Sequence record: OQ992561.1
Length of the DNA stretch: 64,000 nt
Direction: 5' to 3' (one strand)
Shown: in pieces, positions 1 through 64,000 of the stretch
Layout of the letters: every line of letters starts with the position of its first letter
How positions within the stretch are numbered: position 1 is the first letter of the stretch
Made by a program: the position numbers and the translations under genes
The notes under the pieces: model-generated
What the model saw: the letters and a program-made list of their open reading frames with translations, nothing else
Database searches by the model: none
Told to the model about the DNA's origin: nothing

Positions 1-224
1 AATGGTTGAAGCTTGCAGATCATGCACTGATTCTTACTAAGCCCGAGAAAGAGCCTATTGTCATCCCGTACGAGGCTATATGCGAACTATCGACACCACT
101 GAAATTCGAAGAGGAACTTGTGAGCAAAGGTTGGTTTGTATACAATTTGCTGGGTACATCGATGTTCATGTATCTGGACACAGGTAAAGAAGAAAAACTC
201 AAATTTGAAAAGGTTGGTGGATAA
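1..224 (+). CDS. hypothetical protein, probably 5'-partial
   Basis: Open frame from window edge; stop overlaps next ATG (TAATG). Confidence 0.6.
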   Translation, partial: WLKLADHALILTKPEKEPIVIPYEAICELSTPLKFEEELVSKGWFVYNLLGTSMFMYLDTGKEEKLKFEKVGG

Positions 225-1042
225 TGGATCCACGGCATCCAGTTAGCGACGAAATGCGCGCAATCATCGATACTGAACTTAATCGCATCGAGAAGAAGTA
301 TGGTGTAAAAGTCATCTATGCCTGTGAATCAGGTAGTCGTGGGTGGGGCTTTGCTTCAACCAATAGTGACTATGACGTTCGTTTCATTTACGTTAACCAT
401 CCGAGTCATTATGTTCGTGTGGATAATGAAGCACGTGATACTATTGAAGAGATGGTGTCTAAAGAACTAGACCTAGCTGGTTGGAGTATCACTAAGACTC
501 TTCAGCTTGCTTACAAGTCTAACCCCACTCTCTTGGAATGGCTAAACTCCCCAATCGTTTACCGTAAGGTTGATCGGGACTACAAGTTAATCCGTGATGC
601 TGCGCTAAAGCACTTCATCCCTGAATCGAGTTACATGCACTATATCTCGATGGCCAAACAAACCAAAATGCGTTGGTTGTCAGATGAGAAGATCCGGATG
701 AAGAAATACTTCTACTCTCTTCGTCCTCTGTTGGCTGCAATGTGGGTCCGTGAAAGTCTGGAACATCCGCCGATGGTATTCCATGACCTACTGCCTCTTC
801 TGTCAGATCCTATCCTTTATAAACGTATCCAAGAACTGGTTAATGATAAGGTTGGGTCTATTGAACAGGATCTGATAGATCGTTGCCCTATATTAGATCA
901 GTTCATCGATTTTCAATTGAGTCGTGAGAAACCAGACTTCGGTAAATATGAACGTCCGGACATCTATGCACTTACCGATCTAGCCTGGCATTTTGTTGAC
1001 AAGTACAAGCTCGACACATTCTCGAAACTACAGTGTATATAA
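224..1042 (+). CDS. RlaP/YcgL-family nucleotidyltransferase (Pol-beta superfamily)
   Basis: ESGSRGWGFASTNSDYDVRF motif (GS..DxD), later ELDLAGW, NPTLLEWL, KKYFYSLRPLLA. Confidence 0.85.
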   Translation: MDPRHPVSDEMRAIIDTELNRIEKKYGVKVIYACESGSRGWGFASTNSDYDVRFIYVNHPSHYVRVDNEARDTIEEMVSKELDLAGWSITKTLQLAYKSNPTLLEWLNSPIVYRKVDRDYKLIRDAALKHFIPESSYMHYISMAKQTKMRWLSDEKIRMKKYFYSLRPLLAAMWVRESLEHPPMVFHDLLPLLSDPILYKRIQELVNDKVGSIEQDLIDRCPILDQFIDFQLSREKPDFGKYERPDIYALTDLAWHFVDKYKLDTFSKLQCI

Positions 1043-1106
1043 CAAAGAAAATATTAGTAAATAAAGAAAAAAGTTTAATACTATCTTATTAAAAGGAAAA
1101 TATTTT

Positions 1107-1607
1107 ATGCTATTTAAAGATGAACTATGTATCGAAAATATCTTAGTAAAAGAAAAACTATACCTAGTTAGAAATATTGGTAGGAATCGTGAGGTATATC
1201 CTAATCCAAAAGTAACATATAAAGATATTAAGGAATTCGCTAAAATGTATGGTGTGATTCCAATGCAATTCTTAGGGCCGCTACTTCATGAAATCGTTGA
1301 ACGAGAAGATTTCGCCTTAAAAGGAAAAGAAGCACAGAAATTCATTGATGATAATCCTTATACTTTAATTGAATATGGTAGCAGTTTTCATATTTACTAC
1401 ATTATTCGTAATTATATTATCCCAACTACTACTGATCCAGATTGTAATAAATTCACTATTAATCTTTATAAGTATAAAGAATTTCTAGAAGAGGTTACTA
1501 ATAGGTTAAACATGCCACCTTTTTTGGACACCAGTGAACCTTATCGTAATTTCTTACTGACAATGCAAGAAAGTCTACGTACCATCCAGGATATTGTGGA
1601 AAATTAA
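1107..1607 (+). CDS. hypothetical protein
   Basis: 166-aa ORF, AAGGA RBS. Confidence 0.75.
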   Translation: MLFKDELCIENILVKEKLYLVRNIGRNREVYPNPKVTYKDIKEFAKMYGVIPMQFLGPLLHEIVEREDFALKGKEAQKFIDDNPYTLIEYGSSFHIYYIIRNYIIPTTTDPDCNKFTINLYKYKEFLEEVTNRLNMPPFLDTSEPYRNFLLTMQESLRTIQDIVEN

Positions 1608-1706
1608 TGAAGTTTAGAATGTTAAAAGTTAATGTATTAAATTTACTCTACTACATACTTTACCCTACTCCATATTGGGGTAGGGGTATTAAGGTGGAGT
1701 ATAAAT

Positions 1707-2000
1707 ATGTCAAGCAACAAACTATCTGCACAACTTAATCGTCATCACAATACTCGTATAGTTAATTATTATGTTTCACTAGCCGAGAGTCGTTATAATG
1801 ACACTAATCCTTCAGCAAAGGCTAAAGGTAAATGGCGTAAACATAATCCGTTTAACTGCGGTAGGTCTCGTTGTATGCTATGTGGTAATCCGCGTAAACA
1901 TTGGAATAGGATTACTCTTAATGAATTAAAAATAAATATTTCATTAAAAGAGCAACTCAATGATCTTTATGTAGATTATACTACGCTGACTGAGGATTAA
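1707..2000 (+). CDS. small basic Cys-motif phage protein
   Basis: CGRSRCMLCGNPRK motif; GGAG RBS. Confidence 0.7.
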   Translation: MSSNKLSAQLNRHHNTRIVNYYVSLAESRYNDTNPSAKAKGKWRKHNPFNCGRSRCMLCGNPRKHWNRITLNELKINISLKEQLNDLYVDYTTLTED

Positions 2001-2071
2001 ATTATGCATGAAGAATATGAAGCAATTTAATAGTTTAGATTAACCATTCGAAATAAATTTGGAATTAGCAA

Positions 2072-2194
2072 ATGAAAGTTAAAAATAAGCAACAGCCTAA
2101 GTTTGTCAATCTAGCTACTATGCAAGCTGCTTGGCGGCTTAATAACGCAGAACTCAAAGCTAAACGTGAAGCTAAAGAGAAACAAAAAGAGTAA
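2072..2194 (+). CDS. small basic protein (40 aa), not in ORF track
   Basis: MKVKNKQQPKF...KEKQKE*, followed by hairpin terminator. Confidence 0.5.
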   Translation: MKVKNKQQPKFVNLATMQAAWRLNNAELKAKREAKEKQKE

Positions 2195-2210
2195 AACTAT
2201 TTAGTTGCAT

Positions 2211-2239
2211 AAAGAGAGAGGAATTTATCCTCTCTCTTT
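2211..2239 (+). terminator. intrinsic terminator hairpin
   Basis: AAAGAGAGAGGA-ATTTA-TCCTCTCTCTTT. Confidence 0.75.
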
Positions 2240-2380
2240 TTATGCTGTTTTATAATTTGTAGACTACAGGTATATTTCAATATGGAATCTTATTTACACG
2301 TACCATTCTAGATAGAAATATCCTAACTGATATGTTTGTTCTTTATTCTCGGATCACTGAACCTAAAGAGGATTTTTAAG

Positions 2381-2863
2381 ATGGTTGAGCATTTAAATAA
2401 AGATAACTTCTTTTCATGGGGTGCTGTAGTAGGTGGTGCGCTATTACAGTATTTTGAAAATGGTAAACTTGAAGGTGGGTATGATATATTTAAATTCAGT
2501 GATGACGCCAACGGCCTAGTTATTACAGGTGGTATAACGCATCGAAAAAATATCGGGATCCTGAGTGGTCAAGGCGATGATGAAGATCTATTTTTAGTAT
2601 TTGTCATAAGTAATACCAATAGTCCATATGTCGTATGGTATTATGATATTTATAAAGATAATGAAGGTATTTGTTTTACAAATGCTTCACCTATCAGTGG
2701 TCGTATTTTTAAATCAGATACTGATGAAAATAATGACCTGTCGATAAGTCAATTACTTAAAGTAGTTAAATACTTAGTAGATGAACGAGTTCGTTTAAAT
2801 AAAAATATAGTTAATTCACCAGGTCATGAAATCATTGAAGAAGATAAAGACTTTCAACTATAA
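2381..2863 (+). CDS. hypothetical protein
   Basis: ATG at 2381 with GAGGA RBS preferred over the ORF-track start at 2336. Confidence 0.7.
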   Translation: MVEHLNKDNFFSWGAVVGGALLQYFENGKLEGGYDIFKFSDDANGLVITGGITHRKNIGILSGQGDDEDLFLVFVISNTNSPYVVWYYDIYKDNEGICFTNASPISGRIFKSDTDENNDLSISQLLKVVKYLVDERVRLNKNIVNSPGHEIIEEDKDFQL

Positions 2864-2891
2864 TAAGTCTTTTACAAAGTCACCATAAAGT

Positions 2892-2907
2892 CCTCCCTTC
2901 GGGGAGG
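2892..2907 (+). terminator. UUCG hairpin terminator (repeat family)
   Basis: CCTCCC-TTCG-GGGAGG then T-rich tract. Confidence 0.8.
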
Positions 2908-2927
2908 CTTTATATTTTATTTTTTTG

Positions 2928-2966
2928 TATTCAAACATATTTAAACAGTATATTACTAATGTGAAT
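2928..2966 (+). promoter_or_regulatory. phiKZ-type early promoter
   Basis: TATTCAAACATATTTAAACAG-TATATTAC-TAATGTGAAT; core at 2949-2956. Confidence 0.8.
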
Positions 2967-2992
2967 TCAATCTTGAAAAAAGGAGATATGTC

Positions 2993-3322
2993 ATGAATAT
3001 GTCAACTATTTCCACTGGTGTTCTGGTGCTTGGTGGTATTGCATTTGGTTACCATCTCTTTGATGGGGCACGTTCCATTTATAAAGAATGGTCGATGGAA
3101 TACATTTACAAAAAGCAAATGGCTAAGGTAAAGGAGCAGCTTACCGAATATGAAAACAAGTATGTTGAGATTCCATCAATAGCTGAAATAAATATCTATA
3201 TCGAACCAGTTCTAACTGAAGCTTTAAATAAACTTGATCGGTATAGTTACAACTGCTTCTTACATGATGTCGAACAGTACATCGAGTTTATTATTGATAA
3301 TTATCGTGTAGTTAATCGATAA
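2993..3322 (+). CDS. early membrane-anchored protein (gp241-like by position)
   Basis: N-terminal hydrophobic segment, AAGGAG RBS, own promoter and terminator. Confidence 0.75.
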   Translation: MNMSTISTGVLVLGGIAFGYHLFDGARSIYKEWSMEYIYKKQMAKVKEQLTEYENKYVEIPSIAEINIYIEPVLTEALNKLDRYSYNCFLHDVEQYIEFIIDNYRVVNR

Positions 3323-3334
3323 TAAGAGCATATG

Positions 3335-3354
3335 GCCCTCCCTTCGGGGAGGGC
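3335..3354 (+). terminator. UUCG hairpin terminator (repeat family)
   Basis: GCCCTCCC-TTCG-GGGAGGGC. Confidence 0.75.
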
Positions 3355-3371
3355 TATTGCACTAAATTTTA

Positions 3372-3400
3372 TTTGAGATATATATTACATGTGTGTATTA
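3372..3400 (+). promoter_or_regulatory. early promoter
   Basis: TATATTAC at 3381-3388, intergenic. Confidence 0.7.
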
Positions 3401-3433
3401 CAAAATCAAATTAATGTGTCGAGGTTTTAATAG

Positions 3434-3871
3434 ATGGACGTAGTTACTAACATTTGGGAGGACGTTCTTACGAACGTGCATCACAAACTAAAGGTAATGG
3501 CCACTACTGCTGGCGATGTCATTCATATAGTGGAACCCAAATTAAATGAAATGATTAAATCGAATATTAATCAACTACAGACAGAAAGGTATAGTCTTAG
3601 TTTAAACAAAACTAAAGACAATAAATACTACGCAAAATACCATGATAATCATCATGGCTGGGATGTTTATTTATTTGTTGAACAAACTAGGTATGGGGCT
3701 ATTGTTGGTAGTGGATTACGCCATCGTGCTAAAGAAGCTTGGGGTCTTAATAAATTCAGAGAATATAATCTTATCAAAGTAAGGTGTACTCGACAAAATA
3801 GTGTTGTTGATAGTATTGTCTTCTTCGACGATCCATCTGAATATTTTCTTAGAACTGTAAATAAATTTTAA
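3434..3871 (+). CDS. hypothetical protein
   Basis: 145-aa ORF, GAGG RBS. Confidence 0.75.
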   Translation: MDVVTNIWEDVLTNVHHKLKVMATTAGDVIHIVEPKLNEMIKSNINQLQTERYSLSLNKTKDNKYYAKYHDNHHGWDVYLFVEQTRYGAIVGSGLRHRAKEAWGLNKFREYNLIKVRCTRQNSVVDSIVFFDDPSEYFLRTVNKF

Positions 3872-3891
3872 ATTAACTAAAAGGTAAAAAA

Positions 3892-4791
3892 ATGAATAAT
3901 CTACAAGTTAATACCACTATTAAAGAATTACATAAACTTCTAATCTGTAATATTATTGATGGTAAACTAATTGAATATAATGACATTGTGAAAGAACTGA
4001 AAATTACTAATGATGAATTAGATAATCTACTAATAGCTATTTCAAAGCTATCTGATACACCAATTAATAATATCTTTAAATCACTTTCACTAGCAATTGA
4101 TCTACGTACAATTACATCCGTCATTGAAAAACTTAGTAATTCTACGAAACTATCTAAAAAAGAAATCCAGCTAGATCTGTTAACTAGGTTAGGAATAAAA
4201 GATAATTATTTTTCGAATAGTTTTACTAATGTGTATCATGAACTAAGTGATATTATCAAAAAGCTTGAATATAGTGATAAACTATATCAATCAGATTATC
4301 AAAACTTTATTATTGATAAAGTAACTAGTCATTTTAAAGATGTATTATATTCAGCTGGTTATGCAATCAATGATATTTATAAGTACACTGATTCTAAAGT
4401 AGTTAATGTAGATAAAAATGGACTATTGGTAGGTATGAGTATTACCAATTATAGCTTCCATAATAAGGATGAACCAATTAGGACTATTGGTTTTTCATTA
4501 ATTGATAAAACCGAGCGTTGTGTTGGAAAATCTGAAACTATTAAAAAGTTTGATGTTGAAGATTTTCTTAATACAATGGATACTATCAATATTAATCATA
4601 ATGATATTATGTTTTTCTCAAAGCAGTATCGAGAAAAAGACTTAGCCATTCATAATGCGATCATGAATGAATTTAAGGTGAACAAGATTTCAAATGATAC
4701 ACGTGATAATATAATATCTTATCATATTGCCATGATGGGACATAACTGTATTATCTCATTTAATCACAGTGGGCTCCTATTAAAAATTTAA
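3892..4791 (+). CDS. hypothetical protein (very AT-rich)
   Basis: 299-aa ORF, AAGG RBS. Confidence 0.75.
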
Positions 4792-4848
4792 TAGAATATT
4801 AATTAAAAATCATCTTATGTAGTCAATCTAATTAAGGAAACAAAAAGA

Positions 4849-5205
4849 ATGCCAACTTATATTGAATTAATCAATATTGTCAATGACGATACTCCTGAAG
4901 ATGATGCAGTTATTAGTGATCTGATGAGCCAAATGAATGATAAACAAACTGTTCTTGACAGTTGTCGTATCAATCATAAAGGATATGCTTATTTCAAGTT
5001 CCATGTTAAGGGATCAATTAGTAAGGATAAACTTAAGGCTCTAAATGAAACTTTAAAAGATTCTAATCTTGTTGTGACTGATGCTAGTGCACAACGTGGC
5101 TTCATGCCACCTAATAAGTTTGATGATATCACTTATACTGAAGAGAGTGTTGGTTATAGGGCAATGGTCTGGACAAGCTTCACTATTGAAAAGCTACTTG
5201 TATAA
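4849..5205 (+). CDS. probable small virion protein (gp244-like by position)
   Basis: TATGTAG late-type motif at 4816 upstream and own terminator; identity inferred from gene order only. Confidence 0.45.
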   Translation: MPTYIELINIVNDDTPEDDAVISDLMSQMNDKQTVLDSCRINHKGYAYFKFHVKGSISKDKLKALNETLKDSNLVVTDASAQRGFMPPNKFDDITYTEESVGYRAMVWTSFTIEKLLV

Positions 5206-5207
5206 TA

Positions 5208-5225
5208 AGAGCCCTTCGGGGCTCT
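5208..5225 (+). terminator. UUCG hairpin terminator
   Basis: AGAGCCC-TTCG-GGGCTCT-TTCT. Confidence 0.75.
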
Positions 5226-5255
5226 TTCTATTTCGTAATTAGGTATCTGTATTAA

Positions 5256-5690
5256 ATGGATAAGTATCCTATTCTACACGCCATGTCTAAAGAAGAGGCA
5301 TTTAGACTTTTAGACATACAAGGTGAGTTTAGAAAAACTCAAATGAAGGAAAGGTATTGGAATGAGGAAACTGGTCTATGGTGGTGGGAACAACATCCCG
5401 ATGTGAAATTAAGGATAGTTGCTGCATGTAATAGATGGAAGGATGTTTATTTTATTGCGGCGAGACATTCATCAATCCTAATGACACAACAGCAGCTAAT
5501 GTATGGTGGTCTTAAGGTATTGCATGAATATGCAGGTGATGATCATGAACAAGGTTTCATTGATCAATATGAGAATTTCTACACTAGAGAAGAGGCAGCA
5601 GTTGTTGCAAAGAATAATAATCAGTTATATCGAGCTGAATTAGAAAATAGGTTAGTAACTAAATATTTATTTAGTGAAGACCTATATTAG
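5256..5690 (+). CDS. conserved phage protein (QGF...FYTREEA...LFSEDLY family)
   Basis: IVAAC..ARH..QGFIDQY..FYTREEA..LFSEDLY pattern common in phages. Confidence 0.75.
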   Translation: MDKYPILHAMSKEEAFRLLDIQGEFRKTQMKERYWNEETGLWWWEQHPDVKLRIVAACNRWKDVYFIAARHSSILMTQQQLMYGGLKVLHEYAGDDHEQGFIDQYENFYTREEAAVVAKNNNQLYRAELENRLVTKYLFSEDLY

Positions 5691-5720
5691 GTTTCCAATA
5701 ATTTAAATAGGAATATAGCT

Positions 5721-6377
5721 ATGCTAATGAATGAAATTATCGATATTCTAGAAGGAGGGAAAGAGAATATTCTCTTAACTAACCATCTAGGTAATGGCAA
5801 ATATTCCAATGCGGGTAATGCAATGGCTGCATCATATGCCATTGCGGCACATACTGCTGTTGGTCAATTGCGAGATGGTTCAGGAAAACCTTACTGGCAT
5901 CATTTATTACAAGTAGCTGAGATGGCGCAATTATTCGACCTATCTCACGCTGCTTATAAAGCAGCATGGTTACATGATGTAATTGAGGATACTGCTGTAA
6001 CTGCTTCTGATCTAACTAAACTATTCTCAATCCCTGTTGTTAATTTAGTAACTGAACTAACAAATGTAACTTACGAAGGTAATCGTAAAACTAGGATTAG
6101 TTTACAACATGAAAGACTTTCTCGCATTTCATGGAGTGGTCAATCTCTTAAGTTACTAGATTCCATTTCAAACATGTGGTCGATTGTTAATGATAAGCCT
6201 GATTTTGCTGAACTGTATCTGACTGAGAAAGCTCAACTAATCAGTAAGTTAAATAATTGTCACCCCGCTATTAAAGATCTGGCTATATCTGTTCTCTATG
6301 GCAGGTGTACTATGGTTGGTGGGGATGCACTAAAAGAATATAATAAACTATTTTCTGATAATGAAATTGTATGTTAA
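5721..6377 (+). CDS. HD-domain (p)ppGpp hydrolase-like protein (SpoT/Mesh1-type small alarmone hydrolase)
   Basis: AH..Q.R.GSGKPY..HL..V, AAWLHDVIEDT, KLLDSISN. Confidence 0.8.
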   Translation: MLMNEIIDILEGGKENILLTNHLGNGKYSNAGNAMAASYAIAAHTAVGQLRDGSGKPYWHHLLQVAEMAQLFDLSHAAYKAAWLHDVIEDTAVTASDLTKLFSIPVVNLVTELTNVTYEGNRKTRISLQHERLSRISWSGQSLKLLDSISNMWSIVNDKPDFAELYLTEKAQLISKLNNCHPAIKDLAISVLYGRCTMVGGDALKEYNKLFSDNEIVC

Positions 6378-6395
6378 AATAATTACTTAATATAC

Positions 6396-6415
6396 ACCCT
6401 CCCTTCGGGGAGGGT
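6396..6415 (+). terminator. UUCG hairpin terminator (repeat family)
   Basis: ACCCTCCC-TTCG-GGGAGGGT-TTTAT. Confidence 0.8.
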
Positions 6416-6433
6416 TTTATTTATCTTTTTTTG

Positions 6434-6474
6434 TATTTAAACTATTTAAAAAGCTATATTACAAATATGAATTT
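6434..6474 (+). promoter_or_regulatory. early promoter
   Basis: TATTTAAACTATTTAAAAAGC-TATATTAC-AAATATGAAT; core at 6455-6462. Confidence 0.8.
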
Positions 6475-6495
6475 AATAACCAAGAGGGCAATACA

Positions 6496-6759
6496 ATGAC
6501 TGAACGTTTGAAATCCGTATGGTGCGCTTGCAGCTTACTGCGTGAACGCTGGAGACACATCCAAGACATTGCTGTCGGGGATGAACATCATGTCATAGTA
6601 AAAAACGATATGCTGATGGTGTTTCGTGGTCAAGTACCGGTAGGTAGCATGTACCGGGGTGACAGTGACCCACTCATCTACGAGGGTGGTGCACTGGAAG
6701 AATTTACTAAAGTTGTATTGGATTTAGAATTCAATACTCGTGGTGAAACCAATAGTTAA
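6496..6759 (+). CDS. hypothetical early protein
   Basis: 87-aa ORF, GAGGG RBS. Confidence 0.7.
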   Translation: MTERLKSVWCACSLLRERWRHIQDIAVGDEHHVIVKNDMLMVFRGQVPVGSMYRGDSDPLIYEGGALEEFTKVVLDLEFNTRGETNS

Positions 6760-6785
6760 TAAAATTAATTTTGAGGTAATTCATT

Positions 6786-7193
6786 ATGAAATATGTAATT
6801 GCATTTATGTTGTCTATTGTAACTATCACTGCTAACTCGGCTGTCATGTACACTAATCGTGATTCATGCATCGAGTTTGTAAAACAGGCAGATGAATTGT
6901 TTGTAAAAGGTGCATCTGTAACTGAAGTGCAAATGAAGACTTATGAAAGGATTCATTATATCCTTAATAACACTAAAGATCTAAAGACCAACCAGTCTAA
7001 AGTTGAAGAACTCACTGGTCTATTTTACCTATGGTCTAAGGTAGATAAAATGGCAATTGAGGCAAGTTTGCCACGTGCAACAAATGCTGCTAAAGTCTAT
7101 AAGACCACTCCTGAGAAATTCATCATTGATGGTTATTTCCAGCGTTGTGTAGCGGCAGGTGCGTTTGAAGCAAAACCACTTACTCTAAAATAA
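6786..7193 (+). CDS. secreted Cys-pair paralog A
   Basis: Signal peptide ending ANSA; only two Cys (DSCIE, QRCVA). Confidence 0.75.
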   Translation: MKYVIAFMLSIVTITANSAVMYTNRDSCIEFVKQADELFVKGASVTEVQMKTYERIHYILNNTKDLKTNQSKVEELTGLFYLWSKVDKMAIEASLPRATNAAKVYKTTPEKFIIDGYFQRCVAAGAFEAKPLTLK

Positions 7194-7205
7194 TGGAGGT
7201 ACAAC

Positions 7206-7565
7206 ATGCTTAAGAATTGGCTATTATTCCTTTTCCTGCCAATCCTGTCCATTGCATGTCAGCCTGCCCACGCTGTAGAAGTGGGTATTACTAAGAAATC
7301 ATGTAATGTGGCAGTAAATCTTTCACAAAAAGCAACTGAGCTTTATGATAAGAACCTATCCCAATTTGAGATAATGATGCAGTTAGACATGATCTCTCGT
7401 AAGGATATGGATGACTTGGAGTTCTATGCAGGTGCGGTATATGCCAAGTTAAACTTAGTTGATATTCGAGTAAATAAACGAAAAGGATTTACCAATGGAG
7501 CTATCCTAGATAGGTTAGCTGAAAATTGTGTTGAAGCAATTGGTACTAAATTTAACTTGGAGTAG
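7206..7565 (+). CDS. secreted Cys-pair paralog B
   Basis: Signal peptide ending AHA; KSCNV...ENCVEAIGTKF. Confidence 0.75.
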   Translation: MLKNWLLFLFLPILSIACQPAHAVEVGITKKSCNVAVNLSQKATELYDKNLSQFEIMMQLDMISRKDMDDLEFYAGAVYAKLNLVDIRVNKRKGFTNGAILDRLAENCVEAIGTKFNLE

Positions 7566-7568
7566 ACT

Positions 7569-8363
7569 ATGATTAGTATCTATATTGTCATTATGCTCAT
7601 GGCTATGCTAGCTGCATTGACATGTGGTAATTTGGTAGATAGTTGGGTAAGGCCAGCTATTCTAAAATGGTTGAATGATGATGTTGCTATTCATTTCACC
7701 AAGGCCACCTGGATGGTTGGGGGAATCCCTAATGATGTTCCAGTGCAACTAGGTAAAGCTGTTTGGTTACCCAAATACGTGGGTGATGGAATACGTCTTT
7801 ACATTACGGCTGATGAAATAAAATTTGGATGGAATGGTAAAGAAAAAGATGCTTTAGCACGAGCCATTGTTGAAGTTATCTTTATCGGTAAGAATCCAAA
7901 TAGTAAACTTCTTGAAGTAAGTATTAAACCTATTTGGTTACACCCTTCTATCCAAAAAGAAAGTTTCTATTTAATGTTTGATTGGGAAAAGCTTTATACA
8001 AAAAATGAAGAGATGCGTATTTGTTGGAAGACAATACGTCACACTTTTTTCTATGGATTCCTAGGTTTGCTATTTGGCGGTAGTGCCAATGCAGATAACC
8101 TTGTATTAACTGAACGTGGATGTGATCAATATGAAGCAATGGTGAGAACTATTGCATCTAAAGCTTATATTGGATTAGATCCAGTTATGGGTAGGGAATT
8201 CATTATTAATGATCCTGATATGTTAAATGCCCGTGAGAAAGCACAACGTAATACCCGTATCATTATCGATATGGTGGAAACTGGACAAGAACCCAAAGAC
8301 ATTGCATTATGGATGAATACTCAATGTAAACAAGAAGCAGTGTCAAATTTAATAAAACAGTAA
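7569..8363 (+). CDS. membrane protein fused to secreted Cys-pair paralog C
   Basis: N-terminal TM; internal signal-like FFYGFLGLLFGGSANA followed by RGCDQ...TQCKQ. Confidence 0.65.
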   Translation: MISIYIVIMLMAMLAALTCGNLVDSWVRPAILKWLNDDVAIHFTKATWMVGGIPNDVPVQLGKAVWLPKYVGDGIRLYITADEIKFGWNGKEKDALARAIVEVIFIGKNPNSKLLEVSIKPIWLHPSIQKESFYLMFDWEKLYTKNEEMRICWKTIRHTFFYGFLGLLFGGSANADNLVLTERGCDQYEAMVRTIASKAYIGLDPVMGREFIINDPDMLNAREKAQRNTRIIIDMVETGQEPKDIALWMNTQCKQEAVSNLIKQ

Positions 8364-8376
8364 AAAAGGCATAGAT

Positions 8377-8760
8377 ATGAAAAGAAATTTTGAAGATGAT
8401 CACGTGGTAATGGCAGTGGAAGTATATGAGAAACTGAAAGAAGCTGCTGCTTATTCATTACACTCTTCTGAAATTAGTAAGATCGAACGACATATGCGTA
8501 AGTTTAATCGTGTTCAACGCGATAAACATATTGAAAATATGCATATGGAAATGCTTGAGAAACGCGAGGCTATTAGAAAAGCAAAATCTTTCTTTTCTCA
8601 AAATGCCGGTAAAATTGGTTGCGTAGTAGATAGGCTTGTCAAAGTATGTGAAGTGTATAAAATGGATAAGTCTATGGTGGTTGTTGAGTTTCTCCAACAT
8701 AAATCTAAAATTAAAGTTCCAGTAAATCCTGAAAAAATTACTATTCTTACCATTAAATAA
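8377..8760 (+). CDS. hypothetical protein
   Basis: 127-aa ORF, AAGG RBS. Confidence 0.7.
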   Translation: MKRNFEDDHVVMAVEVYEKLKEAAAYSLHSSEISKIERHMRKFNRVQRDKHIENMHMEMLEKREAIRKAKSFFSQNAGKIGCVVDRLVKVCEVYKMDKSMVVVEFLQHKSKIKVPVNPEKITILTIK

Positions 8761-8777
8761 ATGAAGAAGGATTTAAA

Positions 8778-9233
8778 ATGAAAAATGTAATTGCAGCAGC
8801 TTTCGCTGGTCTCATTGCCATTACCGGTATCATGTTCAATACCGCAATGGCTGAAATCAAGATTGGTAAAAAAGATGCTCAACTCACTGTGCAGTCGTGT
8901 GCAATGGTTGAAACCATTACTAAACAAGCTGTATTTCGAATGAGTGAAGGTCATAGCGCAGATGAAGTTGGTGTGCTTATGCTCAACAACTCTGCTAAAC
9001 TCAAAGATGAGTTGGATACCAATAATTGGATTGCGTTAACATTCGTATTCAATAGTCTTAATAAAATCAATAATGACCTTAACAGTAAAGAGATCCATGA
9101 TTATATCCGTAGTCAAGGTTACAATGTGACTACTCCTAATCTGGCAGCTTTTATCAGCGGGTATTATGGCAATTACTGCATGAAGCATATTGGTGAGAAA
9201 TTCACTCACATGGTAATTGTTGAACTTATTTAA
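8778..9233 (+). CDS. secreted Cys-pair paralog D
   Basis: Signal peptide ending AMA; QSCAM...NYCMKHIGEKF. Confidence 0.75.
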   Translation: MKNVIAAAFAGLIAITGIMFNTAMAEIKIGKKDAQLTVQSCAMVETITKQAVFRMSEGHSADEVGVLMLNNSAKLKDELDTNNWIALTFVFNSLNKINNDLNSKEIHDYIRSQGYNVTTPNLAAFISGYYGNYCMKHIGEKFTHMVIVELI

Positions 9234-9265
9234 TTCATATCGAATACTTTCAAAAGGAAAATAGG

Positions 9266-9643
9266 ATGAAATACGTCTTCTCGCTCATTATCACTATGGT
9301 AGCAATGTCGGTTAATGCACAACCCGTAACCGTGTCATCTTGCTACGTGCTGCACAGCTTGGCAAAGAATATGGTTCAATTCTACACTAATGGCGGTGAG
9401 CCATTGGAGATGTATGCAATACTGCAAGATGAACTATCCATTGCCATAGATAAAAACCAGAGTGATAAGGCACTCGCTATTAATATCGCATTGGATAATG
9501 TCGATGTAATATACCAAAATCTCACTGATCCCGCACTTAAGCTTTTGGCAAAGAGCGAGGGAAGTGATCTTGGTGAGATGCTGACTGAAAAACTCAGTAA
9601 TGGGTGTTTCAATATAGTCGGCGAGGAGTTGTATGATAACTAG
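9266..9643 (+). CDS. secreted Cys-pair paralog E
   Basis: Signal peptide ending VNA; SSCYV...NGCFNIVGEEL. Confidence 0.75.
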   Translation: MKYVFSLIITMVAMSVNAQPVTVSSCYVLHSLAKNMVQFYTNGGEPLEMYAILQDELSIAIDKNQSDKALAINIALDNVDVIYQNLTDPALKLLAKSEGSDLGEMLTEKLSNGCFNIVGEELYDN

Positions 9644-9872
9644 AATCATCCTAATTGTTGCATGGGTATGGGTAATCTCTCTTATGGGAATGATTACGTA
9701 TGTTCTTTATGATACGTATCAATTTCGTAAGAAATTAGAAATGCCTGTTGTAGAATGGGAAGATAAGGCGAAGGACACTCCTGTTAAGAAGTGTCCAGAT
9801 GAAGTATTATTCGCTGAAGACCCAAAGGATGGCAAACTCAAAATGGGATGCCCTGAGAGTTATAAGAAATAA
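9633..9872 (+). CDS. small single-TM protein with Cys pair
   Basis: N-terminal TM; KKCP...GCP. Confidence 0.7.
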   Translation: MITRIILIVAWVWVISLMGMITYVLYDTYQFRKKLEMPVVEWEDKAKDTPVKKCPDEVLFAEDPKDGKLKMGCPESYKK

Positions 9873-9874
9873 TT

Positions 9875-9894
9875 AGAGGACCTTCGGGTCCTCT
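9875..9894 (+). terminator. UUCG hairpin terminator
   Basis: AGAGGACC-TTCG-GGTCCTCT-TTTT. Confidence 0.8.
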
Positions 9895-9954
9895 TTTTAA
9901 CCGACTGGACGGTTAAAACTAGGTGGGATAAATTAAACTATTTGAGGAAATCTA

Positions 9955-10062
9955 ATGCAACTTAGTAATGAACTTTTCTATGTGGGTATGGTAGCTGTAT
10001 CAATGTCAATCGGTATGCTATTTAGCTATATTTATCACACTCATAAGAAAAAATATAAATAA
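9955..10062 (+). CDS. 35-aa membrane peptide, not in ORF track
   Basis: GAGGA RBS; [35 protein letters not shown]. Confidence 0.6.
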
Positions 10063-10071
10063 AGTCATAAA

Positions 10072-10091
10072 CCCTCTCCCAAAGGAGAGGG
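10072..10091 (+). terminator. hairpin terminator
   Basis: CCCTCTCC-CAAA-GGAGAGGG-CTTTT. Confidence 0.75.
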
Positions 10092-10107
10092 CTTTTACAT
10101 TAAATTT

Positions 10108-10136
10108 TTTTTGAAATCTATATTACACTAATACAA
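10108..10136 (+). promoter_or_regulatory. early promoter
   Basis: TATATTAC at 10119-10126 after terminator. Confidence 0.7.
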
Positions 10137-10165
10137 CATTAAACTATTAAATAGGTAATTAAAAA

Positions 10166-10540
10166 ATGAATGAAAATATTAAACGCTCATTTATTGGTAT
10201 GCCACTGTCTATCAATATTGGTAAAGATATTGATTTATCAATGTATGAACGAATTGTATTTGTATCACAAGTAGATAAAAATGATATAAAATACTTTGTT
10301 TATAAATTAAATAAATCCAAATTTAAACATGAACCAAATGTAGTTAATTACGCCGAAACAGATAAGGATATTATTATTTATCCCCCGCTTGATTTCATTC
10401 AGACAATTAATGAATATTATCGAGTATCATTGGAAAATGAATTTATGTGTCATCCTGTTATTCTAAAAGCAGATGATAGTAATAATCAAGAAGTATTTTT
10501 GAAAACTATTAAAATGGTACATGAGTATGTCGATGAATAA
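10166..10540 (+). CDS. hypothetical protein
   Basis: 124-aa ORF. Confidence 0.7.
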   Translation: MNENIKRSFIGMPLSINIGKDIDLSMYERIVFVSQVDKNDIKYFVYKLNKSKFKHEPNVVNYAETDKDIIIYPPLDFIQTINEYYRVSLENEFMCHPVILKADDSNNQEVFLKTIKMVHEYVDE

Positions 10541-10988
10541 CTGCGCATTTATTAATTTAAGGCAACGTTTAGTTAATGATAAACTAACCTATGTGATTCA
10601 TCCCATAGTGAAGGTTTATGATTTCACTAGAAAGGCTATTAGACAATTAACTGATTTTGCTATTTTAGATAGTTATAACTTCCCAGAGGAAACTTCCAAT
10701 ATTAGTGTTCAGCCAACTATCACAGATGATACTAATAATAGAAATTCTTTGATACATCTTGGGGTTATAGAAGAGCCTGATTTTGGACCAACTAGATTAT
10801 ACGCCATCTTAGATAGAGAAATCAAAGATGATTCTAATCTAATTGAAACAACTGATGATGGCTGGTATACATTGGATGAGTTAATTCTAGTTGAAGACGA
10901 TATGGATGAATTCGCGCGACTTATTGTTCAGTACTTGCGAACTATTCCGAGGAAGCCACAATGGTTAACTTCGACAAAAGATGTTTAG
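10521..10988 (+). CDS. hypothetical protein, possibly degenerate Nudix-fold
   Basis: IHLGV and GWYTLDEL..DEFARLI resemble COG4112-type Nudix proteins; Nudix box not intact. Confidence 0.45.
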   Translation: MSMSMNNCAFINLRQRLVNDKLTYVIHPIVKVYDFTRKAIRQLTDFAILDSYNFPEETSNISVQPTITDDTNNRNSLIHLGVIEEPDFGPTRLYAILDREIKDDSNLIETTDDGWYTLDELILVEDDMDEFARLIVQYLRTIPRKPQWLTSTKDV

Positions 10989-11191
10989 AAATAGAGCCTA
11001 ATCAGTTAGGTTATGTATTTACAAAGATCGGTTGGGAAATATGTGTTACTATTGGCATACGACATATATGTGCTAAAACCTATTATACAGTGTATTCACT
11101 TAATGATAAATGCATTTATTACATTGAGCATTCAGCGCAATTTACTAAACGCATAAAACCAAACTATATACAAAGGTTTCATGTTCTATGA
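10961..11191 (+). CDS. hypothetical protein (start uncertain)
   Basis: Fills gap and overlaps both neighbours. Confidence 0.45.
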   Translation: MVNFDKRCLEIEPNQLGYVFTKIGWEICVTIGIRHICAKTYYTVYSLNDKCIYYIEHSAQFTKRIKPNYIQRFHVL

Positions 11192-11874
11192 TCAATACAA
11201 CCGATAAAACTATAGTTGGTATAGGATTTGAAACAAAGGTTTCAGATTCACCGATTGAACAACCTGTAAAGAAAACTAAGACTCCTAAGATAAATAAACA
11301 AAAAGAATGGGAGAAAGTAGATGATCCGAGAGAATATACAAAAGAGGAACAAACTTCTCTCTTTGTAAATTGGCTTCAAAGCACACGTAATTACTGGCAT
11401 AAACAGTATACCGATACTCAAAATACAGATAAGGCACTATCTATCAGAGATATGCTTGATGGATTTATATATAGCATCGCAGCTGGCCTAGATGGCAATG
11501 ATCCAAATATACCCGGATTCAAACTTATACCTAATGTTACTCAAGAGGATATTGACTACCTAATAAGTATTGGTGAGAATTATTGGCCAGTAAACCCAGT
11601 TGAAAATTTAAAAGATAATATCCGTGCAAAGTGTGATGCAGTTGATATTTCTGGTAATCTACGTTATCAAGTTTCTAAGACATTTACGGAACCTTTCAAA
11701 GGACCACATGCACTATTGAACCATTTCCTTAGTTTAGCAGGTGAGAAACCTGTTAAGTATTACTCGGGTAATTTTACGCAAGAGCAACTTGCTATGTTAG
11801 TAGAAAAAGCTAAAGAAAAAGCGGAAAAGATACAATCACAAATAGCTGATGATATCAGTCGAATAATGCGTTAA
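11188..11874 (+). CDS. hypothetical protein, paralog of 11919-12293
   Basis: LDGN.P..PGFKLIP...GENYWP...DISGNLR. Confidence 0.75.
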   Translation: MINTTDKTIVGIGFETKVSDSPIEQPVKKTKTPKINKQKEWEKVDDPREYTKEEQTSLFVNWLQSTRNYWHKQYTDTQNTDKALSIRDMLDGFIYSIAAGLDGNDPNIPGFKLIPNVTQEDIDYLISIGENYWPVNPVENLKDNIRAKCDAVDISGNLRYQVSKTFTEPFKGPHALLNHFLSLAGEKPVKYYSGNFTQEQLAMLVEKAKEKAEKIQSQIADDISRIMR

Positions 11875-11918
11875 TGAACTAATAAATTTATAAGCTACTG
11901 ATAACAAGGTATGTAATT

Positions 11919-12293
11919 ATGATCTATTTTGAAGGCGATGGTAATGTTAAACCTGTAACACAGGAACAAGTTAAAGAACTATTTATTAGTAGTGTTGTCA
12001 ATATGCGTGATAATGCTATCAATAACTCTAAACTTGATCAATTTACAGAGCCAGCTGATCGGGACAGGGCTGTAGCAGATAGTGTCATTACAGGCATGCT
12101 AGATATACTAGATGGCAATAATGACGATTGCCCAGCGTTTCATTTAATTCCAGCAGTTGGTGAGGAAGAATATTTAGCGGCTGTAGAAGCAGGTGCTGAT
12201 TATATCCCTTATGATGATGGTAGTGATAATTATCAACCATTAGATTTAGCTGGTGAACTACGAGATTATTTTATCTTTGTTAATAGGGGTTAA
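11919..12293 (+). CDS. hypothetical protein, paralog of 11188-11874
   Basis: LDGN...PAFHLIP...GADYIP...DLAGELR. Confidence 0.75.
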   Translation: MIYFEGDGNVKPVTQEQVKELFISSVVNMRDNAINNSKLDQFTEPADRDRAVADSVITGMLDILDGNNDDCPAFHLIPAVGEEEYLAAVEAGADYIPYDDGSDNYQPLDLAGELRDYFIFVNRG

Positions 12294-12295
12294 TA

Positions 12296-12730
12296 ATGGC
12301 TGATATAGTAATTGCACTAATCCTGTCAGCAATTATTGTTTATCTAATTAATATTTTTAAACACCCAAAAATAATTTATGCCAATAGTGTAAATGATAAT
12401 GTCTTCATTGTTACTGGTTGCTCTTATATATCTGAAAATAATGAAGATGGTACATTAACAACTTTTTCACCTAAATTAAATAATAGGTTAATAATTGATT
12501 TAACTAAAGGTCAACCCAATAAAGACTTTTATATTTCAGTATTAGATAACACACTTAAATTCCATCACACTGTTGATGAAATCATCACAGCTAATAAATG
12601 GGAAGCTTTATTTAAAATTAGCATAACCAAAGAGGATGTGTGTATCTCAGGAATGTCTCTTAAAAATAAACACATTAAATGTAATTTACACTGGGTTATA
12701 GTACCAGGTAAAATGGCGAATAAATTGTAA
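12296..12730 (+). CDS. membrane-anchored hypothetical protein
   Basis: N-terminal TM segment. Confidence 0.7.
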   Translation: MADIVIALILSAIIVYLINIFKHPKIIYANSVNDNVFIVTGCSYISENNEDGTLTTFSPKLNNRLIIDLTKGQPNKDFYISVLDNTLKFHHTVDEIITANKWEALFKISITKEDVCISGMSLKNKHIKCNLHWVIVPGKMANKL

Positions 12731-12743
12731 TAGTTATTATATT

Positions 12744-12764
12744 GCCCTCCCATTGCGGGAGGGC
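12744..12764 (+). terminator. hairpin terminator (repeat family)
   Basis: GCCCTCCC-ATTGC-GGGAGGGC-TT. Confidence 0.75.
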
Positions 12765-12782
12765 TTATATTTTATTTTTTTG

Positions 12783-12820
12783 TATTTAAAGCATTTTAAA
12801 CAGTATATTACAAATGTGAT
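12783..12820 (+). promoter_or_regulatory. early promoter
   Basis: TATTTAAAGCATTTTAAACAG-TATATTAC-AAATGTGAT; core at 12804-12811. Confidence 0.8.
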
Positions 12821-12854
12821 AAAACTATCTAAATTTCAAATAGGTAAATCAATT

Positions 12855-13214
12855 ATGTTGGATTATGCTTTGGAAAAGTGTCGCGAGATCCCTTATGTAA
12901 AACATCGTCAACGTGTTTATTCAGTCATTACTGATAAGCGTGGCAGGATTATTAGTGAAAGCCAAAATATGTATGGTAAAACACATCCTGTTCAGAAACG
13001 TTATTCTCTAAAAGCAGGATTGTCTGATCTACGTTGTGAGATGCATAGTGAGTTGCGTTCTATCATCCTCTCCAAAGGAAAAGGATATAGGATCTATGTT
13101 GCGCGGGTCGGTGCTGATGGCAGGCCATTGGATGCGTATCCGTGCCCCACTTGTCAGATGGCAATTAATGACCATGGTAAATTAAAAGAGGTAATTGTAT
13201 CTATTGGTAAATAA
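12855..13214 (+). CDS. Zn-dependent cytidine/dCMP-deaminase-fold protein
   Basis: HSE...PCPTC motif; start taken at ATG 12855 after the promoter. Confidence 0.7.
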   Translation: MLDYALEKCREIPYVKHRQRVYSVITDKRGRIISESQNMYGKTHPVQKRYSLKAGLSDLRCEMHSELRSIILSKGKGYRIYVARVGADGRPLDAYPCPTCQMAINDHGKLKEVIVSIGK

Positions 13215-13267
13215 TAAACCATCAAAACGCGTATTAAAATTTATTTAACTCACGGGGAACTGATACG

Positions 13268-13612
13268 ATGACTCTTGGTATTTCAAAATCTCTTTTGGAA
13301 AATGCAATCAAAACTCTTCAAATAGAAACTGGCAATTGCTCTATTCCGACCAAAAATGAAATTCATGCAATGTTGGTTGAACGGCAAGCCAATGAAGTCT
13401 GTGCGGGTATTCGGAGAAAGATGCTTGAAGACCTACCTGGTTTCAACAACTTCCATTTTATTCGCAGTTATGAAATTGTTGTCGAACATAAGGATGAAAT
13501 TGCTCCATCTGTAATGAAGGTTGTTAAAGCACGATTGCGTGAAGCGGGCTGGAGAAAAGTCGTGTTCGGTGAGCACGATTGCGGTATTACAAAGATTAGG
13601 ATTAAGCTATGA
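13268..13612 (+). CDS. hypothetical protein
   Basis: 114-aa ORF, GGGGA RBS. Confidence 0.7.
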   Translation: MTLGISKSLLENAIKTLQIETGNCSIPTKNEIHAMLVERQANEVCAGIRRKMLEDLPGFNNFHFIRSYEIVVEHKDEIAPSVMKVVKARLREAGWRKVVFGEHDCGITKIRIKL

Positions 13613-13657
13613 AAAATACACGCTTAGTTGAAGTTGCTGAACATGCATATTGCCTGA

Positions 13658-14032
13658 TTGGTGGACTTCCTAAACCAGAAGAAATGGATGAAGCAGAAAA
13701 AAGAGTATTGGGCATCTGTACCAAGTGAGGATATTAAATTAGCTTCATATTGGAAAATGGTTCAACCACCACTATATGCCCTAGTGATGAAATATAGTGG
13801 AATTGATTACGAAAGATTTTATCCTTATCCTGGTGGTCCTTCTCTTAACACTGACGAGCTAAAGACTTTCAGGCTCAATGATATCGATGAAGGTGCGCTT
13901 ATTTGGCGTGATGTCTGCATTACTTGGTATAAACGACCAGGACGGTGTATGTGTGTTTCACGCGACATCGCAGATGATGAACTCGTGCAACTTGAACAGG
14001 AACTCATTAAAGCTATCGCAAAACCGAAATAA
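13658..14032 (+). CDS. hypothetical protein (start uncertain)
   Basis: ORF track; an alternative 39-aa ORF at 13609-13728 overlaps its 5' part. Confidence 0.55.
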   Translation: MVDFLNQKKWMKQKKEYWASVPSEDIKLASYWKMVQPPLYALVMKYSGIDYERFYPYPGGPSLNTDELKTFRLNDIDEGALIWRDVCITWYKRPGRCMCVSRDIADDELVQLEQELIKAIAKPK

Positions 14033-14083
14033 CTTATAAAAGAAGTTTAACAGATTTTTAATCCAACTAAAAGGAAATTGTAA

Positions 14084-14317
14084 ATGCAACATGTAACTGT
14101 AAAAACTATGAACTCTGGACTGAAAGTCATTGATCTGGATGGTATCCGACTCAAAGACAAAAATATTATCCAGCTACGTTCTATTATGAATCACGATGCA
14201 GCAAAGCAATCGTCAGCTTTTATGCATCACGATAGCCAGTTCAATAATGTACGTATTGAATTTTGGCGCGAACCATCAGCGCGAATTATCTCGCTGATTA
14301 AAGATGCGGTCGCATGA
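14084..14317 (+). CDS. hypothetical protein
   Basis: AAGGA RBS; GCGGTC-GCAT-GACCGC-TTTC hairpin overlaps the stop. Confidence 0.7.
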   Translation: MQHVTVKTMNSGLKVIDLDGIRLKDKNIIQLRSIMNHDAAKQSSAFMHHDSQFNNVRIEFWREPSARIISLIKDAVA

Positions 14318-14344
14318 CCGCTTTCTTTTAAGAAGGTAACTAAT

Positions 14345-14623
14345 ATGTCTATCTCTGATGTAGTATATGAAGCCGCTGTCAAAAGTGGTGTTAGTCTTGA
14401 ACACCTTGGTAAAGAAGAGCCTATTCTAAAAATTCGCTCTGTTAAAGAAAGTGATGGATGGGATATCATCCTCTATTATCCTGGTAAGATTACCAAGACT
14501 GTGAAACTACTATCAAGCGATGTAGCTGGGTCAGATGCATCAAAGTTTATTGAACATGTATTTGGAGATGTTCAATTTGCTAAAGAAGCAGTACGCAATG
14601 CTGAAGGCATTGTAATAAAATAA
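14345..14623 (+). CDS. hypothetical protein
   Basis: 92-aa ORF, AAGG RBS. Confidence 0.7.
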   Translation: MSISDVVYEAAVKSGVSLEHLGKEEPILKIRSVKESDGWDIILYYPGKITKTVKLLSSDVAGSDASKFIEHVFGDVQFAKEAVRNAEGIVIK

Positions 14624-14649
14624 TCAATCTGGAAAAAAAGGAAATATAA

Positions 14650-15069
14650 ATGTATATTGATGAAAAGTACTGGGCTCATTCTGTAAAAGCTATGGATAAC
14701 AAACATCCAGTTTTGATGAATGTGCATGGTCTTCATTGGTGTTCACCGTCTTTGGTTAATTGGAGCCTAACTGCCGTCAAACGCGATGGATCACTTTCAT
14801 CAAAAGAAGTGTTTGATATCACTAGCAAATATACCAGCCATCTCATTGATCATGAAGTTAAAATCGTTAATGATCAATTGGTCTACCTGATCAAAAATAA
14901 TCTGATTAGTGGCATTACTGAGCTTGATGATGGTTTCTTTGTATTTGCAAATATTGATGGCGAGTCATGGTCCATGCATGTTGTAATTGAATGCTTGATG
15001 GAACATGAAGAAAATTGGGAAAAACTCGCTGCCGTTAAGTGCAATGAGTTGACCATTTCTGCATTCTAA
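14650..15069 (+). CDS. hypothetical protein
   Basis: 139-aa ORF, AAGGA RBS. Confidence 0.75.
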   Translation: MYIDEKYWAHSVKAMDNKHPVLMNVHGLHWCSPSLVNWSLTAVKRDGSLSSKEVFDITSKYTSHLIDHEVKIVNDQLVYLIKNNLISGITELDDGFFVFANIDGESWSMHVVIECLMEHEENWEKLAAVKCNELTISAF

Positions 15070-15083
15070 TTAATTATGAAAAT

Positions 15084-15101
15084 GGGGGTCTTTGGACCCC
15101 C
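15084..15101 (+). terminator. hairpin, probable terminator
   Basis: GGGGGTC-TTTG-GACCCCC. Confidence 0.6.
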
Positions 15102-15147
15102 TATCTATTTAATAGAATGAAACTAATCTTAATAATGGTGAATACTA

Positions 15148-15444
15148 ATGAATAAATATTACCATTTGAAGAAGCAGAAGGATGCTACATGGACAATTGA
15201 ATTTTTAGGAAAGATGCGTAATTTTAAATTCAACCATGTAACTAAACATAATAATAGTTGGATTAGCATGGGTATTGAAGGTTATCCAGCACTTAAATTT
15301 AACTGTGATGGATTTGGTAGATTAGAAAGTATTCAACCTATTGATGATGATTTAACCATCGATGAGATATTTATTCCATGTAAGCATTCTGTTTCGCAGT
15401 GTATCGATATAACAACACTTTATATGGGTGGTCAATGTGACTGA
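15148..15444 (+). CDS. hypothetical protein
   Basis: 98-aa ORF. Confidence 0.65.
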   Translation: MNKYYHLKKQKDATWTIEFLGKMRNFKFNHVTKHNNSWISMGIEGYPALKFNCDGFGRLESIQPIDDDLTIDEIFIPCKHSVSQCIDITTLYMGGQCD

Positions 15445-15874
15445 GATAATATTAGTTATTTTATCATTGTTTGTTCTTTCAGTCATAACCGGCTATTGTA
15501 TAACCCGGTTAGAGAAAACCGAGGATATAACTTACTATGTTAAATCAATTACGTATTACTTAGGTAAACATGATACTACGGTTTTCGATAGTGACCCTAA
15601 GGTAGTTCAGTTAGATAATCCAATAAAGTTAATCTTCACAAATGAACCAGTTCAAATAAAAACTCTTTTCTTTGATCTAGATAAAGAAGAACTGTATCTT
15701 GATCATCCTGGGTATGCATGTATTGTAATGCGTGTTATTTTCTTTTTAAATTATCACAATCAACAAAAACTTATTGGCTATTCAGATGAGTATTACCATG
15801 ATAATGAATATGTTGATAGTGAGTCTGATATGGTTATAAAAAAGATTGGTGTGGAATGCTATATGGGTCTATAG
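15428..15874 (+). CDS. membrane-anchored hypothetical protein
   Basis: N-terminal TM segment. Confidence 0.65.
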   Translation: MVNVTEIILVILSLFVLSVITGYCITRLEKTEDITYYVKSITYYLGKHDTTVFDSDPKVVQLDNPIKLIFTNEPVQIKTLFFDLDKEELYLDHPGYACIVMRVIFFLNYHNQQKLIGYSDEYYHDNEYVDSESDMVIKKIGVECYMGL

Positions 15875-15910
15875 TGGTCAATTTTATAGACCTTCAATCA
15901 GGAGTTAATA

Positions 15911-16342
15911 ATGAGTGTTCTACAACCGCTAGGAAGTTTCCCAGTATATAAGAAAACTAATGGTGAAACTCGATTTCTATTAGACCATGATGTTGCTATC
16001 AGTATGGTTACAACTGAGCAAGGTAGTTTTATGACAGCTCCATTGAAAGCAGATGGGGTAGAGTTTAATCTATCTGAAGTCTTTGGTGATTATAAAAAAT
16101 TTGATAATGTGATTGTAGATAAACTCTACTATCGTGATTTATCTGGTAAAATGCGGTCAAAGGTAGTGCCAACTATCCCTCAGCTTTATAAAGACATGGC
16201 TGTATTCAAAAGTGGTTATACCACTAAAATAAATAATCTCCGTTGGGGTTATTGTTTAACTATTAAAAATGATGGTACTGCAAAAATTTGGACAGATGAC
16301 AATAGTCCTATTTGTGGTGTGTCAATTCGTTTCACAATGTAA
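15911..16342 (+). CDS. hypothetical protein
   Basis: AGGAG RBS. Confidence 0.75.
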   Translation: MSVLQPLGSFPVYKKTNGETRFLLDHDVAISMVTTEQGSFMTAPLKADGVEFNLSEVFGDYKKFDNVIVDKLYYRDLSGKMRSKVVPTIPQLYKDMAVFKSGYTTKINNLRWGYCLTIKNDGTAKIWTDDNSPICGVSIRFTM

Positions 16343-16352
16343 CGTCATAATG

Positions 16353-16370
16353 GCCTCCCTTCGGGGAGGC
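16353..16370 (+). terminator. UUCG hairpin terminator (repeat family)
   Basis: GCCTCCC-TTCG-GGGAGGC-TTTT. Confidence 0.8.
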
Positions 16371-16404
16371 TTTTATATCCTTTTATATAAACAGGTATAT
16401 TCAA

Positions 16405-16707
16405 ATGAAAATGAATGATAAGGTAATCAAATCGACTCAGTATATGTTGGATAATACTGATAAATTCATAAGTGCTGTTTTCTCTGGTGAGGATCGATAC
16501 ATTGATGCATGCGCTGGTCTGGTTGCTGCACATGGAGATAAAACTGAACAGTATCGTTATATCTGGGAAGAAGCTGGATTGGACTTTAACAAAGCCCAAG
16601 TAATATATTTTCTAACGTACACCAAATTACTAGGTGATACTCCTAAACATATGTCATGCCAATGGGTTATCGATAACTATAATAAATATAATAAACTATT
16701 ACCTTAA
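16405..16707 (+). CDS. hypothetical protein
   Basis: 100-aa ORF. Confidence 0.65.
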   Translation: MKMNDKVIKSTQYMLDNTDKFISAVFSGEDRYIDACAGLVAAHGDKTEQYRYIWEEAGLDFNKAQVIYFLTYTKLLGDTPKHMSCQWVIDNYNKYNKLLP

Positions 16708-16792
16708 TACGGGGTAATAGTTTATTATAATAAAATTTAAAGTTATATAACAACCATGCCAAATAAAATAAATATTATCTGAGGTATCACAA

Positions 16793-16945
16793 ATGGAAGG
16801 AATGAAATATGTAGCATTGTTTTTAGTTATAGCGGTTTTAGGTAGTACGCTAATTGGTATTAATAAAATTATCAATATAGGTGATATCGATGGATACCGA
16901 TCAGAAAAAGAAAGAATCACCGAAATTCAATCCTATCATAAATAG
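16793..16945 (+). CDS. 50-aa membrane peptide, not in ORF track
   Basis: GAGGT RBS; MEGMKYVALFLVIAVLGSTLIG... Confidence 0.6.
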   Translation: MEGMKYVALFLVIAVLGSTLIGINKIINIGDIDGYRSEKERITEIQSYHK

Positions 16946-17001
16946 CATCTTTAACAAGTCATGGCTGACTGAAGAGAAGAGTTGTAAAGAGGTAAAAAGA
17001 A

Positions 17002-17304
17002 ATGAGTTCAACAGTGAGCTGTCTAGCAAACGCGCTAGCTAATGGTATTAGTCTTATCGCTAAGAATAAAGTTCAAGTTGGTATGATTCTACAAGCAACA
17101 CAGGATATTTGGATCATGCGTACTTGTAAAAAGAATGGTTATCTAGAATGGAAGTTTGCCGATGAAGGAGATGACCTAACTGTATTAGGCGTTGATGAAG
17201 GTAATCCCGAAGGCGGCTTTAGAGTTTTAAATGCCGACAATTATAATCAAATTGAAACTGTACAATGTACAGATATGGATGATATTCTTCACGCATATAA
17301 CTGA
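17002..17304 (+). CDS. hypothetical protein (SH3-like pattern possible)
   Basis: GAGGT RBS. Confidence 0.7.
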   Translation: MSSTVSCLANALANGISLIAKNKVQVGMILQATQDIWIMRTCKKNGYLEWKFADEGDDLTVLGVDEGNPEGGFRVLNADNYNQIETVQCTDMDDILHAYN

Positions 17305-17312
17305 GGTGGTAT

Positions 17313-17525
17313 ATGTCAAATTCATTTAAAGCCGGTGACAAAGTTGTAGTCAATACAGATATTATTAATAGCACCGGTGAATGCGGTTATGATCTTACAC
17401 TATGTAAAGCTGGTACTGTAGTTATAATCGAATCTGTTAATGGAGACCATCTGTTAGTTTATCCATCTAATAGTGGTCCTAGTAATGGGTTTTATGTTCA
17501 TCTACATCAGGTTAATGCACAATGA
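17313..17525 (+). CDS. small SH3/KOW-like protein
   Basis: FKAGDKVVV...KAGTVVIIESV pattern. Confidence 0.6.
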   Translation: MSNSFKAGDKVVVNTDIINSTGECGYDLTLCKAGTVVIIESVNGDHLLVYPSNSGPSNGFYVHLHQVNAQ

Positions 17526-17899
17526 AACTTGAATGCGTAAGAGATACTGCACAGATCCTCTATAGTAAAAGAGCTTTTATAAAAGGTAATTATATTGGTA
17601 GCGAATATCATATTTACCAATTACTAACCCATCTTCATCATCGTATCGTTAATGCGCTTATTGAAATATATGATGATGATTCACTAGCTGATGTGCTAAA
17701 TAAAAGTCCTGATGATATTATCATCATGTTCTCTAAACATGCGACTAATGCGTATCAGCATTACAAAGTTCTTCGCCAAAATATAAATGCTAAGATTGAA
17801 GAAGTAAATGCATCACGAAATAGGTATACCCTGTGGTCTAACTTAGTAGAGGATATTCTTAAGTTTAGACTATATTGCAGTAAACTAAAGGTGGGTTGA
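17522..17899 (+). CDS. hypothetical protein
   Basis: ATGA overlap with upstream stop. Confidence 0.7.
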   Translation: MKLECVRDTAQILYSKRAFIKGNYIGSEYHIYQLLTHLHHRIVNALIEIYDDDSLADVLNKSPDDIIIMFSKHATNAYQHYKVLRQNINAKIEEVNASRNRYTLWSNLVEDILKFRLYCSKLKVG

Positions 17900-17900
17900 G

Positions 17901-18263
17901 ATGATTGAATTTAATGCGACTGAAGTGGAAATGCTTGTTAAAACAGTTACTGGTGATTTATTTAACATCACCTATGGCGCACATCCTGCTGAAATTAATT
18001 GGATGCTTAAAGCAGATGTTGCAATGTTGGATGCATGGTTTGCTAAGGTTTATCAGTTTGGTATGTCAAAGCAAATCCCATATGCCAGTATCCCATTTAC
18101 CAATCTAGTGGATGTGTCAATTGAGTGGCTATTCCAATACATGGCCAATCTGGCAGCTAACCTAGGTGATTTTGAAGAGGTCCAAGAACCTATTTTCAAT
18201 ATCATCAATAAGATCCATTCAATGTGGTTAGTTTATGATAAGTATTCATGGACTGGTAGCTAA
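17901..18263 (+). CDS. hypothetical protein
   Basis: 120-aa ORF. Confidence 0.7.
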   Translation: MIEFNATEVEMLVKTVTGDLFNITYGAHPAEINWMLKADVAMLDAWFAKVYQFGMSKQIPYASIPFTNLVDVSIEWLFQYMANLAANLGDFEEVQEPIFNIINKIHSMWLVYDKYSWTGS

Positions 18264-18306
18264 TACTTGACCGTCCAATTAGATAGTTATAGGACGGGAA
18301 TTAACC

Positions 18307-18642
18307 ATGTTTATAGTTGATGATAAGTGTTATAGTTGGTCAAGTACTTCGCACGGTCGTGGGAAAAGAAGCGAAATAGTTGGAGCAGGTGTTTATGTTA
18401 TTGAACACATTGCAACTGGGAAGTATTTGGTAGGGCTTTCAAAGACTGTTAGTAATGAAGTTGATAAACATATCGCTGCATTACGTAATAATAGTCATCA
18501 AAATAAGGCAATGTTAGGTTTAGTACATCGGGACATGGATTTACGTTTATTAGAATATCCCATTAGCAAGGTTAGTGATCAGAGAGCACTTATTGCTAAG
18601 ATCCGAGCCACTACTGAACCTAAATATCTAATGCTTAATTAG
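18307..18642 (+). CDS. GIY-YIG-like domain protein, catalytically degenerate
   Basis: GVYVIEHIATGKYLVGLS...H...NSHQN pattern. Confidence 0.6.
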   Translation: MFIVDDKCYSWSSTSHGRGKRSEIVGAGVYVIEHIATGKYLVGLSKTVSNEVDKHIAALRNNSHQNKAMLGLVHRDMDLRLLEYPISKVSDQRALIAKIRATTEPKYLMLN

Positions 18643-18660
18643 GGAGGGTAATACCTCCCT
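18641..18660 (+). terminator. hairpin terminator
   Basis: AGGGAGG-GTAATA-CCTCCCT-TTTT. Confidence 0.7.
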
Positions 18661-18688
18661 TTTTTATACAGATAAAAGGAAATATACA

Positions 18689-19375
18689 ATGAGTAACCCG
18701 TTAGTTATCAAATCGGCAAGTGATCTAGTAGAACCAAAAGAGATAGATTACAAAGCGCCTATTTTTAAGGCCAGTCACGAATATACATCTATTCGTGAGA
18801 ATAGCAGACAGTTAATTGAAAAGCAAATGAAACTATCCAAAAAGCCTTTTGCCGTGGTTGAGCGAGAAGGTGATATTGGTTCCAATGTTGTTTATTACAC
18901 GTGTGGATGTAATAAAGAAGATCCACTCTTTCCTGAACTGGTGATCACTGCCTGCATTACTAAGGAATCGGCAGTAAATACCTTTTACGCCATTTTTGAA
19001 AAATTAAAAGAAGTGAAACAGATCACGGGTGGCGTAGAGATTGCAGATTTGCTGAGTGCATTTGAAGAAGATCAAAGGATGGGACGGCAGCCTAAATTTG
19101 GTATTCGTCTAATTGATACCCATCAGTTTGTATATGGATTCGGTGGCAAACTCCATGCATACTACAATATGGATGACTACTATAACCAATTGCCAATCTG
19201 GCAAATCCTCATCAGTGATATTGAAGGATTCCTACCTACCGATAGTGGTTATCTACAAACAGTTTGCCCGCAGTTTCTTCTAGCCGATAAACCTTTCGGA
19301 CAAGCTGGTAATATCTATCCTACTGACATTTTTAAAACTATGAAATGTCGTCCTTCTGCAACAGTTATTCATTAA
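18689..19375 (+). CDS. hypothetical protein
   Basis: 228-aa ORF, AAGGA RBS. Confidence 0.75.
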   Translation: MSNPLVIKSASDLVEPKEIDYKAPIFKASHEYTSIRENSRQLIEKQMKLSKKPFAVVEREGDIGSNVVYYTCGCNKEDPLFPELVITACITKESAVNTFYAIFEKLKEVKQITGGVEIADLLSAFEEDQRMGRQPKFGIRLIDTHQFVYGFGGKLHAYYNMDDYYNQLPIWQILISDIEGFLPTDSGYLQTVCPQFLLADKPFGQAGNIYPTDIFKTMKCRPSATVIH

Positions 19376-19387
19376 GAGGTTAATATA

Positions 19388-19627
19388 ATGCGTGAGTTTC
19401 GTACTGGTCAATATTGTATTACTAAAATTGATATCCCTCATCCAAAACCCAATGCATTAACTGGCCCAACTTATTTAACAGCTGGACAGCAGTGCCAAAT
19501 TATCGTTTATGATCCATCGAAAACACCTTCTACTGGTATTCGTAAAGAAGGTGAAAACTTTGCAATGGTTTATGTAGACGAATCTGCACTAATTGCTGAT
19601 CCATCAAAACCGGTTCCAACTCTATGA
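19388..19627 (+). CDS. small hypothetical protein (SH3-like pattern possible)
   Basis: GAGGT RBS. Confidence 0.65.
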   Translation: MREFRTGQYCITKIDIPHPKPNALTGPTYLTAGQQCQIIVYDPSKTPSTGIRKEGENFAMVYVDESALIADPSKPVPTL

Positions 19628-19983
19628 TATTTAAATTCTTTGATGTTAATGGAGAGTATGATCCACGTAACTTGTGGTTGCCCGCTGAACGTCAGCTATA
19701 TATCTCTATTATTAATCCAGAGGGCCATGAGGTGCTCTGGTATGCTAGAAAACCAGGCACTAATGTAGCTATGTTGACACCTAAGCGAGATGATTATGAA
19801 CTTGTAAATTGTTCAAATATCCTGAAGGCTAGGAATGTTCTATTGGTTAATCATGAGGCTGGTTCAGTAGAAATAGCATTACGTTATTTTGACTTACCTG
19901 TTAAAGGTAAATATAAATTAGCAAGTCGTACATGGGAATGTAGTGAACTATTCACTCTCCAATTTATTGAATATAATTTTTAA
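19624..19983 (+). CDS. hypothetical protein
   Basis: ATGA coupling. Confidence 0.7.
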   Translation: MIFKFFDVNGEYDPRNLWLPAERQLYISIINPEGHEVLWYARKPGTNVAMLTPKRDDYELVNCSNILKARNVLLVNHEAGSVEIALRYFDLPVKGKYKLASRTWECSELFTLQFIEYNF

Positions 19984-19997
19984 ACAGGTAATTATAA

Positions 19998-20519
19998 ATG
20001 GCTCTTATTTGTGGATACGGTGAAAATGCCGTGCTATTTGGCGGCGATGTTGATGTAGTCGACTATGCGATGTCTCAAAGAAAATATACCTTAGATAATA
20101 AATTCATTATCCGTGGTATCGCTGTTATGAGTGCTGATAAAAAAGCGCGACATAGTTTCTGCCGAGCTAATAGTGAGCTGTTTCTTAGCCATCGCACAAA
20201 AGACTATAATGTAATCACACAACAATTCCAAGAATCGGTTAATAATTATAAAGTGATGGTTTACATTGTATTCGATGACGAACTAGCCGTCTTTGTACCG
20301 AATACACCAATCACTGTACTGAATTATAAAAATAATCCAGATGGAGTTACTGTGATTAATAAAGGTTTCCGATATAAACAAAGGGAGAGGCTTAAAGTTC
20401 TCATTAAAACATATCACGATGATCTATTGTTATTGGCTAAGAATATTGCAGATAATTCATTGAAAGATGTTAATCAACTAACTGTCTTTAAAGACGGAAC
20501 TACCCAACGGTTTATTTAA
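19998..20519 (+). CDS. hypothetical protein
   Basis: 173-aa ORF. Confidence 0.7.
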   Translation: MALICGYGENAVLFGGDVDVVDYAMSQRKYTLDNKFIIRGIAVMSADKKARHSFCRANSELFLSHRTKDYNVITQQFQESVNNYKVMVYIVFDDELAVFVPNTPITVLNYKNNPDGVTVINKGFRYKQRERLKVLIKTYHDDLLLLAKNIADNSLKDVNQLTVFKDGTTQRFI

Positions 20520-20530
20520 GGTATCTTTAC

Positions 20531-20830
20531 ATGACCACTAAACAACAGCGCATTACCTATCACTATCATTGTAAAGGTCTTAAACAGACATATCACCCAG
20601 TCATTGGTAAAGATGGGGAATTGAAACTGTCTGTACTTACACCTGATAATATTTATAGTCAATATCCATTATACGAGGATGTAGAAGATGGAGCTATTGA
20701 TAAATTATGCGATCAGGTAGAACAGCTACTGAGAAAAGAACTTGTGGGTGTAATTGCTATTAAATATAATGTAGATTATCTAGCTACCCCTGGTGAAAAA
20801 TTAAAAGAAGTATATAGACTCGTAATTTAA
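20531..20830 (+). CDS. hypothetical protein
   Basis: AAGG RBS. Confidence 0.7.
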   Translation: MTTKQQRITYHYHCKGLKQTYHPVIGKDGELKLSVLTPDNIYSQYPLYEDVEDGAIDKLCDQVEQLLRKELVGVIAIKYNVDYLATPGEKLKEVYRLVI

Positions 20831-20843
20831 TAATGGTATAATT

Positions 20844-20861
20844 GCCCTCCTTCGGGAGGGC
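20844..20861 (+). terminator. UUCG hairpin terminator (repeat family)
   Basis: GCCCTCC-TTCG-GGAGGGC-TTCT. Confidence 0.75.
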
Positions 20862-20888
20862 TTCTATTTCGTAAAAAGGAAAATACAA

Positions 20889-21329
20889 ATGAAAGCATTC
20901 ATTCCAAAATGGCGCCAAGATCCAAATAACGTTGACCATAAGTATGGTTATGAACTGAATGCGTACACCTCTGTTTCTGGTACTCGCGTCTTCATCGAAC
21001 GTCGTGTTGAATACTACAATAAGAAAAAGAAACAATGGTGCGATGAAACAATTCAAGTAATTCATCTTGGTAAACTGAATTGTTATATTTGGAAACACTA
21101 TCCAGTTATCAGTTTCAGAGATGTTGGTGTAATCTACGGTCGGTTAGAATTTGATGAACTAAAGAAAGTAAATAAACTTATTCAGAGTTCAAATTCCGTA
21201 TCTATTGAACTGATGGAATCTATTTCAAAAGAATATCAGGTTTATATCACAGCTGTAATTAATAACATCAAATATGTGTTCAGCCCTGAACGCACTTATG
21301 TATCTGATGAGGGTTACGTAGATGACTAA
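20889..21329 (+). CDS. hypothetical protein
   Basis: AAAGGA RBS. Confidence 0.75.
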   Translation: MKAFIPKWRQDPNNVDHKYGYELNAYTSVSGTRVFIERRVEYYNKKKKQWCDETIQVIHLGKLNCYIWKHYPVISFRDVGVIYGRLEFDELKKVNKLIQSSNSVSIELMESISKEYQVYITAVINNIKYVFSPERTYVSDEGYVDD

Positions 21330-21834
21330 AACACTCCGTGTAGTACGTGTCCGTGATGGGATCGTTGATAGTCTTAATAACGATGGTCTATGGGTTAACA
21401 AACATACCTTTTGTATGGAGGAGGTATGGGAAGCCCACAAACAAACAACCCAATTCCAGTCTTACAACTGGGGGACTATGTACTTCGTTAGTGAAAATGA
21501 TGTAGCATGTAATCCATATCCCCATCATCAATACCGTGAGGTATGGATCTGTCAACGAGGTGTGCAACAAAAACTGGAACTATGTGAGGATTTAGAATCC
21601 GGTATAGTTGGGGATGATCATGTTGTAGTTATTATGACTACTACGGATGGATTAGATTATAGTTTTGTGAGTAGTGTGTATGGCGACCGTATTAACTACA
21701 GTCCTTACTATGGTGATGCCATTTCTATACCTTGTACCAATAATCAAGAAGCAGACGATGTCTATCATAGCCTAGCTAAAATGGCCAATGGCATAAGTCT
21801 ATCTGTTCCTCTAGTAATGAAGCTGATTAAATAA
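21322..21834 (+). CDS. hypothetical protein
   Basis: 170-aa ORF coupled to upstream gene. Confidence 0.7.
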   Translation: MTKTLRVVRVRDGIVDSLNNDGLWVNKHTFCMEEVWEAHKQTTQFQSYNWGTMYFVSENDVACNPYPHHQYREVWICQRGVQQKLELCEDLESGIVGDDHVVVIMTTTDGLDYSFVSSVYGDRINYSPYYGDAISIPCTNNQEADDVYHSLAKMANGISLSVPLVMKLIK

Positions 21835-21841
21835 AGGAGTA

Positions 21842-22207
21842 ATGATTATGGATTATAAATGGCATGATAAGTTCATTATAGAAATTATTAGTAAAAGTTG
21901 TAAAAAAGATGGAATTGGTAAAAGTTACTTAGTGCGTAAAGATTGGAGAGATGTTAATCAGCGTGATTACGCCATTCTATCACGTATTGGTTTCCATGAT
22001 GCTCTTTTGCTTGACGAACATGAAGTCGAATACTATTTGAACAATGTAGCATTTGATATCGCAAAGGCCGTATGGGAGTCTGAAGGTAAACCAAAAGATA
22101 CTGATATGCATATTCGGGCATTGCGCGTAGATATGGATAGCCTATCTAATAGATTCAAGATATATACTGATATAAAACTAGATATGGATAAGCACCGTAA
22201 ATCGTAA
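21842..22207 (+). CDS. hypothetical protein
   Basis: AAGGAG RBS. Confidence 0.75.
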   Translation: MIMDYKWHDKFIIEIISKSCKKDGIGKSYLVRKDWRDVNQRDYAILSRIGFHDALLLDEHEVEYYLNNVAFDIAKAVWESEGKPKDTDMHIRALRVDMDSLSNRFKIYTDIKLDMDKHRKS

Positions 22208-22247
22208 AAGATATCCATCGTATACATTTATTAATAGGAACCTACAA

Positions 22248-22604
22248 ATGCAACTAGATAAAGACAAATTGAAAGAATTGGTAAATATCATTGAAGAGAA
22301 TACACGCCTTAAAGGTAAAGTATTCCACCAGGAAACCTACTCCAGTATTCATGGTGAAATAGAGGTTCGCAGTTACGCTGGTAATTTCATTTTCTATAAA
22401 AATCATACTACTGAACAATATGCAATGTTCAATGTAGAGTTTGACACACATGGTAAGGTAGTTAGATTCATAGCACCTGCACTATTACGTGCGACTGTCA
22501 TTTGGGAATTGAACGAAGAACCGGAATACTACAAAATCAACATCGAGCATATGCTGATCGAAGCAGTAACCAATCACTTCAATACGGCCACACTGCTACC
22601 TTGA
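22248..22604 (+). CDS. hypothetical protein
   Basis: AGGA RBS. Confidence 0.7.
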   Translation: MQLDKDKLKELVNIIEENTRLKGKVFHQETYSSIHGEIEVRSYAGNFIFYKNHTTEQYAMFNVEFDTHGKVVRFIAPALLRATVIWELNEEPEYYKINIEHMLIEAVTNHFNTATLLP

Positions 22605-22704
22605 AGTTAATTGATAACCATAACCCTTATAAAGCACAGTGGATTTTATATTGTGGATATTATTTATAGTGTCCACAATATAGATTCACTAAAAGGAATT
22701 TATT

Positions 22705-23220
22705 ATGAATAAACCAGAATTACTTTACCATGGTTCTCTGTATAAACAAGACGAATTAATGCCAGGATTTAAAAGATCTGGTGAACTTGTTATGTGGGAT
22801 GGTATTGAGTCTAACCAATACCTATATGCAACGTCATCTGAAAAAGATGCATCTTATTTAGGTATTGGTAGCGCTATCGAAAAGTTATTTGATAGTGATA
22901 GATATGCTACTGTTGATAGGGATATTACGATCTATTGTCAAAATAATATCGATAAAAGCGATATTTTAAAAATGGTTGTGTATGTTTATACCATTCCATT
23001 TAGGGACTCTGACAAATGGATTAAGAATAATAATCCTCACAATAGCATTGATACTGAGTGGATTACGAAAAACACTATCCATGATGTTACTGTAAGGAAA
23101 TTAGATATTGGTGAATTTTTAAAAGGTGCTCGCTTAACTGTCACTAAAGCACCAGTGGATGTTGATCCATTAAACATCATGTCACAATATCGTTCAGTAA
23201 CAGAGCGTTATCTGTTTTAA
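22705..23220 (+). CDS. putative ADP-ribosyltransferase-fold protein (Arr-like)
   Basis: LYHGS..ELMPG...YLYATS...A...TEW pattern. Confidence 0.5.
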   Translation: MNKPELLYHGSLYKQDELMPGFKRSGELVMWDGIESNQYLYATSSEKDASYLGIGSAIEKLFDSDRYATVDRDITIYCQNNIDKSDILKMVVYVYTIPFRDSDKWIKNNNPHNSIDTEWITKNTIHDVTVRKLDIGEFLKGARLTVTKAPVDVDPLNIMSQYRSVTERYLF

Positions 23221-23235
23221 TTAAATAGGTTAATT

Positions 23236-23700
23236 ATGTATCACATATCGACAGTATACCTTGGGGATTATGTTTTATTAAGGCCATATATTCCAAGTAA
23301 TAGAGCTGATGGCGAAGACAGTGTAACCAACCGTATATGTGTGGCCCCATCAGTTATTGAATGTATTGCAGCTAAAAGCGGGAGTTATGATATCGATCTT
23401 AATTTACTTGGTTCTAAATCAACTATTTACGCATACCGAAGTAATTCTACTGACTACATTATAGGAAATGTACCTGATCAAAAACAATATAGGGAACACT
23501 GGTATTTAAAACCAACTTTATTTGCGTATGTTGGCTCTCTGCAATTATTAGAGACTGGGGTGATTAAGGTAAGTAGTGAAGTCGATATGTATTCTAAATT
23601 AATGGTATCACATCGGTTAAACTACTTCAATAATATTATTAGTAAAGAAGAACTAATACACCATTGGCATATAGAGGCTTTATCTATTTTAAATGGTTAG
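23236..23700 (+). CDS. putative ART-fold phage protein
   Basis: YHIS..L.P.IP...ED...RICVAPS...VPD...REHW pattern. Confidence 0.5.
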   Translation: MYHISTVYLGDYVLLRPYIPSNRADGEDSVTNRICVAPSVIECIAAKSGSYDIDLNLLGSKSTIYAYRSNSTDYIIGNVPDQKQYREHWYLKPTLFAYVGSLQLLETGVIKVSSEVDMYSKLMVSHRLNYFNNIISKEELIHHWHIEALSILNG

Positions 23701-23711
23701 ATCATAATTTA

Positions 23712-23738
23712 TTTAAGATCTATATTACAAGTGTACTA
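23712..23738 (+). promoter_or_regulatory. early promoter
   Basis: TATATTAC at 23721-23728, intergenic. Confidence 0.65.
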
Positions 23739-23755
23739 TCAATAAACTAATAGGA

Positions 23756-24118
23756 GTGATACAAGTGGATTTTATAATTGAAATTATCGATAATCCCAAT
23801 AGTGATACTGCGTTGTATGTTTATGATTATTGGGGTACCCTAACTACGGTTGTGGGTAATGCAAAAACCCTGGCAGAAGCATATAGTTTTAAATATTCAT
23901 CCATTGACAGCATTGAAAAATTAAAAGCTGTCATTGGTAAAAATATCGAATGCATTTTTAAAGAAATGCATGATCAATCGAATAAGGTAATTCGTGTTAA
24001 TATCGTAAAAGTAGATCTAGAGAATAAGATTATTAGTAAGCGCATCGAAATTGTAAAAAGCTATAGTGTTATCAATAGTGATGGTGAACTTATTCTAATC
24101 ACAGATGTAGTACGGTAA
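23756..24118 (+). CDS. hypothetical protein
   Basis: AGGA RBS, GTG start. Confidence 0.65.
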   Translation: MIQVDFIIEIIDNPNSDTALYVYDYWGTLTTVVGNAKTLAEAYSFKYSSIDSIEKLKAVIGKNIECIFKEMHDQSNKVIRVNIVKVDLENKIISKRIEIVKSYSVINSDGELILITDVVR

Positions 24119-24159
24119 TTGAATAAATAATTCATTAATTTAACATAGGTGATATAACC

Positions 24160-25032
24160 ATGGCACGTCGTTCTAATAAAATTCGTATTGGTTTTAACGT
24201 ATCGCTTAAAGCGCTTGAACGAAATGGATCTGATGTAATTAAACTACATGATGACATCATATCTTGTTTTAGTGAACTATATCAAAATTACGTAAAAATT
24301 GATACAACTACTGACAAAGATGACAAATCACTAAAACAAGGCATTATTGATGTCGTGGTGTATGTCGATCTAAATACAGCGAACCAAGCCATTCGTTTTA
24401 AAGGTATTAGTGATCTGGTAAACCATCTACAGTTTAATGTAATGGCGAATGATGTTATCGTCGATACAAGTGAATATATTCAGCCTAGCCATATGTCATA
24501 TATCGAAGATGGTCACCTGAATATGTTAGTGCGTCGAGAAGGTAAAGAGGTTATCAAAACCATTTTCACTGATGAATATGGTGTTGATCCACTAGTTAAT
24601 AATGGATCAATAGGAGATGGATGTAGTGTTTCCGGGATCTATCTAATCGGTGAAGAAAATCGGGTTAATAAACTGGCACGTATTGTTTCTAACAACATTC
24701 GCAACGGAGAGTTTAATTTCAAGACCGAAATAGGTATCCGTAAATTCTATTGGAGTGTACTCGGAAAACCAAGTGCGCAATTTAAGTATATCCACAGTGT
24801 GGTATTTAAGTACATCCACAATGAAATATGGAACCGTAATAGTTTCTATGTGGATACACTGATTAAGCTAACCAATGGCAAAGTTTATAGCTATGCTAAG
24901 AATGGTTTTGTTGGTGGACCTACTGAACTAGAATTCCATTATTATGGTGTAACTGATCGAGAAAATTGGGATAATGCGTCAGACAATTTCCTATATCAGG
25001 AATTCGAGCAAAGTTGGTCTGTAAAAATCTAA
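24160..25032 (+). CDS. hypothetical protein, probable paralog of next gene
   Basis: 290 aa; GEENRVN and NGKVYSYAK resemble the neighbour. Confidence 0.75.
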   Translation: MARRSNKIRIGFNVSLKALERNGSDVIKLHDDIISCFSELYQNYVKIDTTTDKDDKSLKQGIIDVVVYVDLNTANQAIRFKGISDLVNHLQFNVMANDVIVDTSEYIQPSHMSYIEDGHLNMLVRREGKEVIKTIFTDEYGVDPLVNNGSIGDGCSVSGIYLIGEENRVNKLARIVSNNIRNGEFNFKTEIGIRKFYWSVLGKPSAQFKYIHSVVFKYIHNEIWNRNSFYVDTLIKLTNGKVYSYAKNGFVGGPTELEFHYYGVTDRENWDNASDNFLYQEFEQSWSVKI

Positions 25033-25037
25033 TACAT

Positions 25038-25059
25038 AAAGGGCTCTTCGGAGCCCTTT
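25038..25059 (+). terminator. UUCG hairpin terminator
   Basis: AAAGGGCTC-TTCG-GAGCCCTTT-ATTTTT. Confidence 0.75.
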
Positions 25060-25088
25060 ATTTTTTCTTTATTTGGCAGGAATATAAA

Positions 25089-25874
25089 ATGCATCGTCGA
25101 ACTATGTACAGATTTAGCTTATCATATTCCAATAAACTTATTAATAATAACCCACTTGGTTTTACAGTCGAGAGTTATCTTGAAAGCTGGTTTGACAAAC
25201 TCAAGTGTCGATTAACTAAAGGTTATACCAAAAGCCATGCTATTCATTTTCGTGGAAGTTGGAAATACTTTGAATTAGATCAATATAAGAACAATGCTTT
25301 CTTCAATCAATATCACATGGTGATGCAGTCACTAGAAGATCTAGAAAGAAAGATTAGTGGAGTGATTGGGTTAAGTATCAAAATCACTAAACCAGAACGA
25401 CATTTATTTCATGTTCTATTTAACCATGAAAAGATTATTCTATCCCCTAATGGCATTATCTTTGATGTACGTGTTCCAAAACACACCGTGATAGCTAATC
25501 CTGATGTTATGGGATATCGTAATTGCAATGTAGATAAACTGACGGTATTTGGCGAGCGCTCTAAAGTTAACTATGTGGTTAAACAAGTACGTTATGCCTT
25601 AAAGCAGAAAGGGGTGACAACTGTTGCCAATAGTTCAATGACTCGTTTTTTATATGACCTATTTCATCCAAAATACAGAGACAATCAAATTTATAACTAC
25701 GGCATGACTATGTCTGATGTTTATGTAATGGCCGTATTCAAAAATGGGTATACGGAAATCTATGGTAAAGATGTAGGTGAAATATTTGAAAGTCATACTC
25801 TAGATTTTCTAGAACGTGAATACATGATCTGTGGACAATATTTTCCTAAGCTATCCAGAGGGATGCTAGTATGA
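25089..25874 (+). CDS. hypothetical protein, probable paralog of previous gene
   Basis: ATG 25089 with AGGA RBS downstream of the terminator; GERSKVN, NGYTEIYGK. Confidence 0.7.
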   Translation: MHRRTMYRFSLSYSNKLINNNPLGFTVESYLESWFDKLKCRLTKGYTKSHAIHFRGSWKYFELDQYKNNAFFNQYHMVMQSLEDLERKISGVIGLSIKITKPERHLFHVLFNHEKIILSPNGIIFDVRVPKHTVIANPDVMGYRNCNVDKLTVFGERSKVNYVVKQVRYALKQKGVTTVANSSMTRFLYDLFHPKYRDNQIYNYGMTMSDVYVMAVFKNGYTEIYGKDVGEIFESHTLDFLEREYMICGQYFPKLSRGMLV

Positions 25875-27397
25875 TTATAGAAACCTTATTGCAATATTAC
25901 GCCATGTTCATCGATATCTCTCAGAAGAATATGGTTATGGGTGGAGCTATCGGAATGGCAATTGGTGGTTTATTCTGGACCACTCTAAGAGGCTTACCAA
26001 GTAAACTAGCTAGGTTCGCATTAAATCAGTTTACAGTTAGTCTACATATTACCAACATGGGTAATGGGCTGAACGAGAAGAACTTTGATTGTTTCATGGA
26101 ATGGTATATTAAGCAGCCATTAGCTGGATTTAATCGACGTTTTTCAACTAATGTTGATGAGCAAAGTTATAGTGCAACTAAACAGAAAATTGGTGTTGGT
26201 TTTGGCTTACATTTCTTTCTGTTTAAAGGTAGGTTATTCTGGTTTGTAAAAGCACGCCGGGATAGTCAAAATGCCAGTCGAGATCAAATGGATATTACTA
26301 TCCGTGGATTATCTAGGAGTAGTAAACTAATTATTGATTTAGTAGATGCTTACCATTGGCGCCCAAATGAAAGGGGTCTGACTATTTCACATTGGGATGG
26401 TAACCGTTGGGGCAATGAGATTGAAGTTACTAAACGCGATATCAACACGGTGATTTTGCGTAAAGAGATCAAAGAAGAATTCCTTAATAAGATTGAAGAA
26501 TTCTATTCTGATCGGAAATGGTACGATGATCGTGGACTACCCTATAAATTCACTTGTGTTTTAACAGGTCCTCCTGGCACTGGTAAAACCTCTATCAGTA
26601 AAGCGATTGCCTCACATTTTAATAAAAATGTTAGTGCACTGTCATTAGCCTCTATGACTAATGATAGTCTTAGGCGGGCATTTACCACACTACCTAAAGG
26701 TAATATTCTTTTAATTGAAGATTTCGATGATACTCCGGCAGTTAAAGATCGTGTTTTAAATGATCCTGTAAAACTAGAGAAAGAGATTAAGGAATTAGAG
26801 AGGAAATATTCTTTTATTGATTTAATTGAAAAATATCCATCTTCATGGGCTGATCTTAAAGATGACTATGAAGGATACTCTGTAGTTGGATTTAATGACA
26901 CCATCTATATCTTTGATGAAAATAGCGATGATCAAGGTTTTGGGATAAGTGCTTATGCTATGGCTGAATTGGGTGTTTCAAAATGGGCCGATGAAAAAGA
27001 TCCATTATTTGCCACAATTCGCCGATGGTGGAAATTAAAGAAGTGCATGAAGAATGGAATCACGTATGAACAACCAGCTAGTGGATTAACTTTATCAGCT
27101 CTATTAAATGGCCTAGATGGCATTGTTCCACTAGATGAGACAATGACCATTCTAACTACAAACCATCCTGAGAATATTGATAAAGCACTTCTAAGGAAAG
27201 GTCGCGTTGATTACATGGTGGAGATTCCATATCTACGAGATCAAGAAGTTAGGGAGTATATTAAACTAATGTTCCCTGACTTCGATATTCCTGAAGATAT
27301 CAGATTTAAAGATCAACCAGGGTGTGATGTAATGGCGGCTTTTTCAAATAACCGTTATGACCCTAATGCTTTTATCAATAGTCTATTGAAATATTAA
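25871..27397 (+). CDS. BCS1-like membrane-anchored AAA+ ATPase
   Basis: N-terminal TM; Walker A GPPGTGKT, Walker B LLIED, LSALLNGLDG, TTNHPENIDKALLRKGRVD. Confidence 0.85.
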   Translation: MIIETLLQYYAMFIDISQKNMVMGGAIGMAIGGLFWTTLRGLPSKLARFALNQFTVSLHITNMGNGLNEKNFDCFMEWYIKQPLAGFNRRFSTNVDEQSYSATKQKIGVGFGLHFFLFKGRLFWFVKARRDSQNASRDQMDITIRGLSRSSKLIIDLVDAYHWRPNERGLTISHWDGNRWGNEIEVTKRDINTVILRKEIKEEFLNKIEEFYSDRKWYDDRGLPYKFTCVLTGPPGTGKTSISKAIASHFNKNVSALSLASMTNDSLRRAFTTLPKGNILLIEDFDDTPAVKDRVLNDPVKLEKEIKELERKYSFIDLIEKYPSSWADLKDDYEGYSVVGFNDTIYIFDENSDDQGFGISAYAMAELGVSKWADEKDPLFATIRRWWKLKKCMKNGITYEQPASGLTLSALLNGLDGIVPLDETMTILTTNHPENIDKALLRKGRVDYMVEIPYLRDQEVREYIKLMFPDFDIPEDIRFKDQPGCDVMAAFSNNRYDPNAFINSLLKY

Positions 27398-27420
27398 TAT
27401 ACTAAAAAGGAATCTGTAAA

Positions 27421-27819
27421 ATGAGTCTACTCAACATTTTAAACACCGTTGCGGCTGCTAATGGTTTGGTACATAACTTTCTAGAATGTGATGAAAGTTA
27501 TAAAAAGGTAGTTGATAAACTGCCTTATAAACTACATCAGCTTATTCAACGTTGTGAAAACCACCGTATCACCATTACGCCCTATCAGGTATTACTTACA
27601 GAGCTTAGTAAGCTTGATAGGGAAGTAGATGATTTTAATATCACCTATTTAAACGATACGGATGTGTCATTTAGTTATACCTCATTTCGATATCAGTATG
27701 TTGATGAGGATCGTATTACACATATTTTCATTGTTTCTGAAAAAATCGAACAGGTTCGCTCATTTGTATTGTTGGCAAAACTAACTGGTTACAATGTAAC
27801 TGTAAATACATGTATTTAA
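27421..27819 (+). CDS. hypothetical protein
   Basis: AAGGA RBS. Confidence 0.75.
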   Translation: MSLLNILNTVAAANGLVHNFLECDESYKKVVDKLPYKLHQLIQRCENHRITITPYQVLLTELSKLDREVDDFNITYLNDTDVSFSYTSFRYQYVDEDRITHIFIVSEKIEQVRSFVLLAKLTGYNVTVNTCI

Positions 27820-27910
27820 TTTTGAAAACATACTGGAGTTATTGATGTATTGAGTTGAAACTCAATAATAACTCCTACTTTAATTTAAAAAATACAAAAG
27901 GAATATTTCC

Positions 27911-28564
27911 ATGGCGTCAATCATTAGTCTACCTTTTATCAAACTAGTAATCAGCCGTAATAATAATTACACTGTTAACCATCAGTCAGGTGCTGATAAT
28001 GTACCTCATCTATGTGTTAAAGTAAAACATTCTAACGGTTATGCCTGGTTCGGTATTATCATTGTTGATTATGAAAAACGTACCAGTGGTTGGACTGAAG
28101 AAGAATTCAATGCAGTTGTAACTCGTTTCCATGAGGCGATGAATTCTCAATGTGATATCCAACGATTAGAAACAGACATTAACCGACTAATGGATTCCAT
28201 CCAAGATGTTGTTACTGGTCGGAAACGACCAACCCTATTCGGCGGTGATGGTAATGACTTCATTCAAATGCATCTTCAAAATAATATTCAACTTGATATT
28301 TATCGGAATGAAATTAACGAAGATACTCTAACCTATGGTGGGTATCGTGGTAAAGTAAGTCTTCGCAATGGTTATGAAGAATATAACTTCTTCCTGTACC
28401 ATCGTGGTATTATTCTAAATCATTACATCGATGCAGAAATTGCCAAAGAGCTAATTGAAGATGCTCTTAATAAGACTTTCCCGGAGATTACTTATCTACC
28501 GCGAGCCACTGTCGAACCTACAGCAGTGGAACGCACTCGTAATAGACATCTGGATAAAAGTTAA
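27911..28564 (+). CDS. hypothetical protein
   Basis: AAGGA RBS. Confidence 0.75.
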   Translation: MASIISLPFIKLVISRNNNYTVNHQSGADNVPHLCVKVKHSNGYAWFGIIIVDYEKRTSGWTEEEFNAVVTRFHEAMNSQCDIQRLETDINRLMDSIQDVVTGRKRPTLFGGDGNDFIQMHLQNNIQLDIYRNEINEDTLTYGGYRGKVSLRNGYEEYNFFLYHRGIILNHYIDAEIAKELIEDALNKTFPEITYLPRATVEPTAVERTRNRHLDKS

Positions 28565-28565
28565 A

Positions 28566-28979
28566 ATGACTAGTCAACTTATCGTAGTTGATTTACAAAA
28601 CCCTAGAAATAAACATATATACAGTGAATTAACTCATGAACATCCTAGAACAATAACATCACATCTAGTTGAAGAATTAGATGATTTTGATGTTCATCAA
28701 TATTCATACCAAGCGGAGTATAAATCTGGGATTGATCTTAGATTAATATTCTTTTGGGATGGACCATACACTGAACCAAGAGAAGAAGGTTACGAACCAA
28801 CTGATCTAGAGAAAAGGTGTGTGAAGTTGTGTAGGCAATATGAGGCTACGATTAACGGGCAATTATCTGTAGTTGATCACTCTCGGTTCCGGACGGTGTG
28901 TACCTTCAGATCAGATAATAGTTTACCAACAACTTTAGACTGGATTCATAAAGAACCCCCATCTAAAGAGGTTGTGTAA
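28566..28979 (+). CDS. hypothetical protein
   Basis: ATG 28566 right after the upstream stop; in frame with ORF-track 28455. Confidence 0.7.
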   Translation: MTSQLIVVDLQNPRNKHIYSELTHEHPRTITSHLVEELDDFDVHQYSYQAEYKSGIDLRLIFFWDGPYTEPREEGYEPTDLEKRCVKLCRQYEATINGQLSVVDHSRFRTVCTFRSDNSLPTTLDWIHKEPPSKEVV

Positions 28980-29072
28980 AAAATAGTAAAAGAAATACAC
29001 TATTCTATGTAGTTCCTTTACGATTGCTCTTTTATCTTAGTTTCAGTTTTGCTGAAGAAGTACCAATGAGAT

Positions 29073-29095
29073 ACCCTCCCCTGATCGGGGAGGGT
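29073..29095 (+). terminator. hairpin terminator
   Basis: ACCCTCCCC-TGATC-GGGGAGGGT-TTTT. Confidence 0.75.
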
Positions 29096-29120
29096 TTTTG
29101 ACATCTAAGAGGAAAATATA

Positions 29121-29501
29121 ATGTGCAAACAACATCGTGTAGTATCTATGAAAGTTACATGCACGCAAGCTCGCTATCCGATCGGTCTGTGCGATCTCGG
29201 ATTTGATAATGCTGCTGATGCTCGGCAATATCTACTAGATGTCGTTGAGTACAATATGGATCGTCTCCACCCACAACATGCTAATACATTCCAGCTACAA
29301 AATCTACAAGACGGGTTCGTAGTATCCTACGATATCGAAAAAGATGGATCCGTTTATCTTCGGTTAACACTGGCGGTTGTAGCTTATCAATCAATCGATC
29401 TTGAGTTGGGGGTTACCGTTAAAGAAAATGAAGGGATCAGTGTTGTAATCAAAAATTGGATCAATGGTGATTATACTGCGGGGAACAAATACTTGCAGTA
29501 A
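29121..29501 (+). CDS. hypothetical protein
   Basis: GAGGA RBS. Confidence 0.75.
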   Translation: MCKQHRVVSMKVTCTQARYPIGLCDLGFDNAADARQYLLDVVEYNMDRLHPQHANTFQLQNLQDGFVVSYDIEKDGSVYLRLTLAVVAYQSIDLELGVTVKENEGISVVIKNWINGDYTAGNKYLQ

Positions 29502-29604
29502 TACCATATGTAAAGAATACCCAAATCGGGATCTCCCGGACTATCTCCCTTCAGCGTTCCCGTCCGCAAATGAAGGTGCCGCCGAGATCCCACCTATTGA
29601 TAAT

Positions 29605-29624
29605 GCCCTCCCTTCGGGGAGGGC
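29605..29624 (+). terminator. UUCG hairpin terminator (repeat family)
   Basis: GCCCTCCC-TTCG-GGGAGGGC-TTT. Confidence 0.8.
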
Positions 29625-29667
29625 TTTATTTCGCTTAAGCCTATTTATTTTATTATAAGGAGTGAAA

Positions 29668-30399
29668 ATGACATATATCGTAAATGATGGTAAAGTCATG
29701 ATTGCAGACTGCCTATTAATTGAGCGGAATAATGCAACTGATAGCATTGGGCGACTTCCAGTATTAGATAACGGTTATATTGATCTAACTGCTAAAGCTG
29801 AAGGTGTAGATGTATATTACAATGATTGCCACAAGATAATTTTTCATCCGACAGTTACTTGGCAAGGTAAACGTGTTAAAACTATGGCTTTTGCTGGAAC
29901 TATAGATAATGTTTATGATCTATTGAATGCCCTTACCGCAGGTGTTGATTTAGCTGATTGGTTTAAAGTTGAAGTAAATATCTTGCCAGTCATAGAACGC
30001 AGGTTGTTTAATGGTAATACTTCTATGATGTTCACTATGGAGAATGGTGACATATATACAGTTATTCTTAAAGACATGGGTATCAACATCACCAAGAAAG
30101 ATTGGGCTCATTTGGGTAGTGGTGTAGATGCAGTTAATAGTGTACTTGAGTTTATCCCTAATTGTAATGATAATGGATCAACCAAACTAACTGCACTTGA
30201 AGCATTTGCTATTGCATGTGCACATACTACTACTGTAAGTCGTAAATTTGATTATTACATCCATGCTACAGGTGAGTACAAGCAAAATCAAGAACTATCA
30301 ACTAAACAACTAAAATGGATACTAGCGCGCATTCAAAAGCGGATGGATCTTACCCGCATTTTCAATGACCGCGAATATGCCAATAACATATGGGGTTGA
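29668..30399 (+). CDS. Ntn-hydrolase (proteasome-beta/HslV-like) protein
   Basis: AAGGAG RBS before ATG 29668 gives M-T-Y-I-V...MIAD; AFAG; HLGSG; ALEAFAIA. Confidence 0.55.
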   Translation: MTYIVNDGKVMIADCLLIERNNATDSIGRLPVLDNGYIDLTAKAEGVDVYYNDCHKIIFHPTVTWQGKRVKTMAFAGTIDNVYDLLNALTAGVDLADWFKVEVNILPVIERRLFNGNTSMMFTMENGDIYTVILKDMGINITKKDWAHLGSGVDAVNSVLEFIPNCNDNGSTKLTALEAFAIACAHTTTVSRKFDYYIHATGEYKQNQELSTKQLKWILARIQKRMDLTRIFNDREYANNIWG

Positions 30400-30920
30400 T
30401 TTGTATGAGTAATTCTAATATGGATATGCTATATTACACTAATGTAAATTGGGAGCAATATTTTCATCATGTGAAACAACGTGCAGATGATACTGTTAAA
30501 GTAATGTATAAACCTGAATATGAAGATCTTATTGATGAAGCATGTAGGCCATTAATTAAATGGTTTAATCAATTTACCAATGTTGCAACTATTTATTGCT
30601 GTTCAGGCCATGTTGATGAAGAAACTGGTGGTAGCCCTGGATACATTAGTCTTTTATTTAAAGATACCAATGCAGAGAATTCTGCAATGCGTTTATTGCG
30701 TGAAGCAATGTGTAAGGGGCGTGAGTGTAAGATCCCATTCGAAATTGAACTGGGGGCTTATTTCGGGCATCTACATGAGACCATTGATCAGAATCACTGG
30801 GTCGCCAATCTAGTCATCCGCACCAATAGCTACAAACGTAAAAATACGTATGATCGCTATTGGCATCGTCTTTACAATATCATAACAACATGTAATACTG
30901 AGGGTTTATACACCGTCTAA
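30390..30920 (+). CDS. TYW3-like N-terminal-fold phage protein
   Basis: IDEACRPLIKWFN...ATIYCCSGH...YISLLF pattern. Confidence 0.45.
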   Translation: MGLICMSNSNMDMLYYTNVNWEQYFHHVKQRADDTVKVMYKPEYEDLIDEACRPLIKWFNQFTNVATIYCCSGHVDEETGGSPGYISLLFKDTNAENSAMRLLREAMCKGRECKIPFEIELGAYFGHLHETIDQNHWVANLVIRTNSYKRKNTYDRYWHRLYNIITTCNTEGLYTV

Positions 30921-30938
30921 AAAATCTGAGATAATTTA

Positions 30939-31088
30939 ATGAATGATATTAAAAATACATTATTAGTTAGATTAAAGAGGAAACAAAAAGCTAAGCGTAT
31001 AGATAAATTACAAAGACTAGGTTTATGGTTTATTCTATTGCTATGTGTATCTAATCTATTTGTCCAATTAATAAAAGGTATATTCTAA
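30939..31088 (+). CDS. 49-aa basic membrane peptide, not in ORF track
   Basis: MNDIKNTLLVRLKRKQKAKRIDKLQRLGLWFILLLCVSNLFVQLIKGIF*. Confidence 0.45.
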   Translation: MNDIKNTLLVRLKRKQKAKRIDKLQRLGLWFILLLCVSNLFVQLIKGIF

Positions 31089-31769
31089 ATGGCAGAAAAG
31101 CTCAGTTTTGCTGATATATTTAAGATGGCTAAAGAGGAAAATGTTAAGCTTGAATTGCATTGTCTAATTGGTACTCGACCAGTTAGGGGTCTTATTAAAA
31201 GTTTAAACTTTAATTCAATCAGACCTGATATATGTGAATCTGTTAATTTATATGTAAATGTATTTTCTAAAGTAGTAGAGGCTAGAGTAGATCTATCGAG
31301 CACTACTGCTGATTATGGTTGCTGGAGGATGACTCCAGAAACCAAGAAATATGTAGATAGTAAACATAACTTACCAGAAAAACTAGATATCACTAATCCA
31401 GATATCGTTAGAAGTAATATTAATTATTATCTCAGTTTACCTACTAAGGAACGCACTGAGTTATTTAATAAAATAAATAATCCCAATGTCATTAATGCAA
31501 TAAACAAAGAATGGTCTAAAATGGTTGTAGAGTATTATCAATCTGAGATCGATTCGTTTATTGAATTAATTGATTTCGATCATGTCCTTATCAATAAGTT
31601 CATGGCATTTAACTGGATGGATGATCTGTTTGAATATGCTTTAAATATCCCATTAAAACAAACCAATACAGTAAATGAAGGTACCTGTTGCTTACTGGTT
31701 CACAAAGATAAAAAGGCAACATATACTCATTTTACTGATATTAAAAATCTTATCAAAGTAAGTGTATAA
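31089..31769 (+). CDS. hypothetical protein
   Basis: 226-aa ORF, AAGG RBS. Confidence 0.75.
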   Translation: MAEKLSFADIFKMAKEENVKLELHCLIGTRPVRGLIKSLNFNSIRPDICESVNLYVNVFSKVVEARVDLSSTTADYGCWRMTPETKKYVDSKHNLPEKLDITNPDIVRSNINYYLSLPTKERTELFNKINNPNVINAINKEWSKMVVEYYQSEIDSFIELIDFDHVLINKFMAFNWMDDLFEYALNIPLKQTNTVNEGTCCLLVHKDKKATYTHFTDIKNLIKVSV

Positions 31770-31781
31770 TTACGGCATAAA

Positions 31782-31803
31782 CCCCTCTCCATGTGGAGAG
31801 GGG
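31782..31803. terminator. bidirectional terminator between convergent blocks
   Basis: CCCCTCTCC-ATGT-GGAGAGGGG at the strand switch. Confidence 0.75.
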
Positions 31804-31830
31804 ATATGTCTTTATTTTTTTTATTTAAAC

Positions 31831-32220
31831 TTACTTAGAAAAATCTTCTACTGGAATATCATCCAGCCAATCATTAAGTAGTTTAAATTGATGAGGGTGT
31901 TGCATCTTAGTAACTTTACCATACTTAACACTAACTGCTTTACCAGTAGACACGGCAAGATCAACTAGTTTCTTTTCATATGCATTAAACTCATCATACC
32001 ACCGAGTATGAATAAGTTTTGCTAGGCGATCGTAAGCCGTCTTTCGATAATGATCTTCTTGTTCGCGACGTTGTTCGTCAAGTAGTTCTTTTTGACGTTG
32101 TTCTTGCTGACGCTTTTCTTCTTCCTTTTTCTCTTTCTCTAGTCGTTTCTTCTCAGCAAAATATGATAGAACCGGTAGTTTGAAAAGTAGGCTTAGAAGT
32201 AGTTGAAAGAATTGTTTCAT
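31831..32220 (-). CDS. coiled-coil protein with hydrophobic N-terminus
   Basis: GAGGA RBS before ATG 32220; E/K/Q/R-rich coil. Confidence 0.7.
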   Translation of the reverse strand: MKQFFQLLLSLLFKLPVLSYFAEKKRLEKEKKEEEKRQQEQRQKELLDEQRREQEDHYRKTAYDRLAKLIHTRWYDEFNAYEKKLVDLAVSTGKAVSVKYGKVTKMQHPHQFKLLNDWLDDIPVEDFSK

Positions 32221-32300
32221 TAGTATTTCCTCAGTTTGATTAAATAGATAATTTACAAATGGCAATCCGCCTAGTTACATACTAGATAGCTGTAAGTATT

Positions 32301-32711
32301 TTAATCCGTTACAATGTCTGGATAACGTTCATCAATTAATGATTTTCTATATGCAAACTCACTCACCTCTACTTCTAACTTCTCTTTAGTTGCATATGTG
32401 GTGCCGATTACAATAATTGAATCATTATTAATTGATAACTCTACATCATTATCTTTTCCAAACACTAATTTAAAAACAGTATTTAATTCATCTAATTGAT
32501 TTTGAATGGACACTGCATCATCATGGATTGCCCTAGATGGTTCTTCTAATAAACCTTCTAGTATTTTATAAGACTTTATAAAAAGAGTATCATTAAAATC
32601 TTCTTTTAGCCATGCTAATTCAAGTGTATACAAATCAACTACTCTATTAAGATTTGAAGTAGTTATATCTGTTTTCCATTCATAACCTAGATAGTTAGTT
32701 TCATTACTCAT
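32301..32711 (-). CDS. hypothetical protein
   Basis: AAGGAG RBS. Confidence 0.75.
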   Translation of the reverse strand: MSNETNYLGYEWKTDITTSNLNRVVDLYTLELAWLKEDFNDTLFIKSYKILEGLLEEPSRAIHDDAVSIQNQLDELNTVFKLVFGKDNDVELSINNDSIIVIGTTYATKEKLEVEVSEFAYRKSLIDERYPDIVTD

Positions 32712-32753
32712 TATAAACTCCTTTGATTAATACATATTAAATAATCTGGAGTA

Positions 32754-32930
32754 TTATTTCTTTGTAATACGATAACCAACTGACCATAAATCTACACGGA
32801 CGAAACCTTTTCCATCATGTTGGCCGTATAAACATACACGCAACATTCTATTGTCTGGCTTCATATCAATTCGTGTTATCTCAAATTTATTAGTAATATA
32901 TTCTTGAATGATAAATAATAGATGACTCAT
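32754..32930 (-). CDS. 58-aa hypothetical protein, not in ORF track
   Basis: AGGA RBS; MSHLLFIIQEYITNKF...RITKK*. Confidence 0.55.
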   Translation of the reverse strand: MSHLLFIIQEYITNKFEITRIDMKPDNRMLRVCLYGQHDGKGFVRVDLWSVGYRITKK

Positions 32931-32961
32931 TTTATATTTTCCTGATTAATGACAAACATAA

Positions 32962-32981
32962 GCCCCTCCATATGGAGGGGC
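32962..32981. terminator. hairpin terminator downstream of tRNA-Thr
   Basis: GCCCCTCCA-TA-TGGAGGGGC. Confidence 0.65.
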
Positions 32982-33059
32982 AGTATGATTTACTGAGTCT
33001 TTCGCGTTCAATCCCATCCTAACTAATATATTTAAGAATAGTTTAAACCTCAGTAAATT

Positions 33060-33136
33060 TGGTGCCGCCACTCCGAATCGAACGGAGGACCTACGCATTA
33101 CAAGTGCGTTGCTCTACCTAGCTGAGCTATAGCGGC
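33060..33136 (-). tRNA. trnT: tRNA-Thr(TGT)
   Basis: Cloverleaf GCCGCTA..., anticodon loop CTTGTAA, TTCGA T-loop, encoded CCA. Confidence 0.95.
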
Positions 33137-33145
33137 GAAATCTTC

Positions 33146-33175
33146 TACATATAGTGTATATGGAAGTATTATTTT
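33146..33175 (-). promoter_or_regulatory. TAC-N14-TATGTA promoter for tRNA-Thr
   Basis: Minus strand AATAATAC-14 nt-TATGTAG. Confidence 0.6.
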
Positions 33176-33187
33176 ATTTATTTAATA

Positions 33188-33730
33188 TTAAATAAATAAC
33201 CAACGCTTATCATATTCAACTAAGTCATTGAATTCAATTTTCTCGAATCGCCATGACTGAACAGTAGTTCTGATTAGATTACCTGACTTATTAACAATAT
33301 AACCTTGCATAGTATCAAATAACTTGTCCGATTCACCGAGAATAAATATTAGATACACATCATCTGTATTTTTGGTATGCATTGATTTTAATTTATAAAT
33401 ACATGGCCTAAAGGAATCGTAATTTTTATAATATTCTTTGATTTCTAGAGCAGCATCAATCATCATCTTGGCGCTATTCTGAATGCCATTATTAAGTAGA
33501 TAATTATTAAGCTCTTTTAATGAATCATCTGTCAGTGATGCTTCGATATGTTCTTCACTTATAGGGTCGCTATAAACTAGTTTATTAATAGCTGAATTAA
33601 CAATATTTAGTTTATCAACATCATAAGCTACTAATGTTTGCTTGCCAACATTTATTTTTAATACTTTATTTGAATTATTAATAAAGTCGTCTAGATCTAG
33701 TGTATTAAAATGAAAAGCCATTTGAGTCAC
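33188..33730 (-). CDS. hypothetical protein
   Basis: 180-aa ORF. Confidence 0.7.
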   Translation of the reverse strand: MTQMAFHFNTLDLDDFINNSNKVLKINVGKQTLVAYDVDKLNIVNSAINKLVYSDPISEEHIEASLTDDSLKELNNYLLNNGIQNSAKMMIDAALEIKEYYKNYDSFRPCIYKLKSMHTKNTDDVYLIFILGESDKLFDTMQGYIVNKSGNLIRTTVQSWRFEKIEFNDLVEYDKRWLFI

Positions 33731-33841
33731 CTTTATGTTTTCCGTAGTGTTAAATTTTATTAACGCCCGGTTTCTAGTTGAGTTATATGTAGGGTTAACC
33801 TACAAATAATAATGACTTTATGTATATTTTTACTTATAAAT

Positions 33842-33865
33842 AGACCCCTCTATATAGAGGGGTCT
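33842..33865 (-). terminator. terminator of FN3/virion cassette
   Basis: AGACCCCTCTA-TA-TAGAGGGGTCT. Confidence 0.7.
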
Positions 33866-33879
33866 TATGCCGTATAAAG

Positions 33880-34740
33880 TTATTTTAGTATAGGTCTAAA
33901 TACAAAAATCACATCAACTTCATTAGCTATGTCAACATCATATTCAATACCATCGTTATCGATAGCAACTAACATGGTATTATTTCTTGGAGATGGTGTT
34001 GATGTGAGGAACTTTACATTATCTGGCAGTGATAAATTAGTTACCGGGGACTGGTCTGTTTGGATGCCTGTCTGAAAAGCTGTACCCATATAACGCTTGA
34101 ATTCGTTTAATGTTGGAACATATACCTCCCACTTAACGTCCTGCATATCTATTATACGTCCTTGTTGAGTTGGACCACCTATATGTTCTATCAATTCACT
34201 CGGCCATACATCGGACATATCTCCAGACCGTCCCATGTACCCCGCATGGTAAACAGCCACAGCGACAGCTTTCTCAATACTAGATGTATCATGAAAAGCT
34301 ACATACTCATTATCAATAAAATAAGGGGTTGGAGCCTCATCAAGATTCATTCCTGGGATGCTATATGGCGAAGAACCAATTGGTCTAAGGGTTGGTCTAT
34401 TTTCACCTTTGTATGACTTTGTCAACCTGGCATATTGTCCATCACCGGCTTCAAGCTTTGTATATCCCAATACACTTTGCCATTTACTACTTACACTAAG
34501 AGTACGCATTGGTCCTGTATAAGCTAATTGACCAAATATATCCTTATATTTTAAGTTCAACCAAACGCATGTATCTTCAGGGTATCTGGATGGCCAGAAT
34601 CCTGCTATTAAATCCCAATCATAGTAATAGTGGGGTGGTAGGTTATTGTAATCCCAAGGTATCGCATTGGTATACGACCAAAATGTAACGATCGGTGTAG
34701 AACCAGGCCAACCTCTAACATTTTTAAGAGTGATGTACAT
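33880..34740 (-). CDS. putative virion structural protein (paralog family)
   Basis: TAATG coupling gives start MYITLK; shares C-terminal F/WRPIL and GPG-type motifs with neighbours. Confidence 0.7.
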   Translation of the reverse strand: MYITLKNVRGWPGSTPIVTFWSYTNAIPWDYNNLPPHYYYDWDLIAGFWPSRYPEDTCVWLNLKYKDIFGQLAYTGPMRTLSVSSKWQSVLGYTKLEAGDGQYARLTKSYKGENRPTLRPIGSSPYSIPGMNLDEAPTPYFIDNEYVAFHDTSSIEKAVAVAVYHAGYMGRSGDMSDVWPSELIEHIGGPTQQGRIIDMQDVKWEVYVPTLNEFKRYMGTAFQTGIQTDQSPVTNLSLPDNVKFLTSTPSPRNNTMLVAIDNDGIEYDVDIANEVDVIFVFRPILK

Positions 34741-35594
34741 TAATTTACTCCTGATTCTTGGATAAAATTTAATATGGGTTTCCAATACCAACTAACATTA
34801 GCATCAATAGTTGGGTTAAAAGTGGTAATGGTTGATGACCCATACTTACTCAGATCCTTAAATGCTCTAGTTGAATTCGCACCTACTACAGTCATAATTA
34901 CCCTGACATCATCTGCATTTTTATTAACCTGATCACTAATTGACCGGATCATTGATTTTCTAGGGTAATCAGCTGGTAGTGTATATGGTCCAACAAACCG
35001 ACCATCCATAACTTGCATATAGAACGAAGTTGGCAATGATGGGACATAAAAAGAATATTTACAATTACCTTTAACTATAGTTCTATTATTATCTACATTA
35101 TTAATTAGCTCAGATAATTTGTCTATCGGTATCTCGATATAACCCATATATGGGAGAAAGTAAATATCTGATTTATGTTTAATTTTTGTCCATTGATCAG
35201 TCCAATTTATGGCATTTTCCGATTGCCCATTAAACATCATTAATAGATCTTGAAGACTAGGAAGCTCCGGACTAGTTACCCTATCTAACAATGCAGCTCC
35301 ATCTGCTTGCATCATAGGTTCTAAGAAACCACCTGGTCCATATTGCGAAACAGCTTTAAATGTAAATACTGGACTAATGGCTGTGTCGCCGCCTTCTCTT
35401 ACAGTCCTAATGCGATAATCGTAAACATTACCAATTACCACATCACGATCAATAATAGCTGTCGTGAATCCGTCTAGTTTCTGGATTGGTTGGTTTATAG
35501 GAGTATCCGGAATAGGTGTACCTGATAACTCGCGGTATACTTCAATACTTGTAATTGATCTAGAATTAGGATTCCTAATTTTAAAGGTAATCAT
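34740..35594 (-). CDS. virion protein with N-terminal FN3/Ig-like domain
   Basis: IEVYR...IIDRDV..G..YDYRIR...GPG. Confidence 0.7.
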   Translation of the reverse strand: MITFKIRNPNSRSITSIEVYRELSGTPIPDTPINQPIQKLDGFTTAIIDRDVVIGNVYDYRIRTVREGGDTAISPVFTFKAVSQYGPGGFLEPMMQADGAALLDRVTSPELPSLQDLLMMFNGQSENAINWTDQWTKIKHKSDIYFLPYMGYIEIPIDKLSELINNVDNNRTIVKGNCKYSFYVPSLPTSFYMQVMDGRFVGPYTLPADYPRKSMIRSISDQVNKNADDVRVIMTVVGANSTRAFKDLSKYGSSTITTFNPTIDANVSWYWKPILNFIQESGVN

Positions 35595-37537
35595 ATCGAA
35601 ACCTCAGCATAAGTTGTAAATATCCGACTTGTGCCAACTTGTACATCTGTGACTGGGATGATTGGTGCATCGATTGGATCGATTAATCGAATAACATAGA
35701 AACTTGATGTAAACGATTCATTAAGCCAAGGTTGATTATGCATAAGCACGAGCTTATCTTCGTAAAACGCTCCATTTAAAGATGCTCTACTGCTATTACT
35801 TAATCCTGGTATCGCTACGGTTATTTTCAACCAGCGGTTTTCATTAGGTACAAATTGATATAAGTATAACTCACCTTGTTTCTCATCAAGAGATGCCGAG
35901 CCATACATGAAGATAGTATCTCGCCAAATATGAATTTTACCACCTTTGGTGGTTGGTAATTCTGTACCTTGTTGAGTTATCTTGGTTCTATATGTATACG
36001 AGTCAGTGTCTTCAGGTATAGTTAATTTATATGTCGCATTTGTAAAACCATTAGTACTTCTTTCTGGAGCAACCCATAAGAAATAATCTTCATGTGGTGC
36101 TATTGGACCGCCGCCACCGTCGTAGAAATTAGACCGATTATAGACTGTAAATGTACCGTCAAATGTATCCAGATCAGCTGTTGCAAAATTATACTGTCCG
36201 GAAGGAATTACATTACCATACCCGCCAATATATAAAAGTCTTTGACGATCAGTGATTTTATCATAATACTTCGTAACACTAGCACCATAATAAAATTGTA
36301 AACTATTCGTTATAGTTGACCAAGAACCTTCTGGCGTACCATCATCCTCCCATACCTGAATGTCATTGTATAATTCAGCATACGTATATTCGCTACTGCC
36401 TATCTTTTTGGCGCCGCCCATACAGTAGATTTTATTCCCGTTAACCCAAGTACATGCGTTATATACCCCAACTGGCATATCCGCATGTACTTGCCTATCA
36501 GATCCATCCAAATTAATACTGATATGTTTAGTAGTGGCAGATGCATATGAATTAAAATGGCTATAAACACCACCAAAGAAATGGGCACGTCCGTTAATAA
36601 TTTCAGATTGACAGAACATCATGCGATCAGTTGGATCAGCAGGAATGATATTTACATCAGGGCTTGGCCATGCCATATCACCTCTATTCATTAACTCGAC
36701 CACCATATAAAGTGGTCCCTTAGTAGTCCACTCTGTGTCTGAAGACACTCCATCTAATCCAACTGTTCTGAATTTATTACCCTGTGATCCGATATCTACG
36801 ACTGGTGATTTATATGAATGCGTGTTACAATTACCTATAACTCGATCACATGTAAGACCCATAGGGGAATCTGGATATAACTTAACATATAGTTCAGCAT
36901 ACTCGCTTGTTGTCATCAGTCTGAACTTAAATGAATAATTGTTATACGTTACAGGTTTCCCTTGCTCAACTTTAGTTGTTAAAGAATCGTAAAATGTGCG
37001 GCTGAATACACCTAATCCGTCTCCGTATGATAGTAGAGCACCATCATTATAAAGATCTTCAGGACTACCATAGAAAACAGGTATATTAGAAATAAATAAC
37101 ACGTTCCCATGATAACTACACTTCTCGACCTCTATTGTTTCATGATCGATTCCTTCAAGTACAGTACATGATGGTACTAATTTTTTAGCTTCATCTATTG
37201 ACAATATGACGTTCAAAGGTAATGTACCATATCGGCCAATATAACTATCACCACGTAAGATTCTATCTGGGACATTCTTATCAATTTGTGGTCCAGTATA
37301 ATAACGTTTCATTGTTGTGTATAAAGGACCAACTACTTCATTGCCATTATGTACGACTGATATCCTGTAATAAACCATGGTGTTGAGTATAAGAGTCTCA
37401 TCGGTGTAGCTACTTGTATTACCAGGTAATTCAACTAACACGGGCGGCAAATCTTCTGCATCAAATGGGAAATAATGTCGATATATCTTTATAGTAGTGG
37501 ATGGATCTGAATTATAGTCAGTTAATTCAATTCTCAT
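35591..37537 (-). CDS. virion protein: FN3-like domain plus Kelch-repeat propeller
   Basis: IKIYR..SYTD..YYRI; C-terminal FFGG, CMGG, YIGG Kelch signatures. Confidence 0.75.
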   Translation of the reverse strand: MRIELTDYNSDPSTTIKIYRHYFPFDAEDLPPVLVELPGNTSSYTDETLILNTMVYYRISVVHNGNEVVGPLYTTMKRYYTGPQIDKNVPDRILRGDSYIGRYGTLPLNVILSIDEAKKLVPSCTVLEGIDHETIEVEKCSYHGNVLFISNIPVFYGSPEDLYNDGALLSYGDGLGVFSRTFYDSLTTKVEQGKPVTYNNYSFKFRLMTTSEYAELYVKLYPDSPMGLTCDRVIGNCNTHSYKSPVVDIGSQGNKFRTVGLDGVSSDTEWTTKGPLYMVVELMNRGDMAWPSPDVNIIPADPTDRMMFCQSEIINGRAHFFGGVYSHFNSYASATTKHISINLDGSDRQVHADMPVGVYNACTWVNGNKIYCMGGAKKIGSSEYTYAELYNDIQVWEDDGTPEGSWSTITNSLQFYYGASVTKYYDKITDRQRLLYIGGYGNVIPSGQYNFATADLDTFDGTFTVYNRSNFYDGGGGPIAPHEDYFLWVAPERSTNGFTNATYKLTIPEDTDSYTYRTKITQQGTELPTTKGGKIHIWRDTIFMYGSASLDEKQGELYLYQFVPNENRWLKITVAIPGLSNSSRASLNGAFYEDKLVLMHNQPWLNESFTSSFYVIRLIDPIDAPIIPVTDVQVGTSRIFTTYAEVSI

Positions 37538-37539
37538 GG

Positions 37540-38508
37540 CTACACCTCCTTCGGTTTAGTTAGACCTGTATAAACTAGAATTGGCCAAATAAGCATTTTA
37601 TTCCATACGTCATCTGTGGCTACATTAACTACTTCGGTATGTAGTTCTTTTGCTCTTAATGGATATACTGCATCTCTACTTGTCCAATTAATAGCTGTAC
37701 ATTCATTATCAGTCCAATCTGAACTAATTATATATTTTATTTCGGTATCTGGAAATCTGGCACTCAATGGGTCATAGAACATATTTAAACCACTGTTTAA
37801 TGTAAGTCTACCACCTGTTTTGTTACCTGTCTCAGCATCTTCAACACGAGCATACATCTCTGTAATAACTGCCATCATTGACCGCAGTTCACCTGGGAAA
37901 TGCCGCACATTATGGTTTGGATTATTATGATGTTCGGCTGAGGGTATTATTATTTTCCAATCATGTAAACCTATTGTTAATGGAATTGCACCACCATTAA
38001 TTAATGTTTGCATGATTTCACTATCTCTTGGTAGTTCCGACCCAATTGCCAATGGATATGGGAAGGTACCTCTAACAGTACCACCTATTGCGAATTTATG
38101 AAGTTCTGCTACTTCTAGATAGTTACCTGTAATTGGCCCTAAACTAAATGCTTCACGAACCATATTAAACGATGGTAATGACGGTAAGTCCATTGGGAAC
38201 TTTCCAAAATAACCAAAACGTTCATCTCCAAATTGGAAAATAGCTGGACCAGGTCCAGTGTATGGGATAGCTGTAAATGTGAACATATCCGATGCTTCAA
38301 ATTTTTGTGATCCATAGATCAATCTAAAGCGATAATAATATGTTTTTTTATGTTCCACGGTTGTATCTTGATAAGATGTTATCCCTGGTCCAACTGTAGC
38401 AATTAATTCAGCATCTTTAATATTATCGAATTCGTAATCGGCTCGATAAATTTCAGTGGAGTGATATTTTGTTTTATTAGGATCAAGCCATTTAAGTTCA
38501 ATTATCAT
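37540..38508 (-). CDS. virion protein with N-terminal FN3/Ig-like domain
   Basis: TEIYR..SYQD..YYYRF..GPGP..GDE..GYFG. Confidence 0.75.
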   Translation of the reverse strand: MIIELKWLDPNKTKYHSTEIYRADYEFDNIKDAELIATVGPGITSYQDTTVEHKKTYYYRFRLIYGSQKFEASDMFTFTAIPYTGPGPAIFQFGDERFGYFGKFPMDLPSLPSFNMVREAFSLGPITGNYLEVAELHKFAIGGTVRGTFPYPLAIGSELPRDSEIMQTLINGGAIPLTIGLHDWKIIIPSAEHHNNPNHNVRHFPGELRSMMAVITEMYARVEDAETGNKTGGRLTLNSGLNMFYDPLSARFPDTEIKYIISSDWTDNECTAINWTSRDAVYPLRAKELHTEVVNVATDDVWNKMLIWPILVYTGLTKPKEV

Positions 38509-38656
38509 CCGGTATAACCTCTGGTTCAGTCACGGTATTATCTAAATCGATAACCTGGAAACTTGCTGAAGGTGGTAAACTACCTTCGTATATGTCTATA
38601 GCATCCACAACAGGTTTTAAATTAACAAGTGGTGTAAATAATAACGCCTCAAACAT
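38498..38656 (-). CDS. 52-aa peptide MFEALLFTP..., not in ORF track
   Basis: GAGGT RBS; N-terminus resembles MFELLLSP of the 39639-40646 Kelch protein. Confidence 0.6.
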   Translation of the reverse strand: MFEALLFTPLVNLKPVVDAIDIYEGSLPPSASFQVIDLDNTVTEPEVIPDDN

Positions 38657-38780
38657 TTAAATACCTCTTCTAAAAATTACTATAATTTATAGTTAATGAC
38701 ATATGCAAAGCCATTAAAAATGACTTCGCATATGCGTACTATATTTTATTTAGACAACAATGTCATATCATAACAACATA

Positions 38781-38803
38781 AAGCCCTCCATGACGGAGGG
38801 CTT
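38781..38803. terminator. hairpin terminator
   Basis: AAGCCCTCC-ATGAC-GGAGGGCTT. Confidence 0.7.
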
Positions 38804-38823
38804 TTATTTTACCTATTTATATT

Positions 38824-39348
38824 TTAACTAAAACGAACTACAATCACACTAGTGCCAAAAGTATCAGCTACCCACTGATTAAATTCTTTATCAGTAATAC
38901 CTCGTAAATTTAGATTATAAGATGCATTATCTACAAGTATATAGCGGATATCTGAAAGTAAATTTTCATTAAAGTCTTTCTGGATCGTTGATAGTCCAGA
39001 TTTATGGATATAGCTACGTAGTTTAAATGTAGTTAAATATGGAATAATGTTATCTGGTGTTTTGGATAGTTTATCTTGAGCACCACGTCGAATTCTTTCG
39101 TCGGTGAATACTGCCAAACATTCACCAGGGTAGCGTTTTGAAAATTCCATTAATGCTGTAGTACTACCAGATTGACGACCAATAAAAAACCCTACTGTTC
39201 TATGATCACGTATAGTGATATGACTGACATCATTAAGATGATAATGCATCCCATACTTATTCCAATTCTCATTAGTTTTATATATCAATGCATCCAGGAT
39301 AGCCTGGTAATCAACAATAGTTTTTACAAACTGATTTGTGTTATTCAT
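38824..39348 (-). CDS. degenerate P-loop-like protein
   Basis: GRQSGST (Walker-A-like without Lys), YILVDNA (Walker-B-like). Confidence 0.55.
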   Translation of the reverse strand: MNNTNQFVKTIVDYQAILDALIYKTNENWNKYGMHYHLNDVSHITIRDHRTVGFFIGRQSGSTTALMEFSKRYPGECLAVFTDERIRRGAQDKLSKTPDNIIPYLTTFKLRSYIHKSGLSTIQKDFNENLLSDIRYILVDNASYNLNLRGITDKEFNQWVADTFGTSVIVVRFS

Positions 39349-39349
39349 T

Positions 39350-39606
39350 ATAGAAGTTCCTTTATTACAATGTGGTATATAACCTTTATTAAATTAGGTT
39401 ATATACCGGCTATGGAAAGGCCTCGTCACCTTCCCTTCACCTATATTAAATATCAATAGTGGTTATAAAGAACGAGATACACTCATTGACATAATATAGC
39501 CAGGGGTGGCAAACCCCTGGCACTCAGACACACTCTATAATTAAATCTACCACCGAGTGTATTTAGTGGATAGCTTTAGGATTATCTAGATACAGTAATC
39601 CTACAT
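39350..39606 (-). ncRNA. candidate structured ncRNA or long 5' leader
   Basis: TAC-N14-TATGTAG promoter at 39604-39624, no ORF, at least four hairpins. Confidence 0.45.
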
Positions 39607-39638
39607 AATATCATCGCACTAGTATTTTTATCTTTAGT

Positions 39639-40646
39639 TTAATCGAGAACTAATGGGGCTACTTTAACTTGATATATACCAGTTAATAATTGGCTTTTCA
39701 ACATATATGCTCCACCACCAACTGCCGTTTTAGATCCACCAACAATAATCATACTGCCATCTGGACCTTTAGCTATTGACGATATATTAAGGAACCCTAT
39801 GCCAAGTTCTAATGGTTCAGCCCATTTACGACGCCTAATGTTAAAACGTTGTGCAAACATTTTAGTTACGCCATTGACATCAACTGCATTAATATAATTA
39901 AAATATTCTCCATCTACATAACCGTTACCTTGCCAGATTGTTCCTTTATCAGCAGGTATAATCATCCAAGGTGTTTGCTCCCATACTAAGGTAGTTGCAT
40001 TATATCGATAAACTTCAAGATTAGGTATGTTCTTTGTATTATCCCAGCCGCCAAAATGATAAAAGTAACCATTATAGAAGAATAACTGTTGACCTGAACG
40101 AGCACCACCTGAATAATCTTGTCCACTAAGCCATGTCTTACCCGATGGTTTTAACCGCATTGCATTTACCCCAACTGGGTTTACACACAAAATAAGATCA
40201 TTACCATCTGATGCGGATGCTGTACCCCAAAATGGTACAGGCCCACTATATCGTTCAACCCTGCTACCTGTACTTATATCAAAATGTTGTATAAAGTTAG
40301 ATGTCCCCGTACCACCATTACCCGCCGCGTTCCATCCAGTAATACCGCCATAAACAATAAAGTTATTCTTATGTAATGTTCCAAATCCTAAGGATACACC
40401 TGGTAGGAATGTTCCAGAAGATGTTGCACCTGCATCTGCGAATGGTGATATGGTAAAACGTCTGAATACAGTTGCGGCTGTTTGTCCTTCAGTATGATGA
40501 CCAGATCCAACATACAGTGTATTTCCATCCACATATGACATTGTACCAGCTAACGCTACAGGTAGATCACCTAATTTAATAATTTCATTAAATCCAACCA
40601 AGGGTAACTCTTCGCCTATATCTGGTGATAATAGTAATTCAAACAT
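39639..40646 (-). CDS. Kelch-repeat beta-propeller protein, probably virion-associated
   Basis: Repeated YVGSG/VYGG/HFGGW/IVGG blades; GAGAG RBS. Confidence 0.75.
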   Translation of the reverse strand: MFELLLSPDIGEELPLVGFNEIIKLGDLPVALAGTMSYVDGNTLYVGSGHHTEGQTAATVFRRFTISPFADAGATSSGTFLPGVSLGFGTLHKNNFIVYGGITGWNAAGNGGTGTSNFIQHFDISTGSRVERYSGPVPFWGTASASDGNDLILCVNPVGVNAMRLKPSGKTWLSGQDYSGGARSGQQLFFYNGYFYHFGGWDNTKNIPNLEVYRYNATTLVWEQTPWMIIPADKGTIWQGNGYVDGEYFNYINAVDVNGVTKMFAQRFNIRRRKWAEPLELGIGFLNISSIAKGPDGSMIIVGGSKTAVGGGAYMLKSQLLTGIYQVKVAPLVLD

Positions 40647-40700
40647 GAGTGTGCTCTCAAGTAAATCATTTTAATTCATAAGATAACTCATGGCAACATA

Positions 40701-40724
40701 AAAGAGTAGCCGAAGCTACTCTTT
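40701..40724 (-). terminator. terminator of tRNA-Asp/Asn unit
   Basis: Minus strand AAAGAGTAGC-TTCG-GCTACTCTTT. Confidence 0.75.
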
Positions 40725-40730
40725 AGAATA

Positions 40731-40806
<76 letters not shown>

Positions 40807-40812
40807 ATTAAA

Positions 40813-40889
40813 TGGCGCGCCCAAGGGGACTCGAACCCCTGACCACCCGCGTGACAGGCGGGTATTCTAACCAACTGAACTATGAGCGC
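40813..40889 (-). tRNA. trnD: tRNA-Asp(GTC)
   Basis: GCGCTCA...CTGTCAC loop...TTCGA...CCA. Confidence 0.95.
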
Positions 40890-40910
40890 AAACGTATGGA
40901 CATGACTTCC

Positions 40911-40940
40911 TACATAGTATTACATAACCAGTAATATTTT
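40911..40940 (-). promoter_or_regulatory. TAC-N14-TATGTA promoter for tRNA-Asp/Asn
   Basis: Minus strand AAATATTAC-14 nt-TATGTAG. Confidence 0.6.
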
Positions 40941-40942
40941 TA

Positions 40943-41290
40943 TTACGGGCGATCAGTCCAGTGCTTGAAATAGTTACCATCCTTGGGACGATCGTACTTA
41001 GCAAGAATATTTTTAAGTTCTTCGCCGGACAACTTAATACTATCGCCTACTGGGCTATCCAGTTCAGGGCAAGGTTCAGTTTTACGTGTAATGATTAAAT
41101 TATCAGTCCCATCTTTGAAGATAAAGATAAACTGCGTTTCATTAGCACTAATCTTTTTCTTAACGCAATGCTTTACTTCTGGATGTTTCTTGTGGATCGC
41201 TACAAAAGATTCAACAAGAGTTAGCTTTATAAACTCAGGGCTAATAAATGTGAAATATACAGCGCTCTGCGTTGGGGTTAGATGATCCAT
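40943..41290 (-). CDS. hypothetical protein in tRNA cluster
   Basis: GGAG RBS. Confidence 0.7.
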   Translation of the reverse strand: MDHLTPTQSAVYFTFISPEFIKLTLVESFVAIHKKHPEVKHCVKKKISANETQFIFIFKDGTDNLIITRKTEPCPELDSPVGDSIKLSGEELKNILAKYDRPKDGNYFKHWTDRP

Positions 41291-41292
41291 AT

Positions 41293-41598
41293 TTACTCCG
41301 TATGTTTGAGATAGGCTTTAACTGCTTTAAGACCTTTATTAAAGAACATAGCTTCAACATAAGTAATGTTACTTACATCCTCGCCGATAAGTTCCCATTT
41401 GATGCAACGTGTAACAGCGTTGATTGTAATATCTAATCCGTTTGGGAATAGGGTTACTTCATCGGTCAGGTGAATCCAATCGGGAGCCTTCGCTCCATTA
41501 CGTAAACGGGGACTAAAAGTAAGATTATAAAGTGTTTGTAATGGTTGTCTCAATAGTTCTTTTTGTTCTTGATGTTCCATGTATTTTCCTAGAGACAT
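41293..41598 (-). CDS. hypothetical protein in tRNA cluster
   Basis: 101-aa ORF. Confidence 0.65.
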   Translation of the reverse strand: MSLGKYMEHQEQKELLRQPLQTLYNLTFSPRLRNGAKAPDWIHLTDEVTLFPNGLDITINAVTRCIKWELIGEDVSNITYVEAMFFNKGLKAVKAYLKHTE

Positions 41599-41810
41599 TT
41601 AAAAATATAAATAGAATGGTTATCTCTTTCGGTTATCTTTAGAGTATTCTCATTTCGAATAACTCCAAGAGACTTGTATTTATGTTCCAGAATATCCAGA
41701 TGAGAAATACACTGTTCCCTATTTTCAAATAGGATATTACTTTCATTAGTCGAAATGAAACCAAATAATCCAACTTTGATAGATAATACCAACATTATTA
41801 CTGTATTCAT
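41589..41810 (-). CDS. small membrane/secreted protein
   Basis: GAGGA RBS before ATG 41810; hydrophobic N-terminus. Confidence 0.65.
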   Translation of the reverse strand: MNTVIMLVLSIKVGLFGFISTNESNILFENREQCISHLDILEHKYKSLGVIRNENTLKITERDNHSIYIFKCL

Positions 41811-41836
41811 GTTTTCCTCAATGAGACAGTATAAAA

Positions 41837-41854
41837 CCTCCCCCAAGTGGGAGG
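41837..41854 (-). terminator. hairpin downstream of tRNA-Ile2
   Basis: CCTCCC-n6-GGGAGG then TTTTAT on minus strand. Confidence 0.65.
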
Positions 41855-41862
41855 CTAGTATA

Positions 41863-41939
41863 TGGTGGGCCCAGCAGGACTTGAACCTGCGACCAAGCGA
41901 TTATGAGTCGCCTGCTCTAACCAACTGAGCTATAGGCCC
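41863..41939 (-). tRNA. trnI: tRNA-Ile2(CAT) (lysidine-type; often labelled Met)
   Basis: GGGCCTATAGCTCAG...GGCGACTCATAATCGCTTGGTCGC...; anticodon arm matches the enterobacterial ileX type as recalled. Confidence 0.8.
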
Positions 41940-41946
41940 TTTTTAT

Positions 41947-42240
41947 TTATTCTGGTAAGAATGTTCCATCTTTTTGACGGACTAATACACCTGACCATTT
42001 GAATTTATTTGTATCACTAGCAGGGCACTCTCTAATTACATTGGTTCTAAATGTGCCATGTGGATAGGTTACAGTGAATGTAATATGGTTATTACAAACA
42101 TGTAATACAGAAGACTTTGCTTCTGTTAGATAGTGTAAGCCTTGAGCTAATTGAATATTAGTTAATTCAGGGTCACTAAGAATAGCGTAAAGAGCTGTTC
42201 CTATAATTTGATGTTCCCATGATATCCATTTATTATCCAT
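41947..42240 (-). CDS. hypothetical protein between tRNAs
   Basis: 97-aa ORF. Confidence 0.65.
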   Translation of the reverse strand: MDNKWISWEHQIIGTALYAILSDPELTNIQLAQGLHYLTEAKSSVLHVCNNHITFTVTYPHGTFRTNVIRECPASDTNKFKWSGVLVRQKDGTFLPE

Positions 42241-42261
42241 CCTATTTACCTATTATTAAAA

Positions 42262-42337
42262 TGGTCGGAGTGGGGAGACTCGAACTCCCGACATCCTGCT
42301 CCCAAAGCAGGCGCGCTACCAACTGCGCTACACTCCG
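42262..42337 (-). tRNA. trnP: tRNA-Pro(TGG)
   Basis: CGGAGTG...TTTGGGA loop...TTCGA...CCA. Confidence 0.95.
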
Positions 42338-42346
42338 TATTTAAAT

Positions 42347-42431
42347 TGGTGCCCGAAGTCGGATTCGAACCGACAAGACCGTAGCCGGAAGATTTTAAGT
42401 CTTCTGTGTTTACCAATTTCACCATTCGGGC
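42347..42431 (-). tRNA. trnL: tRNA-Leu(TAA)
   Basis: GCCCGAA...CTTAAAA loop, long variable arm, CCA. Confidence 0.95.
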
Positions 42432-42443
42432 ATTGTGCTTCAA

Positions 42444-42472
42444 TACATAACATGTAATGCTAGGTATTTTAT
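42444..42472 (-). promoter_or_regulatory. TAC-N14-TATGTA promoter for tRNA-Leu/Pro/Ile2
   Basis: Minus strand AAAAATAC-14 nt-TATGTAT. Confidence 0.6.
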
Positions 42473-42489
42473 TACAACTTATTTTAAAT

Positions 42490-42942
42490 TCAACGTGGCC
42501 ATTGTAAAGAAGTTATCTTATTACCATTAATGTAGACATCGGTCACTTCGCACCAATCATTAATTCTGTGTTCAATAATTGGAACATCATTTCGGCCAGC
42601 CACTCCAATCATATTCCATTTAACATAAATATTCATTAGATCAATTGTTAATTTCTCTTTTATGAGTTTAGGAGAAATTAATTTAATATTATTAATGTTA
42701 AAGAAGTAATTATTAACTTCTTCTAAATATTCATTAGTATTAGTAGTACTAACTTTGCCTTCATGTTCAAGTGAGGATGGTTTATTCTGATTTACAATAT
42801 TGCTCACTAGACTTCTTAAAACGGCACTTGCCCTACCAGCTTCACGTCTTTTATATTTATCATAGTCTTTTACATTAGCTGCAATTTTATCAAATTCTTT
42901 TTGGGCATAGATTAACCCTGGTAAAAGTTCATTCTTAATCAT
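42490..42942 (-). CDS. hypothetical protein
   Basis: 150-aa ORF. Confidence 0.7.
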   Translation of the reverse strand: MIKNELLPGLIYAQKEFDKIAANVKDYDKYKRREAGRASAVLRSLVSNIVNQNKPSSLEHEGKVSTTNTNEYLEEVNNYFFNINNIKLISPKLIKEKLTIDLMNIYVKWNMIGVAGRNDVPIIEHRINDWCEVTDVYINGNKITSLQWPR

Positions 42943-42997
42943 TTTATAATTACTCTATGTTATTTGTACATATTTTAACATACTCACGTAAAAACAA

Positions 42998-43142
42998 AAT
43001 ATAAAGCCTCCCCGAAGGGAGGCGATATATCGTCATTAATGCCCAGCAAAGAGTTTTACTCTCTGGGAGCCAGTTGGAAGGGGGACTGGCTCCGATTTAT
43101 TATGACTAATGTAGAAACGAGGGGGAGGGATCATTTCTACAT
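42998..43142 (-). ncRNA. candidate ~145-nt sRNA with C-rich loops
   Basis: Own TAC-N14-TATGTAG promoter, three hairpins, UUCG terminator at 43006-43023 with U-tract on minus strand, no ORF. Confidence 0.55.
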
Positions 43143-43162
43143 ATCATTACATACTCAGTAAG

Positions 43163-45046
43163 TTATTCTTCAATACCAATGACCGTATTGCGTTCATTGG
43201 TGTTCTCTACGGTTGAACCACTTGGGAAGCTACTGACAGATGCTTGCATTAGTTTCAACATGTCGATAGCAAATACTCGATATGTAGATTCAACCTTAGC
43301 GTCGTCGTACGATGCATGAATGTTAAGAATGGCATTATCGACCCTTTTAGCCAGCAGATATACATCCTCAAGAGCATCTTTATCTTTAATAGTGGATAGC
43401 TTATGTTTGTAGATATCCCCATTGACAGATAGGTCAGGATACTGGGCTACCCAAGTGTCCGCAATAGTCTTAGTGTTGTTAGACAGAACGTCAATGATAA
43501 CGTTAGCTGCTTCCACAATACCGGTAGCATCAAGCAACTTAATCTTAGCACCAGCATTATCTGGCCATTTGGGTTCTTGGAAGTTTGTCTTTACATTGGG
43601 TTTCCATTCAGCCAGAAGAGTAGCGACTTTCTTAGGGTCTTGCCAATCATTCCCTTTGAACAGATTAACCACGGGGGCTAGTATCTTACTGTTCTCATCC
43701 AGAACTTTCTGGTTGTGACGATCAGCTTTAGCTACAGCATTAGTGATATTGGCTTTTGCGGTCTTAGGATCATTAGACGCGAACGTCTCGTAACTCGATA
43801 CTTTTACTTCGCCGGTTTTAAGCTTTGCTTCTGCCACCCATTTGGCATCACCATAGGTACTTTTCAGTGTAGCAATAGCTTTCTTCTTTTTATCAAGATT
43901 GATCTCAGGGCCAGAGTCGAAGATACTCTTAATGGTGTCGATAAGACCTTCATTTGAGACTTGTATAAAGTCGGGAGTATTAATGATGGACTTCTCTACA
44001 TACCCGCCACGAATAACTCGATTTATAAAACCATTAAGACCACTACCGGTTTCGGCCATATCTTTCATGATTTCTATATTCGTTTCACCAGCACTTTGGG
44101 CATTGTATAAATAATAAGAGCCATCTTTAAATTTTAATATAATCCAGTCATCCCCAGTTAGATATGAATCAATATTACTATCATTCATACTTTGATATTT
44201 AATGAATTCTGGATTAGTACTTAATACTTCTTCAATGAATTCTTCTAATGCCGCAGAATTATTAATAGCATCAACCGGTGGAATTTCACCATCAATGGGT
44301 TCAGTAGTTGGACCAGTAACAATGGCAGGTAACGGATCCTCCTCTACAATAACAGTTTCTTCCACTGGTAGAGCACCGCAAGATAAATCAATTAGTTTAT
44401 TAAAACTACTAATGATCTCACCAAGTGCTACAAGAACTGCTGGCTGTTCAACTTGTTCAACTTTAGCAATACCAGTTTCTGTAAATTCTTCAGTAATTCG
44501 GTTATAGACTTCCACTAATTGATTAGTAAGCTCTGCTACTTTTGGCAGAGTCTGCTTAGACAGAGGTTCAACTACAGTTGTATCTGCTTCAACAAAAATA
44601 GAGTCATCTTCTTCTAAACGGCTAGTATTAGCTGAGCCAGCTGTGAAGTTATAAGGCATATCTTGAATTACTTCATTAATTTCAGATGCCTCCATATCTT
44701 CATTTAGACGACCACTATAAGTACGCATCATACCTTCTGCTTCTTTAATAGTGGAATGCGCCAAGCGTCCCCAATCACCACGCATAATACCGCGCTCGGT
44801 AAGACCGCGTGCAGCTGAACCAAGATCAATAGGTTCTTCAATAAATGATTGTTCTTCAACCCACTCCTCATTACTGTAACATTCTTTTAGAATGGTTTTA
44901 AATTTAGTACTAAAGGGTTGTAGAATCTTTTTATCTACTTGTTCAACATTTGTTTTAAAGTGTTCTAGACTTGGTGTAGCTTTTGAAGATACTTTTTCAG
45001 TACCGCTATATAGCGTACGGTTTAGGAAGTTTAGCATTTTATTCAT
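43163..45046 (-). CDS. inner-head/ejection protein paralog (gp303-like) with KTSC-like middle domain
   Basis: Two L..xY.N/D..WV domains, S-x-E head-protease sites (PSLE, VSNE-GL), acidic linker. Confidence 0.65.
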   Translation of the reverse strand: MNKMLNFLNRTLYSGTEKVSSKATPSLEHFKTNVEQVDKKILQPFSTKFKTILKECYSNEEWVEEQSFIEEPIDLGSAARGLTERGIMRGDWGRLAHSTIKEAEGMMRTYSGRLNEDMEASEINEVIQDMPYNFTAGSANTSRLEEDDSIFVEADTTVVEPLSKQTLPKVAELTNQLVEVYNRITEEFTETGIAKVEQVEQPAVLVALGEIISSFNKLIDLSCGALPVEETVIVEEDPLPAIVTGPTTEPIDGEIPPVDAINNSAALEEFIEEVLSTNPEFIKYQSMNDSNIDSYLTGDDWIILKFKDGSYYLYNAQSAGETNIEIMKDMAETGSGLNGFINRVIRGGYVEKSIINTPDFIQVSNEGLIDTIKSIFDSGPEINLDKKKKAIATLKSTYGDAKWVAEAKLKTGEVKVSSYETFASNDPKTAKANITNAVAKADRHNQKVLDENSKILAPVVNLFKGNDWQDPKKVATLLAEWKPNVKTNFQEPKWPDNAGAKIKLLDATGIVEAANVIIDVLSNNTKTIADTWVAQYPDLSVNGDIYKHKLSTIKDKDALEDVYLLAKRVDNAILNIHASYDDAKVESTYRVFAIDMLKLMQASVSSFPSGSTVENTNERNTVIGIEE

Positions 45047-45101
45047 GTCTACTCTCTCGTTGATGACTGTTAATAAGAGTGCTATAGAATTGTTAGCATA
45101 A

Positions 45102-45123
45102 ACCCTCCCAATTAAGGGAGGGT
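45102..45123. terminator. hairpin terminator, identical to core of 46774-46799
   Basis: ACCCTCCC-AATTAA-GGGAGGGT. Confidence 0.7.
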
Positions 45124-45131
45124 CATTATGT

Positions 45132-45545
45132 CTACATTATATCTCGTGTACCATCATTCATTTCAACAACAGTGACTTTATCACCAACCTTTGGTTTTTC
45201 ATTGGTAACTGTTTGAACCATGTACTGCTTGCCATCTGTATTAACAATCAGTTTACATTGAAATGTTTCAGTAGCACTAACATTATTACCGACTGCGCCG
45301 CCTGCGGCACCACCGATTAAACCACCTACCCAACCTCCAGATTTACCAAAGATTGCTCGACCTAATACAGCGCCTGCGGTGGCTCCAACCGCACCTCCAA
45401 CAGTAGTGCCGACAACACTACTATCTTTAGCAACTAGCTGACATTCTGAATGTGCAATAATACCATCTGTAGTTGATTTTACTTCAGTTGCTGCAAATAG
45501 GACAGTGGACCACATTAAAACTACGAATGCGATAATCTTAATCAT
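45132..45545 (-). CDS. secreted glycine-zipper 2TM protein (SlyB/YcfJ-like)
   Basis: Signal peptide; GTTVGGAVGATAGAVLG...GGLIGGAAGGAVG; C-terminal GDKV. Confidence 0.8.
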   Translation of the reverse strand: MIKIIAFVVLMWSTVLFAATEVKSTTDGIIAHSECQLVAKDSSVVGTTVGGAVGATAGAVLGRAIFGKSGGWVGGLIGGAAGGAVGNNVSATETFQCKLIVNTDGKQYMVQTVTNEKPKVGDKVTVVEMNDGTRDIM

Positions 45546-46705
45546 AAGAAGTCAACCTCAAATTCTTCTTCTTCACCAACATCATTTACAACGTTGACCA
45601 TGTAATCAGGCTTCTCTTCTTCCTGAGGAGATGCTTGGGTTGATGAAATATCTAGGTAGTCTTCCATATAAAGAAGTGGGTTCTTCTCTGGCCAAACAAA
45701 ATCAAATCCAGCTGATTCTTTAAACTCCACTTGATACTGTTCTACAACATCATTTTCAATACTTAGGAATGTTGCTGCGGCATTAGCATTGAAAAGTACC
45801 CAGTTAATAAGTTTAGTCGCATTAACACCAGTTAGTTCACGACCTTCAGAGAATAGATAATTAACCCAGGTAACTTCAGTCTTTACAATTTCCCATAGTA
45901 GTTCAATGATTTTATCTTTACATTGACTATAAGCGAGTTTACCACGTTCAGTTGCTAGTAGTGCACGAATAACTTCTTGGCCATATTGCGCATGGATTTC
46001 GAATTCGTCTTGGGCAATCTTCTTAACAGCAGCTGCAATTTGCTGGAATGCACCGGTGCGACCAATAGCGAAAGTCACAGCAAAGGATGCCATGAACTGA
46101 ATACGCTCAAGGAAATATAGAGCGATGAAGAACATGAATACCTTATTGTAAAGTTCTTGATCATTGGGTACCTGATTAAGAGCATACGCGTGAACTGCGT
46201 CATGTGCTTCACCCATAGTGCGGGCTACTGCAACCATCCGTTCTTGTGCTTCTTCTACCCTAAGAATTTCATCTAGAATAACTTTAGGATCTTTAAAGCT
46301 ATTACGTACAATTTCAGAATAAGTTAAAGCATGTACGTCTTCATTATCATTAATACGTACATATCCTGCCCATACTCGTGAATCAGTCATGACAGGTGAT
46401 AGAATATTAACAATGGAACGACTGGCTACAGAGTCAGCTTCCCATTGCCACGCCAGTGTCTTAATCATCATGTCATAAGTTGATTTATCACATGTTTCAA
46501 ATTCTACTAGACAAGTAGAAAAGTCAAATTCTAACTCATCCCAATCAAGCATTTTTAGACGCTTATATAGGTCCCACATTTTAGGATAATGAGTGTGGAT
46601 TGAATCTAGTAGACCTGGGTCATCTCCAAGAATAATTTCTGGTAGATGATAATCACTCTTAGCCGCATTGAAGATTTTCTTTGGTAGTTGTGATTTAGTA
46701 GACAT
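45542..46705 (-). CDS. nrdB: ribonucleotide reductase class Ia beta subunit
   Basis: EADS, NEDVHALTY, YFLERIQFMASF, DEFEIH, C-terminal Tyr. Confidence 0.92.
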   Translation of the reverse strand: MSTKSQLPKKIFNAAKSDYHLPEIILGDDPGLLDSIHTHYPKMWDLYKRLKMLDWDELEFDFSTCLVEFETCDKSTYDMMIKTLAWQWEADSVASRSIVNILSPVMTDSRVWAGYVRINDNEDVHALTYSEIVRNSFKDPKVILDEILRVEEAQERMVAVARTMGEAHDAVHAYALNQVPNDQELYNKVFMFFIALYFLERIQFMASFAVTFAIGRTGAFQQIAAAVKKIAQDEFEIHAQYGQEVIRALLATERGKLAYSQCKDKIIELLWEIVKTEVTWVNYLFSEGRELTGVNATKLINWVLFNANAAATFLSIENDVVEQYQVEFKESAGFDFVWPEKNPLLYMEDYLDISSTQASPQEEEKPDYMVNVVNDVGEEEEFEVDFL

Positions 46706-46773
46706 GTCAGTTCCTTTACAATTTAAAAATATTTCTTACAATAAATAATAGAGGTTAGTATAAATTGGGAATA

Positions 46774-46799
46774 ACACCCTCCCAATTAAGGGAGGGTGT
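46774..46799. terminator. hairpin between nrdA and nrdB
   Basis: ACACCCTCCC-AATTAA-GGGAGGGTGT. Confidence 0.7.
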
Positions 46800-46805
46800 A
46801 TACAC

Positions 46806-49094
46806 TTAAAGAGTGCACGAACCGCCTGCACACCCAACTTCGGCATTAGTTACCTCAACAGCACGTTCGAGTGATTTAATATCAAGTCCTGCTGCTGTTT
46901 CTAGATTTACATAATACCGGGTTTTCATTCCACGTTTCACCATATAGAAGTGATTACTTAGCATTTCATTAGAAGAGATCTTTTCAGAACCTACAATGCG
47001 TCGATAGAGGTCCGCACTGATTGTTTGATCAGTCCACTTTTGAATAATGGCATAGCAATCAATAAGATCTTTAGTGGGGATATCATAAGCTGATTCATAC
47101 ACATAAGAATCATCATCTCCATATGGAGCAGCCCATAGTACACGTGCGCCATTATCAGTCTTATTAAGAATTAGACGACGTACCGGATATGGACCATTAG
47201 TTGATCCTAGTGCTTTAGATGACGCCTCACCCGGCATGTATGCAGCTAGTACGGAGTGTGCAATACCACCATTCTCCTTAATCTCTTTCTCTAGCTCATC
47301 CCATGGATAAAGTTCTTCAAAACCACCTTCAATGATAGTGTCCACTGACTTATTATAAGTCTTACGTGGAGTCCATCCCTCTGGCCATTTAGTCTTATGA
47401 ATCCAAGGCGCATTACCACGTTCTTTAGCAATCTTAAGTGACGCCTTAATAAGGAAGTACATATGCCGTTCAGCAATGAAGTGGATTTCAGCTTTACCAG
47501 CATCGCTACTATATTTAAGGCCAGCACGTGCCATATGCGTAGCTAGACCCATGATACCAACACCAGCACTCATTCGATTCTTAGCGGTTAGTGCAAGGTG
47601 TGGGAAAGCATACTCTGCATTAAGGATACAATAGTCAATCATCTTAAGTGCGTAGTAAGCTGCCATTTCATAAGTTTGCTTATCAGGAACATTATCCACT
47701 GCAATAGCAGCCAGTGAACAAGTAGCAATTTCACCGCGACCATGATCCTCACTAGAATAAAGATCTTCCATTCGATAGTAAGGCTTAGTGGGTTCTGCGA
47801 TTTCAAGGCAGAGGTTAGAACTGTAAATAGGTTCTTTAAATGGTGTATGATGATTGAGTTCATCAATTTGAGCTGAATAAATGGTTCCAGTCTCATATGC
47901 TTCAACTAGCATTGATTTGAGAAGATCCCGAGCATTTACATAGGTTTTCTCAAATTTAGGATCTGCTTCATATTTTTCATAAAGCTTAATAAACTTATCA
48001 ATATTACCACTATAGAAAGCCTCATGTAGATCTGGTGCAGTAAATGGATTGAATACAAAGATCATGCCATCTTTCTGCGCCGCTTTCTTAGCAAAGAACT
48101 TATTACTTAGGAATGCATAGTGAAGATCACGGTTCTTCCTATCCTCAGTAGAACGTGGATTACGTAGCTGAGTAATCATATCTGCTTCAGGATCGAAAGC
48201 ACTGTAGTAACACGTAACAGCACCACCTCGACCATTCTGTAGGTTAGCTCGTACTGCTTTACCCATTACATCGATGTATGGTTTCTTACCTTGGTGAATG
48301 ATTAGACCATTACGAATAGGATCACCAATTGACCTAGTCATTAAGTTAACACCAATACCCGCTGATGATTGGGTCATGATGTTAGCAATATAATCGCCCA
48401 TTGCCAGTGATACACCATTATCACCAGAAGCAAATAGGCAACATGATGCAAAACCACGAAGCTTAGTACCTAGGTTAACGTAGTTAGGTGTTGGCGCACT
48501 AAGAATTTTATTAGAAAGTAGTTTATAGTAATTCTCCACATGAGTCATGCGAGTTTCAGCTGGCTCTTTTTCAGCTAGAGCCATTGCCATTCGCATATAC
48601 ACAAACTGGGCAGTCTCATATTCTTGACCAGTTTTACGATTACGTAGAGCATACTTTCCACGAATGTGATGAAGTGAGAAATGTGGACAAAGTAGGTCAA
48701 GATCGTGATCAATGATCTTTTCAATCTGGGCGTATTCTTTACTACTATAATCTAATTTAACAATGATACCATCTTTACGCATCCTGGTTTGAAGCGCTTT
48801 AACAGTTGGGATACCATTTAGACCATAGAACTTCTTACGAAGATAAATCGCATATAGTCGACCAGCCATTAGATAATAAGACCATGTCTTACGATTTAGA
48901 CATTCTTCAATAAGTTGTAATTGTAGTTCTTGTGATGAAGTTTTATCACCAAGAGCTTGAACAGCATCCATTACAACACTACTCCAATCCACCTTATCGC
49001 CAAGATGTTGGGCTGCCCATTCACCCCAACCATTAATCTTAGCAGGTGAGTATGCTTCTTCAGTACCGTCTAGTTTAATGATAGTTTTTAACAT
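46806..49094 (-). CDS. nrdA: ribonucleotide reductase class Ia alpha subunit
   Basis: ATP-cone start, APTP, SCC, RGGA, SNLCLEI, MP.EASS, KTRYY, C-terminal CxxxxC; ATG 49094 with GGA RBS. Confidence 0.95.
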   Translation of the reverse strand: MLKTIIKLDGTEEAYSPAKINGWGEWAAQHLGDKVDWSSVVMDAVQALGDKTSSQELQLQLIEECLNRKTWSYYLMAGRLYAIYLRKKFYGLNGIPTVKALQTRMRKDGIIVKLDYSSKEYAQIEKIIDHDLDLLCPHFSLHHIRGKYALRNRKTGQEYETAQFVYMRMAMALAEKEPAETRMTHVENYYKLLSNKILSAPTPNYVNLGTKLRGFASCCLFASGDNGVSLAMGDYIANIMTQSSAGIGVNLMTRSIGDPIRNGLIIHQGKKPYIDVMGKAVRANLQNGRGGAVTCYYSAFDPEADMITQLRNPRSTEDRKNRDLHYAFLSNKFFAKKAAQKDGMIFVFNPFTAPDLHEAFYSGNIDKFIKLYEKYEADPKFEKTYVNARDLLKSMLVEAYETGTIYSAQIDELNHHTPFKEPIYSSNLCLEIAEPTKPYYRMEDLYSSEDHGRGEIATCSLAAIAVDNVPDKQTYEMAAYYALKMIDYCILNAEYAFPHLALTAKNRMSAGVGIMGLATHMARAGLKYSSDAGKAEIHFIAERHMYFLIKASLKIAKERGNAPWIHKTKWPEGWTPRKTYNKSVDTIIEGGFEELYPWDELEKEIKENGGIAHSVLAAYMPGEASSKALGSTNGPYPVRRLILNKTDNGARVLWAAPYGDDDSYVYESAYDIPTKDLIDCYAIIQKWTDQTISADLYRRIVGSEKISSNEMLSNHFYMVKRGMKTRYYVNLETAAGLDIKSLERAVEVTNAEVGCAGGSCTL

Positions 49095-49438
49095 TGTTAA
49101 TTTCCAATTGTGAGTCGTAAGTTCATGTGAAAAAGTATTCAACATATCTTTAGATCAACTAAGTATTTTTACGACCCATTTTAAATGAATTTAGTTGATC
49201 TATTGTAAAAGCATATTATGGTACATTGGATATCTTTATCTTAAAAACCTATGTAGCCTTAGTGCCATAAGGGTTACAGCTATATAGTCCAATATCGTTC
49301 TACCGTGCTATTTAAGAGCTTTAAACAATAACCCGCTATGTACCCTTAGGTTTTATTTTATCAGCAATATAGCTTAAAATAGAAATATACCTAAGTGCTT
49401 TTTACTATACTACTATTATTTATCGGAGTTAATTAAGA

Positions 49439-49828
49439 ATGTCTTTTTATCTACCGAGACACACCGATCCAATTGAAGCAATCGAATGGAAAAAGAACGG
49501 TGATATACCTGGTGATGGCGTTATCAATAATATCAACCAAGGTGCTATTGTTGGTTATGCTATACCTACTAAAGAGTCTACTCTTAGTAATGCTATCTGT
49601 CCATTATGTAATCTAACTGAATCTAGTCATGGTATTTTACGTGTGGGTTCAGATAAAGATAAAATTGTCTGTCCGGGTGATTTTATTATTTTAATTCGTA
49701 AAAATAATGGGCGTATATTAGATTACAAATTAATGCGTCAACATGAATTTAATAAACTTTATCAACTGGTAACAAAAGAGGAAGCTAAACAATGGGCAAT
49801 GATGTTGGATCCAGAAAAGAAGGACTAA
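49439..49828 (+). CDS. conserved phage protein (IEAIEW...PGDFI family)
   Basis: IEAIEW and VCPGDFII motifs; GGAG RBS. Confidence 0.7.
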   Translation: MSFYLPRHTDPIEAIEWKKNGDIPGDGVINNINQGAIVGYAIPTKESTLSNAICPLCNLTESSHGILRVGSDKDKIVCPGDFIILIRKNNGRILDYKLMRQHEFNKLYQLVTKEEAKQWAMMLDPEKKD

Positions 49829-50376
49829 AGTTATATGAAGCTTTAGTTGAGGATATAATCATCACCAATGATCTTGGTACTGGTCTTCGACCATCTCTTA
49901 ATATAACCACTAGTGATGGCGTAACTAGGAATGTTACATTTGATCAACTTGAGAATTTTATTAAAGTTATAAAAGCCACACATGACACACAAACTGTTGG
50001 CACTCCACTACAATGGTGTATTTACAGGTATGCTCCTAATTTAGTTAAAGCTCGGTATATTGCGACTAGCTGGAAAATAACTGTAGACCATGTTAAGAAG
50101 ACTTTGAATTTTCAAGGTACTTTAAATCATGAAGGTACTGTAGTTGATCATCCTAATTATGATCCGGATATTACTGCAAGAGAACTAATGTTTGATGAAA
50201 CTATCACTGATTTTAGTCGATTTGAACAAATTGCTCTGTCTGGAAATATCGCTAACTTTAAAGAAGAATTCAAAATGATGAAATATAGTTTTGACTTCAG
50301 TTACATTATTGAAGTTAGTAACGGCATGACTAGACTCAAGGAGTTAGCTAATGATCAAACTGGATTATCAGATTAA
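49792..50376 (+). CDS. hypothetical protein; gp2 by position (possible ChmB homolog)
   Basis: Second gene upstream of DHFR; identity inferred from gene order only. Confidence 0.45.
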   Translation: MGNDVGSRKEGLKLYEALVEDIIITNDLGTGLRPSLNITTSDGVTRNVTFDQLENFIKVIKATHDTQTVGTPLQWCIYRYAPNLVKARYIATSWKITVDHVKKTLNFQGTLNHEGTVVDHPNYDPDITARELMFDETITDFSRFEQIALSGNIANFKEEFKMMKYSFDFSYIIEVSNGMTRLKELANDQTGLSD

Positions 50377-50857
50377 ATCAGAAGTCAATCATCTATTAAA
50401 TAGATTATTAGTTAAAAACTTAGATGGTACTGTTTATTTTAGAACAACTATTAAAGAAGACGATTTAAAAGACTTACCTGTTAATCTGATTAGTCTACAA
50501 GTACTTATAAATCTATTGATAGGTTATGAAGGACTAGATATTACAACTAGTATTGAGGAATTCACACAACAGATTAGTCTGATTCTTTGGGACATGCCCA
50601 TACTAGAAAAAGGCGAAGTGGAATACCTCTATATTGAACAAGATATTAAGTTGAATGAATTAGTTATTAAACATAAAAGACCTGGTGTATTGATTGATGA
50701 GAAAGTATATGGTGAATTAACGCTATTACAAATGGCTCAAATTAATTACCTATTAGCGTCTACATTTAAGTTTAAAACTAATTTCACTTGCTGTAGTTGG
50801 GCTATTGAATTTAAAGATAATGAAGTATCTTGTAAATTCTGGCCTAAGGAAAATTAA
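50351..50857 (+). CDS. hypothetical protein
   Basis: GGAG RBS; coupled to DHFR. Confidence 0.7.
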   Translation: MIKLDYQIKSEVNHLLNRLLVKNLDGTVYFRTTIKEDDLKDLPVNLISLQVLINLLIGYEGLDITTSIEEFTQQISLILWDMPILEKGEVEYLYIEQDIKLNELVIKHKRPGVLIDEKVYGELTLLQMAQINYLLASTFKFKTNFTCCSWAIEFKDNEVSCKFWPKEN

Positions 50858-51378
50858 TGGCTATTAAATTAATCGTTGCCCATGACCTAAATGGTGTCAT
50901 TGGATATAATAATCTATTACCTTGGCATATACCTGAGGATTTAGCTTTCTTTAAAGAAATGACAACTGGTTGCTGTGTTATCATGGGTAAAAATACTTTC
51001 TTATCCTTAGGTAGTAAACCGTTACCTAATCGTAATAACATTGTTGTATCATCAAGTTTATATCGTAACGGTAATTATCCAGTAGCCTATGATAATAAAT
51101 TAGGTGTACTCCCTAATCTAAGTGCAGCTATTGTTTATGCCACTCATTTCAATAAAGAAACTGGAAAGGATGTATGGATCATTGGCGGTTCTCAACTTTA
51201 TAAAGAAGTCATTGAAAAGGATATTTTAGACGAAATGTACATTACTACTGTCAAGATGGAAATCGATAATAGTAGTTGTGTTTATTTCCCTAAAGAAATC
51301 ATTAAATGGGATAAATGGAAATCAACCATTATTAAAGAAACTGACCTATGTACATATACCCATTGGATTAAAACATAA
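50857..51378 (+). CDS. folA: dihydrofolate reductase
   Basis: LIVA..NGVIG..NLLPWHIPEDLAFFK..T....IMG..T...PLPNR.NIV...IIGG..LY. Confidence 0.95.
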   Translation: MAIKLIVAHDLNGVIGYNNLLPWHIPEDLAFFKEMTTGCCVIMGKNTFLSLGSKPLPNRNNIVVSSSLYRNGNYPVAYDNKLGVLPNLSAAIVYATHFNKETGKDVWIIGGSQLYKEVIEKDILDEMYITTVKMEIDNSSCVYFPKEIIKWDKWKSTIIKETDLCTYTHWIKT

Positions 51379-51383
51379 TAATA

Positions 51384-51403
51384 GCCTTCCCCCAGGGGAA
51401 GGC
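51384..51403 (+). terminator. hairpin terminator
   Basis: GCCTTCCC-CCAG-GGGAAGGC-TTT. Confidence 0.75.
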
Positions 51404-51414
51404 TTTATGTCATA

Positions 51415-51454
51415 TATTCAAATGTATTTAAAGGGTATATTACAAATGTGAATT
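51415..51454 (+). promoter_or_regulatory. early promoter
   Basis: TATTCAAATGTATTTAAAGGG-TATATTAC-AAATGTGAAT; core at 51436-51443. Confidence 0.8.
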
Positions 51455-51494
51455 AACTATAGATTATTCTATTTATTATTGGAGGATACAGTCC

Positions 51495-51899
51495 ATGAAG
51501 AACTCTAAGAAAACAACTTATAATGCTATCGATCCAAGTAAATTAAGTAAAGATATGTTCAGCGGCAGTAGAACCTGGGCAGCGGTTGAGTTTGCAATAA
51601 GTTGTGCAAATGAGTTAATGGAATTAAATAGTAAAGGAAATACTATTTTATTTGATGACGATATTGTCGACAAAGTTGAATTTGAACTTAAGATCTATGA
51701 TTGGCATGATGCCCCACATGGTTGTTATCTTTATAGATCTTTATGGAAAAATACTCAGGAAATTGTCTTTGGTGATAATATAAACAAAGATGAAAGACTT
51801 GTATTGACTAAAAAAGAAGTACGTGAATACTTTTCAAGATTCAAAATTTTCCGTAGTGTCATGTACTTATCCAATGGTATTAAAAAGTTAAAAGAGTAA
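51495..51899 (+). CDS. hypothetical early protein
   Basis: GGAGG RBS. Confidence 0.75.
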   Translation: MKNSKKTTYNAIDPSKLSKDMFSGSRTWAAVEFAISCANELMELNSKGNTILFDDDIVDKVEFELKIYDWHDAPHGCYLYRSLWKNTQEIVFGDNINKDERLVLTKKEVREYFSRFKIFRSVMYLSNGIKKLKE

Positions 51900-51913
51900 T
51901 CCTCTCCTACTGA

Positions 51914-51984
51914 TAATACATTCAAACCATTTTAAACAGTATATTACTAACTTGATATTAAACCTTCAATTAATGTAAAAAGGA
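51914..51984 (+). repeat. early-promoter/leader module, copy 1
   Basis: TAATACATTCAAACCATTTTAAACAGTATATTAC...TTAAACCTTCAATTAATGTAAAAAGG; near-duplicate at 53414. Confidence 0.75.
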
Positions 51985-51992
51985 ATCAAACC

Positions 51993-52508
51993 ATGTTCGA
52001 AATTAAATTTGCTAAAAAAGAACAATTTCCTGGCCGTGGTCACTGCATCGAACTTTATGGTGATTATGTCACCGAGCGTGTATGGAATGCAGTGAAACAA
52101 ATGGTTGAATGCAACATCACCAATCACGAGTTTTATAAGGCAAAAGAAGGTTTCTGTGTATTCTTCCAAGGTGGGCATAATAACCCTCATGGGAAATGGA
52201 TCCTTCTGGAATTCTGGGTAGACGACATCGAGAAGACTCGTGAGTTCGTTCGTCTCTTGACCATCACTATTAATCGAGTATTGACGGAGCGTTTTACTCA
52301 AATCTGCGTTAACCCTAATCAAATGGGTTATGCAGATGGGACAGGTGCATATGTTGCACTTGGTGAAATCCATAAAGAAACTGGATGTCGTGTTAATTGG
52401 GGTAGTCCGACTACACCTATTACCTTCTATCCAGAAAATAACTTGGAACATCGTAAAGTACTCGACTTGTGTAAAACCTTCGAACTCCCAGTAACTAAAT
52501 TGGTGTAA
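51993..52508 (+). CDS. hypothetical early protein
   Basis: AAAGGA RBS, host-like codons. Confidence 0.75.
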   Translation: MFEIKFAKKEQFPGRGHCIELYGDYVTERVWNAVKQMVECNITNHEFYKAKEGFCVFFQGGHNNPHGKWILLEFWVDDIEKTREFVRLLTITINRVLTERFTQICVNPNQMGYADGTGAYVALGEIHKETGCRVNWGSPTTPITFYPENNLEHRKVLDLCKTFELPVTKLV

Positions 52509-52525
52509 TTAGAGGATAAAGTACC

Positions 52526-52762
52526 ATGTACATCGTTATTCATAGATACGAGTCTGAAAGACATGAATTGACTGTAGGTGATCCTAAAGATCTTATCGCG
52601 ATCTTAGTCATTCTGGAGAATAGTGATAAAGTCATTGAATATAAGGTTATCGATTCGGATGTTGGTGTAGTCAAAGACTTTAGATACTCATTTGGTTGGG
52701 GTAACGAGTTCTTCACTAAAAATGCAAAAGATAATTTTAACTGGACTAAATCGAGGAAATAA
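52526..52762 (+). CDS. hypothetical protein
   Basis: GAGGA RBS. Confidence 0.7.
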   Translation: MYIVIHRYESERHELTVGDPKDLIAILVILENSDKVIEYKVIDSDVGVVKDFRYSFGWGNEFFTKNAKDNFNWTKSRK

Positions 52763-52764
52763 AA

Positions 52765-52977
52765 ATGGCAGACGGTAAAATCAGTGGCGAAGCTGTAATG
52801 AACTATCTACTTTCTCGAAATGACCACGTGGATTTCATGCGAGATGAACTGTCGGTTTACATTGAAGATGATAAAGTGGTAGTTAAGATTACAGATACTG
52901 CTTCAGGTGGTACTGCAACCCACTTCTCAAATTACAGTGTAAGCGATTTCGAAAGAACATATGGTCAAACTAATTAA
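52765..52977 (+). CDS. hypothetical protein
   Basis: GAGGA RBS. Confidence 0.7.
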   Translation: MADGKISGEAVMNYLLSRNDHVDFMRDELSVYIEDDKVVVKITDTASGGTATHFSNYSVSDFERTYGQTN

Positions 52978-53008
52978 ATAAATTAGTAACACCTATTGGC
53001 GACATACA

Positions 53009-53026
53009 CCCTCCCTTCGGGGAGGG
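53009..53026 (+). terminator. UUCG hairpin terminator (repeat family)
   Basis: CCCTCCC-TTCG-GGGAGGG-CTTT. Confidence 0.8.
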
Positions 53027-53079
53027 CTTTATTTTCAATATAGACATATTTTTTTTAATACATTAGTTGGAGTTTAAAA

Positions 53080-53412
53080 ATGTTTAATAAAAATTTTATC
53101 AATGGTATTCAAATTTTTGTTGCCGCAACTACTGTTGCTACAACTATTGTTAAGTTAGTCGAATCATACAACAAACTAAATGAAGAAAAATCGGCTAACG
53201 ATGTATGTAAGAAAATCCATATGGAAATCCATAAATTAACTAGCCTGTTTATCGAACAAGATATACCTAATGAAGAACGCTGCGTTAGGTTACGTAAAAC
53301 TGTTGATACATTAGTTAATAAACACTGCTCTAACTTAACTGGCCGTCGGCGACTCAGGGCTGTTGCAGAAATCACTCGACATGTAGATGACTATTGTCGT
53401 CTATGGAAATAA
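53080..53412 (+). CDS. hypothetical protein with hydrophobic N-terminus
   Basis: GGAG RBS. Confidence 0.7.
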   Translation: MFNKNFINGIQIFVAATTVATTIVKLVESYNKLNEEKSANDVCKKIHMEIHKLTSLFIEQDIPNEERCVRLRKTVDTLVNKHCSNLTGRRRLRAVAEITRHVDDYCRLWK

Positions 53413-53413
53413 T

Positions 53414-53485
53414 GTAATACATTCAAACCATTTTAAGCAATATATCACAACAGTGTAATTAAACCTTCAATTAACGTAAAAAGGT
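53414..53485 (+). repeat. early-promoter/leader module, copy 2
   Basis: TAATACATTCAAACCATTTTAAGCAATATATCAC...TTAAACCTTCAATTAACGTAAAAAGG. Confidence 0.7.
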
Positions 53486-53494
53486 ACTTTAAAA

Positions 53495-53650
53495 ATGAAA
53501 GCAATTGTAATGATTATTATCGGTATGGTTATGGGTGCCACTATTGTTTATGGTGGGACTTACGAAGCACCTAAAGTAAAGAAAGATGCTGAAGTTATCC
53601 TCGGTCATCGCATCGCTCCTAATGGCGTTGAAATTCTCGTTACCAAATAA
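53495..53650 (+). CDS. 51-aa membrane/secreted peptide, not in ORF track
   Basis: AAAGG RBS; MKAIVMIIIGMVMGATIVYGG... Confidence 0.65.
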   Translation: MKAIVMIIIGMVMGATIVYGGTYEAPKVKKDAEVILGHRIAPNGVEILVTK

Positions 53651-53676
53651 TCACTGCTATTAAATGGAGAATAATT

Positions 53677-54045
53677 ATGCTTAAAGATAATGTAGTCATT
53701 AATGTCAGCGACCTCGTTGAAGAGAATGGCAAAACTGTACATGAGAATAATTTGGCTAAAAACCATAATATCGCTATTGGCGAGTTGGTAGAAGATGTGT
53801 ATTCAGGTATCCGTCTTTATGTTTTTGGACATGGGCGGGATTGCGATGGTACACCATTATATCACCTTACTGCCGATAAAGATATTATTGGTGAAGAAAT
53901 AAATCGGGGTATTCCAGATCTTCAGAAACAACATATAGAAATATGGTTAGATGGAATTACCTATGGTAAGGTCCTTTGGAACTATACTTCCGAAGATAAT
54001 CTGCGTATTGTAAATTATCCTCAACCACCCACGGCTGCTGTATAA
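53677..54045 (+). CDS. conserved phage protein (RDCDGTPLY motif)
   Basis: GGAG RBS; RLYV..H.RDCDGTPLY. Confidence 0.7.
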   Translation: MLKDNVVINVSDLVEENGKTVHENNLAKNHNIAIGELVEDVYSGIRLYVFGHGRDCDGTPLYHLTADKDIIGEEINRGIPDLQKQHIEIWLDGITYGKVLWNYTSEDNLRIVNYPQPPTAAV

Positions 54046-54179
54046 AAGCGGAAGGTCGATTGGGTGAACTCACTCTAGACTAAAAGATGGGTCTCTTCGG
54101 AGACTCCATCCCAATGTATCTTGGAAAGGATGCATTGGGATGTACTCAACTTAACATAATCGTAAAAAGGAAAATACAA

Positions 54180-55292
54180 ATGAAACAATATCGTGAACCC
54201 GTAACTCGTCTGTCCAAAGAAAAACTGGAATGTGTTATCAGCCGTCGTAAAGAAAGAAAGGCCGAACAACCTTTCGGTCGTGCCCATTTCCCTGCCGGTA
54301 CTCGTGCTATCTTCGAATCCTGCTCCCTTCGTTACCTGGATGAGAATGAACGTGTATACCCTGGACAGCGCTACGAGACATTCGAAGCTACTGTTCTCGG
54401 CGTTGTGGCCAATGGTCATAACAGTTATGTCGCTATTCTGGACATGCCCTGTGATCTTACTGAAAGCCGTAACAAGGCAATCAACGTCAGTTGGTGCCGT
54501 GGTATTGTATCGCGCGGTGAAGGTAATTTCACCTGGTTCAAAGAAGAGTCAACCGAGTATGATCGCAATCATGGTTGGAACATCCGTGAGAAACATCCGA
54601 CTGTTCGTTGGGCAGAAGGTCCTCGTCCTACTAAAGTACGTAGCCTTACCTGGGCAGAGGAATTCGATTATAACCGCGCAGTAGATCCGGTATACATCGA
54701 AATCAACAAACATCACAGTCAGTACTATATCACTGACATGCGTTCGTTTGTGATGTTCACTCTTCGGGAACATCCTGCTTATGCAAACTCGTTTAAAGAT
54801 CATCTGCACAAACTGGACAAGCTAGTCATGGCGCTGTACTCCGATCCGACTATCAAAGCAGCTGAAGTAAAGCTGTCTCGCTACTCTGTTAGCTGGTTGA
54901 TCAGCAAGAAGAAGTTCCATAAAGTCCTGCAACGCCTGCTTCCGTTCTACAAGACTTCTCGTCGTAAGGCGCAAGAAGAAGACGATAAAGCAATTAGCGA
55001 GATGTATGAGGCTGAACTGGACCGTGACCTCAGTGAACAGTATGGTGAGTCTGATGATACCTCGGATGAATCAAGCTATTCATGGAATGACAGCACGCCC
55101 CTGGATGATGATGATCTGAATGTGTTTGATATGTACGACGACTCGGCATGCTCGCGTGAAATCAGTGATGATGTTCAACCCAAAACTATTGGTGAACTCC
55201 TGCGTGAAGCAATGGAGAACCCTGAAGAAGAGAAATCCAAATTAGTTATTGGAAGTATGGAAACTCTTTCTAAAGCGGTTATCATCAAATAG
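54180..55292 (+). CDS. abundant early protein, probable phiKZ014-like ribosome-binding factor
   Basis: 370 aa from ATG 54180 (AAAGGA RBS), host-like codons, acidic C-tail; identity inferred from position and size. Confidence 0.55.
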   Translation: MKQYREPVTRLSKEKLECVISRRKERKAEQPFGRAHFPAGTRAIFESCSLRYLDENERVYPGQRYETFEATVLGVVANGHNSYVAILDMPCDLTESRNKAINVSWCRGIVSRGEGNFTWFKEESTEYDRNHGWNIREKHPTVRWAEGPRPTKVRSLTWAEEFDYNRAVDPVYIEINKHHSQYYITDMRSFVMFTLREHPAYANSFKDHLHKLDKLVMALYSDPTIKAAEVKLSRYSVSWLISKKKFHKVLQRLLPFYKTSRRKAQEEDDKAISEMYEAELDRDLSEQYGESDDTSDESSYSWNDSTPLDDDDLNVFDMYDDSACSREISDDVQPKTIGELLREAMENPEEEKSKLVIGSMETLSKAVIIK

Positions 55293-55307
55293 ATTACACG
55301 CAATAAT

Positions 55308-55325
55308 GGGAGTCTTCGGACTCCC
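55308..55325 (+). terminator. UUCG hairpin terminator
   Basis: GGGAGTC-TTCG-GACTCCC-TTTT. Confidence 0.8.
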
Positions 55326-55396
55326 TTTTATTTTCTACATCGTAATATTTTTTTATTTAGCAATATATTCATAAACTGTAAAAAGGAAGATATCTC

Positions 55397-56398
55397 ATGA
55401 TCATCAATGCAACCATCACTCGCGCAATGTTGAGTGCTCAAACTACAGAATCATCGCTTCTGTTTATTCTGACACACCTACATGGCAGTCCAGATGCTAC
55501 TTCGTCGGATATGAACGACACCAAGCGCATTCTCGCCTCTAACGATCCTCTAAGTACCCTGTGGCAATGTGGTTGCCATTTGGTCGTATCGGAAGACGAA
55601 CGCTGGTTCATTTCTCCATTTGGTGATACTGTACGCCTGGCATACCAGCACAAAGTACGTGGTAGCTGGATTACTTTCGGCATAGACCTGTTCGATCCGG
55701 AAGAATCCGAATCGGTACTATTGGCTATCCGTAGGCGGCTCCGCACCGGTTTCCCAGCAGATGAACTTGAAGTTAACTGTGGTATCAAAGGTTACCTCGA
55801 AGAAAGTTACGAGGTCAACGGGACCGGTTTGTGGAGCGTAGGTCGGATCATTCTGGCTCTGCATCCCACCAGCCCTTTCCGTTTTGCTGCTCTGGAACGT
55901 TTGTACGAGATTGCTAAGTTCCATAAGAACTACGCTGACATCGTGGATAATGTCGGGATCAATCATGATCGTAATTACCTGAATAACATCGTTGATGGAA
56001 AATGGATGGTCGAAGAGAAAGATGCTCAAGCTGTATTGAACAGCTACTTCACTTCGATGCTGAAGTTATTCTTCGACCGTGGTTTCTACTATCAGGATAC
56101 TATCGACGGCGGCAGGATCGATGTTCGTAGCAATGAAGGATCGTACTACCTCATTGGTAGTAATGCCACTGTAAATACCATCAATATCACTTACCTCAGT
56201 GCTAACAAAATAGAAATTCGTGATGGAGAATGGGAGTTCGCTTGGGACTGCAACAACACTGAATACTTCCCTATTGAAAATCCGGTAGATGCTCTGCTTG
56301 GTTTCCACAAGCGTGTAGACCAGGAACATATCTACATGGCTTCTGGTCTGGGTACTAGCCTGGAAGACATCCACAAGGTCCAACATACTCTAAAATAA
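55397..56398 (+). CDS. hypothetical early protein
   Basis: 333 aa, AAAGGA RBS, host-like codons. Confidence 0.8.
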   Translation: MIINATITRAMLSAQTTESSLLFILTHLHGSPDATSSDMNDTKRILASNDPLSTLWQCGCHLVVSEDERWFISPFGDTVRLAYQHKVRGSWITFGIDLFDPEESESVLLAIRRRLRTGFPADELEVNCGIKGYLEESYEVNGTGLWSVGRIILALHPTSPFRFAALERLYEIAKFHKNYADIVDNVGINHDRNYLNNIVDGKWMVEEKDAQAVLNSYFTSMLKLFFDRGFYYQDTIDGGRIDVRSNEGSYYLIGSNATVNTINITYLSANKIEIRDGEWEFAWDCNNTEYFPIENPVDALLGFHKRVDQEHIYMASGLGTSLEDIHKVQHTLK

Positions 56399-56410
56399 GG
56401 AAAATTAATT

Positions 56411-56890
56411 ATGTCGTATAGCTTAGGTATTGTCACTCGCAATAAGTCGGCACTGATTGTCACCAATGATTACAAATATGATGAGTTCGTTCTACTAAAA
56501 CCGACCAGTGGTCTCAAGGTAGAAGGTCAGTTGGTGCAATTGGTCTGTATCTGTTTCGGTGACAAGGAAAAGCGTTCTCTGACTCACAAGATCATGACCA
56601 ATGCTGAACAAGCAGATTACACCAAGGAAGACATCCTGGCTATGATGAAGGAACACGGTGTAGAACTGCGAGTGATCACTGATAAAGCAGTTCATGTATT
56701 TCAGTACATTCGTGATGTGGCTATCCATGGTGTGGTTGATTCCAATAACACCACCTTCTGGTTCGGCGACACGGAACACCGAAAATTGTTTTATCCGTAT
56801 TGCGGTATTGAAGGTAAATCTTTTCATCATGCCCATCGTGATAAAGAATTGTGTCGGGTATTTGAGTTTGTCGCTGTAATCAATTGGTAA
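56411..56890 (+). CDS. hypothetical protein
   Basis: AAGGA RBS. Confidence 0.75.
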   Translation: MSYSLGIVTRNKSALIVTNDYKYDEFVLLKPTSGLKVEGQLVQLVCICFGDKEKRSLTHKIMTNAEQADYTKEDILAMMKEHGVELRVITDKAVHVFQYIRDVAIHGVVDSNNTTFWFGDTEHRKLFYPYCGIEGKSFHHAHRDKELCRVFEFVAVINW

Positions 56891-56900
56891 CGATATAAAT

Positions 56901-56918
56901 ACCCTCCTTCGGGAGGGT
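56901..56918 (+). terminator. UUCG hairpin terminator (repeat family)
   Basis: ACCCTCC-TTCG-GGAGGGT-ATTT. Confidence 0.75.
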
Positions 56919-56946
56919 ATTTATTTTGTGATTAGAGGAATAAAAA

Positions 56947-57090
56947 ATGGTAGGTTATCGTATTATTGCTTTTAATGGTACTCAGTGGGAATCTCCGAGT
57001 GGGTACACCATTCAGCAAGCGGTGAATGAGTTCCTAAAGAAATATGATTTACATGAATTAGATATTCGCAGTATTACTGCATTGCACTAA
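56947..57090 (+). CDS. 47-aa protein, not in ORF track
   Basis: GAGGA RBS; MVGYRIIAFNG...ALH*. Confidence 0.6.
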   Translation: MVGYRIIAFNGTQWESPSGYTIQQAVNEFLKKYDLHELDIRSITALH

Positions 57091-57118
57091 ATCCAATTTT
57101 AAATAGGAATACGTATTA

Positions 57119-57511
57119 ATGAATTATAATGCAGAGAAATATACCGCACTGCTAGTTTCAATTGCAGCAAACATTGACACTGTAAATAAACTCACCAAAG
57201 AGATTTTATCGTCTTCTGATAATAGGGATTTTCTCTATGATGTGCATCAAATGACTGACATGTCCCTCGCCAGTCTTCATACGCATCTAACTAAAGAAGT
57301 CGAAAAGTTGGTAGAAACAATGGATCTAGTTAAAGATGGTCTATATGTCCAGGATGTTGAACTCATTAAGGGTAAGGGAAACTGGCGACATATCGCGGAT
57401 AATGAACCTACCATCAACGCTATTAAAGCACTGCGTAAACACATTGGCGAAATCAGTGCATTAGAAGCTAGAACTGTTGTTAAAGGTTACAAGGCAGGTG
57501 TCTTAAAATAA
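57119..57511 (+). CDS. protein with C-terminal ribosomal bL12-CTD-like motif
   Basis: INAIKALRKHIGEISALEARTVV resembles I.AIK..R..TG.GL.EAK..V. Confidence 0.5.
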   Translation: MNYNAEKYTALLVSIAANIDTVNKLTKEILSSSDNRDFLYDVHQMTDMSLASLHTHLTKEVEKLVETMDLVKDGLYVQDVELIKGKGNWRHIADNEPTINAIKALRKHIGEISALEARTVVKGYKAGVLK

Positions 57512-57573
57512 CATCGAATAGTATTAAGTCTATCTTCTAGGAGGTATACTTAATAAATCATGAGGAAAATATA

Positions 57574-57903
57574 ATGTCCAATATGAAAAAATCTAGTTTG
57601 AAAGAATTCTTCGAACATATCACTCAGGCTGATCCATTTAATCCTTATTCCTTCATCTACTCCAGACCTATACAATACATTGGTGAAGATAGCGAGTACG
57701 CACTACATGTTACGTATGTGCATGGTGCAGCTTACATTGAAGGTCTTGTTGGCCATGAAGGAATCAGAATCAATGTATTCTACAATAAACTCCAAGGTAT
57801 TCAACTTTGGACATACTTTGATAACGAACCTCGTGTTGATTCATGGCCGTATTATCAAGTTGATGCAGCTTTAGAAGAAATCATCCGCCTAACTAAACTA
57901 TAA
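57574..57903 (+). CDS. hypothetical protein
   Basis: GAGGA RBS. Confidence 0.7.
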   Translation: MSNMKKSSLKEFFEHITQADPFNPYSFIYSRPIQYIGEDSEYALHVTYVHGAAYIEGLVGHEGIRINVFYNKLQGIQLWTYFDNEPRVDSWPYYQVDAALEEIIRLTKL

Positions 57904-57923
57904 ACTCTATTTATAAAAAATAG

Positions 57924-58142
57924 GTGAAGAAAATGATCTATCTGGGATGGTTTACCATTATCTTTGTTACAATGAGTCTATGTCTGTTTTATGTATTTTG
58001 TCACCGTAGTATTCGTGAATCACACCCAGGTGTAATAGAAAAACAGACTACTCGAAAAATTGTTATTTGGGCTGGTATTCTACTGGCACTCGCTTACTTA
58101 AATGAAATCAGCCGAGTCTATATAGAGCAGATAGTAACCTAA
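57924..58142 (+). CDS. small membrane protein (2 TM)
   Basis: Two hydrophobic segments. Confidence 0.65.
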   Translation: MKKMIYLGWFTIIFVTMSLCLFYVFCHRSIRESHPGVIEKQTTRKIVIWAGILLALAYLNEISRVYIEQIVT

Positions 58143-58199
58143 ATATTCAATAACTCCGAAATAATCAAAACTATTTAATATATCAAAAGGAATATTTCA

Positions 58200-58570
58200 A
58201 TGTTCGAAACTCAAGTCGCTCTTACTGATGAACTCTAACAAGCTACGAGGGATACTGACTGACCTCGGTATACTCCCACCTCGCTTTGTTGAGAGCACCG
58301 ATATCCGTGTCGGCAACTTCCGATTTCAGCGCTGGAAAACCCAGGTCCTCAAACCTGCTGCTCCTGGTTATCGGAAGTGGATTGACGTGGGTAGGTTAGA
58401 ATGGGTGGAGGTTAAATACCACCTCAACAAATTACTTAAAGAGAATAATCTCAATATCCAAGAAGAAAGTAATCGGTCTGGATAACCTCCGGAAGCTCCT
58501 GTCAGATCAACTCAACCCGCCACGTCAGTTAACAGACGCTGTACGCGAGAAAAATCTTCACAGCAAGTAA
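58200..58570 (+). pseudogene. hypothetical gene with two apparent +1 insertions (or sequencing errors)
   Basis: Removing one A near 58237 and one near 58472 gives a continuous 122-aa ORF from the AAAGGA-RBS ATG at 58200 to TAA 58570. Confidence 0.55.
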
Positions 58571-58581
58571 CGATATAAGGC

Positions 58582-58599
58582 CCCTCCCTTCGGGTAGGG
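58582..58599 (+). terminator. UUCG hairpin, one mismatch
   Basis: CCCTCCC-TTCG-GGTAGGG. Confidence 0.55.
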
Positions 58600-58631
58600 A
58601 TTGTCTATTCATTTCTTAACAGGAAATTCTA

Positions 58632-58967
58632 ATGGAAGACTTCAAAGAAATCGAGATTTACAGTATGACGTTCATCGACCATTCGGAAAATGCTTCTCGT
58701 GTAGTGATTGCACAGATCACTACTTTGGATGATCGTACTGTTTACGGGGTAATGGAGGTCAATGGTTTCGGCGGTCAGGCCACTACTAATCTGCGTCGAT
58801 TCGAACAGAACCGTCAACACGCTCGTTACTTCTTCACCAAGTCGGTAGCCACTGCTCACGCCGAGGCTTACGTCAAGTACCTGAATGACGACATGGTCGA
58901 ACAAGACTACCTCGACATGAATACTGGCTATAACTACGCCGAATTCATGAACATGGTAAATATCTGA
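58632..58967 (+). CDS. hypothetical protein
   Basis: AGGA RBS, host-like codons. Confidence 0.75.
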   Translation: MEDFKEIEIYSMTFIDHSENASRVVIAQITTLDDRTVYGVMEVNGFGGQATTNLRRFEQNRQHARYFFTKSVATAHAEAYVKYLNDDMVEQDYLDMNTGYNYAEFMNMVNI

Positions 58968-59044
58968 GGTCATCATGGACAAGATGCATTCAATCTTCGA
59001 GTTCAGTAACAAGACCATTTGTAGCTGTTAAAGGAAATTAACTC

Positions 59045-59260
59045 ATGTCAATGAAAATGTATAATGGTCCTTATGGTAATTATAAGGCTGGTACTTATGG
59101 AGCCGTATTAAATGCATTGGCCGAACAAGAAGGTCGACCACTGACGTGGATCGACCAACATGTACTTGGTCAGGGTAAGCTGTTGAAGCGGAGTGATGAA
59201 TCTATCATTGTGGCCACCTGGGAATGGCATGATAATGAAATCGTTTTCAATTTTTCCTAA
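59045..59260 (+). CDS. hypothetical protein
   Basis: AAGGA RBS. Confidence 0.7.
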   Translation: MSMKMYNGPYGNYKAGTYGAVLNALAEQEGRPLTWIDQHVLGQGKLLKRSDESIIVATWEWHDNEIVFNFS

Positions 59261-59544
59261 ACTCAGTAAAGAAGGTCGAGACGGCATAAAAGGAATTCCC
59301 ACTGGCCGCTAAACCAGTGGGGTTCCAAACAGCGCATTCGCGACTACACTGTCAGTAGGTATCATCCAAGAGAACTGCGGATTAGCTACTTACCTATCAT
59401 GGGTATTTTCGCTAGCAGTATTATAACAACACCGTACGTTCTGAAAAGATTAGCCCTCCTGTCGCACCAGGAGGGCTATATGTCGTCAAGTTTAAGCTTG
59501 ACATTTTTTGCCCAAAATGGGCTTTCTTGCAGAGGAGACTTCGA

Positions 59545-59811
59545 ATGAAAGTCTTTGAAACAAGTTCCAGACCTGATCCAATTTATGGATACATAGCTGG
59601 TTTAGAAGTAACAGCATTCAATGGTAAGCCACTAGTCTACGGACGAAATGAGCTAATCAAAATTGCTGTATATGATAATAAAACTTTCCTAGGTTACATT
59701 GGCAATGGTCAGCTTGTAAACATGATTTCTGATGCTAAATGGATTGACGGATCGTCTAACTATCATATTAATTCTAACTCCAGTAATCTTTTGTTCGCTA
59801 GAGTTGCTTAA
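59545..59811 (+). CDS. hypothetical protein
   Basis: GAGGAG RBS before ATG 59545. Confidence 0.65.
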   Translation: MKVFETSSRPDPIYGYIAGLEVTAFNGKPLVYGRNELIKIAVYDNKTFLGYIGNGQLVNMISDAKWIDGSSNYHINSNSSNLLFARVA

Positions 59812-59818
59812 CTTCAAA

Positions 59819-59843
59819 TACCCTCTTCATTGCGAAGAGGGTA
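59819..59843. terminator. bidirectional terminator
   Basis: TACCCTCTTC-ATTGC-GAAGAGGGTA between convergent genes. Confidence 0.75.
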
Positions 59844-59865
59844 ACGTATTATTATTTTTTTTTGT

Positions 59866-62019
59866 TTAATACCAACTATTTCTAGAATATCTGTTAATAC
59901 GCACTCTACGTGTACGCTCTGCACGAGCTTGATTTAACATGGCATCAATACCTACACCACTGCTATCATCAATATTAACACGTTTAGACAATTGTTTCAA
60001 ACGCATTTCTAACTTAGCTGCAATCATCGGGTTCTTTTCACCGCGAAGCTGCTCAATTATCTCTTCAAATTCTTTGCGACCTTGCTGTTCTTTCTCTTCA
60101 TGATATTTTTCAAGTTGACTTGGTTCTTTATCACGTAATTTTGATTTACCTAAGATGGGAACATTGATACCATAATAAGATAAATTCTTACCTTGTATTA
60201 ATAACCAATGGGCTAATAATAATGATACCACTAAGTCATCATGGTTCCCCTTAGCATGGTCAATTCTACCATTACGGATAGTAAGTGCTAATAACTCCGT
60301 GCTAAGTGGTTTATCATAGATGGTCCTTACCCCATAATGCATTGCTGATGGTAATGCCACCTTAAATAGATTATCACGAGAATACTCGCCAGTACCTGAC
60401 GTTGCATAGCCAAAATAACGTTTAAACCTATCATAGAACGATGGTTGTCTTGCTGATAACGGAGTTTGAATGTCTCTGAAATCATTTTCTCTTTCTGATG
60501 ATTCATTGACAATTCTGTTAAAGATACGCCGGAATGGATCTACTCCTTTAGTATGTAGAATCAAGATAACATGGTCAATTAACGATATACCTATTGATTT
60601 ACGTTCTGGTATCCAAAGAATATTAGGATATCTCAATAGCATTGTTGCAAAGAAATTACCCATTGATGGCACTGATGATTCATTGTATCTACCAACACAC
60701 ATAACCTCATGTGTTTCTACATCAACTACAACTGTGCCGGTGGCGTCATTATCTTCACCAAGAAGTTCAGATGGGTCGGTACCCATAACGAACCTACCCT
60801 TCATCATCCGTGAGGCTACTTCTTCTTTTGGTATATACCAACGAAGTGTGTAACCATCATCCGTGATTTCTGTCCAGCTTGGCTCACGCATATTGTTTTT
60901 AAGTTTATCTTTCTCATCTGATGATAAGGGTGAACCTTCACCACCAACTGTCCAGATATTGAAGAAGTCCCTATCGGCAATTTCACCGAATGAACCTGAT
61001 TCACGAAGTGTGTTATATAACCACTCATCGGTACGTCCTAATTGACGGTGGTTAAATGCACCATAAACTAGAGGTTTCTTTCCAGTAGTGCCTTTTTCTA
61101 CAACACGATGTAGAGTTTTCTGATCTGGTAGATCAAAGAATTCCTCTGACCATGGGCAGCCACCTGTTAAGAAGTGATATGCAAATTCACCATCACGGGT
61201 AGTGATGTTACCAGCTGTAGTTGTATAGATGTTACCATAAGGCTGGTTCTCACGGCGAGCTTCATCACGAGCTGCTGAACCTGATGCAAGTGCAACAGGT
61301 AGTGAAACACCAATTAAGTTAATATATGCAAGTTCGTCAAAGTGCATATTTGGTACTGTAAGACCACGACCTAATTTATCAGCTGCGTTAACATCATTTC
61401 GACCAACAGCTGTTAGATACCTATTACCTAATCTAATACATGTCATCAATTCGGAGTTATCCGCATCTAATGGATCAGTATAGTGGATATACTCTGGTAA
61501 CAAATCACGCATTACTTTTAGACGCTCGATGTTAGCATTGCGTAGTTTGTTATCTTTAGTAATAAGGTTAATCTTAGTGTTCTCACCCCAGATATACATC
61601 ATGCCTGTATTGAGCACGTCAGTTGATACGGACTTACCTGTCTGACGAGGCTGTAATAAACCAAAATCTACGTGATTGAAATAACACCAGAATAAAGCAA
61701 TATTACCACGGTTAGCTTGGAATGGAATTGGATTATTACCCGAGTTAGGGGGGATTCTTGCCACTTCCCTAAAAAAATACCAAGGATTATATTTGCATTC
61801 CATGTTAATACGAAACTTCATTTCTTCGCTAAGATTAGGGTCATATGGATCCACCCCAATTAAACCTTGGTCCAATATAGCTAGTATAAATTTGTAATTT
61901 TTAATACCCATCTTTTTATAAGTCAATGCTAACTTTATAAATGATTTATTTTTAGTAGTAAGATCAACACTAGCGCTGTAGTATTTATCCCAATCACTAT
62001 TGAAAAGTATAACGTCCAT
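59866..62019 (-). CDS. terL: terminase large subunit (phiKZ gp25-like)
   Basis: NPWYFFRE, Walker A PRQTGKS, Walker B HFDE, coupling TTTAG, RNase-H GTDPS...HDDLVVS. Confidence 0.92.
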   Translation of the reverse strand: MDVILFNSDWDKYYSASVDLTTKNKSFIKLALTYKKMGIKNYKFILAILDQGLIGVDPYDPNLSEEMKFRINMECKYNPWYFFREVARIPPNSGNNPIPFQANRGNIALFWCYFNHVDFGLLQPRQTGKSVSTDVLNTGMMYIWGENTKINLITKDNKLRNANIERLKVMRDLLPEYIHYTDPLDADNSELMTCIRLGNRYLTAVGRNDVNAADKLGRGLTVPNMHFDELAYINLIGVSLPVALASGSAARDEARRENQPYGNIYTTTAGNITTRDGEFAYHFLTGGCPWSEEFFDLPDQKTLHRVVEKGTTGKKPLVYGAFNHRQLGRTDEWLYNTLRESGSFGEIADRDFFNIWTVGGEGSPLSSDEKDKLKNNMREPSWTEITDDGYTLRWYIPKEEVASRMMKGRFVMGTDPSELLGEDNDATGTVVVDVETHEVMCVGRYNESSVPSMGNFFATMLLRYPNILWIPERKSIGISLIDHVILILHTKGVDPFRRIFNRIVNESSERENDFRDIQTPLSARQPSFYDRFKRYFGYATSGTGEYSRDNLFKVALPSAMHYGVRTIYDKPLSTELLALTIRNGRIDHAKGNHDDLVVSLLLAHWLLIQGKNLSYYGINVPILGKSKLRDKEPSQLEKYHEEKEQQGRKEFEEIIEQLRGEKNPMIAAKLEMRLKQLSKRVNIDDSSGVGIDAMLNQARAERTRRVRINRYSRNSWY

Positions 62020-62120
62020 ACACTGCCCTTTAAGGTACTTATTTTAATGTGCCATAATAAAGCCGTATTGAACGGCAATTGTAAAGTATAGTCTCATATG
62101 GATAATGTGTTAAAAGACGT

Positions 62121-62157
62121 TATAAAGCCCCCTAGGAACCACCTAGGGGGCTTTATA
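62121..62157 (-). terminator. terminator of structural operon
   Basis: TATAAAGCCCCCTAGG-AACCA-CCTAGGGGGCTTTATA. Confidence 0.75.
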
Positions 62158-62158
62158 T

Positions 62159-64000
<1,842 letters not shown>

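Follow-up and report, generated by a model that had tools for sequence, protein, structure and literature searches.

An early operon of phiKZ-type phages, corresponding to phiKZ genes 246.1 to 253, encodes a real and undescribed family of small helical proteins bearing export-type signals and two conserved cysteines. The operon is well supported as an accessory early unit that is read by the virion RNA polymerase from a TATATTAC-type promoter within 2 min. The best explanation we can offer, held tentatively and at somewhat less than an even chance, is that it sends this Cys-pair helical family to the envelope, blocking components that later phages need.

Genome context and transcription of the operon

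The window analyzed, a 64,000-nucleotide stretch of sequence record OQ992561.1, is DNA of a nucleus-forming, phiKZ-type Pseudomonas aeruginosa jumbo phage (100% identical to phage ANB1 and 99% identical to phiKZ). The genes under study are labeled "hypothetical" in 47 of 47 sequenced relatives. The eight genes, all on the plus strand, are flanked by an early-promoter motif and hairpin terminators. Upstream, the gp246 transcript ends at a hairpin (6396..6415) having an 8-bp stem with 6 GC pairs, a UUCG loop, and a T-run (-16.3 kcal/mol), and RNA levels rise approximately 6- to 12-fold across it. Just past this hairpin lies the early promoter region (6429..6462), a T-rich stretch followed by TATATTAC at 6455-6462, 41 nt 5' of the first ATG. 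A 35-nt stretch here shows 74% identity with a second promoter region, at 10093-10127. This motif has been given as a phiKZ promoter motif (PMC7058600), and the phiKZ promoter has been described as an extended -10 with a T-rich element upstream (PMC8244752). The 8-mer by itself is not enriched in the AT-rich window (13 observed versus 7.4 expected); the evidence is its position rather than its frequency, with 8 of 10 plus-strand copies in the window sitting 41-59 nt upstream of a start codon.

Expression was taken from published RNA-seq with 2-min resolution (PMC10914614). The operon was on at 2 min, at a level like that of the nucleus-shell gene and about 10-fold over flanking genes. Each operon gene stood at ~200-500 at the first time point and climbed to ~760-2000; the flanking genes gp246 and gp254 started at 35 and 26, respectively, and late genes were flat. 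A single early transcription unit, as proposed from sequence, is borne out by the presence of RNA from all genes at 2 min.

The same proposal had the operon end at 9875, with gp253 as its last gene. A hairpin followed by five T residues is indeed present (9875..9894, -15.8 kcal/mol) and resembles that at 6396-6415, but it is probably leaky, because RNA of the downstream gp253.1, a 35-aa membrane peptide (9955..10062), is at operon level (324 rising to 1387) and that of gp254 is about 10-fold lower. The data suggest that transcription probably runs through the 9875 hairpin to gp253.1, which rather than gp253 is likely the last gene, and on to a hairpin terminator closing the unit (10072..10091, -15.4 kcal/mol), beyond which RNA falls approximately 10-fold.

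Mass spectrometry of infected cells in the same study placed five products, gp247 through gp251, above the paper's detection threshold and found gp252 weakly, below it. Half of gp248 was in the pellet fraction; gp247 and gp251 sedimented like small soluble proteins, gp247 being in low-molecular-weight fractions. In phage Churi, homologues of gp248 and gp252 were detected by MS at 15 min, the latter in one experiment. The expectation that the operon is expressed minutes after infection is supported by the RNA data. The operon lies in a region, orf184-304, that a transposon study found largely non-essential, and a viable transposon insertion has been published in orf252. That the operon is accessory is well supported.

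Products of the operon

The genes starting at 6786, 7206, 7569, 8778, 9266, and 9633 are phiKZ gp247, gp248, gp249, gp251, gp252, and gp253. All had been listed in the sequence-only reading, which passed over two genes also lying inside the unit, both for proteins without signals. The first gene of the unit encodes gp246.1 (6496..6759), an acidic protein of 87 aa that is missing in the closest divergent relative, contig L010, and belongs to a separate PHROG whose function label is unknown. The other product, gp250 (8377..8760), is a basic protein of 127 aa that stands outside the family. No gene of the unit evolves faster than that for gp250 (60% identity with L010, dN/dS 0.23); the cysteines of gp250 are not kept, and among relatives it is present only in L010.

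Five proteins, gp247, gp248, gp249, gp251, and gp252, each carry a signal-type hydrophobic stretch that closes with a small-x-small site and, beyond that site, exactly two Cys residues, as had been predicted. The first falls at mature position 10, 10, 10, 16, or 8, respectively, and the second 11-17 residues before the C-terminus; the similar endings pointed out for three of these proteins are likewise present. Sec export, signal cleavage, lipidation, disulfide formation, and periplasmic location are predictions from sequence rules. Such rules point to gp247, gp251, and gp252 being free in the periplasm. The 135-aa gp247 (6786..7193) would have a signal peptide and a mature chain of 117 aa with Cys10 and Cys103, both kept in L010; the 151-aa gp251 (8778..9233) would have a mature chain of 126 aa with Cys16 and Cys109; and the 125-aa gp252 (9266..9643) would have a very acidic mature chain (net -10) of 107 aa with Cys8 and Cys96. 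Mature charges vary widely among the copies, from +3 to -10.

The most widely conserved member is gp248 (7206..7565), of 119 aa, with a signal and a helical domain containing Cys33 and Cys108. Orthologues are found in phiPA3, 201phi2-1, Phabio, Psa21, D6, RVTF4, and the PA1C group. A signal-type segment is present as claimed but may be a lipoprotein signal: sequence rules allow a lipobox-like Cys18, kept in 9 of 11 orthologues and missing in 2, or alternatively cleavage after residue 23. The protein may accordingly be either free or lipid-anchored in the periplasm. AF2 models it with five helices (pLDDT 61).

The 264-aa gp249 (7569..8363) is modeled by AF2 (pLDDT 55) as a membrane segment, a beta-rich domain, a second membrane segment, and a family domain. 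The signal attributed to it exists as a signal-like sequence ending near residue 175, but this is the second membrane segment of the protein, and the family motif lies 5 residues past the signal-like site. The C-terminal domain (residues 176-264, 8094..8360; pLDDT 61-77) has four helices in the model, with Cys185 and Cys253. The model suggests a two-pass membrane protein having a fifth family copy at its predicted periplasmic end. The protein belongs to PHROG 22383, and a homologue in contig L012 (31% identity) keeps the C-terminal Cys pair. The helical models of both gp248 and gp249 put the two cysteines in the first and last helices, respectively.

The start of the gene for gp253 (9633..9872) overlaps the end of gp252. 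This 79-aa protein has the N-terminal membrane anchor and further Cys pair ascribed to it, the conserved Cys54 and Cys73 being in the C-terminal part. It belongs to PHROG 26895 and is 96% identical to its L010 counterpart, and a homologue in L012 (31% identity, E = 5e-16) keeps the Cys pair.

The exported proteins form a family

Homology of gp248, gp251, and gp252 is solid by sequence profiles. The gp251 protein matched the gp248 family with an HMM (E = 2e-4) and with hhalign over nearly its full length (E = 1.6e-4), matched gp252 by hhalign (probability 90%, E = 2e-6), and gave a weak match to the PHROG of gp248. When searched against BFVD, a database of viral models, the gp248 model retrieved its own orthologues and a 150-aa class, including a 151-aa protein taken as the gp251 orthologue (TMq 0.50). 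Membership of the C-terminal half of gp249 is supported by its model, which retrieved gp248 orthologues from BFVD at ranks 2, 8, and 18 (probability 0.99-1.00, TMt 0.52-0.62); sequence profiles of this domain against the family were only suggestive (P = 0.008). For gp247, a probable member, the case is weak, with an HMM match at iteration 3 (E = 0.019) and no significant hhalign match to other members. The sequence-only reading had counted five paralogs and named a shared fold as the thing to confirm. Profiles and the structure search uphold four, gp247 is less certain, and the fold is shared insofar as the gp249 model finds gp248 orthologues, both models being of low to moderate confidence.

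When the family HMM was run against 756 ORFs, the top non-member matches were exactly the remaining candidates. Pairwise identities among copies are only 15-25%, and in 22 of 22 sequences from relatives (10 phages or contigs) the two Cys columns were the only invariant positions. The motif [ILV]T..[SG]C occurs nine times in 71,565 residues, eight of them in candidate family members. Among 89 annotated genes, 13 encode proteins with an N-terminal hydrophobic segment, and 6 of these 13 lie within this eight-gene run (P = 7e-5; 6e-3 after scan correction).

Distribution and selection

The family is confined to Pseudomonas-type nucleus-forming phages. It always lies after the HD-hydrolase gene, in 1-5 copies (phiPA3, Phabio, Psa21, D6, RVTF4, PA1C, Temi, L010, and L012/L014), and, with the exception of Psa21, D6, and RVTF4, all of the related phages and contigs examined have a small membrane protein with its own Cys pair nearby. 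The operon is conserved in 47 of 47 relatives. In the divergent L010 (72-96% aa identity), every cysteine of the exported proteins is kept, whereas those of cytoplasmic neighbors vary. Where measurable, dN/dS of the copies is 0.08-0.16, as against up to 0.23 in the unit (gp250); for gp248 and gp251, synonymous changes are saturated and dN is low. The earlier description of a "diversified effector array" is therefore overstated, because the copies are old, under purifying selection, and nearly invariant across 47 isolates.

Possible roles of the exported family

Superinfection exclusion, receptor masking, and sensor inhibition, the roles initially suggested, are conjecture. A literature search found no described function for the family, in keeping with the earlier statement that none was known for the exported proteins, and the operon products matched no Pfam, NCBIfam, or PADLOC family. 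In the explanation we favor, the proteins would be exported by the Sec pathway and occupy the host envelope early, their conserved Cys pair being placed so as to link the first and last helices. The membrane-anchored gp253 with its own Cys pair and the 35-residue gp253.1 are made alongside. Each copy would bind and block a different periplasmic or outer-membrane component needed by a later-arriving phage, for example the periplasmic side of a receptor or a cell-wall hydrolase carried on the tail. The charge spread of the copies could then be explained by their different targets. Against blocking, purifying selection and near-invariance are not what an arms-race interface usually shows, and the genes are not beside tail or receptor-binding genes. 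Related nucleus-forming phages have been studied in co-infection (PMC12908238), and therefore any exclusion would not be immediate or absolute.

Strong purifying selection is easier to reconcile with host targets that are conserved than with phage targets that evolve fast, and an unlikely alternative is that the exported copies silence periplasmic domains of host sensors or defense systems while infection is established. Envelope-stress sensor kinases and membrane-embedded anti-phage systems would be the targets, with gp249 and gp253 as membrane-held versions. Immediate expression is in line with this, several copies of different charge would suit several host targets, and the non-essential arm holding the operon was tied by the transposon study to host interaction and defense; it contains Tad1 (gp184), the Juk activator gp241, and the inhibitor gp302. 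However, there is no similarity to known anti-defense proteins or a PADLOC family, no periplasmic defense target is known for phiKZ, and when the Churi gp248 homologue was over-expressed in a 15-protein growth-inhibition screen, only another protein was reported as inhibitory.

A Cys link from the first helix to the last is a hallmark of the saposin fold. The family shares this predicted link, and the best PDB geometry for the gp248 model was saposin A (TMq 0.53, TMt 0.61, rmsd 3.5 over 76 columns), followed by saposin C (TMt 0.51). It is rather improbable, but conceivable, that the proteins bind phospholipid or lipopolysaccharide and remodel or stabilize the envelope, for example in entry vesicle formation or cell bulging. 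The pellet-associated half of gp248 would fit membrane binding, but the sedimentation of gp247 and gp251 is that of small soluble proteins. The saposin matches to the low-confidence gp248 model were not significant (E 5.7-6.4, probability 0.12-0.21), and saposins have three disulfides versus one in the family.

RI, the periplasmic antiholin of T4 lysis inhibition, is likewise a small, exported, helical protein. A lysis-timing module, in which the periplasmic proteins would sense or signal outside conditions and modulate the holin, nonetheless appears improbable. The phiKZ lysis paper draws parallels with T4 lysis inhibition and calls the signal receiver unknown, and gp249 crosses the membrane with domains on both sides in its AF2 model. 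However, the phiKZ holin reaches the periplasm with only a small domain, and gp143, which regulates this holin, is cytoplasmic; the lysis cassette is ~95 kb from the operon, and the lysis genes gp143 and gp144 are flat early whereas the operon is on from 2 min.

That these are unrelated small secreted neighbors sharing two cysteines by chance, which the low pairwise identities and the non-significant sequence comparisons of gp247 and the gp249 C-terminal domain would allow, is very improbable and largely refuted for four of the five copies by the profile matches, the structure search, the invariant Cys pair and common motif, and the clustering.

Comparison with known systems

T4 Imm, the membrane partner of Spackle in exclusion, and RI are small phage proteins controlling the infected-cell envelope. 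The operon similarly encodes exported proteins together with membrane-bound ones (gp249, gp253, gp253.1), but topologies and sizes are unlike those of Imm and RI, neither of which was returned by library or PDB searches. Saposins A and C are ~80-residue helical bundles with a disulfide between first and last helices; they are, however, eukaryotic lysosomal lipid-binding proteins without sequence similarity to gp248.

No sequence similarity was found to Spackle, Llp, or any solved structure, and the PDB fold search with the gp248 model gave nothing significant, Spackle and Llp not being among the matches. The T5 Llp/Cor family comprises outer-membrane superinfection-exclusion lipoproteins; Llp is made early, acts on the periplasmic face of the receptor, and is lipidated on Cys1, and its two ends are tied together by a Cys11-Cys58 disulfide. 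If cut at its lipobox-like site, gp248 would similarly have Cys1, Cys16, and Cys91 in 102 residues. Llp has only 61 aa and its gene adjoins that of the receptor-binding protein, whereas gp248 is a longer, helical protein encoded away from tail genes; it lacks the lipobox Cys in 2 of 11 orthologues and has no sequence or fold match to Llp.

T4 Spackle (gp61.3) is a periplasmic superinfection-exclusion protein, an early gene product with a cleaved 22-residue Sec signal. Its soluble mature chain, 75 aa long, is a small all-helical bundle of five helices with a single disulfide, Cys29-Cys81; the first cysteine lies in helix 1, seven residues into the chain, and the second near the C-terminus. In the phiKZ family the layout is the same, with helix 1 bearing one cysteine at mature position 8-16 and the last helix bearing the other, 11-17 residues short of the end. 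The family differs in having longer mature chains (89-126 aa), five copies rather than one, and one copy fused to a membrane protein; Spackle targets the T4 tail lysozyme gp5, and a phiKZ-family counterpart is only hypothetical. By analogy, the early operon products appear to be built like the T4 and T5 proteins that block later-arriving phages.

The operon and its expression

Over the interval 6400-9900, identity was 100% to phage ANB1 and 99.0% to phiKZ, and the whole region was covered at 98.9% identity at least in each of the 47 phage records matched, all of them P. aeruginosa Phikzvirus. In phiKZ numbering the genes are gp246.1 (6496-6759), gp247 (6786-7193), gp248 (7206-7565), gp249 (7569-8363), gp250 (8377-8760), gp251 (8778-9233), gp252 (9266-9643), gp253 (9633-9872), and gp253.1 (9955-10062). 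All are annotated as hypothetical, and Shine-Dalgarno-like sequences were found for every gene of the operon. To the left is gp246 (5721-6377), which encodes an HD-domain (RelA/SpoT-like) phosphohydrolase and belongs to a distinct transcription unit with far weaker RNA. In most relatives the left side of the module is marked by a conserved HD-hydrolase gene (gp246 and loci L003, L006, L009, L010, L012, and L014 of related phages and contigs). Every feature named by the sequence-only reading of this stretch was found at the locus, with corrections.

The 8-nt early-promoter motif TATATTAC lies at 6455-6462, downstream of a hairpin terminator (6396-6415, -16.3 kcal/mol), and the first ATG follows 41 nt further on. 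This motif is a reported phiKZ promoter motif (PMC7058600), and early promoters carry an extended -10 and an upstream T-rich element (PMC8244752). As an enriched word TATATTAC was rejected, the 13 copies in the window, compared with 7.4 expected, not amounting to enrichment; the informative feature is its position relative to start codons. Eight of the 10 plus-strand copies (2949, 3381, 6455, 10119, 12804, 23721, 51436, and 51940) sit 41-59 nt 5' of annotated starts, and these copies mark a succession of early units. The 35-nt regions 6429-6463 and 10093-10127, each with the motif at its end, are 74% alike. Elsewhere in the window, six tRNA genes (Thr, Asn, Asp, Met, Pro, and Leu) lie among small ORFs on the minus strand (33060-42431), and a sign change in GC skew near 31800 coincides with the switch of the coding strand from plus to minus.

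Transcript levels were taken from the RNA-seq source data of PMC10914614, whose columns we read, from the main text, as duplicates at 0, 2, 4, 6, 8, and 10 min. Operon transcripts were already present at 2 min. Between the first post-infection point and the last, RNA rose from 207 to 763 for gp246.1, 418 to 1555 for gp247, 313 to 1100 for gp248, 486 to 1932 for gp249, 495 to 2017 for gp250, 223 to 1034 for gp251, 278 to 1236 for gp252, 214 to 899 for gp253, and 324 to 1387 for gp253.1. The upstream neighbor gp246 went from 35 to 215 and the downstream neighbor gp254 from 26 to 264. Among the controls, the early genes gp014 and gp054 (nucleus shell) went from 795 to 3234 and from 166 to 1830, and the late genes gp120 (major capsid) and gp144 (endolysin) from 383 to 283 and from 48 to 30. 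These levels identify the operon as early, with an approximately tenfold step at both neighbors, and bear out the early expression that had been proposed.

The sequence-only reading had also placed one promoter and one terminator, at 9875, around the unit; the promoter stood and the 3' end probably lies further downstream. Two further hairpins, at 9875-9894 and 10072-10091 (both about -15 to -16 kcal/mol), are near-identical in design to that at 6396-6415, with 8-bp GC-rich stems and four-base loops, the loop being UUCG in two of the three. Between the two lies gp253.1, encoding a 35-residue membrane peptide, and since its RNA is at the level of the operon, the 9875 hairpin seems leaky. The operon probably reads through it to the terminator at 10072-10091, the probable end of the unit. 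A search of 5000-11000 against Rfam returned no match.

Products of the operon have been detected. In gradient proteomics of pooled 10, 20, and 30 min samples (PMC10914614), gp247, gp248, gp249, gp250, and gp251 exceeded the detection level and gp252 was far under it; the low-molecular-weight fractions contained gp247 and gp251, whereas gp248 was about half, and gp250 mostly, in the pellet. At 15 min of infection with Churi, a 99% identical phage, the gp248 homologue was found in both experiments and that of gp252 in one, the Churi gene numbers being assigned by gene order counted from the gp246 homologue.

A family of two-cysteine proteins

The five genes gp247, gp248, gp249, gp251, and gp252 had been proposed to encode tandem paralogs, the copy in gp249 lying in its C-terminal half. 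The mature portions of eight gp248 orthologues were made into a profile, which was searched against a local database of 756 ORFs (71,565 residues) taken from the window plus seven loci of related phages. The first non-orthologous matches were gp251 (E = 2e-4), a 150-aa protein of phage Psa21 (E = 8e-4), and gp252 (E = 0.011), all aligned in register with the profile. Iteration added a protein of phage D6 and the 151-aa proteins of PA1C and Temi, then an RVTF4 protein (E = 0.0045) and gp247 (E = 0.019); the C-terminal part of gp249 did not reach a significant score at any iteration against these ORFs. In profile-profile comparison, significant links joined gp251 to gp252 (probability 90%, E = 2e-6, 103 columns), gp251 to the gp248 family (E = 1.6e-4, 91 columns), and gp252 to the gp248 family (E = 1.9e-3). 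The gp249 C-domain (residues 176-264) was colinear with the gp248 family over 79 columns at P = 0.008 and gp247 gave P = 0.2, neither being a significant link. PHROGs independently gave a weak match of gp251 to the family of gp248.

The two cysteine columns alone were invariant (22/22) in an alignment of 22 sequences from 10 phages or contigs, every mature chain having exactly two cysteines, and a glycine five residues past the second cysteine was present in 19. The motif [ILV]T..[SG]C matched nine times in the 71,565 residues, eight of these in family candidates; in gp249 it occurs five residues past a signal-like site. It is therefore extremely improbable that these are unrelated neighbors that share two cysteines by chance. 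We defined the family by a signal-type segment, a first-cysteine motif of the [ILV]T..[SG]C type, a helical chain, a second cysteine 11-17 residues from the end followed by the conserved glycine, and a location after the HD-hydrolase gene. All of these features, together with significant profile scores, were found in gp248, gp251, and gp252. The gp249 C-domain has the motif, the cysteine pair, and a structural match, its sequence score being not significant, and gp247, with the cysteine pair, position, and signal, is the least certain member. A 149-aa exported two-cysteine protein of PA1C and Temi (L006 4803-5252) gave no tie to the family. Neither did the HMM relate to the family a 137-aa protein of the window (45132-45545, minus strand) that has a cleavable-looking signal peptide, two cysteines, and a Gly/Ala-rich stretch, and whose gene adjoins those for ribonucleotide reductase.

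AlphaFold2 models were obtained for mature gp248, with the four paralogues as alignment, and for gp249. The gp248 model (pLDDT 61, pTM 0.53) has five helices, with Cys10 in the first and Cys85 in the last. Searched against all predicted viral structures, it retrieved the phiPA3, Psa21, and 201phi2-1 orthologues (TMq 0.64-0.73), the Psa21 150-aa member (TMq 0.63), and a 151-aa protein (TMq 0.50) that is taken to be gp251 of a phiKZ-like phage. Along the gp249 model (pLDDT 55 overall, 61-77 in the C-domain), a first membrane helix is followed by a beta-rich domain, then by another membrane helix, and finally by four helices, with Cys185 at the start of the first C-domain helix and Cys253 in the last. 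After itself, this model retrieved the gp248 orthologues of phiPA3, 201phi2-1, and Psa21 at ranks 2, 8, and 18 (probability 0.99-1.00, TMt 0.52-0.62). The fifth copy is thus supported by structure and not by sequence, leaving gp247 as the weak point among the five paralogs proposed. The gp249 gene itself looks like a fusion of a membrane-anchored beta-rich protein with a signal-peptide-bearing family member. Its model also matched phiPA3 gp314 (144 aa, probability 0.99) and a Phabio 169-aa protein, probably through the modeled N-terminal half; a sequence test of that half against gp259 of the window gave no link.

Predicted export signals and cysteines

Each of gp247, gp248, gp251, and gp252 starts with a short charged stretch that runs into a hydrophobic one and then a small-x-small site, and in gp249 this arrangement is internal (approximately residues 149-175). 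An internal start at Met149 of gp249 was rejected, there being no spaced ribosome-binding site and the homologue from distant contig L012 having no Met there. The mature chains of gp247, gp248, gp249 C-domain, gp251, and gp252 contain exactly two cysteines each, the first at mature positions 10, 10, 10, 16, and 8, respectively, and the second 11-17 residues before the C-terminus. The signal-type segments and two-cysteine layout claimed for the five genes were therefore present in all five. Signal cleavage and a disulfide are predicted for each of these chains.

An N-terminal hydrophobic segment was assigned to 13 of the 89 annotated genes in the window, with six of the 13 in the 8-gene run of the operon (P = 7e-5; 6e-3 when scan-corrected). 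The classifier behind this count was rule-based and crude, and gp248, which it overlooked, was added by hand. N-terminal membrane anchors were also noted in gp259 (144 aa, 12296-12730) and in a 148-aa protein with a GTG start (15428-15874). In nine of 11 gp248 orthologues, the exceptions being those of P0014 and L012, a lipobox-like cysteine closes the hydrophobic segment, and a signal-peptidase-I-type site lies 5-6 residues past this position in all. Under both readings, lipoprotein or signal-peptidase-I product, gp248 would be outside the cytoplasm.

Comparison with L010, a divergent metagenomic relative (72-96% protein identity) having the same genes minus gp246.1, showed that every cysteine of gp247, gp248, gp249, gp251, gp252, and gp253 is retained, and that the cysteines of the cytoplasmic neighbors gp245, gp246, and gp250 differ. 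From the sequence rules and this behavior of the cysteines we infer that the family is exported. The interpretation that had been proposed was in part supported: early expression stands, and export is what the sequence rules predict.

Conservation and distribution

The array had been called diversified. Against L010, dN/dS was 0.08-0.23 where measurable (gp248 and gp251 gave no value because synonymous changes were saturated), and the genes are near-invariant among isolates. These values indicate purifying selection and rule out a rapidly diversifying array.

Contigs L012 and L014 come from a much more distant nucleus-forming phage whose ligase is 48% identical to that of PA1C-type Pseudomonas phages. 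Downstream of its HD-hydrolase and ligase genes are an orthologue of gp248 whose signal peptide is plain, homologues of gp249 (C-terminal cysteine pair retained) and gp253 (cysteine pair retained), each at 31% identity, and a 149-aa family member. One family copy was found in phiPA3 and in Phabio and two in Psa21, D6, RVTF4, PA1C, and Temi, the last two each having a further, unassigned exported two-cysteine protein. In phiPA3, Phabio, PA1C, and Temi the module is followed by a small membrane protein with the cysteine pair C-x-[KR]-Y-P-L-x-C (L003 4505-4669, L004 4342-4506, L006 5348-5518, and L009 5362-5538), unannotated in phiPA3, whose layout is analogous to that of gp253 and whose sequence is unrelated.

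The four-paralogue profile was run with HMMER against the full set of 1.84 billion representative proteins and gave 10 hits. Almost every hit was a query protein, a fragment of one, or an orthologue of gp248; one probably spurious match involved a protein of 5,522 residues, and no cellular relative stood out. Scans of IMG/VR and JGI metagenomes added PA7 and Phabio and otherwise nothing new, tblastn of gp251 and gp249 against 50,697 phage records found phiKZ-species phages only, and word-indexed protein searches with gp248 and gp249 found near-identical proteins only. Across Pfam, NCBIfam, PADLOC, and PHROGs, the only matches were singleton PHROGs with no assigned function. Only Pseudomonas-type nucleus-forming phages carry the family.

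Possible functions

We found no paper discussing the operon products, and published information on the genes does not go beyond tables. A transposon study recovered a viable insertion in orf252 and placed the region in a largely non-essential, host-interaction arm, and among 15 early Churi proteins screened for growth inhibition, which included the gp248 homologue, only another protein was reported as inhibitory. On these grounds we tentatively favor a role in which the family binds and blocks periplasmic or outer-membrane components needed by later-arriving phages, a reading that may well be wrong. The mature net charges of the five copies (+3, -1, -3, -2, and -10) suggest different partners. 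Against such a block are the purifying selection and near-invariance among isolates, the lack of linkage to tail genes, the lack of a fold match to the phage proteins Spackle and Llp, and the co-infection of related nucleus-forming phages that has been studied (PMC12908238).

Counter-defense, or inhibition of a host sensor, is a credible though unlikely function of the same proteins. Saposin-like lipid binding appears doubtful: a PDB fold search with the gp248 model gave nothing significant, its best TM-scores were to saposins A and C (probability 0.12-0.21, E of about 6), and the saposin-like fold has a three-disulfide pattern as opposed to the one cysteine pair of the family. It is improbable that the operon forms one trans-envelope device, and not five independent effectors, reporting a periplasmic event to the cytoplasm. 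In such a device a periplasmic family domain and a cytoplasmic beta-rich domain would be linked through the membrane by gp249, with gp253 and the free paralogues acting as interchangeable partners in the periplasm; a second phage arriving, or damage to the envelope, might be the event reported. If real, it would be a phage-encoded envelope sensor without a described counterpart in nucleus-forming phages. A role in lysis timing is very unlikely.

Among nucleus-forming phages phiKZ serves as the model, and it is also a candidate for therapy. To our knowledge, work on it has been almost entirely cytoplasmic, concerning the vesicle, the nucleus, ribosome capture, and anti-defense. From the second minute, phiKZ apparently also sends about five related proteins and membrane partners into the host envelope. 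Should their role be receptor masking or the exclusion of later phages, they would matter for the behavior of phiKZ-type phages in mixed infections and phage cocktails; if they target host envelope sensors or lipids, they would add a periplasmic chapter to jumbo-phage takeover. The family also makes a compact test case: one small fold recurs four or five times with very different surfaces, so structures and binding partners should be readily obtainable.

Comparison with Spackle and Llp

Among described proteins, the nearest in architecture are the exclusion proteins Spackle of T4 and Llp of T5. The early protein Spackle (gp61.3) loses a 22-residue signal by cleavage, and its 75-residue mature chain, of five helices, is bridged by a Cys29-Cys81 disulfide; it acts by inhibiting the lysozyme in the tails of incoming phages. 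The family shares early expression with Spackle and, as predicted from sequence and models, a signal peptide and a small helical chain with cysteines in the first and last helices. Searched against all PDB chain sequences, Spackle entries among them, neither the four-paralogue profile nor gp251 alone gave a Spackle hit at E <= 10, no Spackle chain was among the 25 Foldseek PDB matches with E <= 10 to the gp248 model (pLDDT 61), and no Pfam or PHROG link to Spackle was found.

Llp is an early outer-membrane lipoprotein that jams its receptor from the periplasmic side, and its two remaining cysteines tie both termini together. If gp248 were cut at the lipobox-like site, the corresponding residues would be Cys16 and Cys91 of a 102-residue chain, a pair conserved in all orthologues, with the bond itself inferred. 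The llp gene adjoins that of the receptor-binding protein; in contrast, the neighbors of the gp248 module are the HD hydrolase and small unknown genes, with no receptor-binding protein gene adjacent. Family searches gave no sequence or fold match to the FhuA-Llp PDB entry, nor any match to Pfam, NCBIfam, PADLOC, or PDB sequences. The resemblance to Spackle and Llp lies in design and not in any demonstrated descent. The family is undescribed, and in design it corresponds to phage proteins of a known kind.

Follow-up and report, generated by a model that had tools for sequence, protein, structure and literature searches.

The window analysed here, a stretch of 64,000 nucleotides from sequence record OQ992561.1, is assigned by sequence comparison to a phiKZ-like jumbo Pseudomonas phage of the ANB1/OMKO1/KTN4 clade of the genus. 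Over positions 38800–40700, the window is 100% identical to ANB1 across the stretch compared, 99.4% identical to OMKO1, about 95% identical to KTN4 and fnug, and about 82% identical to phiKZ. In KEN49 (PP456877) and Wadjak 2 (OP310984), the match to the same interval falls into two pieces spanning approximately 3 kb, not 1.9 kb, which implies that approximately 1.1 kb is inserted at some point within the gp298–gp297 region. The region under study (39349–39638, minus strand) is the spacer separating the orthologues of PHIKZ298 and PHIKZ297, both of which lie on the same strand. The order PHIKZ298 to PHIKZ297 and the strand are identical in phiKZ and the window, and the surrounding block is rich in tRNA genes. 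In the direction of transcription, the locus contains the following features.

39639–40646, minus strand: orthologue of PHIKZ298, the gene upstream, encoding a virion structural protein with a Kelch-like stretch.
39604–39632, minus strand: middle-class promoter, orthologue of phiKZ P138, with an A-rich tract, TACT at 39624–39621 and TATG at 39607–39604, located by pattern matches and alignment to phiKZ.
39493–39603, minus strand: small RNA, orthologue of phiKZ 270595–270485, 111 nt, composed of SL1, a linker, SL2 and SL3.
39577–39603, minus strand: SL1, a 5'-terminal hairpin that begins with the first transcribed base and includes two pairs with compensatory changes.
39563–39576, minus strand: unpaired linker AAGCUAUCCACUAA, nearly invariant in the genus, with a predicted unpaired probability of approximately 0.9 over most of its length.
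39528–39562, minus strand: SL2, an 8-bp outer stem and a weak 5-bp inner stem, with three one-sided changes that all keep the pair.
39499–39521, minus strand: SL3, the terminator hairpin GCCAGGGGU/ACCCCUGGC (orthologue of T126), 9 bp including 7 G-C pairs, with the tail UAUAUU reaching 39493, located by a terminator scan.
39414–39435, minus strand: SL4, in the read-through leader, a 7-bp GGGAAGG/CCUUUCC stem conserved with PhiPA3, with one compensatory pair.
39374–39407, minus strand: SL5, a 12-bp hairpin just before the ribosome-binding region, whose base GGYAU/AURYY is kept and whose upper stem differs in each clade.
39357–39372, minus strand: the CAUUGUAAUA box (39372–39363) followed by the Shine-Dalgarno sequence AGGA (39361–39358), invariant in seven Phikzvirus variants and PhiPA3.
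38824–39348, minus strand: orthologue of PHIKZ297, the gene served by the leader, encoding a 174-aa protein of unknown function (PHROG 2586).

The gp297 orthologue carries a Walker-A-like sequence, GRQSGST, without the lysine, and a Walker-B-like sequence, LVDNA. The structure model of gp297 has a pLDDT of 64, and the Foldseek matches are weak (E about 5e-3); all of these weak matches are P-loop or RecA-like proteins, including helicases, SRP GTPases, and RAD51 paralogues. Sequence searches for its function against Pfam and the PDB returned no match, and only unnamed viral clusters were found in the protein atlas. Directly past gp297 is a canonical phiKZ-type terminator (38780–38804, minus strand); its stem of 11 bp precedes AUGUUGUUAU, and its position fits the gp297 transcript of approximately 830 nt in phiKZ.

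The initial annotation had described the spacer as a structured, ORF-less segment behind a tRNA-type promoter. The element TAC-N14-TATG is indeed present at 39624–39604 on the minus strand, and its spacing is shared with the promoters of tRNA-Thr (33168–33148), tRNA-Asp/Asn (40933–40913), and tRNA-Leu/Pro (42466–42446). The bare TAC-N14-TATG pattern is not enriched in the window (21 matches vs 14.8 expected), while the extended pattern WAWTAC-N14-TATGTA occurs 7 times vs 0.21 expected; the sequences upstream of these promoters have more in common than the bare pattern. Three of the seven extended matches are situated away from tRNA genes (29487–29512 on the plus strand, and 32276–32301 and 32731–32756 on the minus strand) and are probably the promoters of protein-coding units, and a near-match is also located ahead of the PHIKZ302 orthologue. 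Because of these matches, the promoter belongs to a general class, and the label tRNA-type has to give way to the middle class of phiKZ promoters used by the non-virion RNA polymerase. The published phiKZ middle promoter consists of an A-rich run and then TACT approximately 20–22 nt before the start site. The window promoter fits this motif in the spacing of TACT, the preceding A-rich run, and the start at TATG, and the motif is fully conserved between the window and phiKZ. In phiKZ, the orthologous promoter P138 (start site 270595) and the tRNA promoters P137, P140, and P141 are all classed as middle (Putzeys 2024, PMC10914365). Base-by-base alignment to phiKZ places the start site at the U after TATG, position 39603 on the minus strand.

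An RNA from this spacer has already been described in phiKZ. By Grad-seq, an RNA of approximately 100 nt was detected from the PHIKZ298–PHIKZ297 spacer and confirmed by northern blot. Present in large amounts, it was recovered from light fractions apart from the ribosomes, and it was read as derived from a 3'UTR, since the start site was then unknown (Gerovac 2021, PMC8545117). Subsequently, ONT-cappable-seq assigned it a start site of its own and led to its re-annotation at 270595–270485 (minus strand), the terminator T126 having its termination site at 270485. Transcription unit TU214 runs from P138 to T126 over 110 nt and contains no gene, while TU213 and TU212 read through PHIKZ297 and beyond; northern bands of 110, 830, and 1100 nt were observed, and an origin by processing of a longer mRNA was also allowed (Putzeys 2024, PMC10914365). 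A 2026 review mentions only "potential roles", with no function assigned to any non-coding RNA of a phiKZ-type phage.

In a BLAST alignment, phiKZ 270485–270625 matches window positions 39493–39633 with 84% identity. Within the small RNA itself, 93 of the 111 positions are identical to phiKZ (84%) without any insertion or deletion, and the 18 substitutions are mostly located in SL1 and the loops. The window RNA and the phiKZ RNA, named 3'UTR_PHIKZ298 / 5'UTR_PHIKZ297, share the spacer, the flanking genes, the middle promoter, the length of 111 nt, and the SL1–SL2–SL3 layout. There are also differences: the window belongs to another clade of the genus, the sequence past the terminator and gp297 are far more diverged, and the RNA is a predicted one here. 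The region is very probably the ANB1/OMKO1-type copy of the leader and small RNA known from phiKZ. Hence, the proposal of a novel non-coding RNA or regulatory leader holds insofar as the segment is structured, non-coding, and doubles as the leader of gp297, but its novelty is lost to the published phiKZ orthologue.

The absence of a credible ORF, including a small conserved one that could explain the region, is borne out. No ORF of at least 20 aa with a plausible start was found in the spacer. On the minus strand, there are only three frames of 20–25 aa with TTG or GTG starts, and on the plus strand there is one frame of 95 aa with a TTG start. These four frames are what could be offered for a small protein encoded in the region; however, all of them lack both an ATG start and a Shine-Dalgarno sequence, those on the minus strand run across the terminator or a segment deleted in the phiKZ clade, and a small ORF with a strong Shine-Dalgarno was likewise not found in the phiKZ spacer RNA (Gerovac 2021, PMC8545117). 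A protein-coding role for the region is thus scarcely credible.

The spacer is predicted to fold far more stably than shuffled sequences, with z = -5.7 for the whole spacer, z = -4.0 for 39493–39603, and z = -4.1 for 39349–39492. All four hairpins named in the initial annotation exist, namely SL1, GCCAGGGGU/ACCCCUGGC, GGGAAGG/CCUUUCC, and the 12-bp stem. The pair probabilities in the terminator range from 0.88 to 1.0. Compared with the published phiKZ terminator motif, a GC stem-loop followed by TTAT, the features of SL3 are mixed: 7 of its 9 bp are G-C and the tail TATATTATGT contains TTAT, but the order of its arms is G then C, unlike the motif, and the tail is UAUAUU with no U run; T126 was not called an intrinsic terminator by ARNold (Putzeys 2024 supplement, PMC10914365). 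Since SL3 lies directly downstream of the gp298 orthologue, it can end the gp298 mRNA too. The proposed segment of 255 nt is correct as the distance from 39603 to 39349, the base before the AUG, but the main product would be 111 nt long, ended by the GC-rich hairpin equivalent to phiKZ T126. As had been suggested for checking, Rfam was searched, and the small RNA matched no family with the E threshold relaxed to 10; over 38000–43000 at the same threshold, only tRNAs and chance-level matches were returned, the spacer giving only STnc460 (E = 2.9). A covariance model of the small RNA has a single match in the window, at its own site, with 134.8 bits.

Other phiKZ RNAs formed in 5'UTRs by premature termination, such as the 141-nt RNA of PHIKZ302 and the 71-nt RNA of PHIKZ221 (Putzeys 2024, PMC10914365), share with this RNA the middle-type promoter, the short structured transcript, the GC-rich hairpin at the end, and the coexistence of short and read-through classes. 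They differ in having no sequence relationship with it, the covariance model finding no second copy in the window. The orthologue of the 141-nt RNA upstream of PHIKZ302 is situated at 42998–43165 of the window on the minus strand, with TAC-N14-TATGTAG at 43160–43140, a 5' hairpin, and the terminator GCCUCCC-UUCG-GGGAGGC followed by a U-rich tail. In contrast to the small RNA of the gp298–gp297 spacer, with its UAUAUU tail and a T126 that ARNold does not call intrinsic, the PHIKZ302-linked RNA thus possesses a canonical phiKZ terminator with a U-rich tail.

The small RNA is exactly 111 nt long and indel-free in all seven distinct variants collected, and 180 of 180 stem cells are paired across six variants. 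Two pairs of SL1 have changed in a compensatory manner, and five further stem changes affect one side only, without loss of pairing. Among 500 column shuffles, only 2 match this pairing and covariation, and sliding the partner columns lowers pairing to 32–49%. Variable columns are approximately twice as frequent at unpaired as at paired positions. Meanwhile, the identity of the small RNA to phiKZ is 84%, compared with 78% at the four-fold degenerate sites of gp298, and because the former is little above the latter neutral-type sites, purifying selection on the sequence is modest. Pairing is constrained more than sequence. The covariation evidence rests on few clades because few wider homologues were found: searches with the exact terminator pattern and with gp297 in IMG/VR returned PA7 and PhiPA3 only, and scanning of metagenomes added a single distant locus and a single fragment.

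The DNA identity to phiKZ is approximately 92–95% across gp298 and drops to approximately 55–70% from just past the terminator through gp297. At the protein level, gp297 is about 63% identical to its phiKZ counterpart (64% in the pairwise alignment and 62.6% by tblastn), with identity at the four-fold sites of approximately 40%, which is saturated. By this measure, the small RNA evolves with gp298, while the rest of the leader, as one module with gp297, varies far more. Comparison of 38824–39500 with phiKZ shows a sharp mosaic boundary at the terminator, which suggests that the gp297 module has been exchanged between lineages.

That the small RNA diverges at approximately the rate of gp298, unlike the downstream sequence, speaks for its release by cleavage from the gp298 mRNA 3' end in place of initiation at its own promoter. 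Such an origin was the first published reading (Gerovac 2021, PMC8545117), and it is also in line with the position of the terminator downstream of gp298 and with the 1100-nt band in phiKZ. However, ONT-cappable-seq in phiKZ identified a primary start site with the middle motif, from which TU214 extends to T126, and the promoter motif is fully conserved in the window. Furthermore, the same promoter and 5' hairpin are situated ahead of gp297 homologues even where gp298 is not upstream, as in PhiPA3 and 201phi2-1. Processing as the sole source is therefore improbable compared with initiation at the middle promoter, and processing of the gp298 mRNA may add some molecules to the small RNA pool.

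Beyond the genus, gp297 homologues are present in PhiPA3, Psa21, Phabio, 201phi2-1, Viktualia, EL, and one metagenome contig. The same promoter type with an immediate 5' hairpin is located ahead of the gp297 homologues of PhiPA3, 201phi2-1, Viktualia, Psa21, and the unclassified metagenome contig; these hairpins begin at the start site, and the stem sequence is different in each. Promoter and 5' hairpin therefore belong to gp297, also where gp298 is not upstream. The covariance model of the small RNA finds no match in PhiPA3, PA1C, phiHQ, Psa21, Phabio, 201phi2-1, Viktualia, EL, or the metagenome locus, and SL2 and the terminator look like an addition at the genus level. In PA1C, a deletion extends from SL1 through most of gp297, and in phiHQ the whole block of promoter, RNA, and gp297 is gone. 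The PA1C-type phages (approximately 300 kb) keep gp298 and have lost the small RNA and gp297. What is left at the PA1C locus (1296–1702) is a mutated promoter, one half of SL1, and the final 43 codons of gp297, and in the phiHQ locus (1312–1505) the stop region of gp298 is joined directly to the next tRNA-Asn promoter. From these genomes, the promoter–RNA–gp297 module is dispensable, and its loss occurs as a unit.

The terminator is situated between the promoter and the start codon, and gp297 needs read-through, a layout also found in bacterial attenuators and riboswitch leaders. A terminator within a leader, together with two transcript classes, is the arrangement of conditional termination, and in such a scheme AUACACUC would pair with either GAGUGUGU or GAGUGUAU, or another antiterminator would form, so that a signal decides between termination and read-through. 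Both partners of AUACACUC occur in the window phage, and GGUGGUAG at the apex of SL2 can pair with UUGCCACC of the terminator. However, GAGUGUAU is located at 39484–39477, and because this is downstream of the termination site, it is no competitor before termination. In addition, GAGUGUAU reads AGGUGGUU in T2P, its 22-nt segment is missing from the phiKZ clade, and Rfam holds no match to the small RNA up to E 10. The antiterminator pairing of GGUGGUAG with UUGCCACC (the terminator loop and 3' arm) was considered and rejected, with an energy of -26.1 kcal/mol vs -39.6 kcal/mol for the minimum free energy structure, or 13.5 kcal/mol worse. In this leader, neither conserved mutually exclusive pairings that include the terminator nor any resemblance to known aptamer or leader families was found. 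Compared with bacterial attenuators, no conserved alternative pairing, leader peptide, or known aptamer was found here, and transcription is carried out by the phage's own multisubunit polymerase inside the phage nucleus. Signal-dependent switching is consequently very unlikely, and the switch-like alternative pairing of the initial annotation is rejected.

Two long-range helices are discarded as well. The GCUAU/AUAGC closing helix put forward in the initial annotation is present in the window phage but broken in T2P and the phiKZ clade. The GCGAUG/CAUUGU helix given by RNAalifold uses bases before the start site and never varies.

Past the terminator, alignment with PhiPA3 is good over the final 100 nt of the leader, with SL4, the base of SL5, the box, and the Shine-Dalgarno region being kept. 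The upper stem of SL5 folds in every clade despite its differing sequence. In this 3' module, 87% of the cells are paired, both sides have changed in six pairs, and none of 500 shuffles reaches the covariation score, while slid controls give 39–50% pairing; the alignment was fitted to a covariance model of the same part and is biased towards structure. The CAUUGUAAUA box is not a repeated motif and is not enriched in the window. The box as a second promoter and SL5 as a terminator were both considered and set aside: phiKZ lists no start or termination site in 270485–269756, so the 3' leader contains neither there, and the box is not enriched. In PhiPA3, SL5 resembles a canonical phiKZ-type terminator and is followed by UUUAUGUUG. 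The annotated hypothetical CDS 368 of PhiPA3 (locus 2064–2285, plus strand) lies antisense to the leader of the gp297 homologue, gene 367, and may be a mis-call because the promoter, hairpins, and box are conserved on the opposite strand. We tentatively regard SL4, SL5, and the CAUUGUAAUA box (39435–39357) as a possible separate, undescribed cis element of gp297, common to Phikzvirus and PhiPA3 (Miltoncavirus). Such a module could be bound as an operator by a phage protein, gp297 being one candidate, or could determine translation or stability after read-through.

Taken with the phiKZ transcripts, these features suggest the following course of events. The non-virion RNA polymerase would start at approximately 39603 from the middle promoter, and the transcript would open with the 5' hairpin. 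It would then cross the linker and SL2 and mostly stop at SL3, with a 3' end at approximately 39493, yielding a stable RNA of 111 nt with a hairpin at each end. Terminal stem-loops protect the ends of RNAs. A minority of polymerases would continue past SL3, transcribing SL4, SL5, and then the box before reaching the gp297 ribosome-binding site, and because of this fraction, the 255 nt would also be an attenuated 5' leader of gp297. Simultaneously, the same terminator may end the late gp298 mRNA. By analogy, the same transcripts as in phiKZ are presumably made in the window phage; four public RNA runs, in which the phage itself is absent, contain zero reads from the locus.

Whether the 111-nt RNA has a target of its own, acting in trans by base-pairing through the linker or by binding a protein, is a separate matter and is compatible with the proposed biogenesis. 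The abundance of the phiKZ RNA in light fractions away from ribosomes, the predicted unpaired and nearly invariant linker, and the length fixed at 111 nt would be expected of such an RNA. However, matches to the linker complement are no commoner in the window than expected (7 vs 8.8), and the best duplex of the linker with 140 translation-start regions of the window has -13.7 kcal/mol, compared with a mean best of -14.2 kcal/mol for shuffled seeds. In addition, conservation is barely above neutral, and the module is absent from PA1C and phiHQ. We consider a trans-acting role rather doubtful. The fixed length and stems, the promoter and 5' hairpin that accompany gp297 across five genera, and the joint loss in PA1C-type phages point to a job tied to gp297 expression and not to a general host-directed regulator. 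The main role would accordingly be in cis, setting or limiting the gp297 mRNA and insulating gp297 from upstream transcription; the small RNA itself could largely be a side effect of having a promoter ahead of the terminator of gp298.

Only a handful of non-coding RNAs are known from phages, and the present analysis adds comparative context to a published candidate. Since the OMKO1 copy is near-identical to that of the window (99.4% across the compared stretch), work on phiKZ should transfer directly. For the 3' leader module, no description was found, and this module is the sole part of the finding that may be new.

Follow-up and report, generated by a model that had tools for sequence, protein, structure and literature searches.

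Does the short space upstream of gp302 in phiKZ-like giant phages hold a gene for a free-standing small RNA and, if so, what would such an RNA do? We addressed this in a stretch of 64,000 nt from sequence record OQ992561.1 (the window), which is Phikzvirus DNA and 100% identical to phage ANB1. The ORFs at 43163..45046(-) and 42490..42942(-) are the counterparts of PHIKZ303 and PHIKZ302, and the candidate lies between them on the gp302 strand (minus). A preliminary description of this DNA had proposed a stand-alone non-coding RNA here. Every minus-strand feature that it described (promoter, three hairpins, UUCG terminator) is present, and on this strand the locus runs from the promoter through a 5'-terminal hairpin with a C-rich loop and a closing helix around two hairpins to the UUCG terminator (Table 1).

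Promoter, terminator and fold of the predicted RNA

The promoter differs from that of tRNA-Asp, to which it had been likened, at 4 of 24 positions. There are exactly three copies of its core TATGTWANNNTATGTA in the window, always on the minus strand (40926, 42982 and 43153); in a shuffle control at the one-mismatch setting, the mean was 0.98 matches and 9 of 100 shuffles reached three. Middle promoters of phiKZ carry the motif AAanTTACc (PMC4666361). The phiKZ equivalent of the upstream element, AAAACTACC, sits in the same place, and the TTAC is kept in Pawinskivirus and PhiPA3. Downstream of it, most Phikzvirus strains, Pawinskivirus and PhiPA3 share TATGTAATG(A/T)TATGTAG exactly or nearly so, while phiKZ and fnug carry AATGTATCTAATATTATGTAG at this site. 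By the published late-promoter rule, the last G of TATG is the start site (PMC4666361), and for this reason we place the start at G 43140 and not near 43142, as previously suggested.

The terminator corresponds to phiKZ T131, and its core is identical to those of terminators at 2892(+) and 16354(+). It belongs to the phiKZ intrinsic-terminator family, whose motif was described by Putzeys et al. and which is defined by a CCYCCC arm, a short loop, a GGGRGG arm and TTTAT, all of which are found in CCTCCCTTCGGGGAGGCTTTAT at 43022-43001(-). About 13 distinct CCYCCC…GGGRGG-TTTAT sites occur in the window and none in shuffled sequence, as counted with a flexible pattern; a rigid 30-mer consensus misses the sRNA terminator within 3 mismatches. 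Terminators of phiKZ, too, have a common sequence motif that goes further than hairpin formation demands.

The minus strand folds at -57.3 kcal/mol (z = -7.1), which none of 200 shuffles equalled, and the predicted 141-nt RNA has an MFE of -53.5 kcal/mol. The closing helix, P2, a fourth one in addition to the three hairpins described earlier, encloses hairpins 2 and 3 and so forms a three-way junction. C5 runs occur only about once per 4.9 kb on the minus strand, yet two of them fall in the loops of hairpins 1 and 2.

Table 1. Features of the small-RNA locus and its flanks, in minus-strand order.
Feature	Position	Strand	Description
gp303 stop codon	43165-43163	-	Overlapped by upstream promoter element
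Upstream promoter element ATAACTTACT	43157..43166	-	TTAC at 43161-43158; resembles phiKZ middle-promoter motif
sRNA promoter TACTGAGTATGTAATGATATGTAG	43160-43137	-	
Promoter core TATGTAATGATATG	43140..43153	-	Second TATG (43143-43140) is the nvRNAP start motif; +1 = G 43140
Predicted small RNA, orthologue of phiKZ TU237 ncRNA	43140..~43000	-	141 nt, from G of TATG to U-tract; predicted at sequence level only
Hairpin 1, 5'-terminal stem-loop	43109..43142	-	9 bp, extendable to 12 bp; 10 bp within transcript
Hairpin 1 loop UCCCUCCCCC	43130-43121	-	P(unpaired) = 1.00
32-aa ORF	43036..43134	-	Within the RNA; an ANB1 annotation that we judge spurious
Closing helix P2, 5' strand GUCAU	43102..43106	-	From MFE folds; 43106-43102 pairs with 43036-43032
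Hairpin 2, GGAGCCAGU/ACUGGCUCC	43066..43093	-	100% of alignment cells paired
Hairpin 2 loop CCCCCUUCCA	43084-43075	-	Core CCCUUCCA invariant in all three genera
Hairpin 3, AGAGAGU-AAA-ACUCUUU	43047..43065	-	A-U, G-C and U-A exchange at one pair
Closing helix P2, 3' strand AUGAC	43032..43036	-	From MFE folds
Intrinsic terminator	42995..43031	-	Core GCCUCCC-UUCG-GGGAGGC at 43023-43006, flanking AU pairs, then UUUAUAUUUUG
Second promoter, same type, TACGTGAGTATGTTAAAATATG	42969..42990	-	+1 = G 42969; directly after sRNA terminator; serves gp302
gp302 start ATG	42942	-	Served by second promoter

At gathering score, Rfam finds six tRNAs in the 64-kb window and nothing else; the sRNA region matches no family at that score, and permissive scans of it return sub-threshold matches only. 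A covariance model of the RNA finds no second copy in the window, and Pfam and PHROGs give no functional clue for the neighboring proteins. The RNA gene sits in a dispensable accessory region, beside phage tRNA genes and orf302, a candidate defense-inhibitor gene.

The RNA matches a mapped phiKZ transcript

The small RNA is not new, as its phiKZ counterpart was experimentally detected in 2024. TU237 is a 141-nt phiKZ transcript upstream of PHIKZ302 that ends at terminator T131, has its own mapped start site, and was detected by ONT-cappable-seq and Northern blot (Putzeys et al. 2024, microLife, PMC10914365). It shares with the window RNA the gp303/gp302 intergenic position, strand, promoter type, terminator and predicted length, and 137 of 141 nt are identical (97.2%). 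In hairpin 1, the window has the loop CCCUCCCCC and phiKZ the loop CCUUCCCCC, and one stem pair has changed in a compensated way (G-C to A-U). By contrast, the two phages show no relatedness in the promoter's upstream region or at the gp303 3' end (52% identity). At sequence level, we conclude that the window carries the predicted ANB1 copy of a phiKZ-type giant-phage small-RNA gene. The proposal of a stand-alone minus-strand RNA of about 140 nt is borne out by the mapped phiKZ transcript, the RNA's own promoter and terminator, and helices that covary (see below). What our analysis adds to the published RNA is its homologues in three genera, the covariation of its helices, its always-unpaired C/U-rich loops, and a 32-aa ORF that is not conserved.

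That ORF (43134..43036) qualifies the earlier statement that no ORF is present. It is annotated in ANB1 and could in principle encode a peptide, but its ATG is ATA in phiKZ, 124.01, T2P and fnug, on which ground we judge it non-coding; it also has no SD and is absent from the other genera. Nor does the opposite strand offer a convincing product. Read from the plus strand, the loops would present GGGGGAGGGA and UGGAAGGGGG, as in an RsmA-type sponge with GGA motifs, but that strand folds less well (z = -4.25 only), about 21 G·U alignment cells that are valid on the minus strand would become A·C mismatches, and the promoter, the terminator and the published reads all lie on the minus strand, the orientation that the preliminary description also preferred. 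We give a peptide gene or a plus-strand sponge next to no credence.

In the interpretation of Putzeys et al., TU237 arises when transcription of a 5' UTR conditionally terminates early, and a full-length read-through transcript is indeed visible in their Northern blot and long reads (PMC10914365). The element would then be a cis-acting leader or attenuator whose terminator sets read-through into gp302 and the tRNA genes, with the short RNA as a by-product or a secondary regulator. We argue instead for an independent gene, because synteny is maintained in three genera and a second promoter follows the terminator.

Homologues and covariation in three phage genera

Sequence comparison places homologues of the RNA after a gp303-like gene in three genera of P. 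aeruginosa phages: Phikzvirus, Pawinskivirus and PhiPA3. The RNA is retained in all records found of Phikzvirus, the Pawinskivirus group and PhiPA3. Across strains its body is 93.6-100% identical, as compared with identities down to 52% for the gp303 3' end and 73.5% for the gp302 5' end, and it stays conserved across mosaic breakpoints. Between genera, the neighboring proteins are only 35-66% identical. A covariance model scores the window RNA at 114 bits and phiKZ at 113 bits; built without PhiPA3, it still finds the PhiPA3 homologue (59.6 bits, E ~4e-12).

Compensatory base changes support all helices, as the preliminary description had proposed to check among relatives. In the alignment, 97.2% of cells are paired, and 10 pairs show double changes; the shuffles gave 3.8±1.2 such pairs and slid controls 0-2. 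Hairpin 1 has compensatory changes in 7 of 12 pairs across genera. In hairpin 2, one pair goes from U-A through U·G to C-G and another from G-C to C-G, whereas six of nine stem pairs never vary. The equivalents of P2 have different sequences in Pawinskivirus (GACCACAGC/GUUGUGGUC; in PA1C, GAUCACAGC/GUUGUGAUC) and PhiPA3 (CUCGGC/GUCGAG). These counts come from a model-based alignment, with P2 read by hand; we used this alignment because MAFFT misplaced the PhiPA3 hairpin 1 and the 3' strands of the closing helix. The same topology was predicted independently for Pawinskivirus and PA7_Y12, and for PhiPA3 with an alternative closing helix.

This degree of conservation bears on whether the RNA does anything at all. 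A functionless promoter-terminator pair, left as an insulator or an evolutionary remnant and yielding a stable but inert RNA, would fit with the dispensability of the region in PAO1. It would also fit with 201phi2-1 and Viktualia, in which this position is occupied by a short but unrelated promoter-terminator unit. However, an inert RNA would hardly be kept in all the records found of these genera and across mosaic breakpoints with compensatory changes in every helix, and we think this reading very unlikely.

The synteny bears in turn on attenuation. The gene that follows the RNA is gp302 in Phikzvirus, tRNA-Leu in Pawinskivirus (36 nt downstream) and a small unrelated ORF, gp374, in PhiPA3, so that the constant linkage to one downstream gene expected of an attenuator or riboswitch leader is not seen. 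A tRNA cluster does lie downstream in all three genera, as regulated read-through might lead one to expect. In addition, no canonical TATG promoter occurs between the terminator and the next gene in Pawinskivirus and PhiPA3, where we found only the degenerate sequences TATAG and CATG; their downstream genes or tRNAs may for this reason depend on read-through. Phikzvirus, on the other hand, has a full second promoter there, which is kept among relatives. Inspection of folds and alignments across genera revealed no conserved antiterminator pairing, the 3' arm of the terminator is a possible partner of loop 1 in ANB1-type strains only, and simple attenuation has no need of a covarying three-way junction and an invariant loop 2. 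On this evidence, we consider a primarily cis-acting element unlikely.

Searches further afield returned little. IMG/VR pattern scans for relatives yielded one PA7 contig only, and 106 metagenome loci that matched the hairpin-2 pattern were set aside as chance, hairpin-only matches (covariance model <=21.5 bits). A blastn search with the PhiPA3 RNA brought up no further genus, and no homologue follows the gp303-like gene in 201phi2-1, Phabio or Viktualia.

We consider it very probable that the locus is a small-RNA gene. The phage's own RNA polymerase would start at the G of TATG, and transcription would end some 141 nt further on, at the family-type intrinsic terminator. The non-coding product would consist of a 5' hairpin, a three-way junction and a terminator hairpin, of which the first and last are expected to stabilize it. 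The whole forms a self-contained module that is kept directly behind a gp303-like virion gene in three genera.

Exposed loops and their possible targets

Both C/U-rich loops have P(unpaired) = 1.00 in all genera, with CYUCC in loop 1 and CCCUUCCA in loop 2. The preliminary description had singled out loops complementary to SD sequences and asked whether they are conserved. The exposed C/U-rich motifs are indeed kept in three genera and their chemistry suits SD pairing, but the exact loop-1 sequence is not kept: it occurs as CCCUCCCCC, CCUUCCCCC, UCACUCCU and CCUACUCCU, and CCCUCCCC is strain-specific, phiKZ itself having CCUUCCCC. The folded body may act as a scaffold that permanently displays these two single-stranded pyrimidine loops, which would base-pair in trans with purine-rich, SD-like GGARG stretches of mRNAs and alter the translation or stability of those targets.

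As far as phage genes go, the suggestion that the loops occlude ribosome-binding sites did not survive a comparison with 88 translation-initiation regions in the window. Pairing energies were no better than those of shuffled loops, both for loop 1 (-6.19 kcal/mol; shuffled, -6.73±0.45) and for loop 2 (-5.06 kcal/mol; shuffled, -5.23±0.43), and we reject occlusion for these 88 genes. The complementarity of the loops to a generic SD extends over only 4-5 nt, too short for specificity. Since the SDs in the window are short, A-rich and not preferentially complementary, likelier targets would be G-rich leaders of P. aeruginosa mRNAs or a few phage genes outside the window.

In the sister genera, further CUCCUU stretches are unpaired. 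One of them, as its reverse complement, reads as a textbook AAGGAGA RBS: of 10 genome matches, 8 are placed 3-6 nt ahead of a start codon. A host match to the sister-genus 19-mer was discarded: none of these 10 matches is in Pseudomonas and their number is about that expected by chance, so that they show only that the reverse complement is a generic strong RBS.

The loops had also been proposed to invade the G-rich 3' arms of phage terminators in trans, which would modulate termination genome-wide. Loop 1 of ANB1 is the exact complement of GGGGAGGG, which is present in several window terminators. In the window, however, the GGGGAGGG sites are terminator arms paired in cis, plus the RNA's own antisense, and invasion of arms already paired in this way is thermodynamically unattractive. 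Transcription produces each G-rich arm right behind the C-rich arm that perfectly complements it, so pairing within the molecule should prevail. Neither phiKZ (CCUUCCCC) nor the other genera retain the exact complement, and we regard trans invasion as highly improbable.

A different use of the same features is protein binding, in which a phage or host protein recognizes hairpin 2 and/or the C-rich loops and the RNA serves as a decoy, sponge or scaffold. In hairpin 2, sequence conservation extends from the loop into the stem, a pattern that protein recognition explains no less readily than base pairing does, and this invariance holds even though the neighboring proteins have diverged so far. 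Loop 1 of ANB1 equals the terminator 5' arm CCCUCCC, and the loop-1 9-mer of phiKZ, CCUUCCCCC, is identical to an arm of the terminator at 51385. A candidate partner would be a factor specific for CCYCCCC, the conserved arm of phiKZ terminators, whose motif exceeds hairpin needs. The failure to find an RNA target among the 88 phage ribosome-binding sites points the same way; the variation of the loop-1 sequence between genera points against it. We rate protein binding, too, as an unlikely account.

Comparison with known RNAs

The best Rfam resemblance of the window RNA is to alpha-r14/NfeR1 (RF02344), at a sub-threshold 19.9 bits (gathering score, 58.8). The hairpin loops of alpha-r14 carry anti-SD motifs, and the family pairs with mRNA ribosome-binding sites (PMC10746234). 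Both RNAs have several hairpins and unpaired C/U-rich anti-SD motifs, and in cmscan both C-rich-loop hairpins of the window RNA align to the two of alpha-r14. However, the defining alpha-r14 motif CCUCCUCCC, found in each of its unpaired regions, is absent here, where the loops are UCCCUCCCCC and CCCCCUUCCA; the alpha-r14 consensus has no three-way junction; and alpha-r14 is carried by alpha-proteobacteria rather than by a phage. The link is one of analogous design, not membership. CcsR-type sRNAs share with alpha-r14 this class of C/U-rich anti-SD design. In RsaE/RoxS and other C-rich-motif sRNAs of Firmicutes, exposed motifs have been proposed or shown to pair with G-rich SDs; RsaE/RoxS has no sequence or structural homology to the window RNA, the only Rfam RsaE match being a noise-level one in a sister genus.

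Among phage RNAs, T4 rnaC and rnaD (species 1 and 2 RNAs) are stable small RNAs encoded beside tRNA genes and cut from a tRNA precursor. They had been put forward as a precedent, which stands as a positional parallel only: both they and the window RNA adjoin phage tRNA genes, but the latter has its own promoter and terminator. The phiKZ group has other ncRNAs, namely the ncRNA 3'UTR_PHIKZ298, found by Grad-seq (PMC8545117), and an sRNA upstream of gp182 that is conserved among giant phages (PMC11512511). Like the window RNA, both are short, structured and terminator-ended. 3'UTR_PHIKZ298 also has the same promoter type (TAC…TATGTAG, near 39600 in the window), but it has no sequence similarity to the window RNA and no C-rich loop.

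A sister-genus homologue resembles in part ErsA, an envelope-stress sRNA of the host P. aeruginosa. A conserved unpaired stretch of the PhiPA3 RNA, AUUCUCCUUGUUGUGUUGAUGGUUGGCA, can be aligned over 24 of 33 columns to the 5' part, likewise unpaired, of the ErsA consensus (Pseudomon-1, RF01719), at a sub-threshold 17 bits (threshold, 50). Pawinskivirus keeps a 14-nt core only, with no Rfam match, and the window RNA lacks the ErsA-like segment entirely: it has no match to RF01719 at E <= 10, and local alignment is at null level. No ErsA locus was found in IMG/VR. These RNAs might form a family of phage-borne, host-directed anti-RBS regulators whose exposed C/U-rich elements bind G-rich SD regions of P. 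aeruginosa mRNAs but spare the short A-rich sites of the AT-rich phage, with the sister genera (PhiPA3 and the Pawinskivirus group) adding a copy of the ErsA seed to take over the ErsA regulon and Phikzvirus having a trimmed version with loops only; we think this quite unlikely.

Implications

Overall, the explanation we favor combines a phiKZ-type small-RNA gene with an anti-SD loop mechanism, a tentative choice to which we give somewhat less than an even chance. Its mechanistic part taken separately, a trans-acting anti-SD-like sRNA aimed at targets outside the window, we find plausible but, on balance, doubtful.

As it stands, the finding is mainly a rediscovery of a published RNA, one that is abundant and experimentally verified in phiKZ. 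To our knowledge, a function has been established for very few small RNAs of lytic phages and for none of nucleus-forming giant phages. An independent gene in three genera, with a covarying scaffold and invariant exposed loops, turns a catalogue entry into a testable case. The sites to mutate are now clear (loop 1 and loop 2, with the helices as controls), as are the models in competition: base pairing in trans, a protein decoy, or attenuation. An RNA that acted on host translation or on the regulon of a host sRNA would represent a new layer of host takeover.

A published phiKZ RNA between gp303 and gp302

The RNA encoded on the minus strand between the PHIKZ303 and PHIKZ302 homologues is a re-discovery of a published, Northern-verified phiKZ RNA (TU237). 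Its transcript was established by others in phiKZ: ONT-cappable-seq recovered the counterpart (Putzeys et al. 2024, microLife; PMC10914365), and a Northern blot confirmed its length and abundance and also revealed a read-through transcript. Every feature in the preliminary description was present at the locus, and its core reading, a stand-alone sRNA, was right. From the G of TATG to the terminator U-tract the RNA measures 141 nt, of which 137 are identical in phiKZ, where this promoter-RNA-terminator unit is the sole unit in the 303/302 spacer. The RNA is absent from the reports of earlier phiKZ work by dRNA-seq at 10 min and by Grad-seq, and we found no later paper giving it a function. The surrounding 1-kb region is 100% identical in phage ANB1 (ANB1 coordinates minus 186000 give window coordinates) and 95–99% identical in many other Phikzvirus genomes.

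Coordinates of features at and around the RNA and in related phages
Feature	Location	Strand	Remark
RNA	43140..~43000	-	between gp303 and gp302
PHIKZ303 homologue	43163..45046	-	virion protein; flanks the RNA
PHIKZ302 homologue (gp302)	42490..42942	-	flanks the RNA on the other side; tRNA-Leu/Pro just 3'
32-aa ORF	43134..43036	-	inside the RNA
Region with mosaic breakpoints	42560-43560		on both sides of the RNA
3'UTR_PHIKZ298 copy	~39487-39600	-	3' of gp298
ANB1-record CDS	32946-33098	-	overlaps tRNA-Thr (33063-33136)
Terminator with arm GCCUUCCCCC	51384-51413	+
Start of 50-aa gene, AUGGAAGG	16793-16800	+	membrane-protein-like
PS119XW, terminator to next tRNA	L002:2706-2747		degenerate promoter
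PhiPA3, terminator to next gene	L121:5036-5088		degenerate promoter
201phi2-1, ~75-nt unit	L124:4795-4885		3' of gp303-like gene
Viktualia, ~75-nt unit	L123:3950-4040		3' of gp303-like gene
PhiPA3, UCUCCUUGUUGUGUUGAUG	L121:4975-5003		exact
PS119XW, UCUCCUUGUUGUGUUGAUG	L002:2655-2675		exact

The promoter-like sequence TACTGAGTATGTAATGATATGTAG mismatches the tRNA-Asp promoter at 4 of 24 positions. Its core TATGTWANNNTATGTA has exactly three copies in the 64 kb, on the minus strand only: before tRNA-Asp, before the RNA and before gp302. This is a modest enrichment (with 1 mismatch allowed, shuffles averaged 0.98 matches and 9 of 100 reached three). Because transcription from phiKZ late-type promoters starts at the G of TATG (PMC4666361), we place +1 at 43140. 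A TTAC element at -21..-18 upstream of TATG (ATAACTTACT in the window, AAAACTACC in phiKZ) resembles, in sequence, the middle-promoter motif AAanTTACc, which is combined with TATG in two published middle promoters (PMC4666361); the earlier 'middle/late' label is reasonable. With about 13 members in the window and none in shuffles, the CCYCCC…GGGRGG-TTTAT hairpins form a family that includes the terminator. A copy of another published phiKZ ncRNA, 3'UTR_PHIKZ298, also lies in the window; its promoter is of the same TAC…TATGTAG type, and it shows no similarity to the gp303/gp302 RNA.

A non-coding RNA with a covarying fold

The RNA had been described as free of ORFs, yet a 32-aa ORF lies within it and is annotated as a CDS in ANB1. 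Its ATG reads ATA in phiKZ, 124.01, T2P and fnug, and the other genera compared lack the ORF; the RNA is therefore non-coding, and the ANB1 CDS looks like a spurious gene call. So does the CDS overlapping tRNA-Thr elsewhere in the ANB1 record.

The minus-strand RNA has a folding energy of -57.3 kcal/mol (z = -7.1), and a helix missing from the preliminary description, GUCAU/AUGAC, encloses hairpins 2 and 3 to form a three-way junction. Nine distinct sequences were aligned on the model, a procedure that by construction leans to structure. In this alignment 97.2% of cells hold standard pairs and both partners change in 10 of 28 pairs, compared with 3.8±1.2 after column shuffling; sliding the partners by 1–3 columns left only 0–2 pairs with double changes. 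A plain MAFFT alignment without PhiPA3 pointed the same way, on fewer events (4 pairs, 10 cells vs 3.7±1.6). The closing helix differs by lineage (GUCAU/AUGAC; GACCACAGC/GUUGUGGUC; CUCGGC/GUCGAG), PA1C carries a C-G to U-A swap within GACCACAGC/GUUGUGGUC, and for PhiPA3 the energy model prefers an alternative closing helix by 2.8 kcal/mol. The structure of the RNA is under selection. About 21 G·U cells would turn A·C on the opposite strand, so the minus strand is the functional one. The plus strand folds less well (z = -4.25). A coding, or plus-strand, function is extremely improbable.

Conservation independent of the downstream gene

Searches by blastn and synteny found homologues in nucleus-forming P. 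aeruginosa phages of two more groups: the Pawinskivirus group (PS119XW, PA1C, phiLBG22, phiHQ, BRkr, HPP-Temi and HHBS36_1) and Miltoncavirus (PhiPA3). A covariance model trained on Phikzvirus and Pawinskivirus sequences only matches the PhiPA3 copy (59.6 bits, E about 4e-12) and finds no second copy in the window. No further members came from IMG/VR, from a metagenome pattern scan or from a blastn search that used the PhiPA3 RNA, and 201phi2-1, Phabio and Viktualia have no homologue 3' of the gp303-like gene. In 201phi2-1 and Viktualia an unrelated ~75-nt promoter-terminator unit (TATATG start motif, AAACCCAC…GTGGGTTTTAT terminator) lies there, and a short transcription unit seems to occupy this site even in phages with a different sequence.

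Among Phikzvirus strains, identity is 93.6–100% over the RNA body while its flanks diverge, to 52% at the gp303 3' end (phiKZ, fnug), 73.5% at the gp302 5' end (T2P) and 75–93% in the spacer that holds the gp302 promoter; mosaic breakpoints thus bound the RNA, which is a conserved module. That it is an inert by-product is very unlikely.

In each group the RNA starts just 3' of the gp303-like stop codon, at a promoter TTAC-N5-TATGTAATG(A/T)TATGTAG, and ends at a family-type terminator, independently of the downstream gene. Next comes gp302 in Phikzvirus, with a second full promoter of its own; a tRNA-Leu 36 nt past the terminator in Pawinskivirus, with no gp302 homologue there; and a small unrelated ORF in PhiPA3, with the gp302 homologue ~1.8 kb further on. 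These arrangements bear on an attenuator or leader for downstream genes and tRNAs, which we consider unlikely. It is in keeping with the published classification of the phiKZ transcript among 5'UTR-derived ncRNA candidates, as a product of premature termination (PMC10914365). Between terminator and next gene or tRNA, Pawinskivirus and PhiPA3 have only a degenerate promoter, with TATAG or CATG for TATG, and the Pawinskivirus tRNA-Leu may need transcription that reads through from the promoter of the RNA.

Unpaired C-rich loops and their possible targets

The hairpin-1 loop has CYUCC in every genus (CCCUCCCCC, CCUUCCCCC, UCACUCCU or CCUACUCCU) and the hairpin-2 loop an invariant CCCUUCCA; both are predicted to be unpaired in all genera (probability 1.00). 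Within loop 1 the exact CCCUCCCC is strain-specific, its phiKZ counterpart being CCUUCCCC. The minus strand holds 13 C5 runs in 64 kb, two of which are these loops. On the closest Rfam resemblance, alpha-r14 (19.9 bits vs a gathering score of 58.8), cmscan aligned both C-rich-loop hairpins to alpha-r14 hairpins. The anti-SD motif of that family, an unpaired CCUCCUCCC, is directed at the ribosome-binding sites of mRNAs (PMC10746234); we regard the likeness as an analogy of design, not membership.

Occlusion of the phage's own ribosome-binding sites, as initially proposed, fared poorly. At 88 annotated starts (window 1-47000; regions -30..+20), which have short, A-rich SDs (AAGGA, GAGG, AGGT), the energies of the best duplexes were no better than those of shuffled loops (-6.19 vs -6.73±0.45 kcal/mol for loop 1; -5.06 vs -5.23±0.43 for loop 2) and only marginally better than intragenic controls, and the top match was a terminator arm. 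Own-RBS occlusion is therefore unsupported in this tested quarter of the genome. The 50-aa membrane-protein-like gene starts with AUGGAAGG, a 7-nt complement, across the start codon, of the invariant loop 2 part CCUUCCA (-11.8 kcal/mol); one such match is within chance.

In sequence the loops resemble the 5' arms of terminators, left unpaired, and the window terminator with arm GCCUUCCCCC carries in that arm a 9-mer identical to loop 1 of the phiKZ RNA. GGGGAGGG occurs seven times, once as the RNA's own antisense and otherwise as terminator-hairpin arms; the loop 2 complement GGAAGGG occurs nowhere else in the window. Terminator invasion in trans would have to outcompete the adjacent, perfectly complementary arm, and is highly doubtful.

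The Pawinskivirus and PhiPA3 RNAs have an additional unpaired stretch between junction and terminator and share UCUCCUUGUUGUGUUGAUG; in the Phikzvirus RNA, including that of the window, the stretch is missing and only the GGCAU(U)AA that comes after it remains. Its reverse complement ends in AAGGAGA. Exact 19-mer matches numbered 10 in 185,579 genomes, none in Pseudomonas; eight sit 3–6 nt 5' of start codons of unrelated genes, which makes the stretch an anti-ribosome-binding-site sequence of a generic kind. The PhiPA3 copy aligns to the unpaired 5' part of the Rfam ErsA consensus (Pseudomon-1) over 24 of 33 columns, sub-threshold by the model (17 bits vs a gathering score of 50, E 0.13), with a local alignment score of 18, where 2000 shuffles reached at most 13; in Pawinskivirus no more than a 14-nt core is left, and there is no Rfam match. 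The unstructured region of the host sRNA ErsA does target pairing (PMC5819304). We treat this likeness as a lead rather than a result; it has no bearing on the RNA of the window.

An accessory, host-interaction setting

The RNA heads the phage tRNA region, with Leu, Pro, Met, Asp and Asn tRNAs further along the minus strand; neighbouring proteins had no useful match in Pfam or PHROGs. In a phiKZ transposon study (preprint PMC12676376), the orf184-orf304 region was dispensable in PAO1, and an orf302::Tn mutant failed on P. aeruginosa Env201; the setting is therefore an accessory, host-interaction region. The authors read orf302 as a candidate defence inhibitor, but polarity on the tRNAs just downstream, or an interplay with the upstream RNA, may also play a part. 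A role as protein decoy or scaffold for this structured RNA has a low probability. We tentatively favour pairing in trans, in which the CYUCC and CCCUUCCA loops would bind purine-rich SD-like sequences, probably in host mRNAs.
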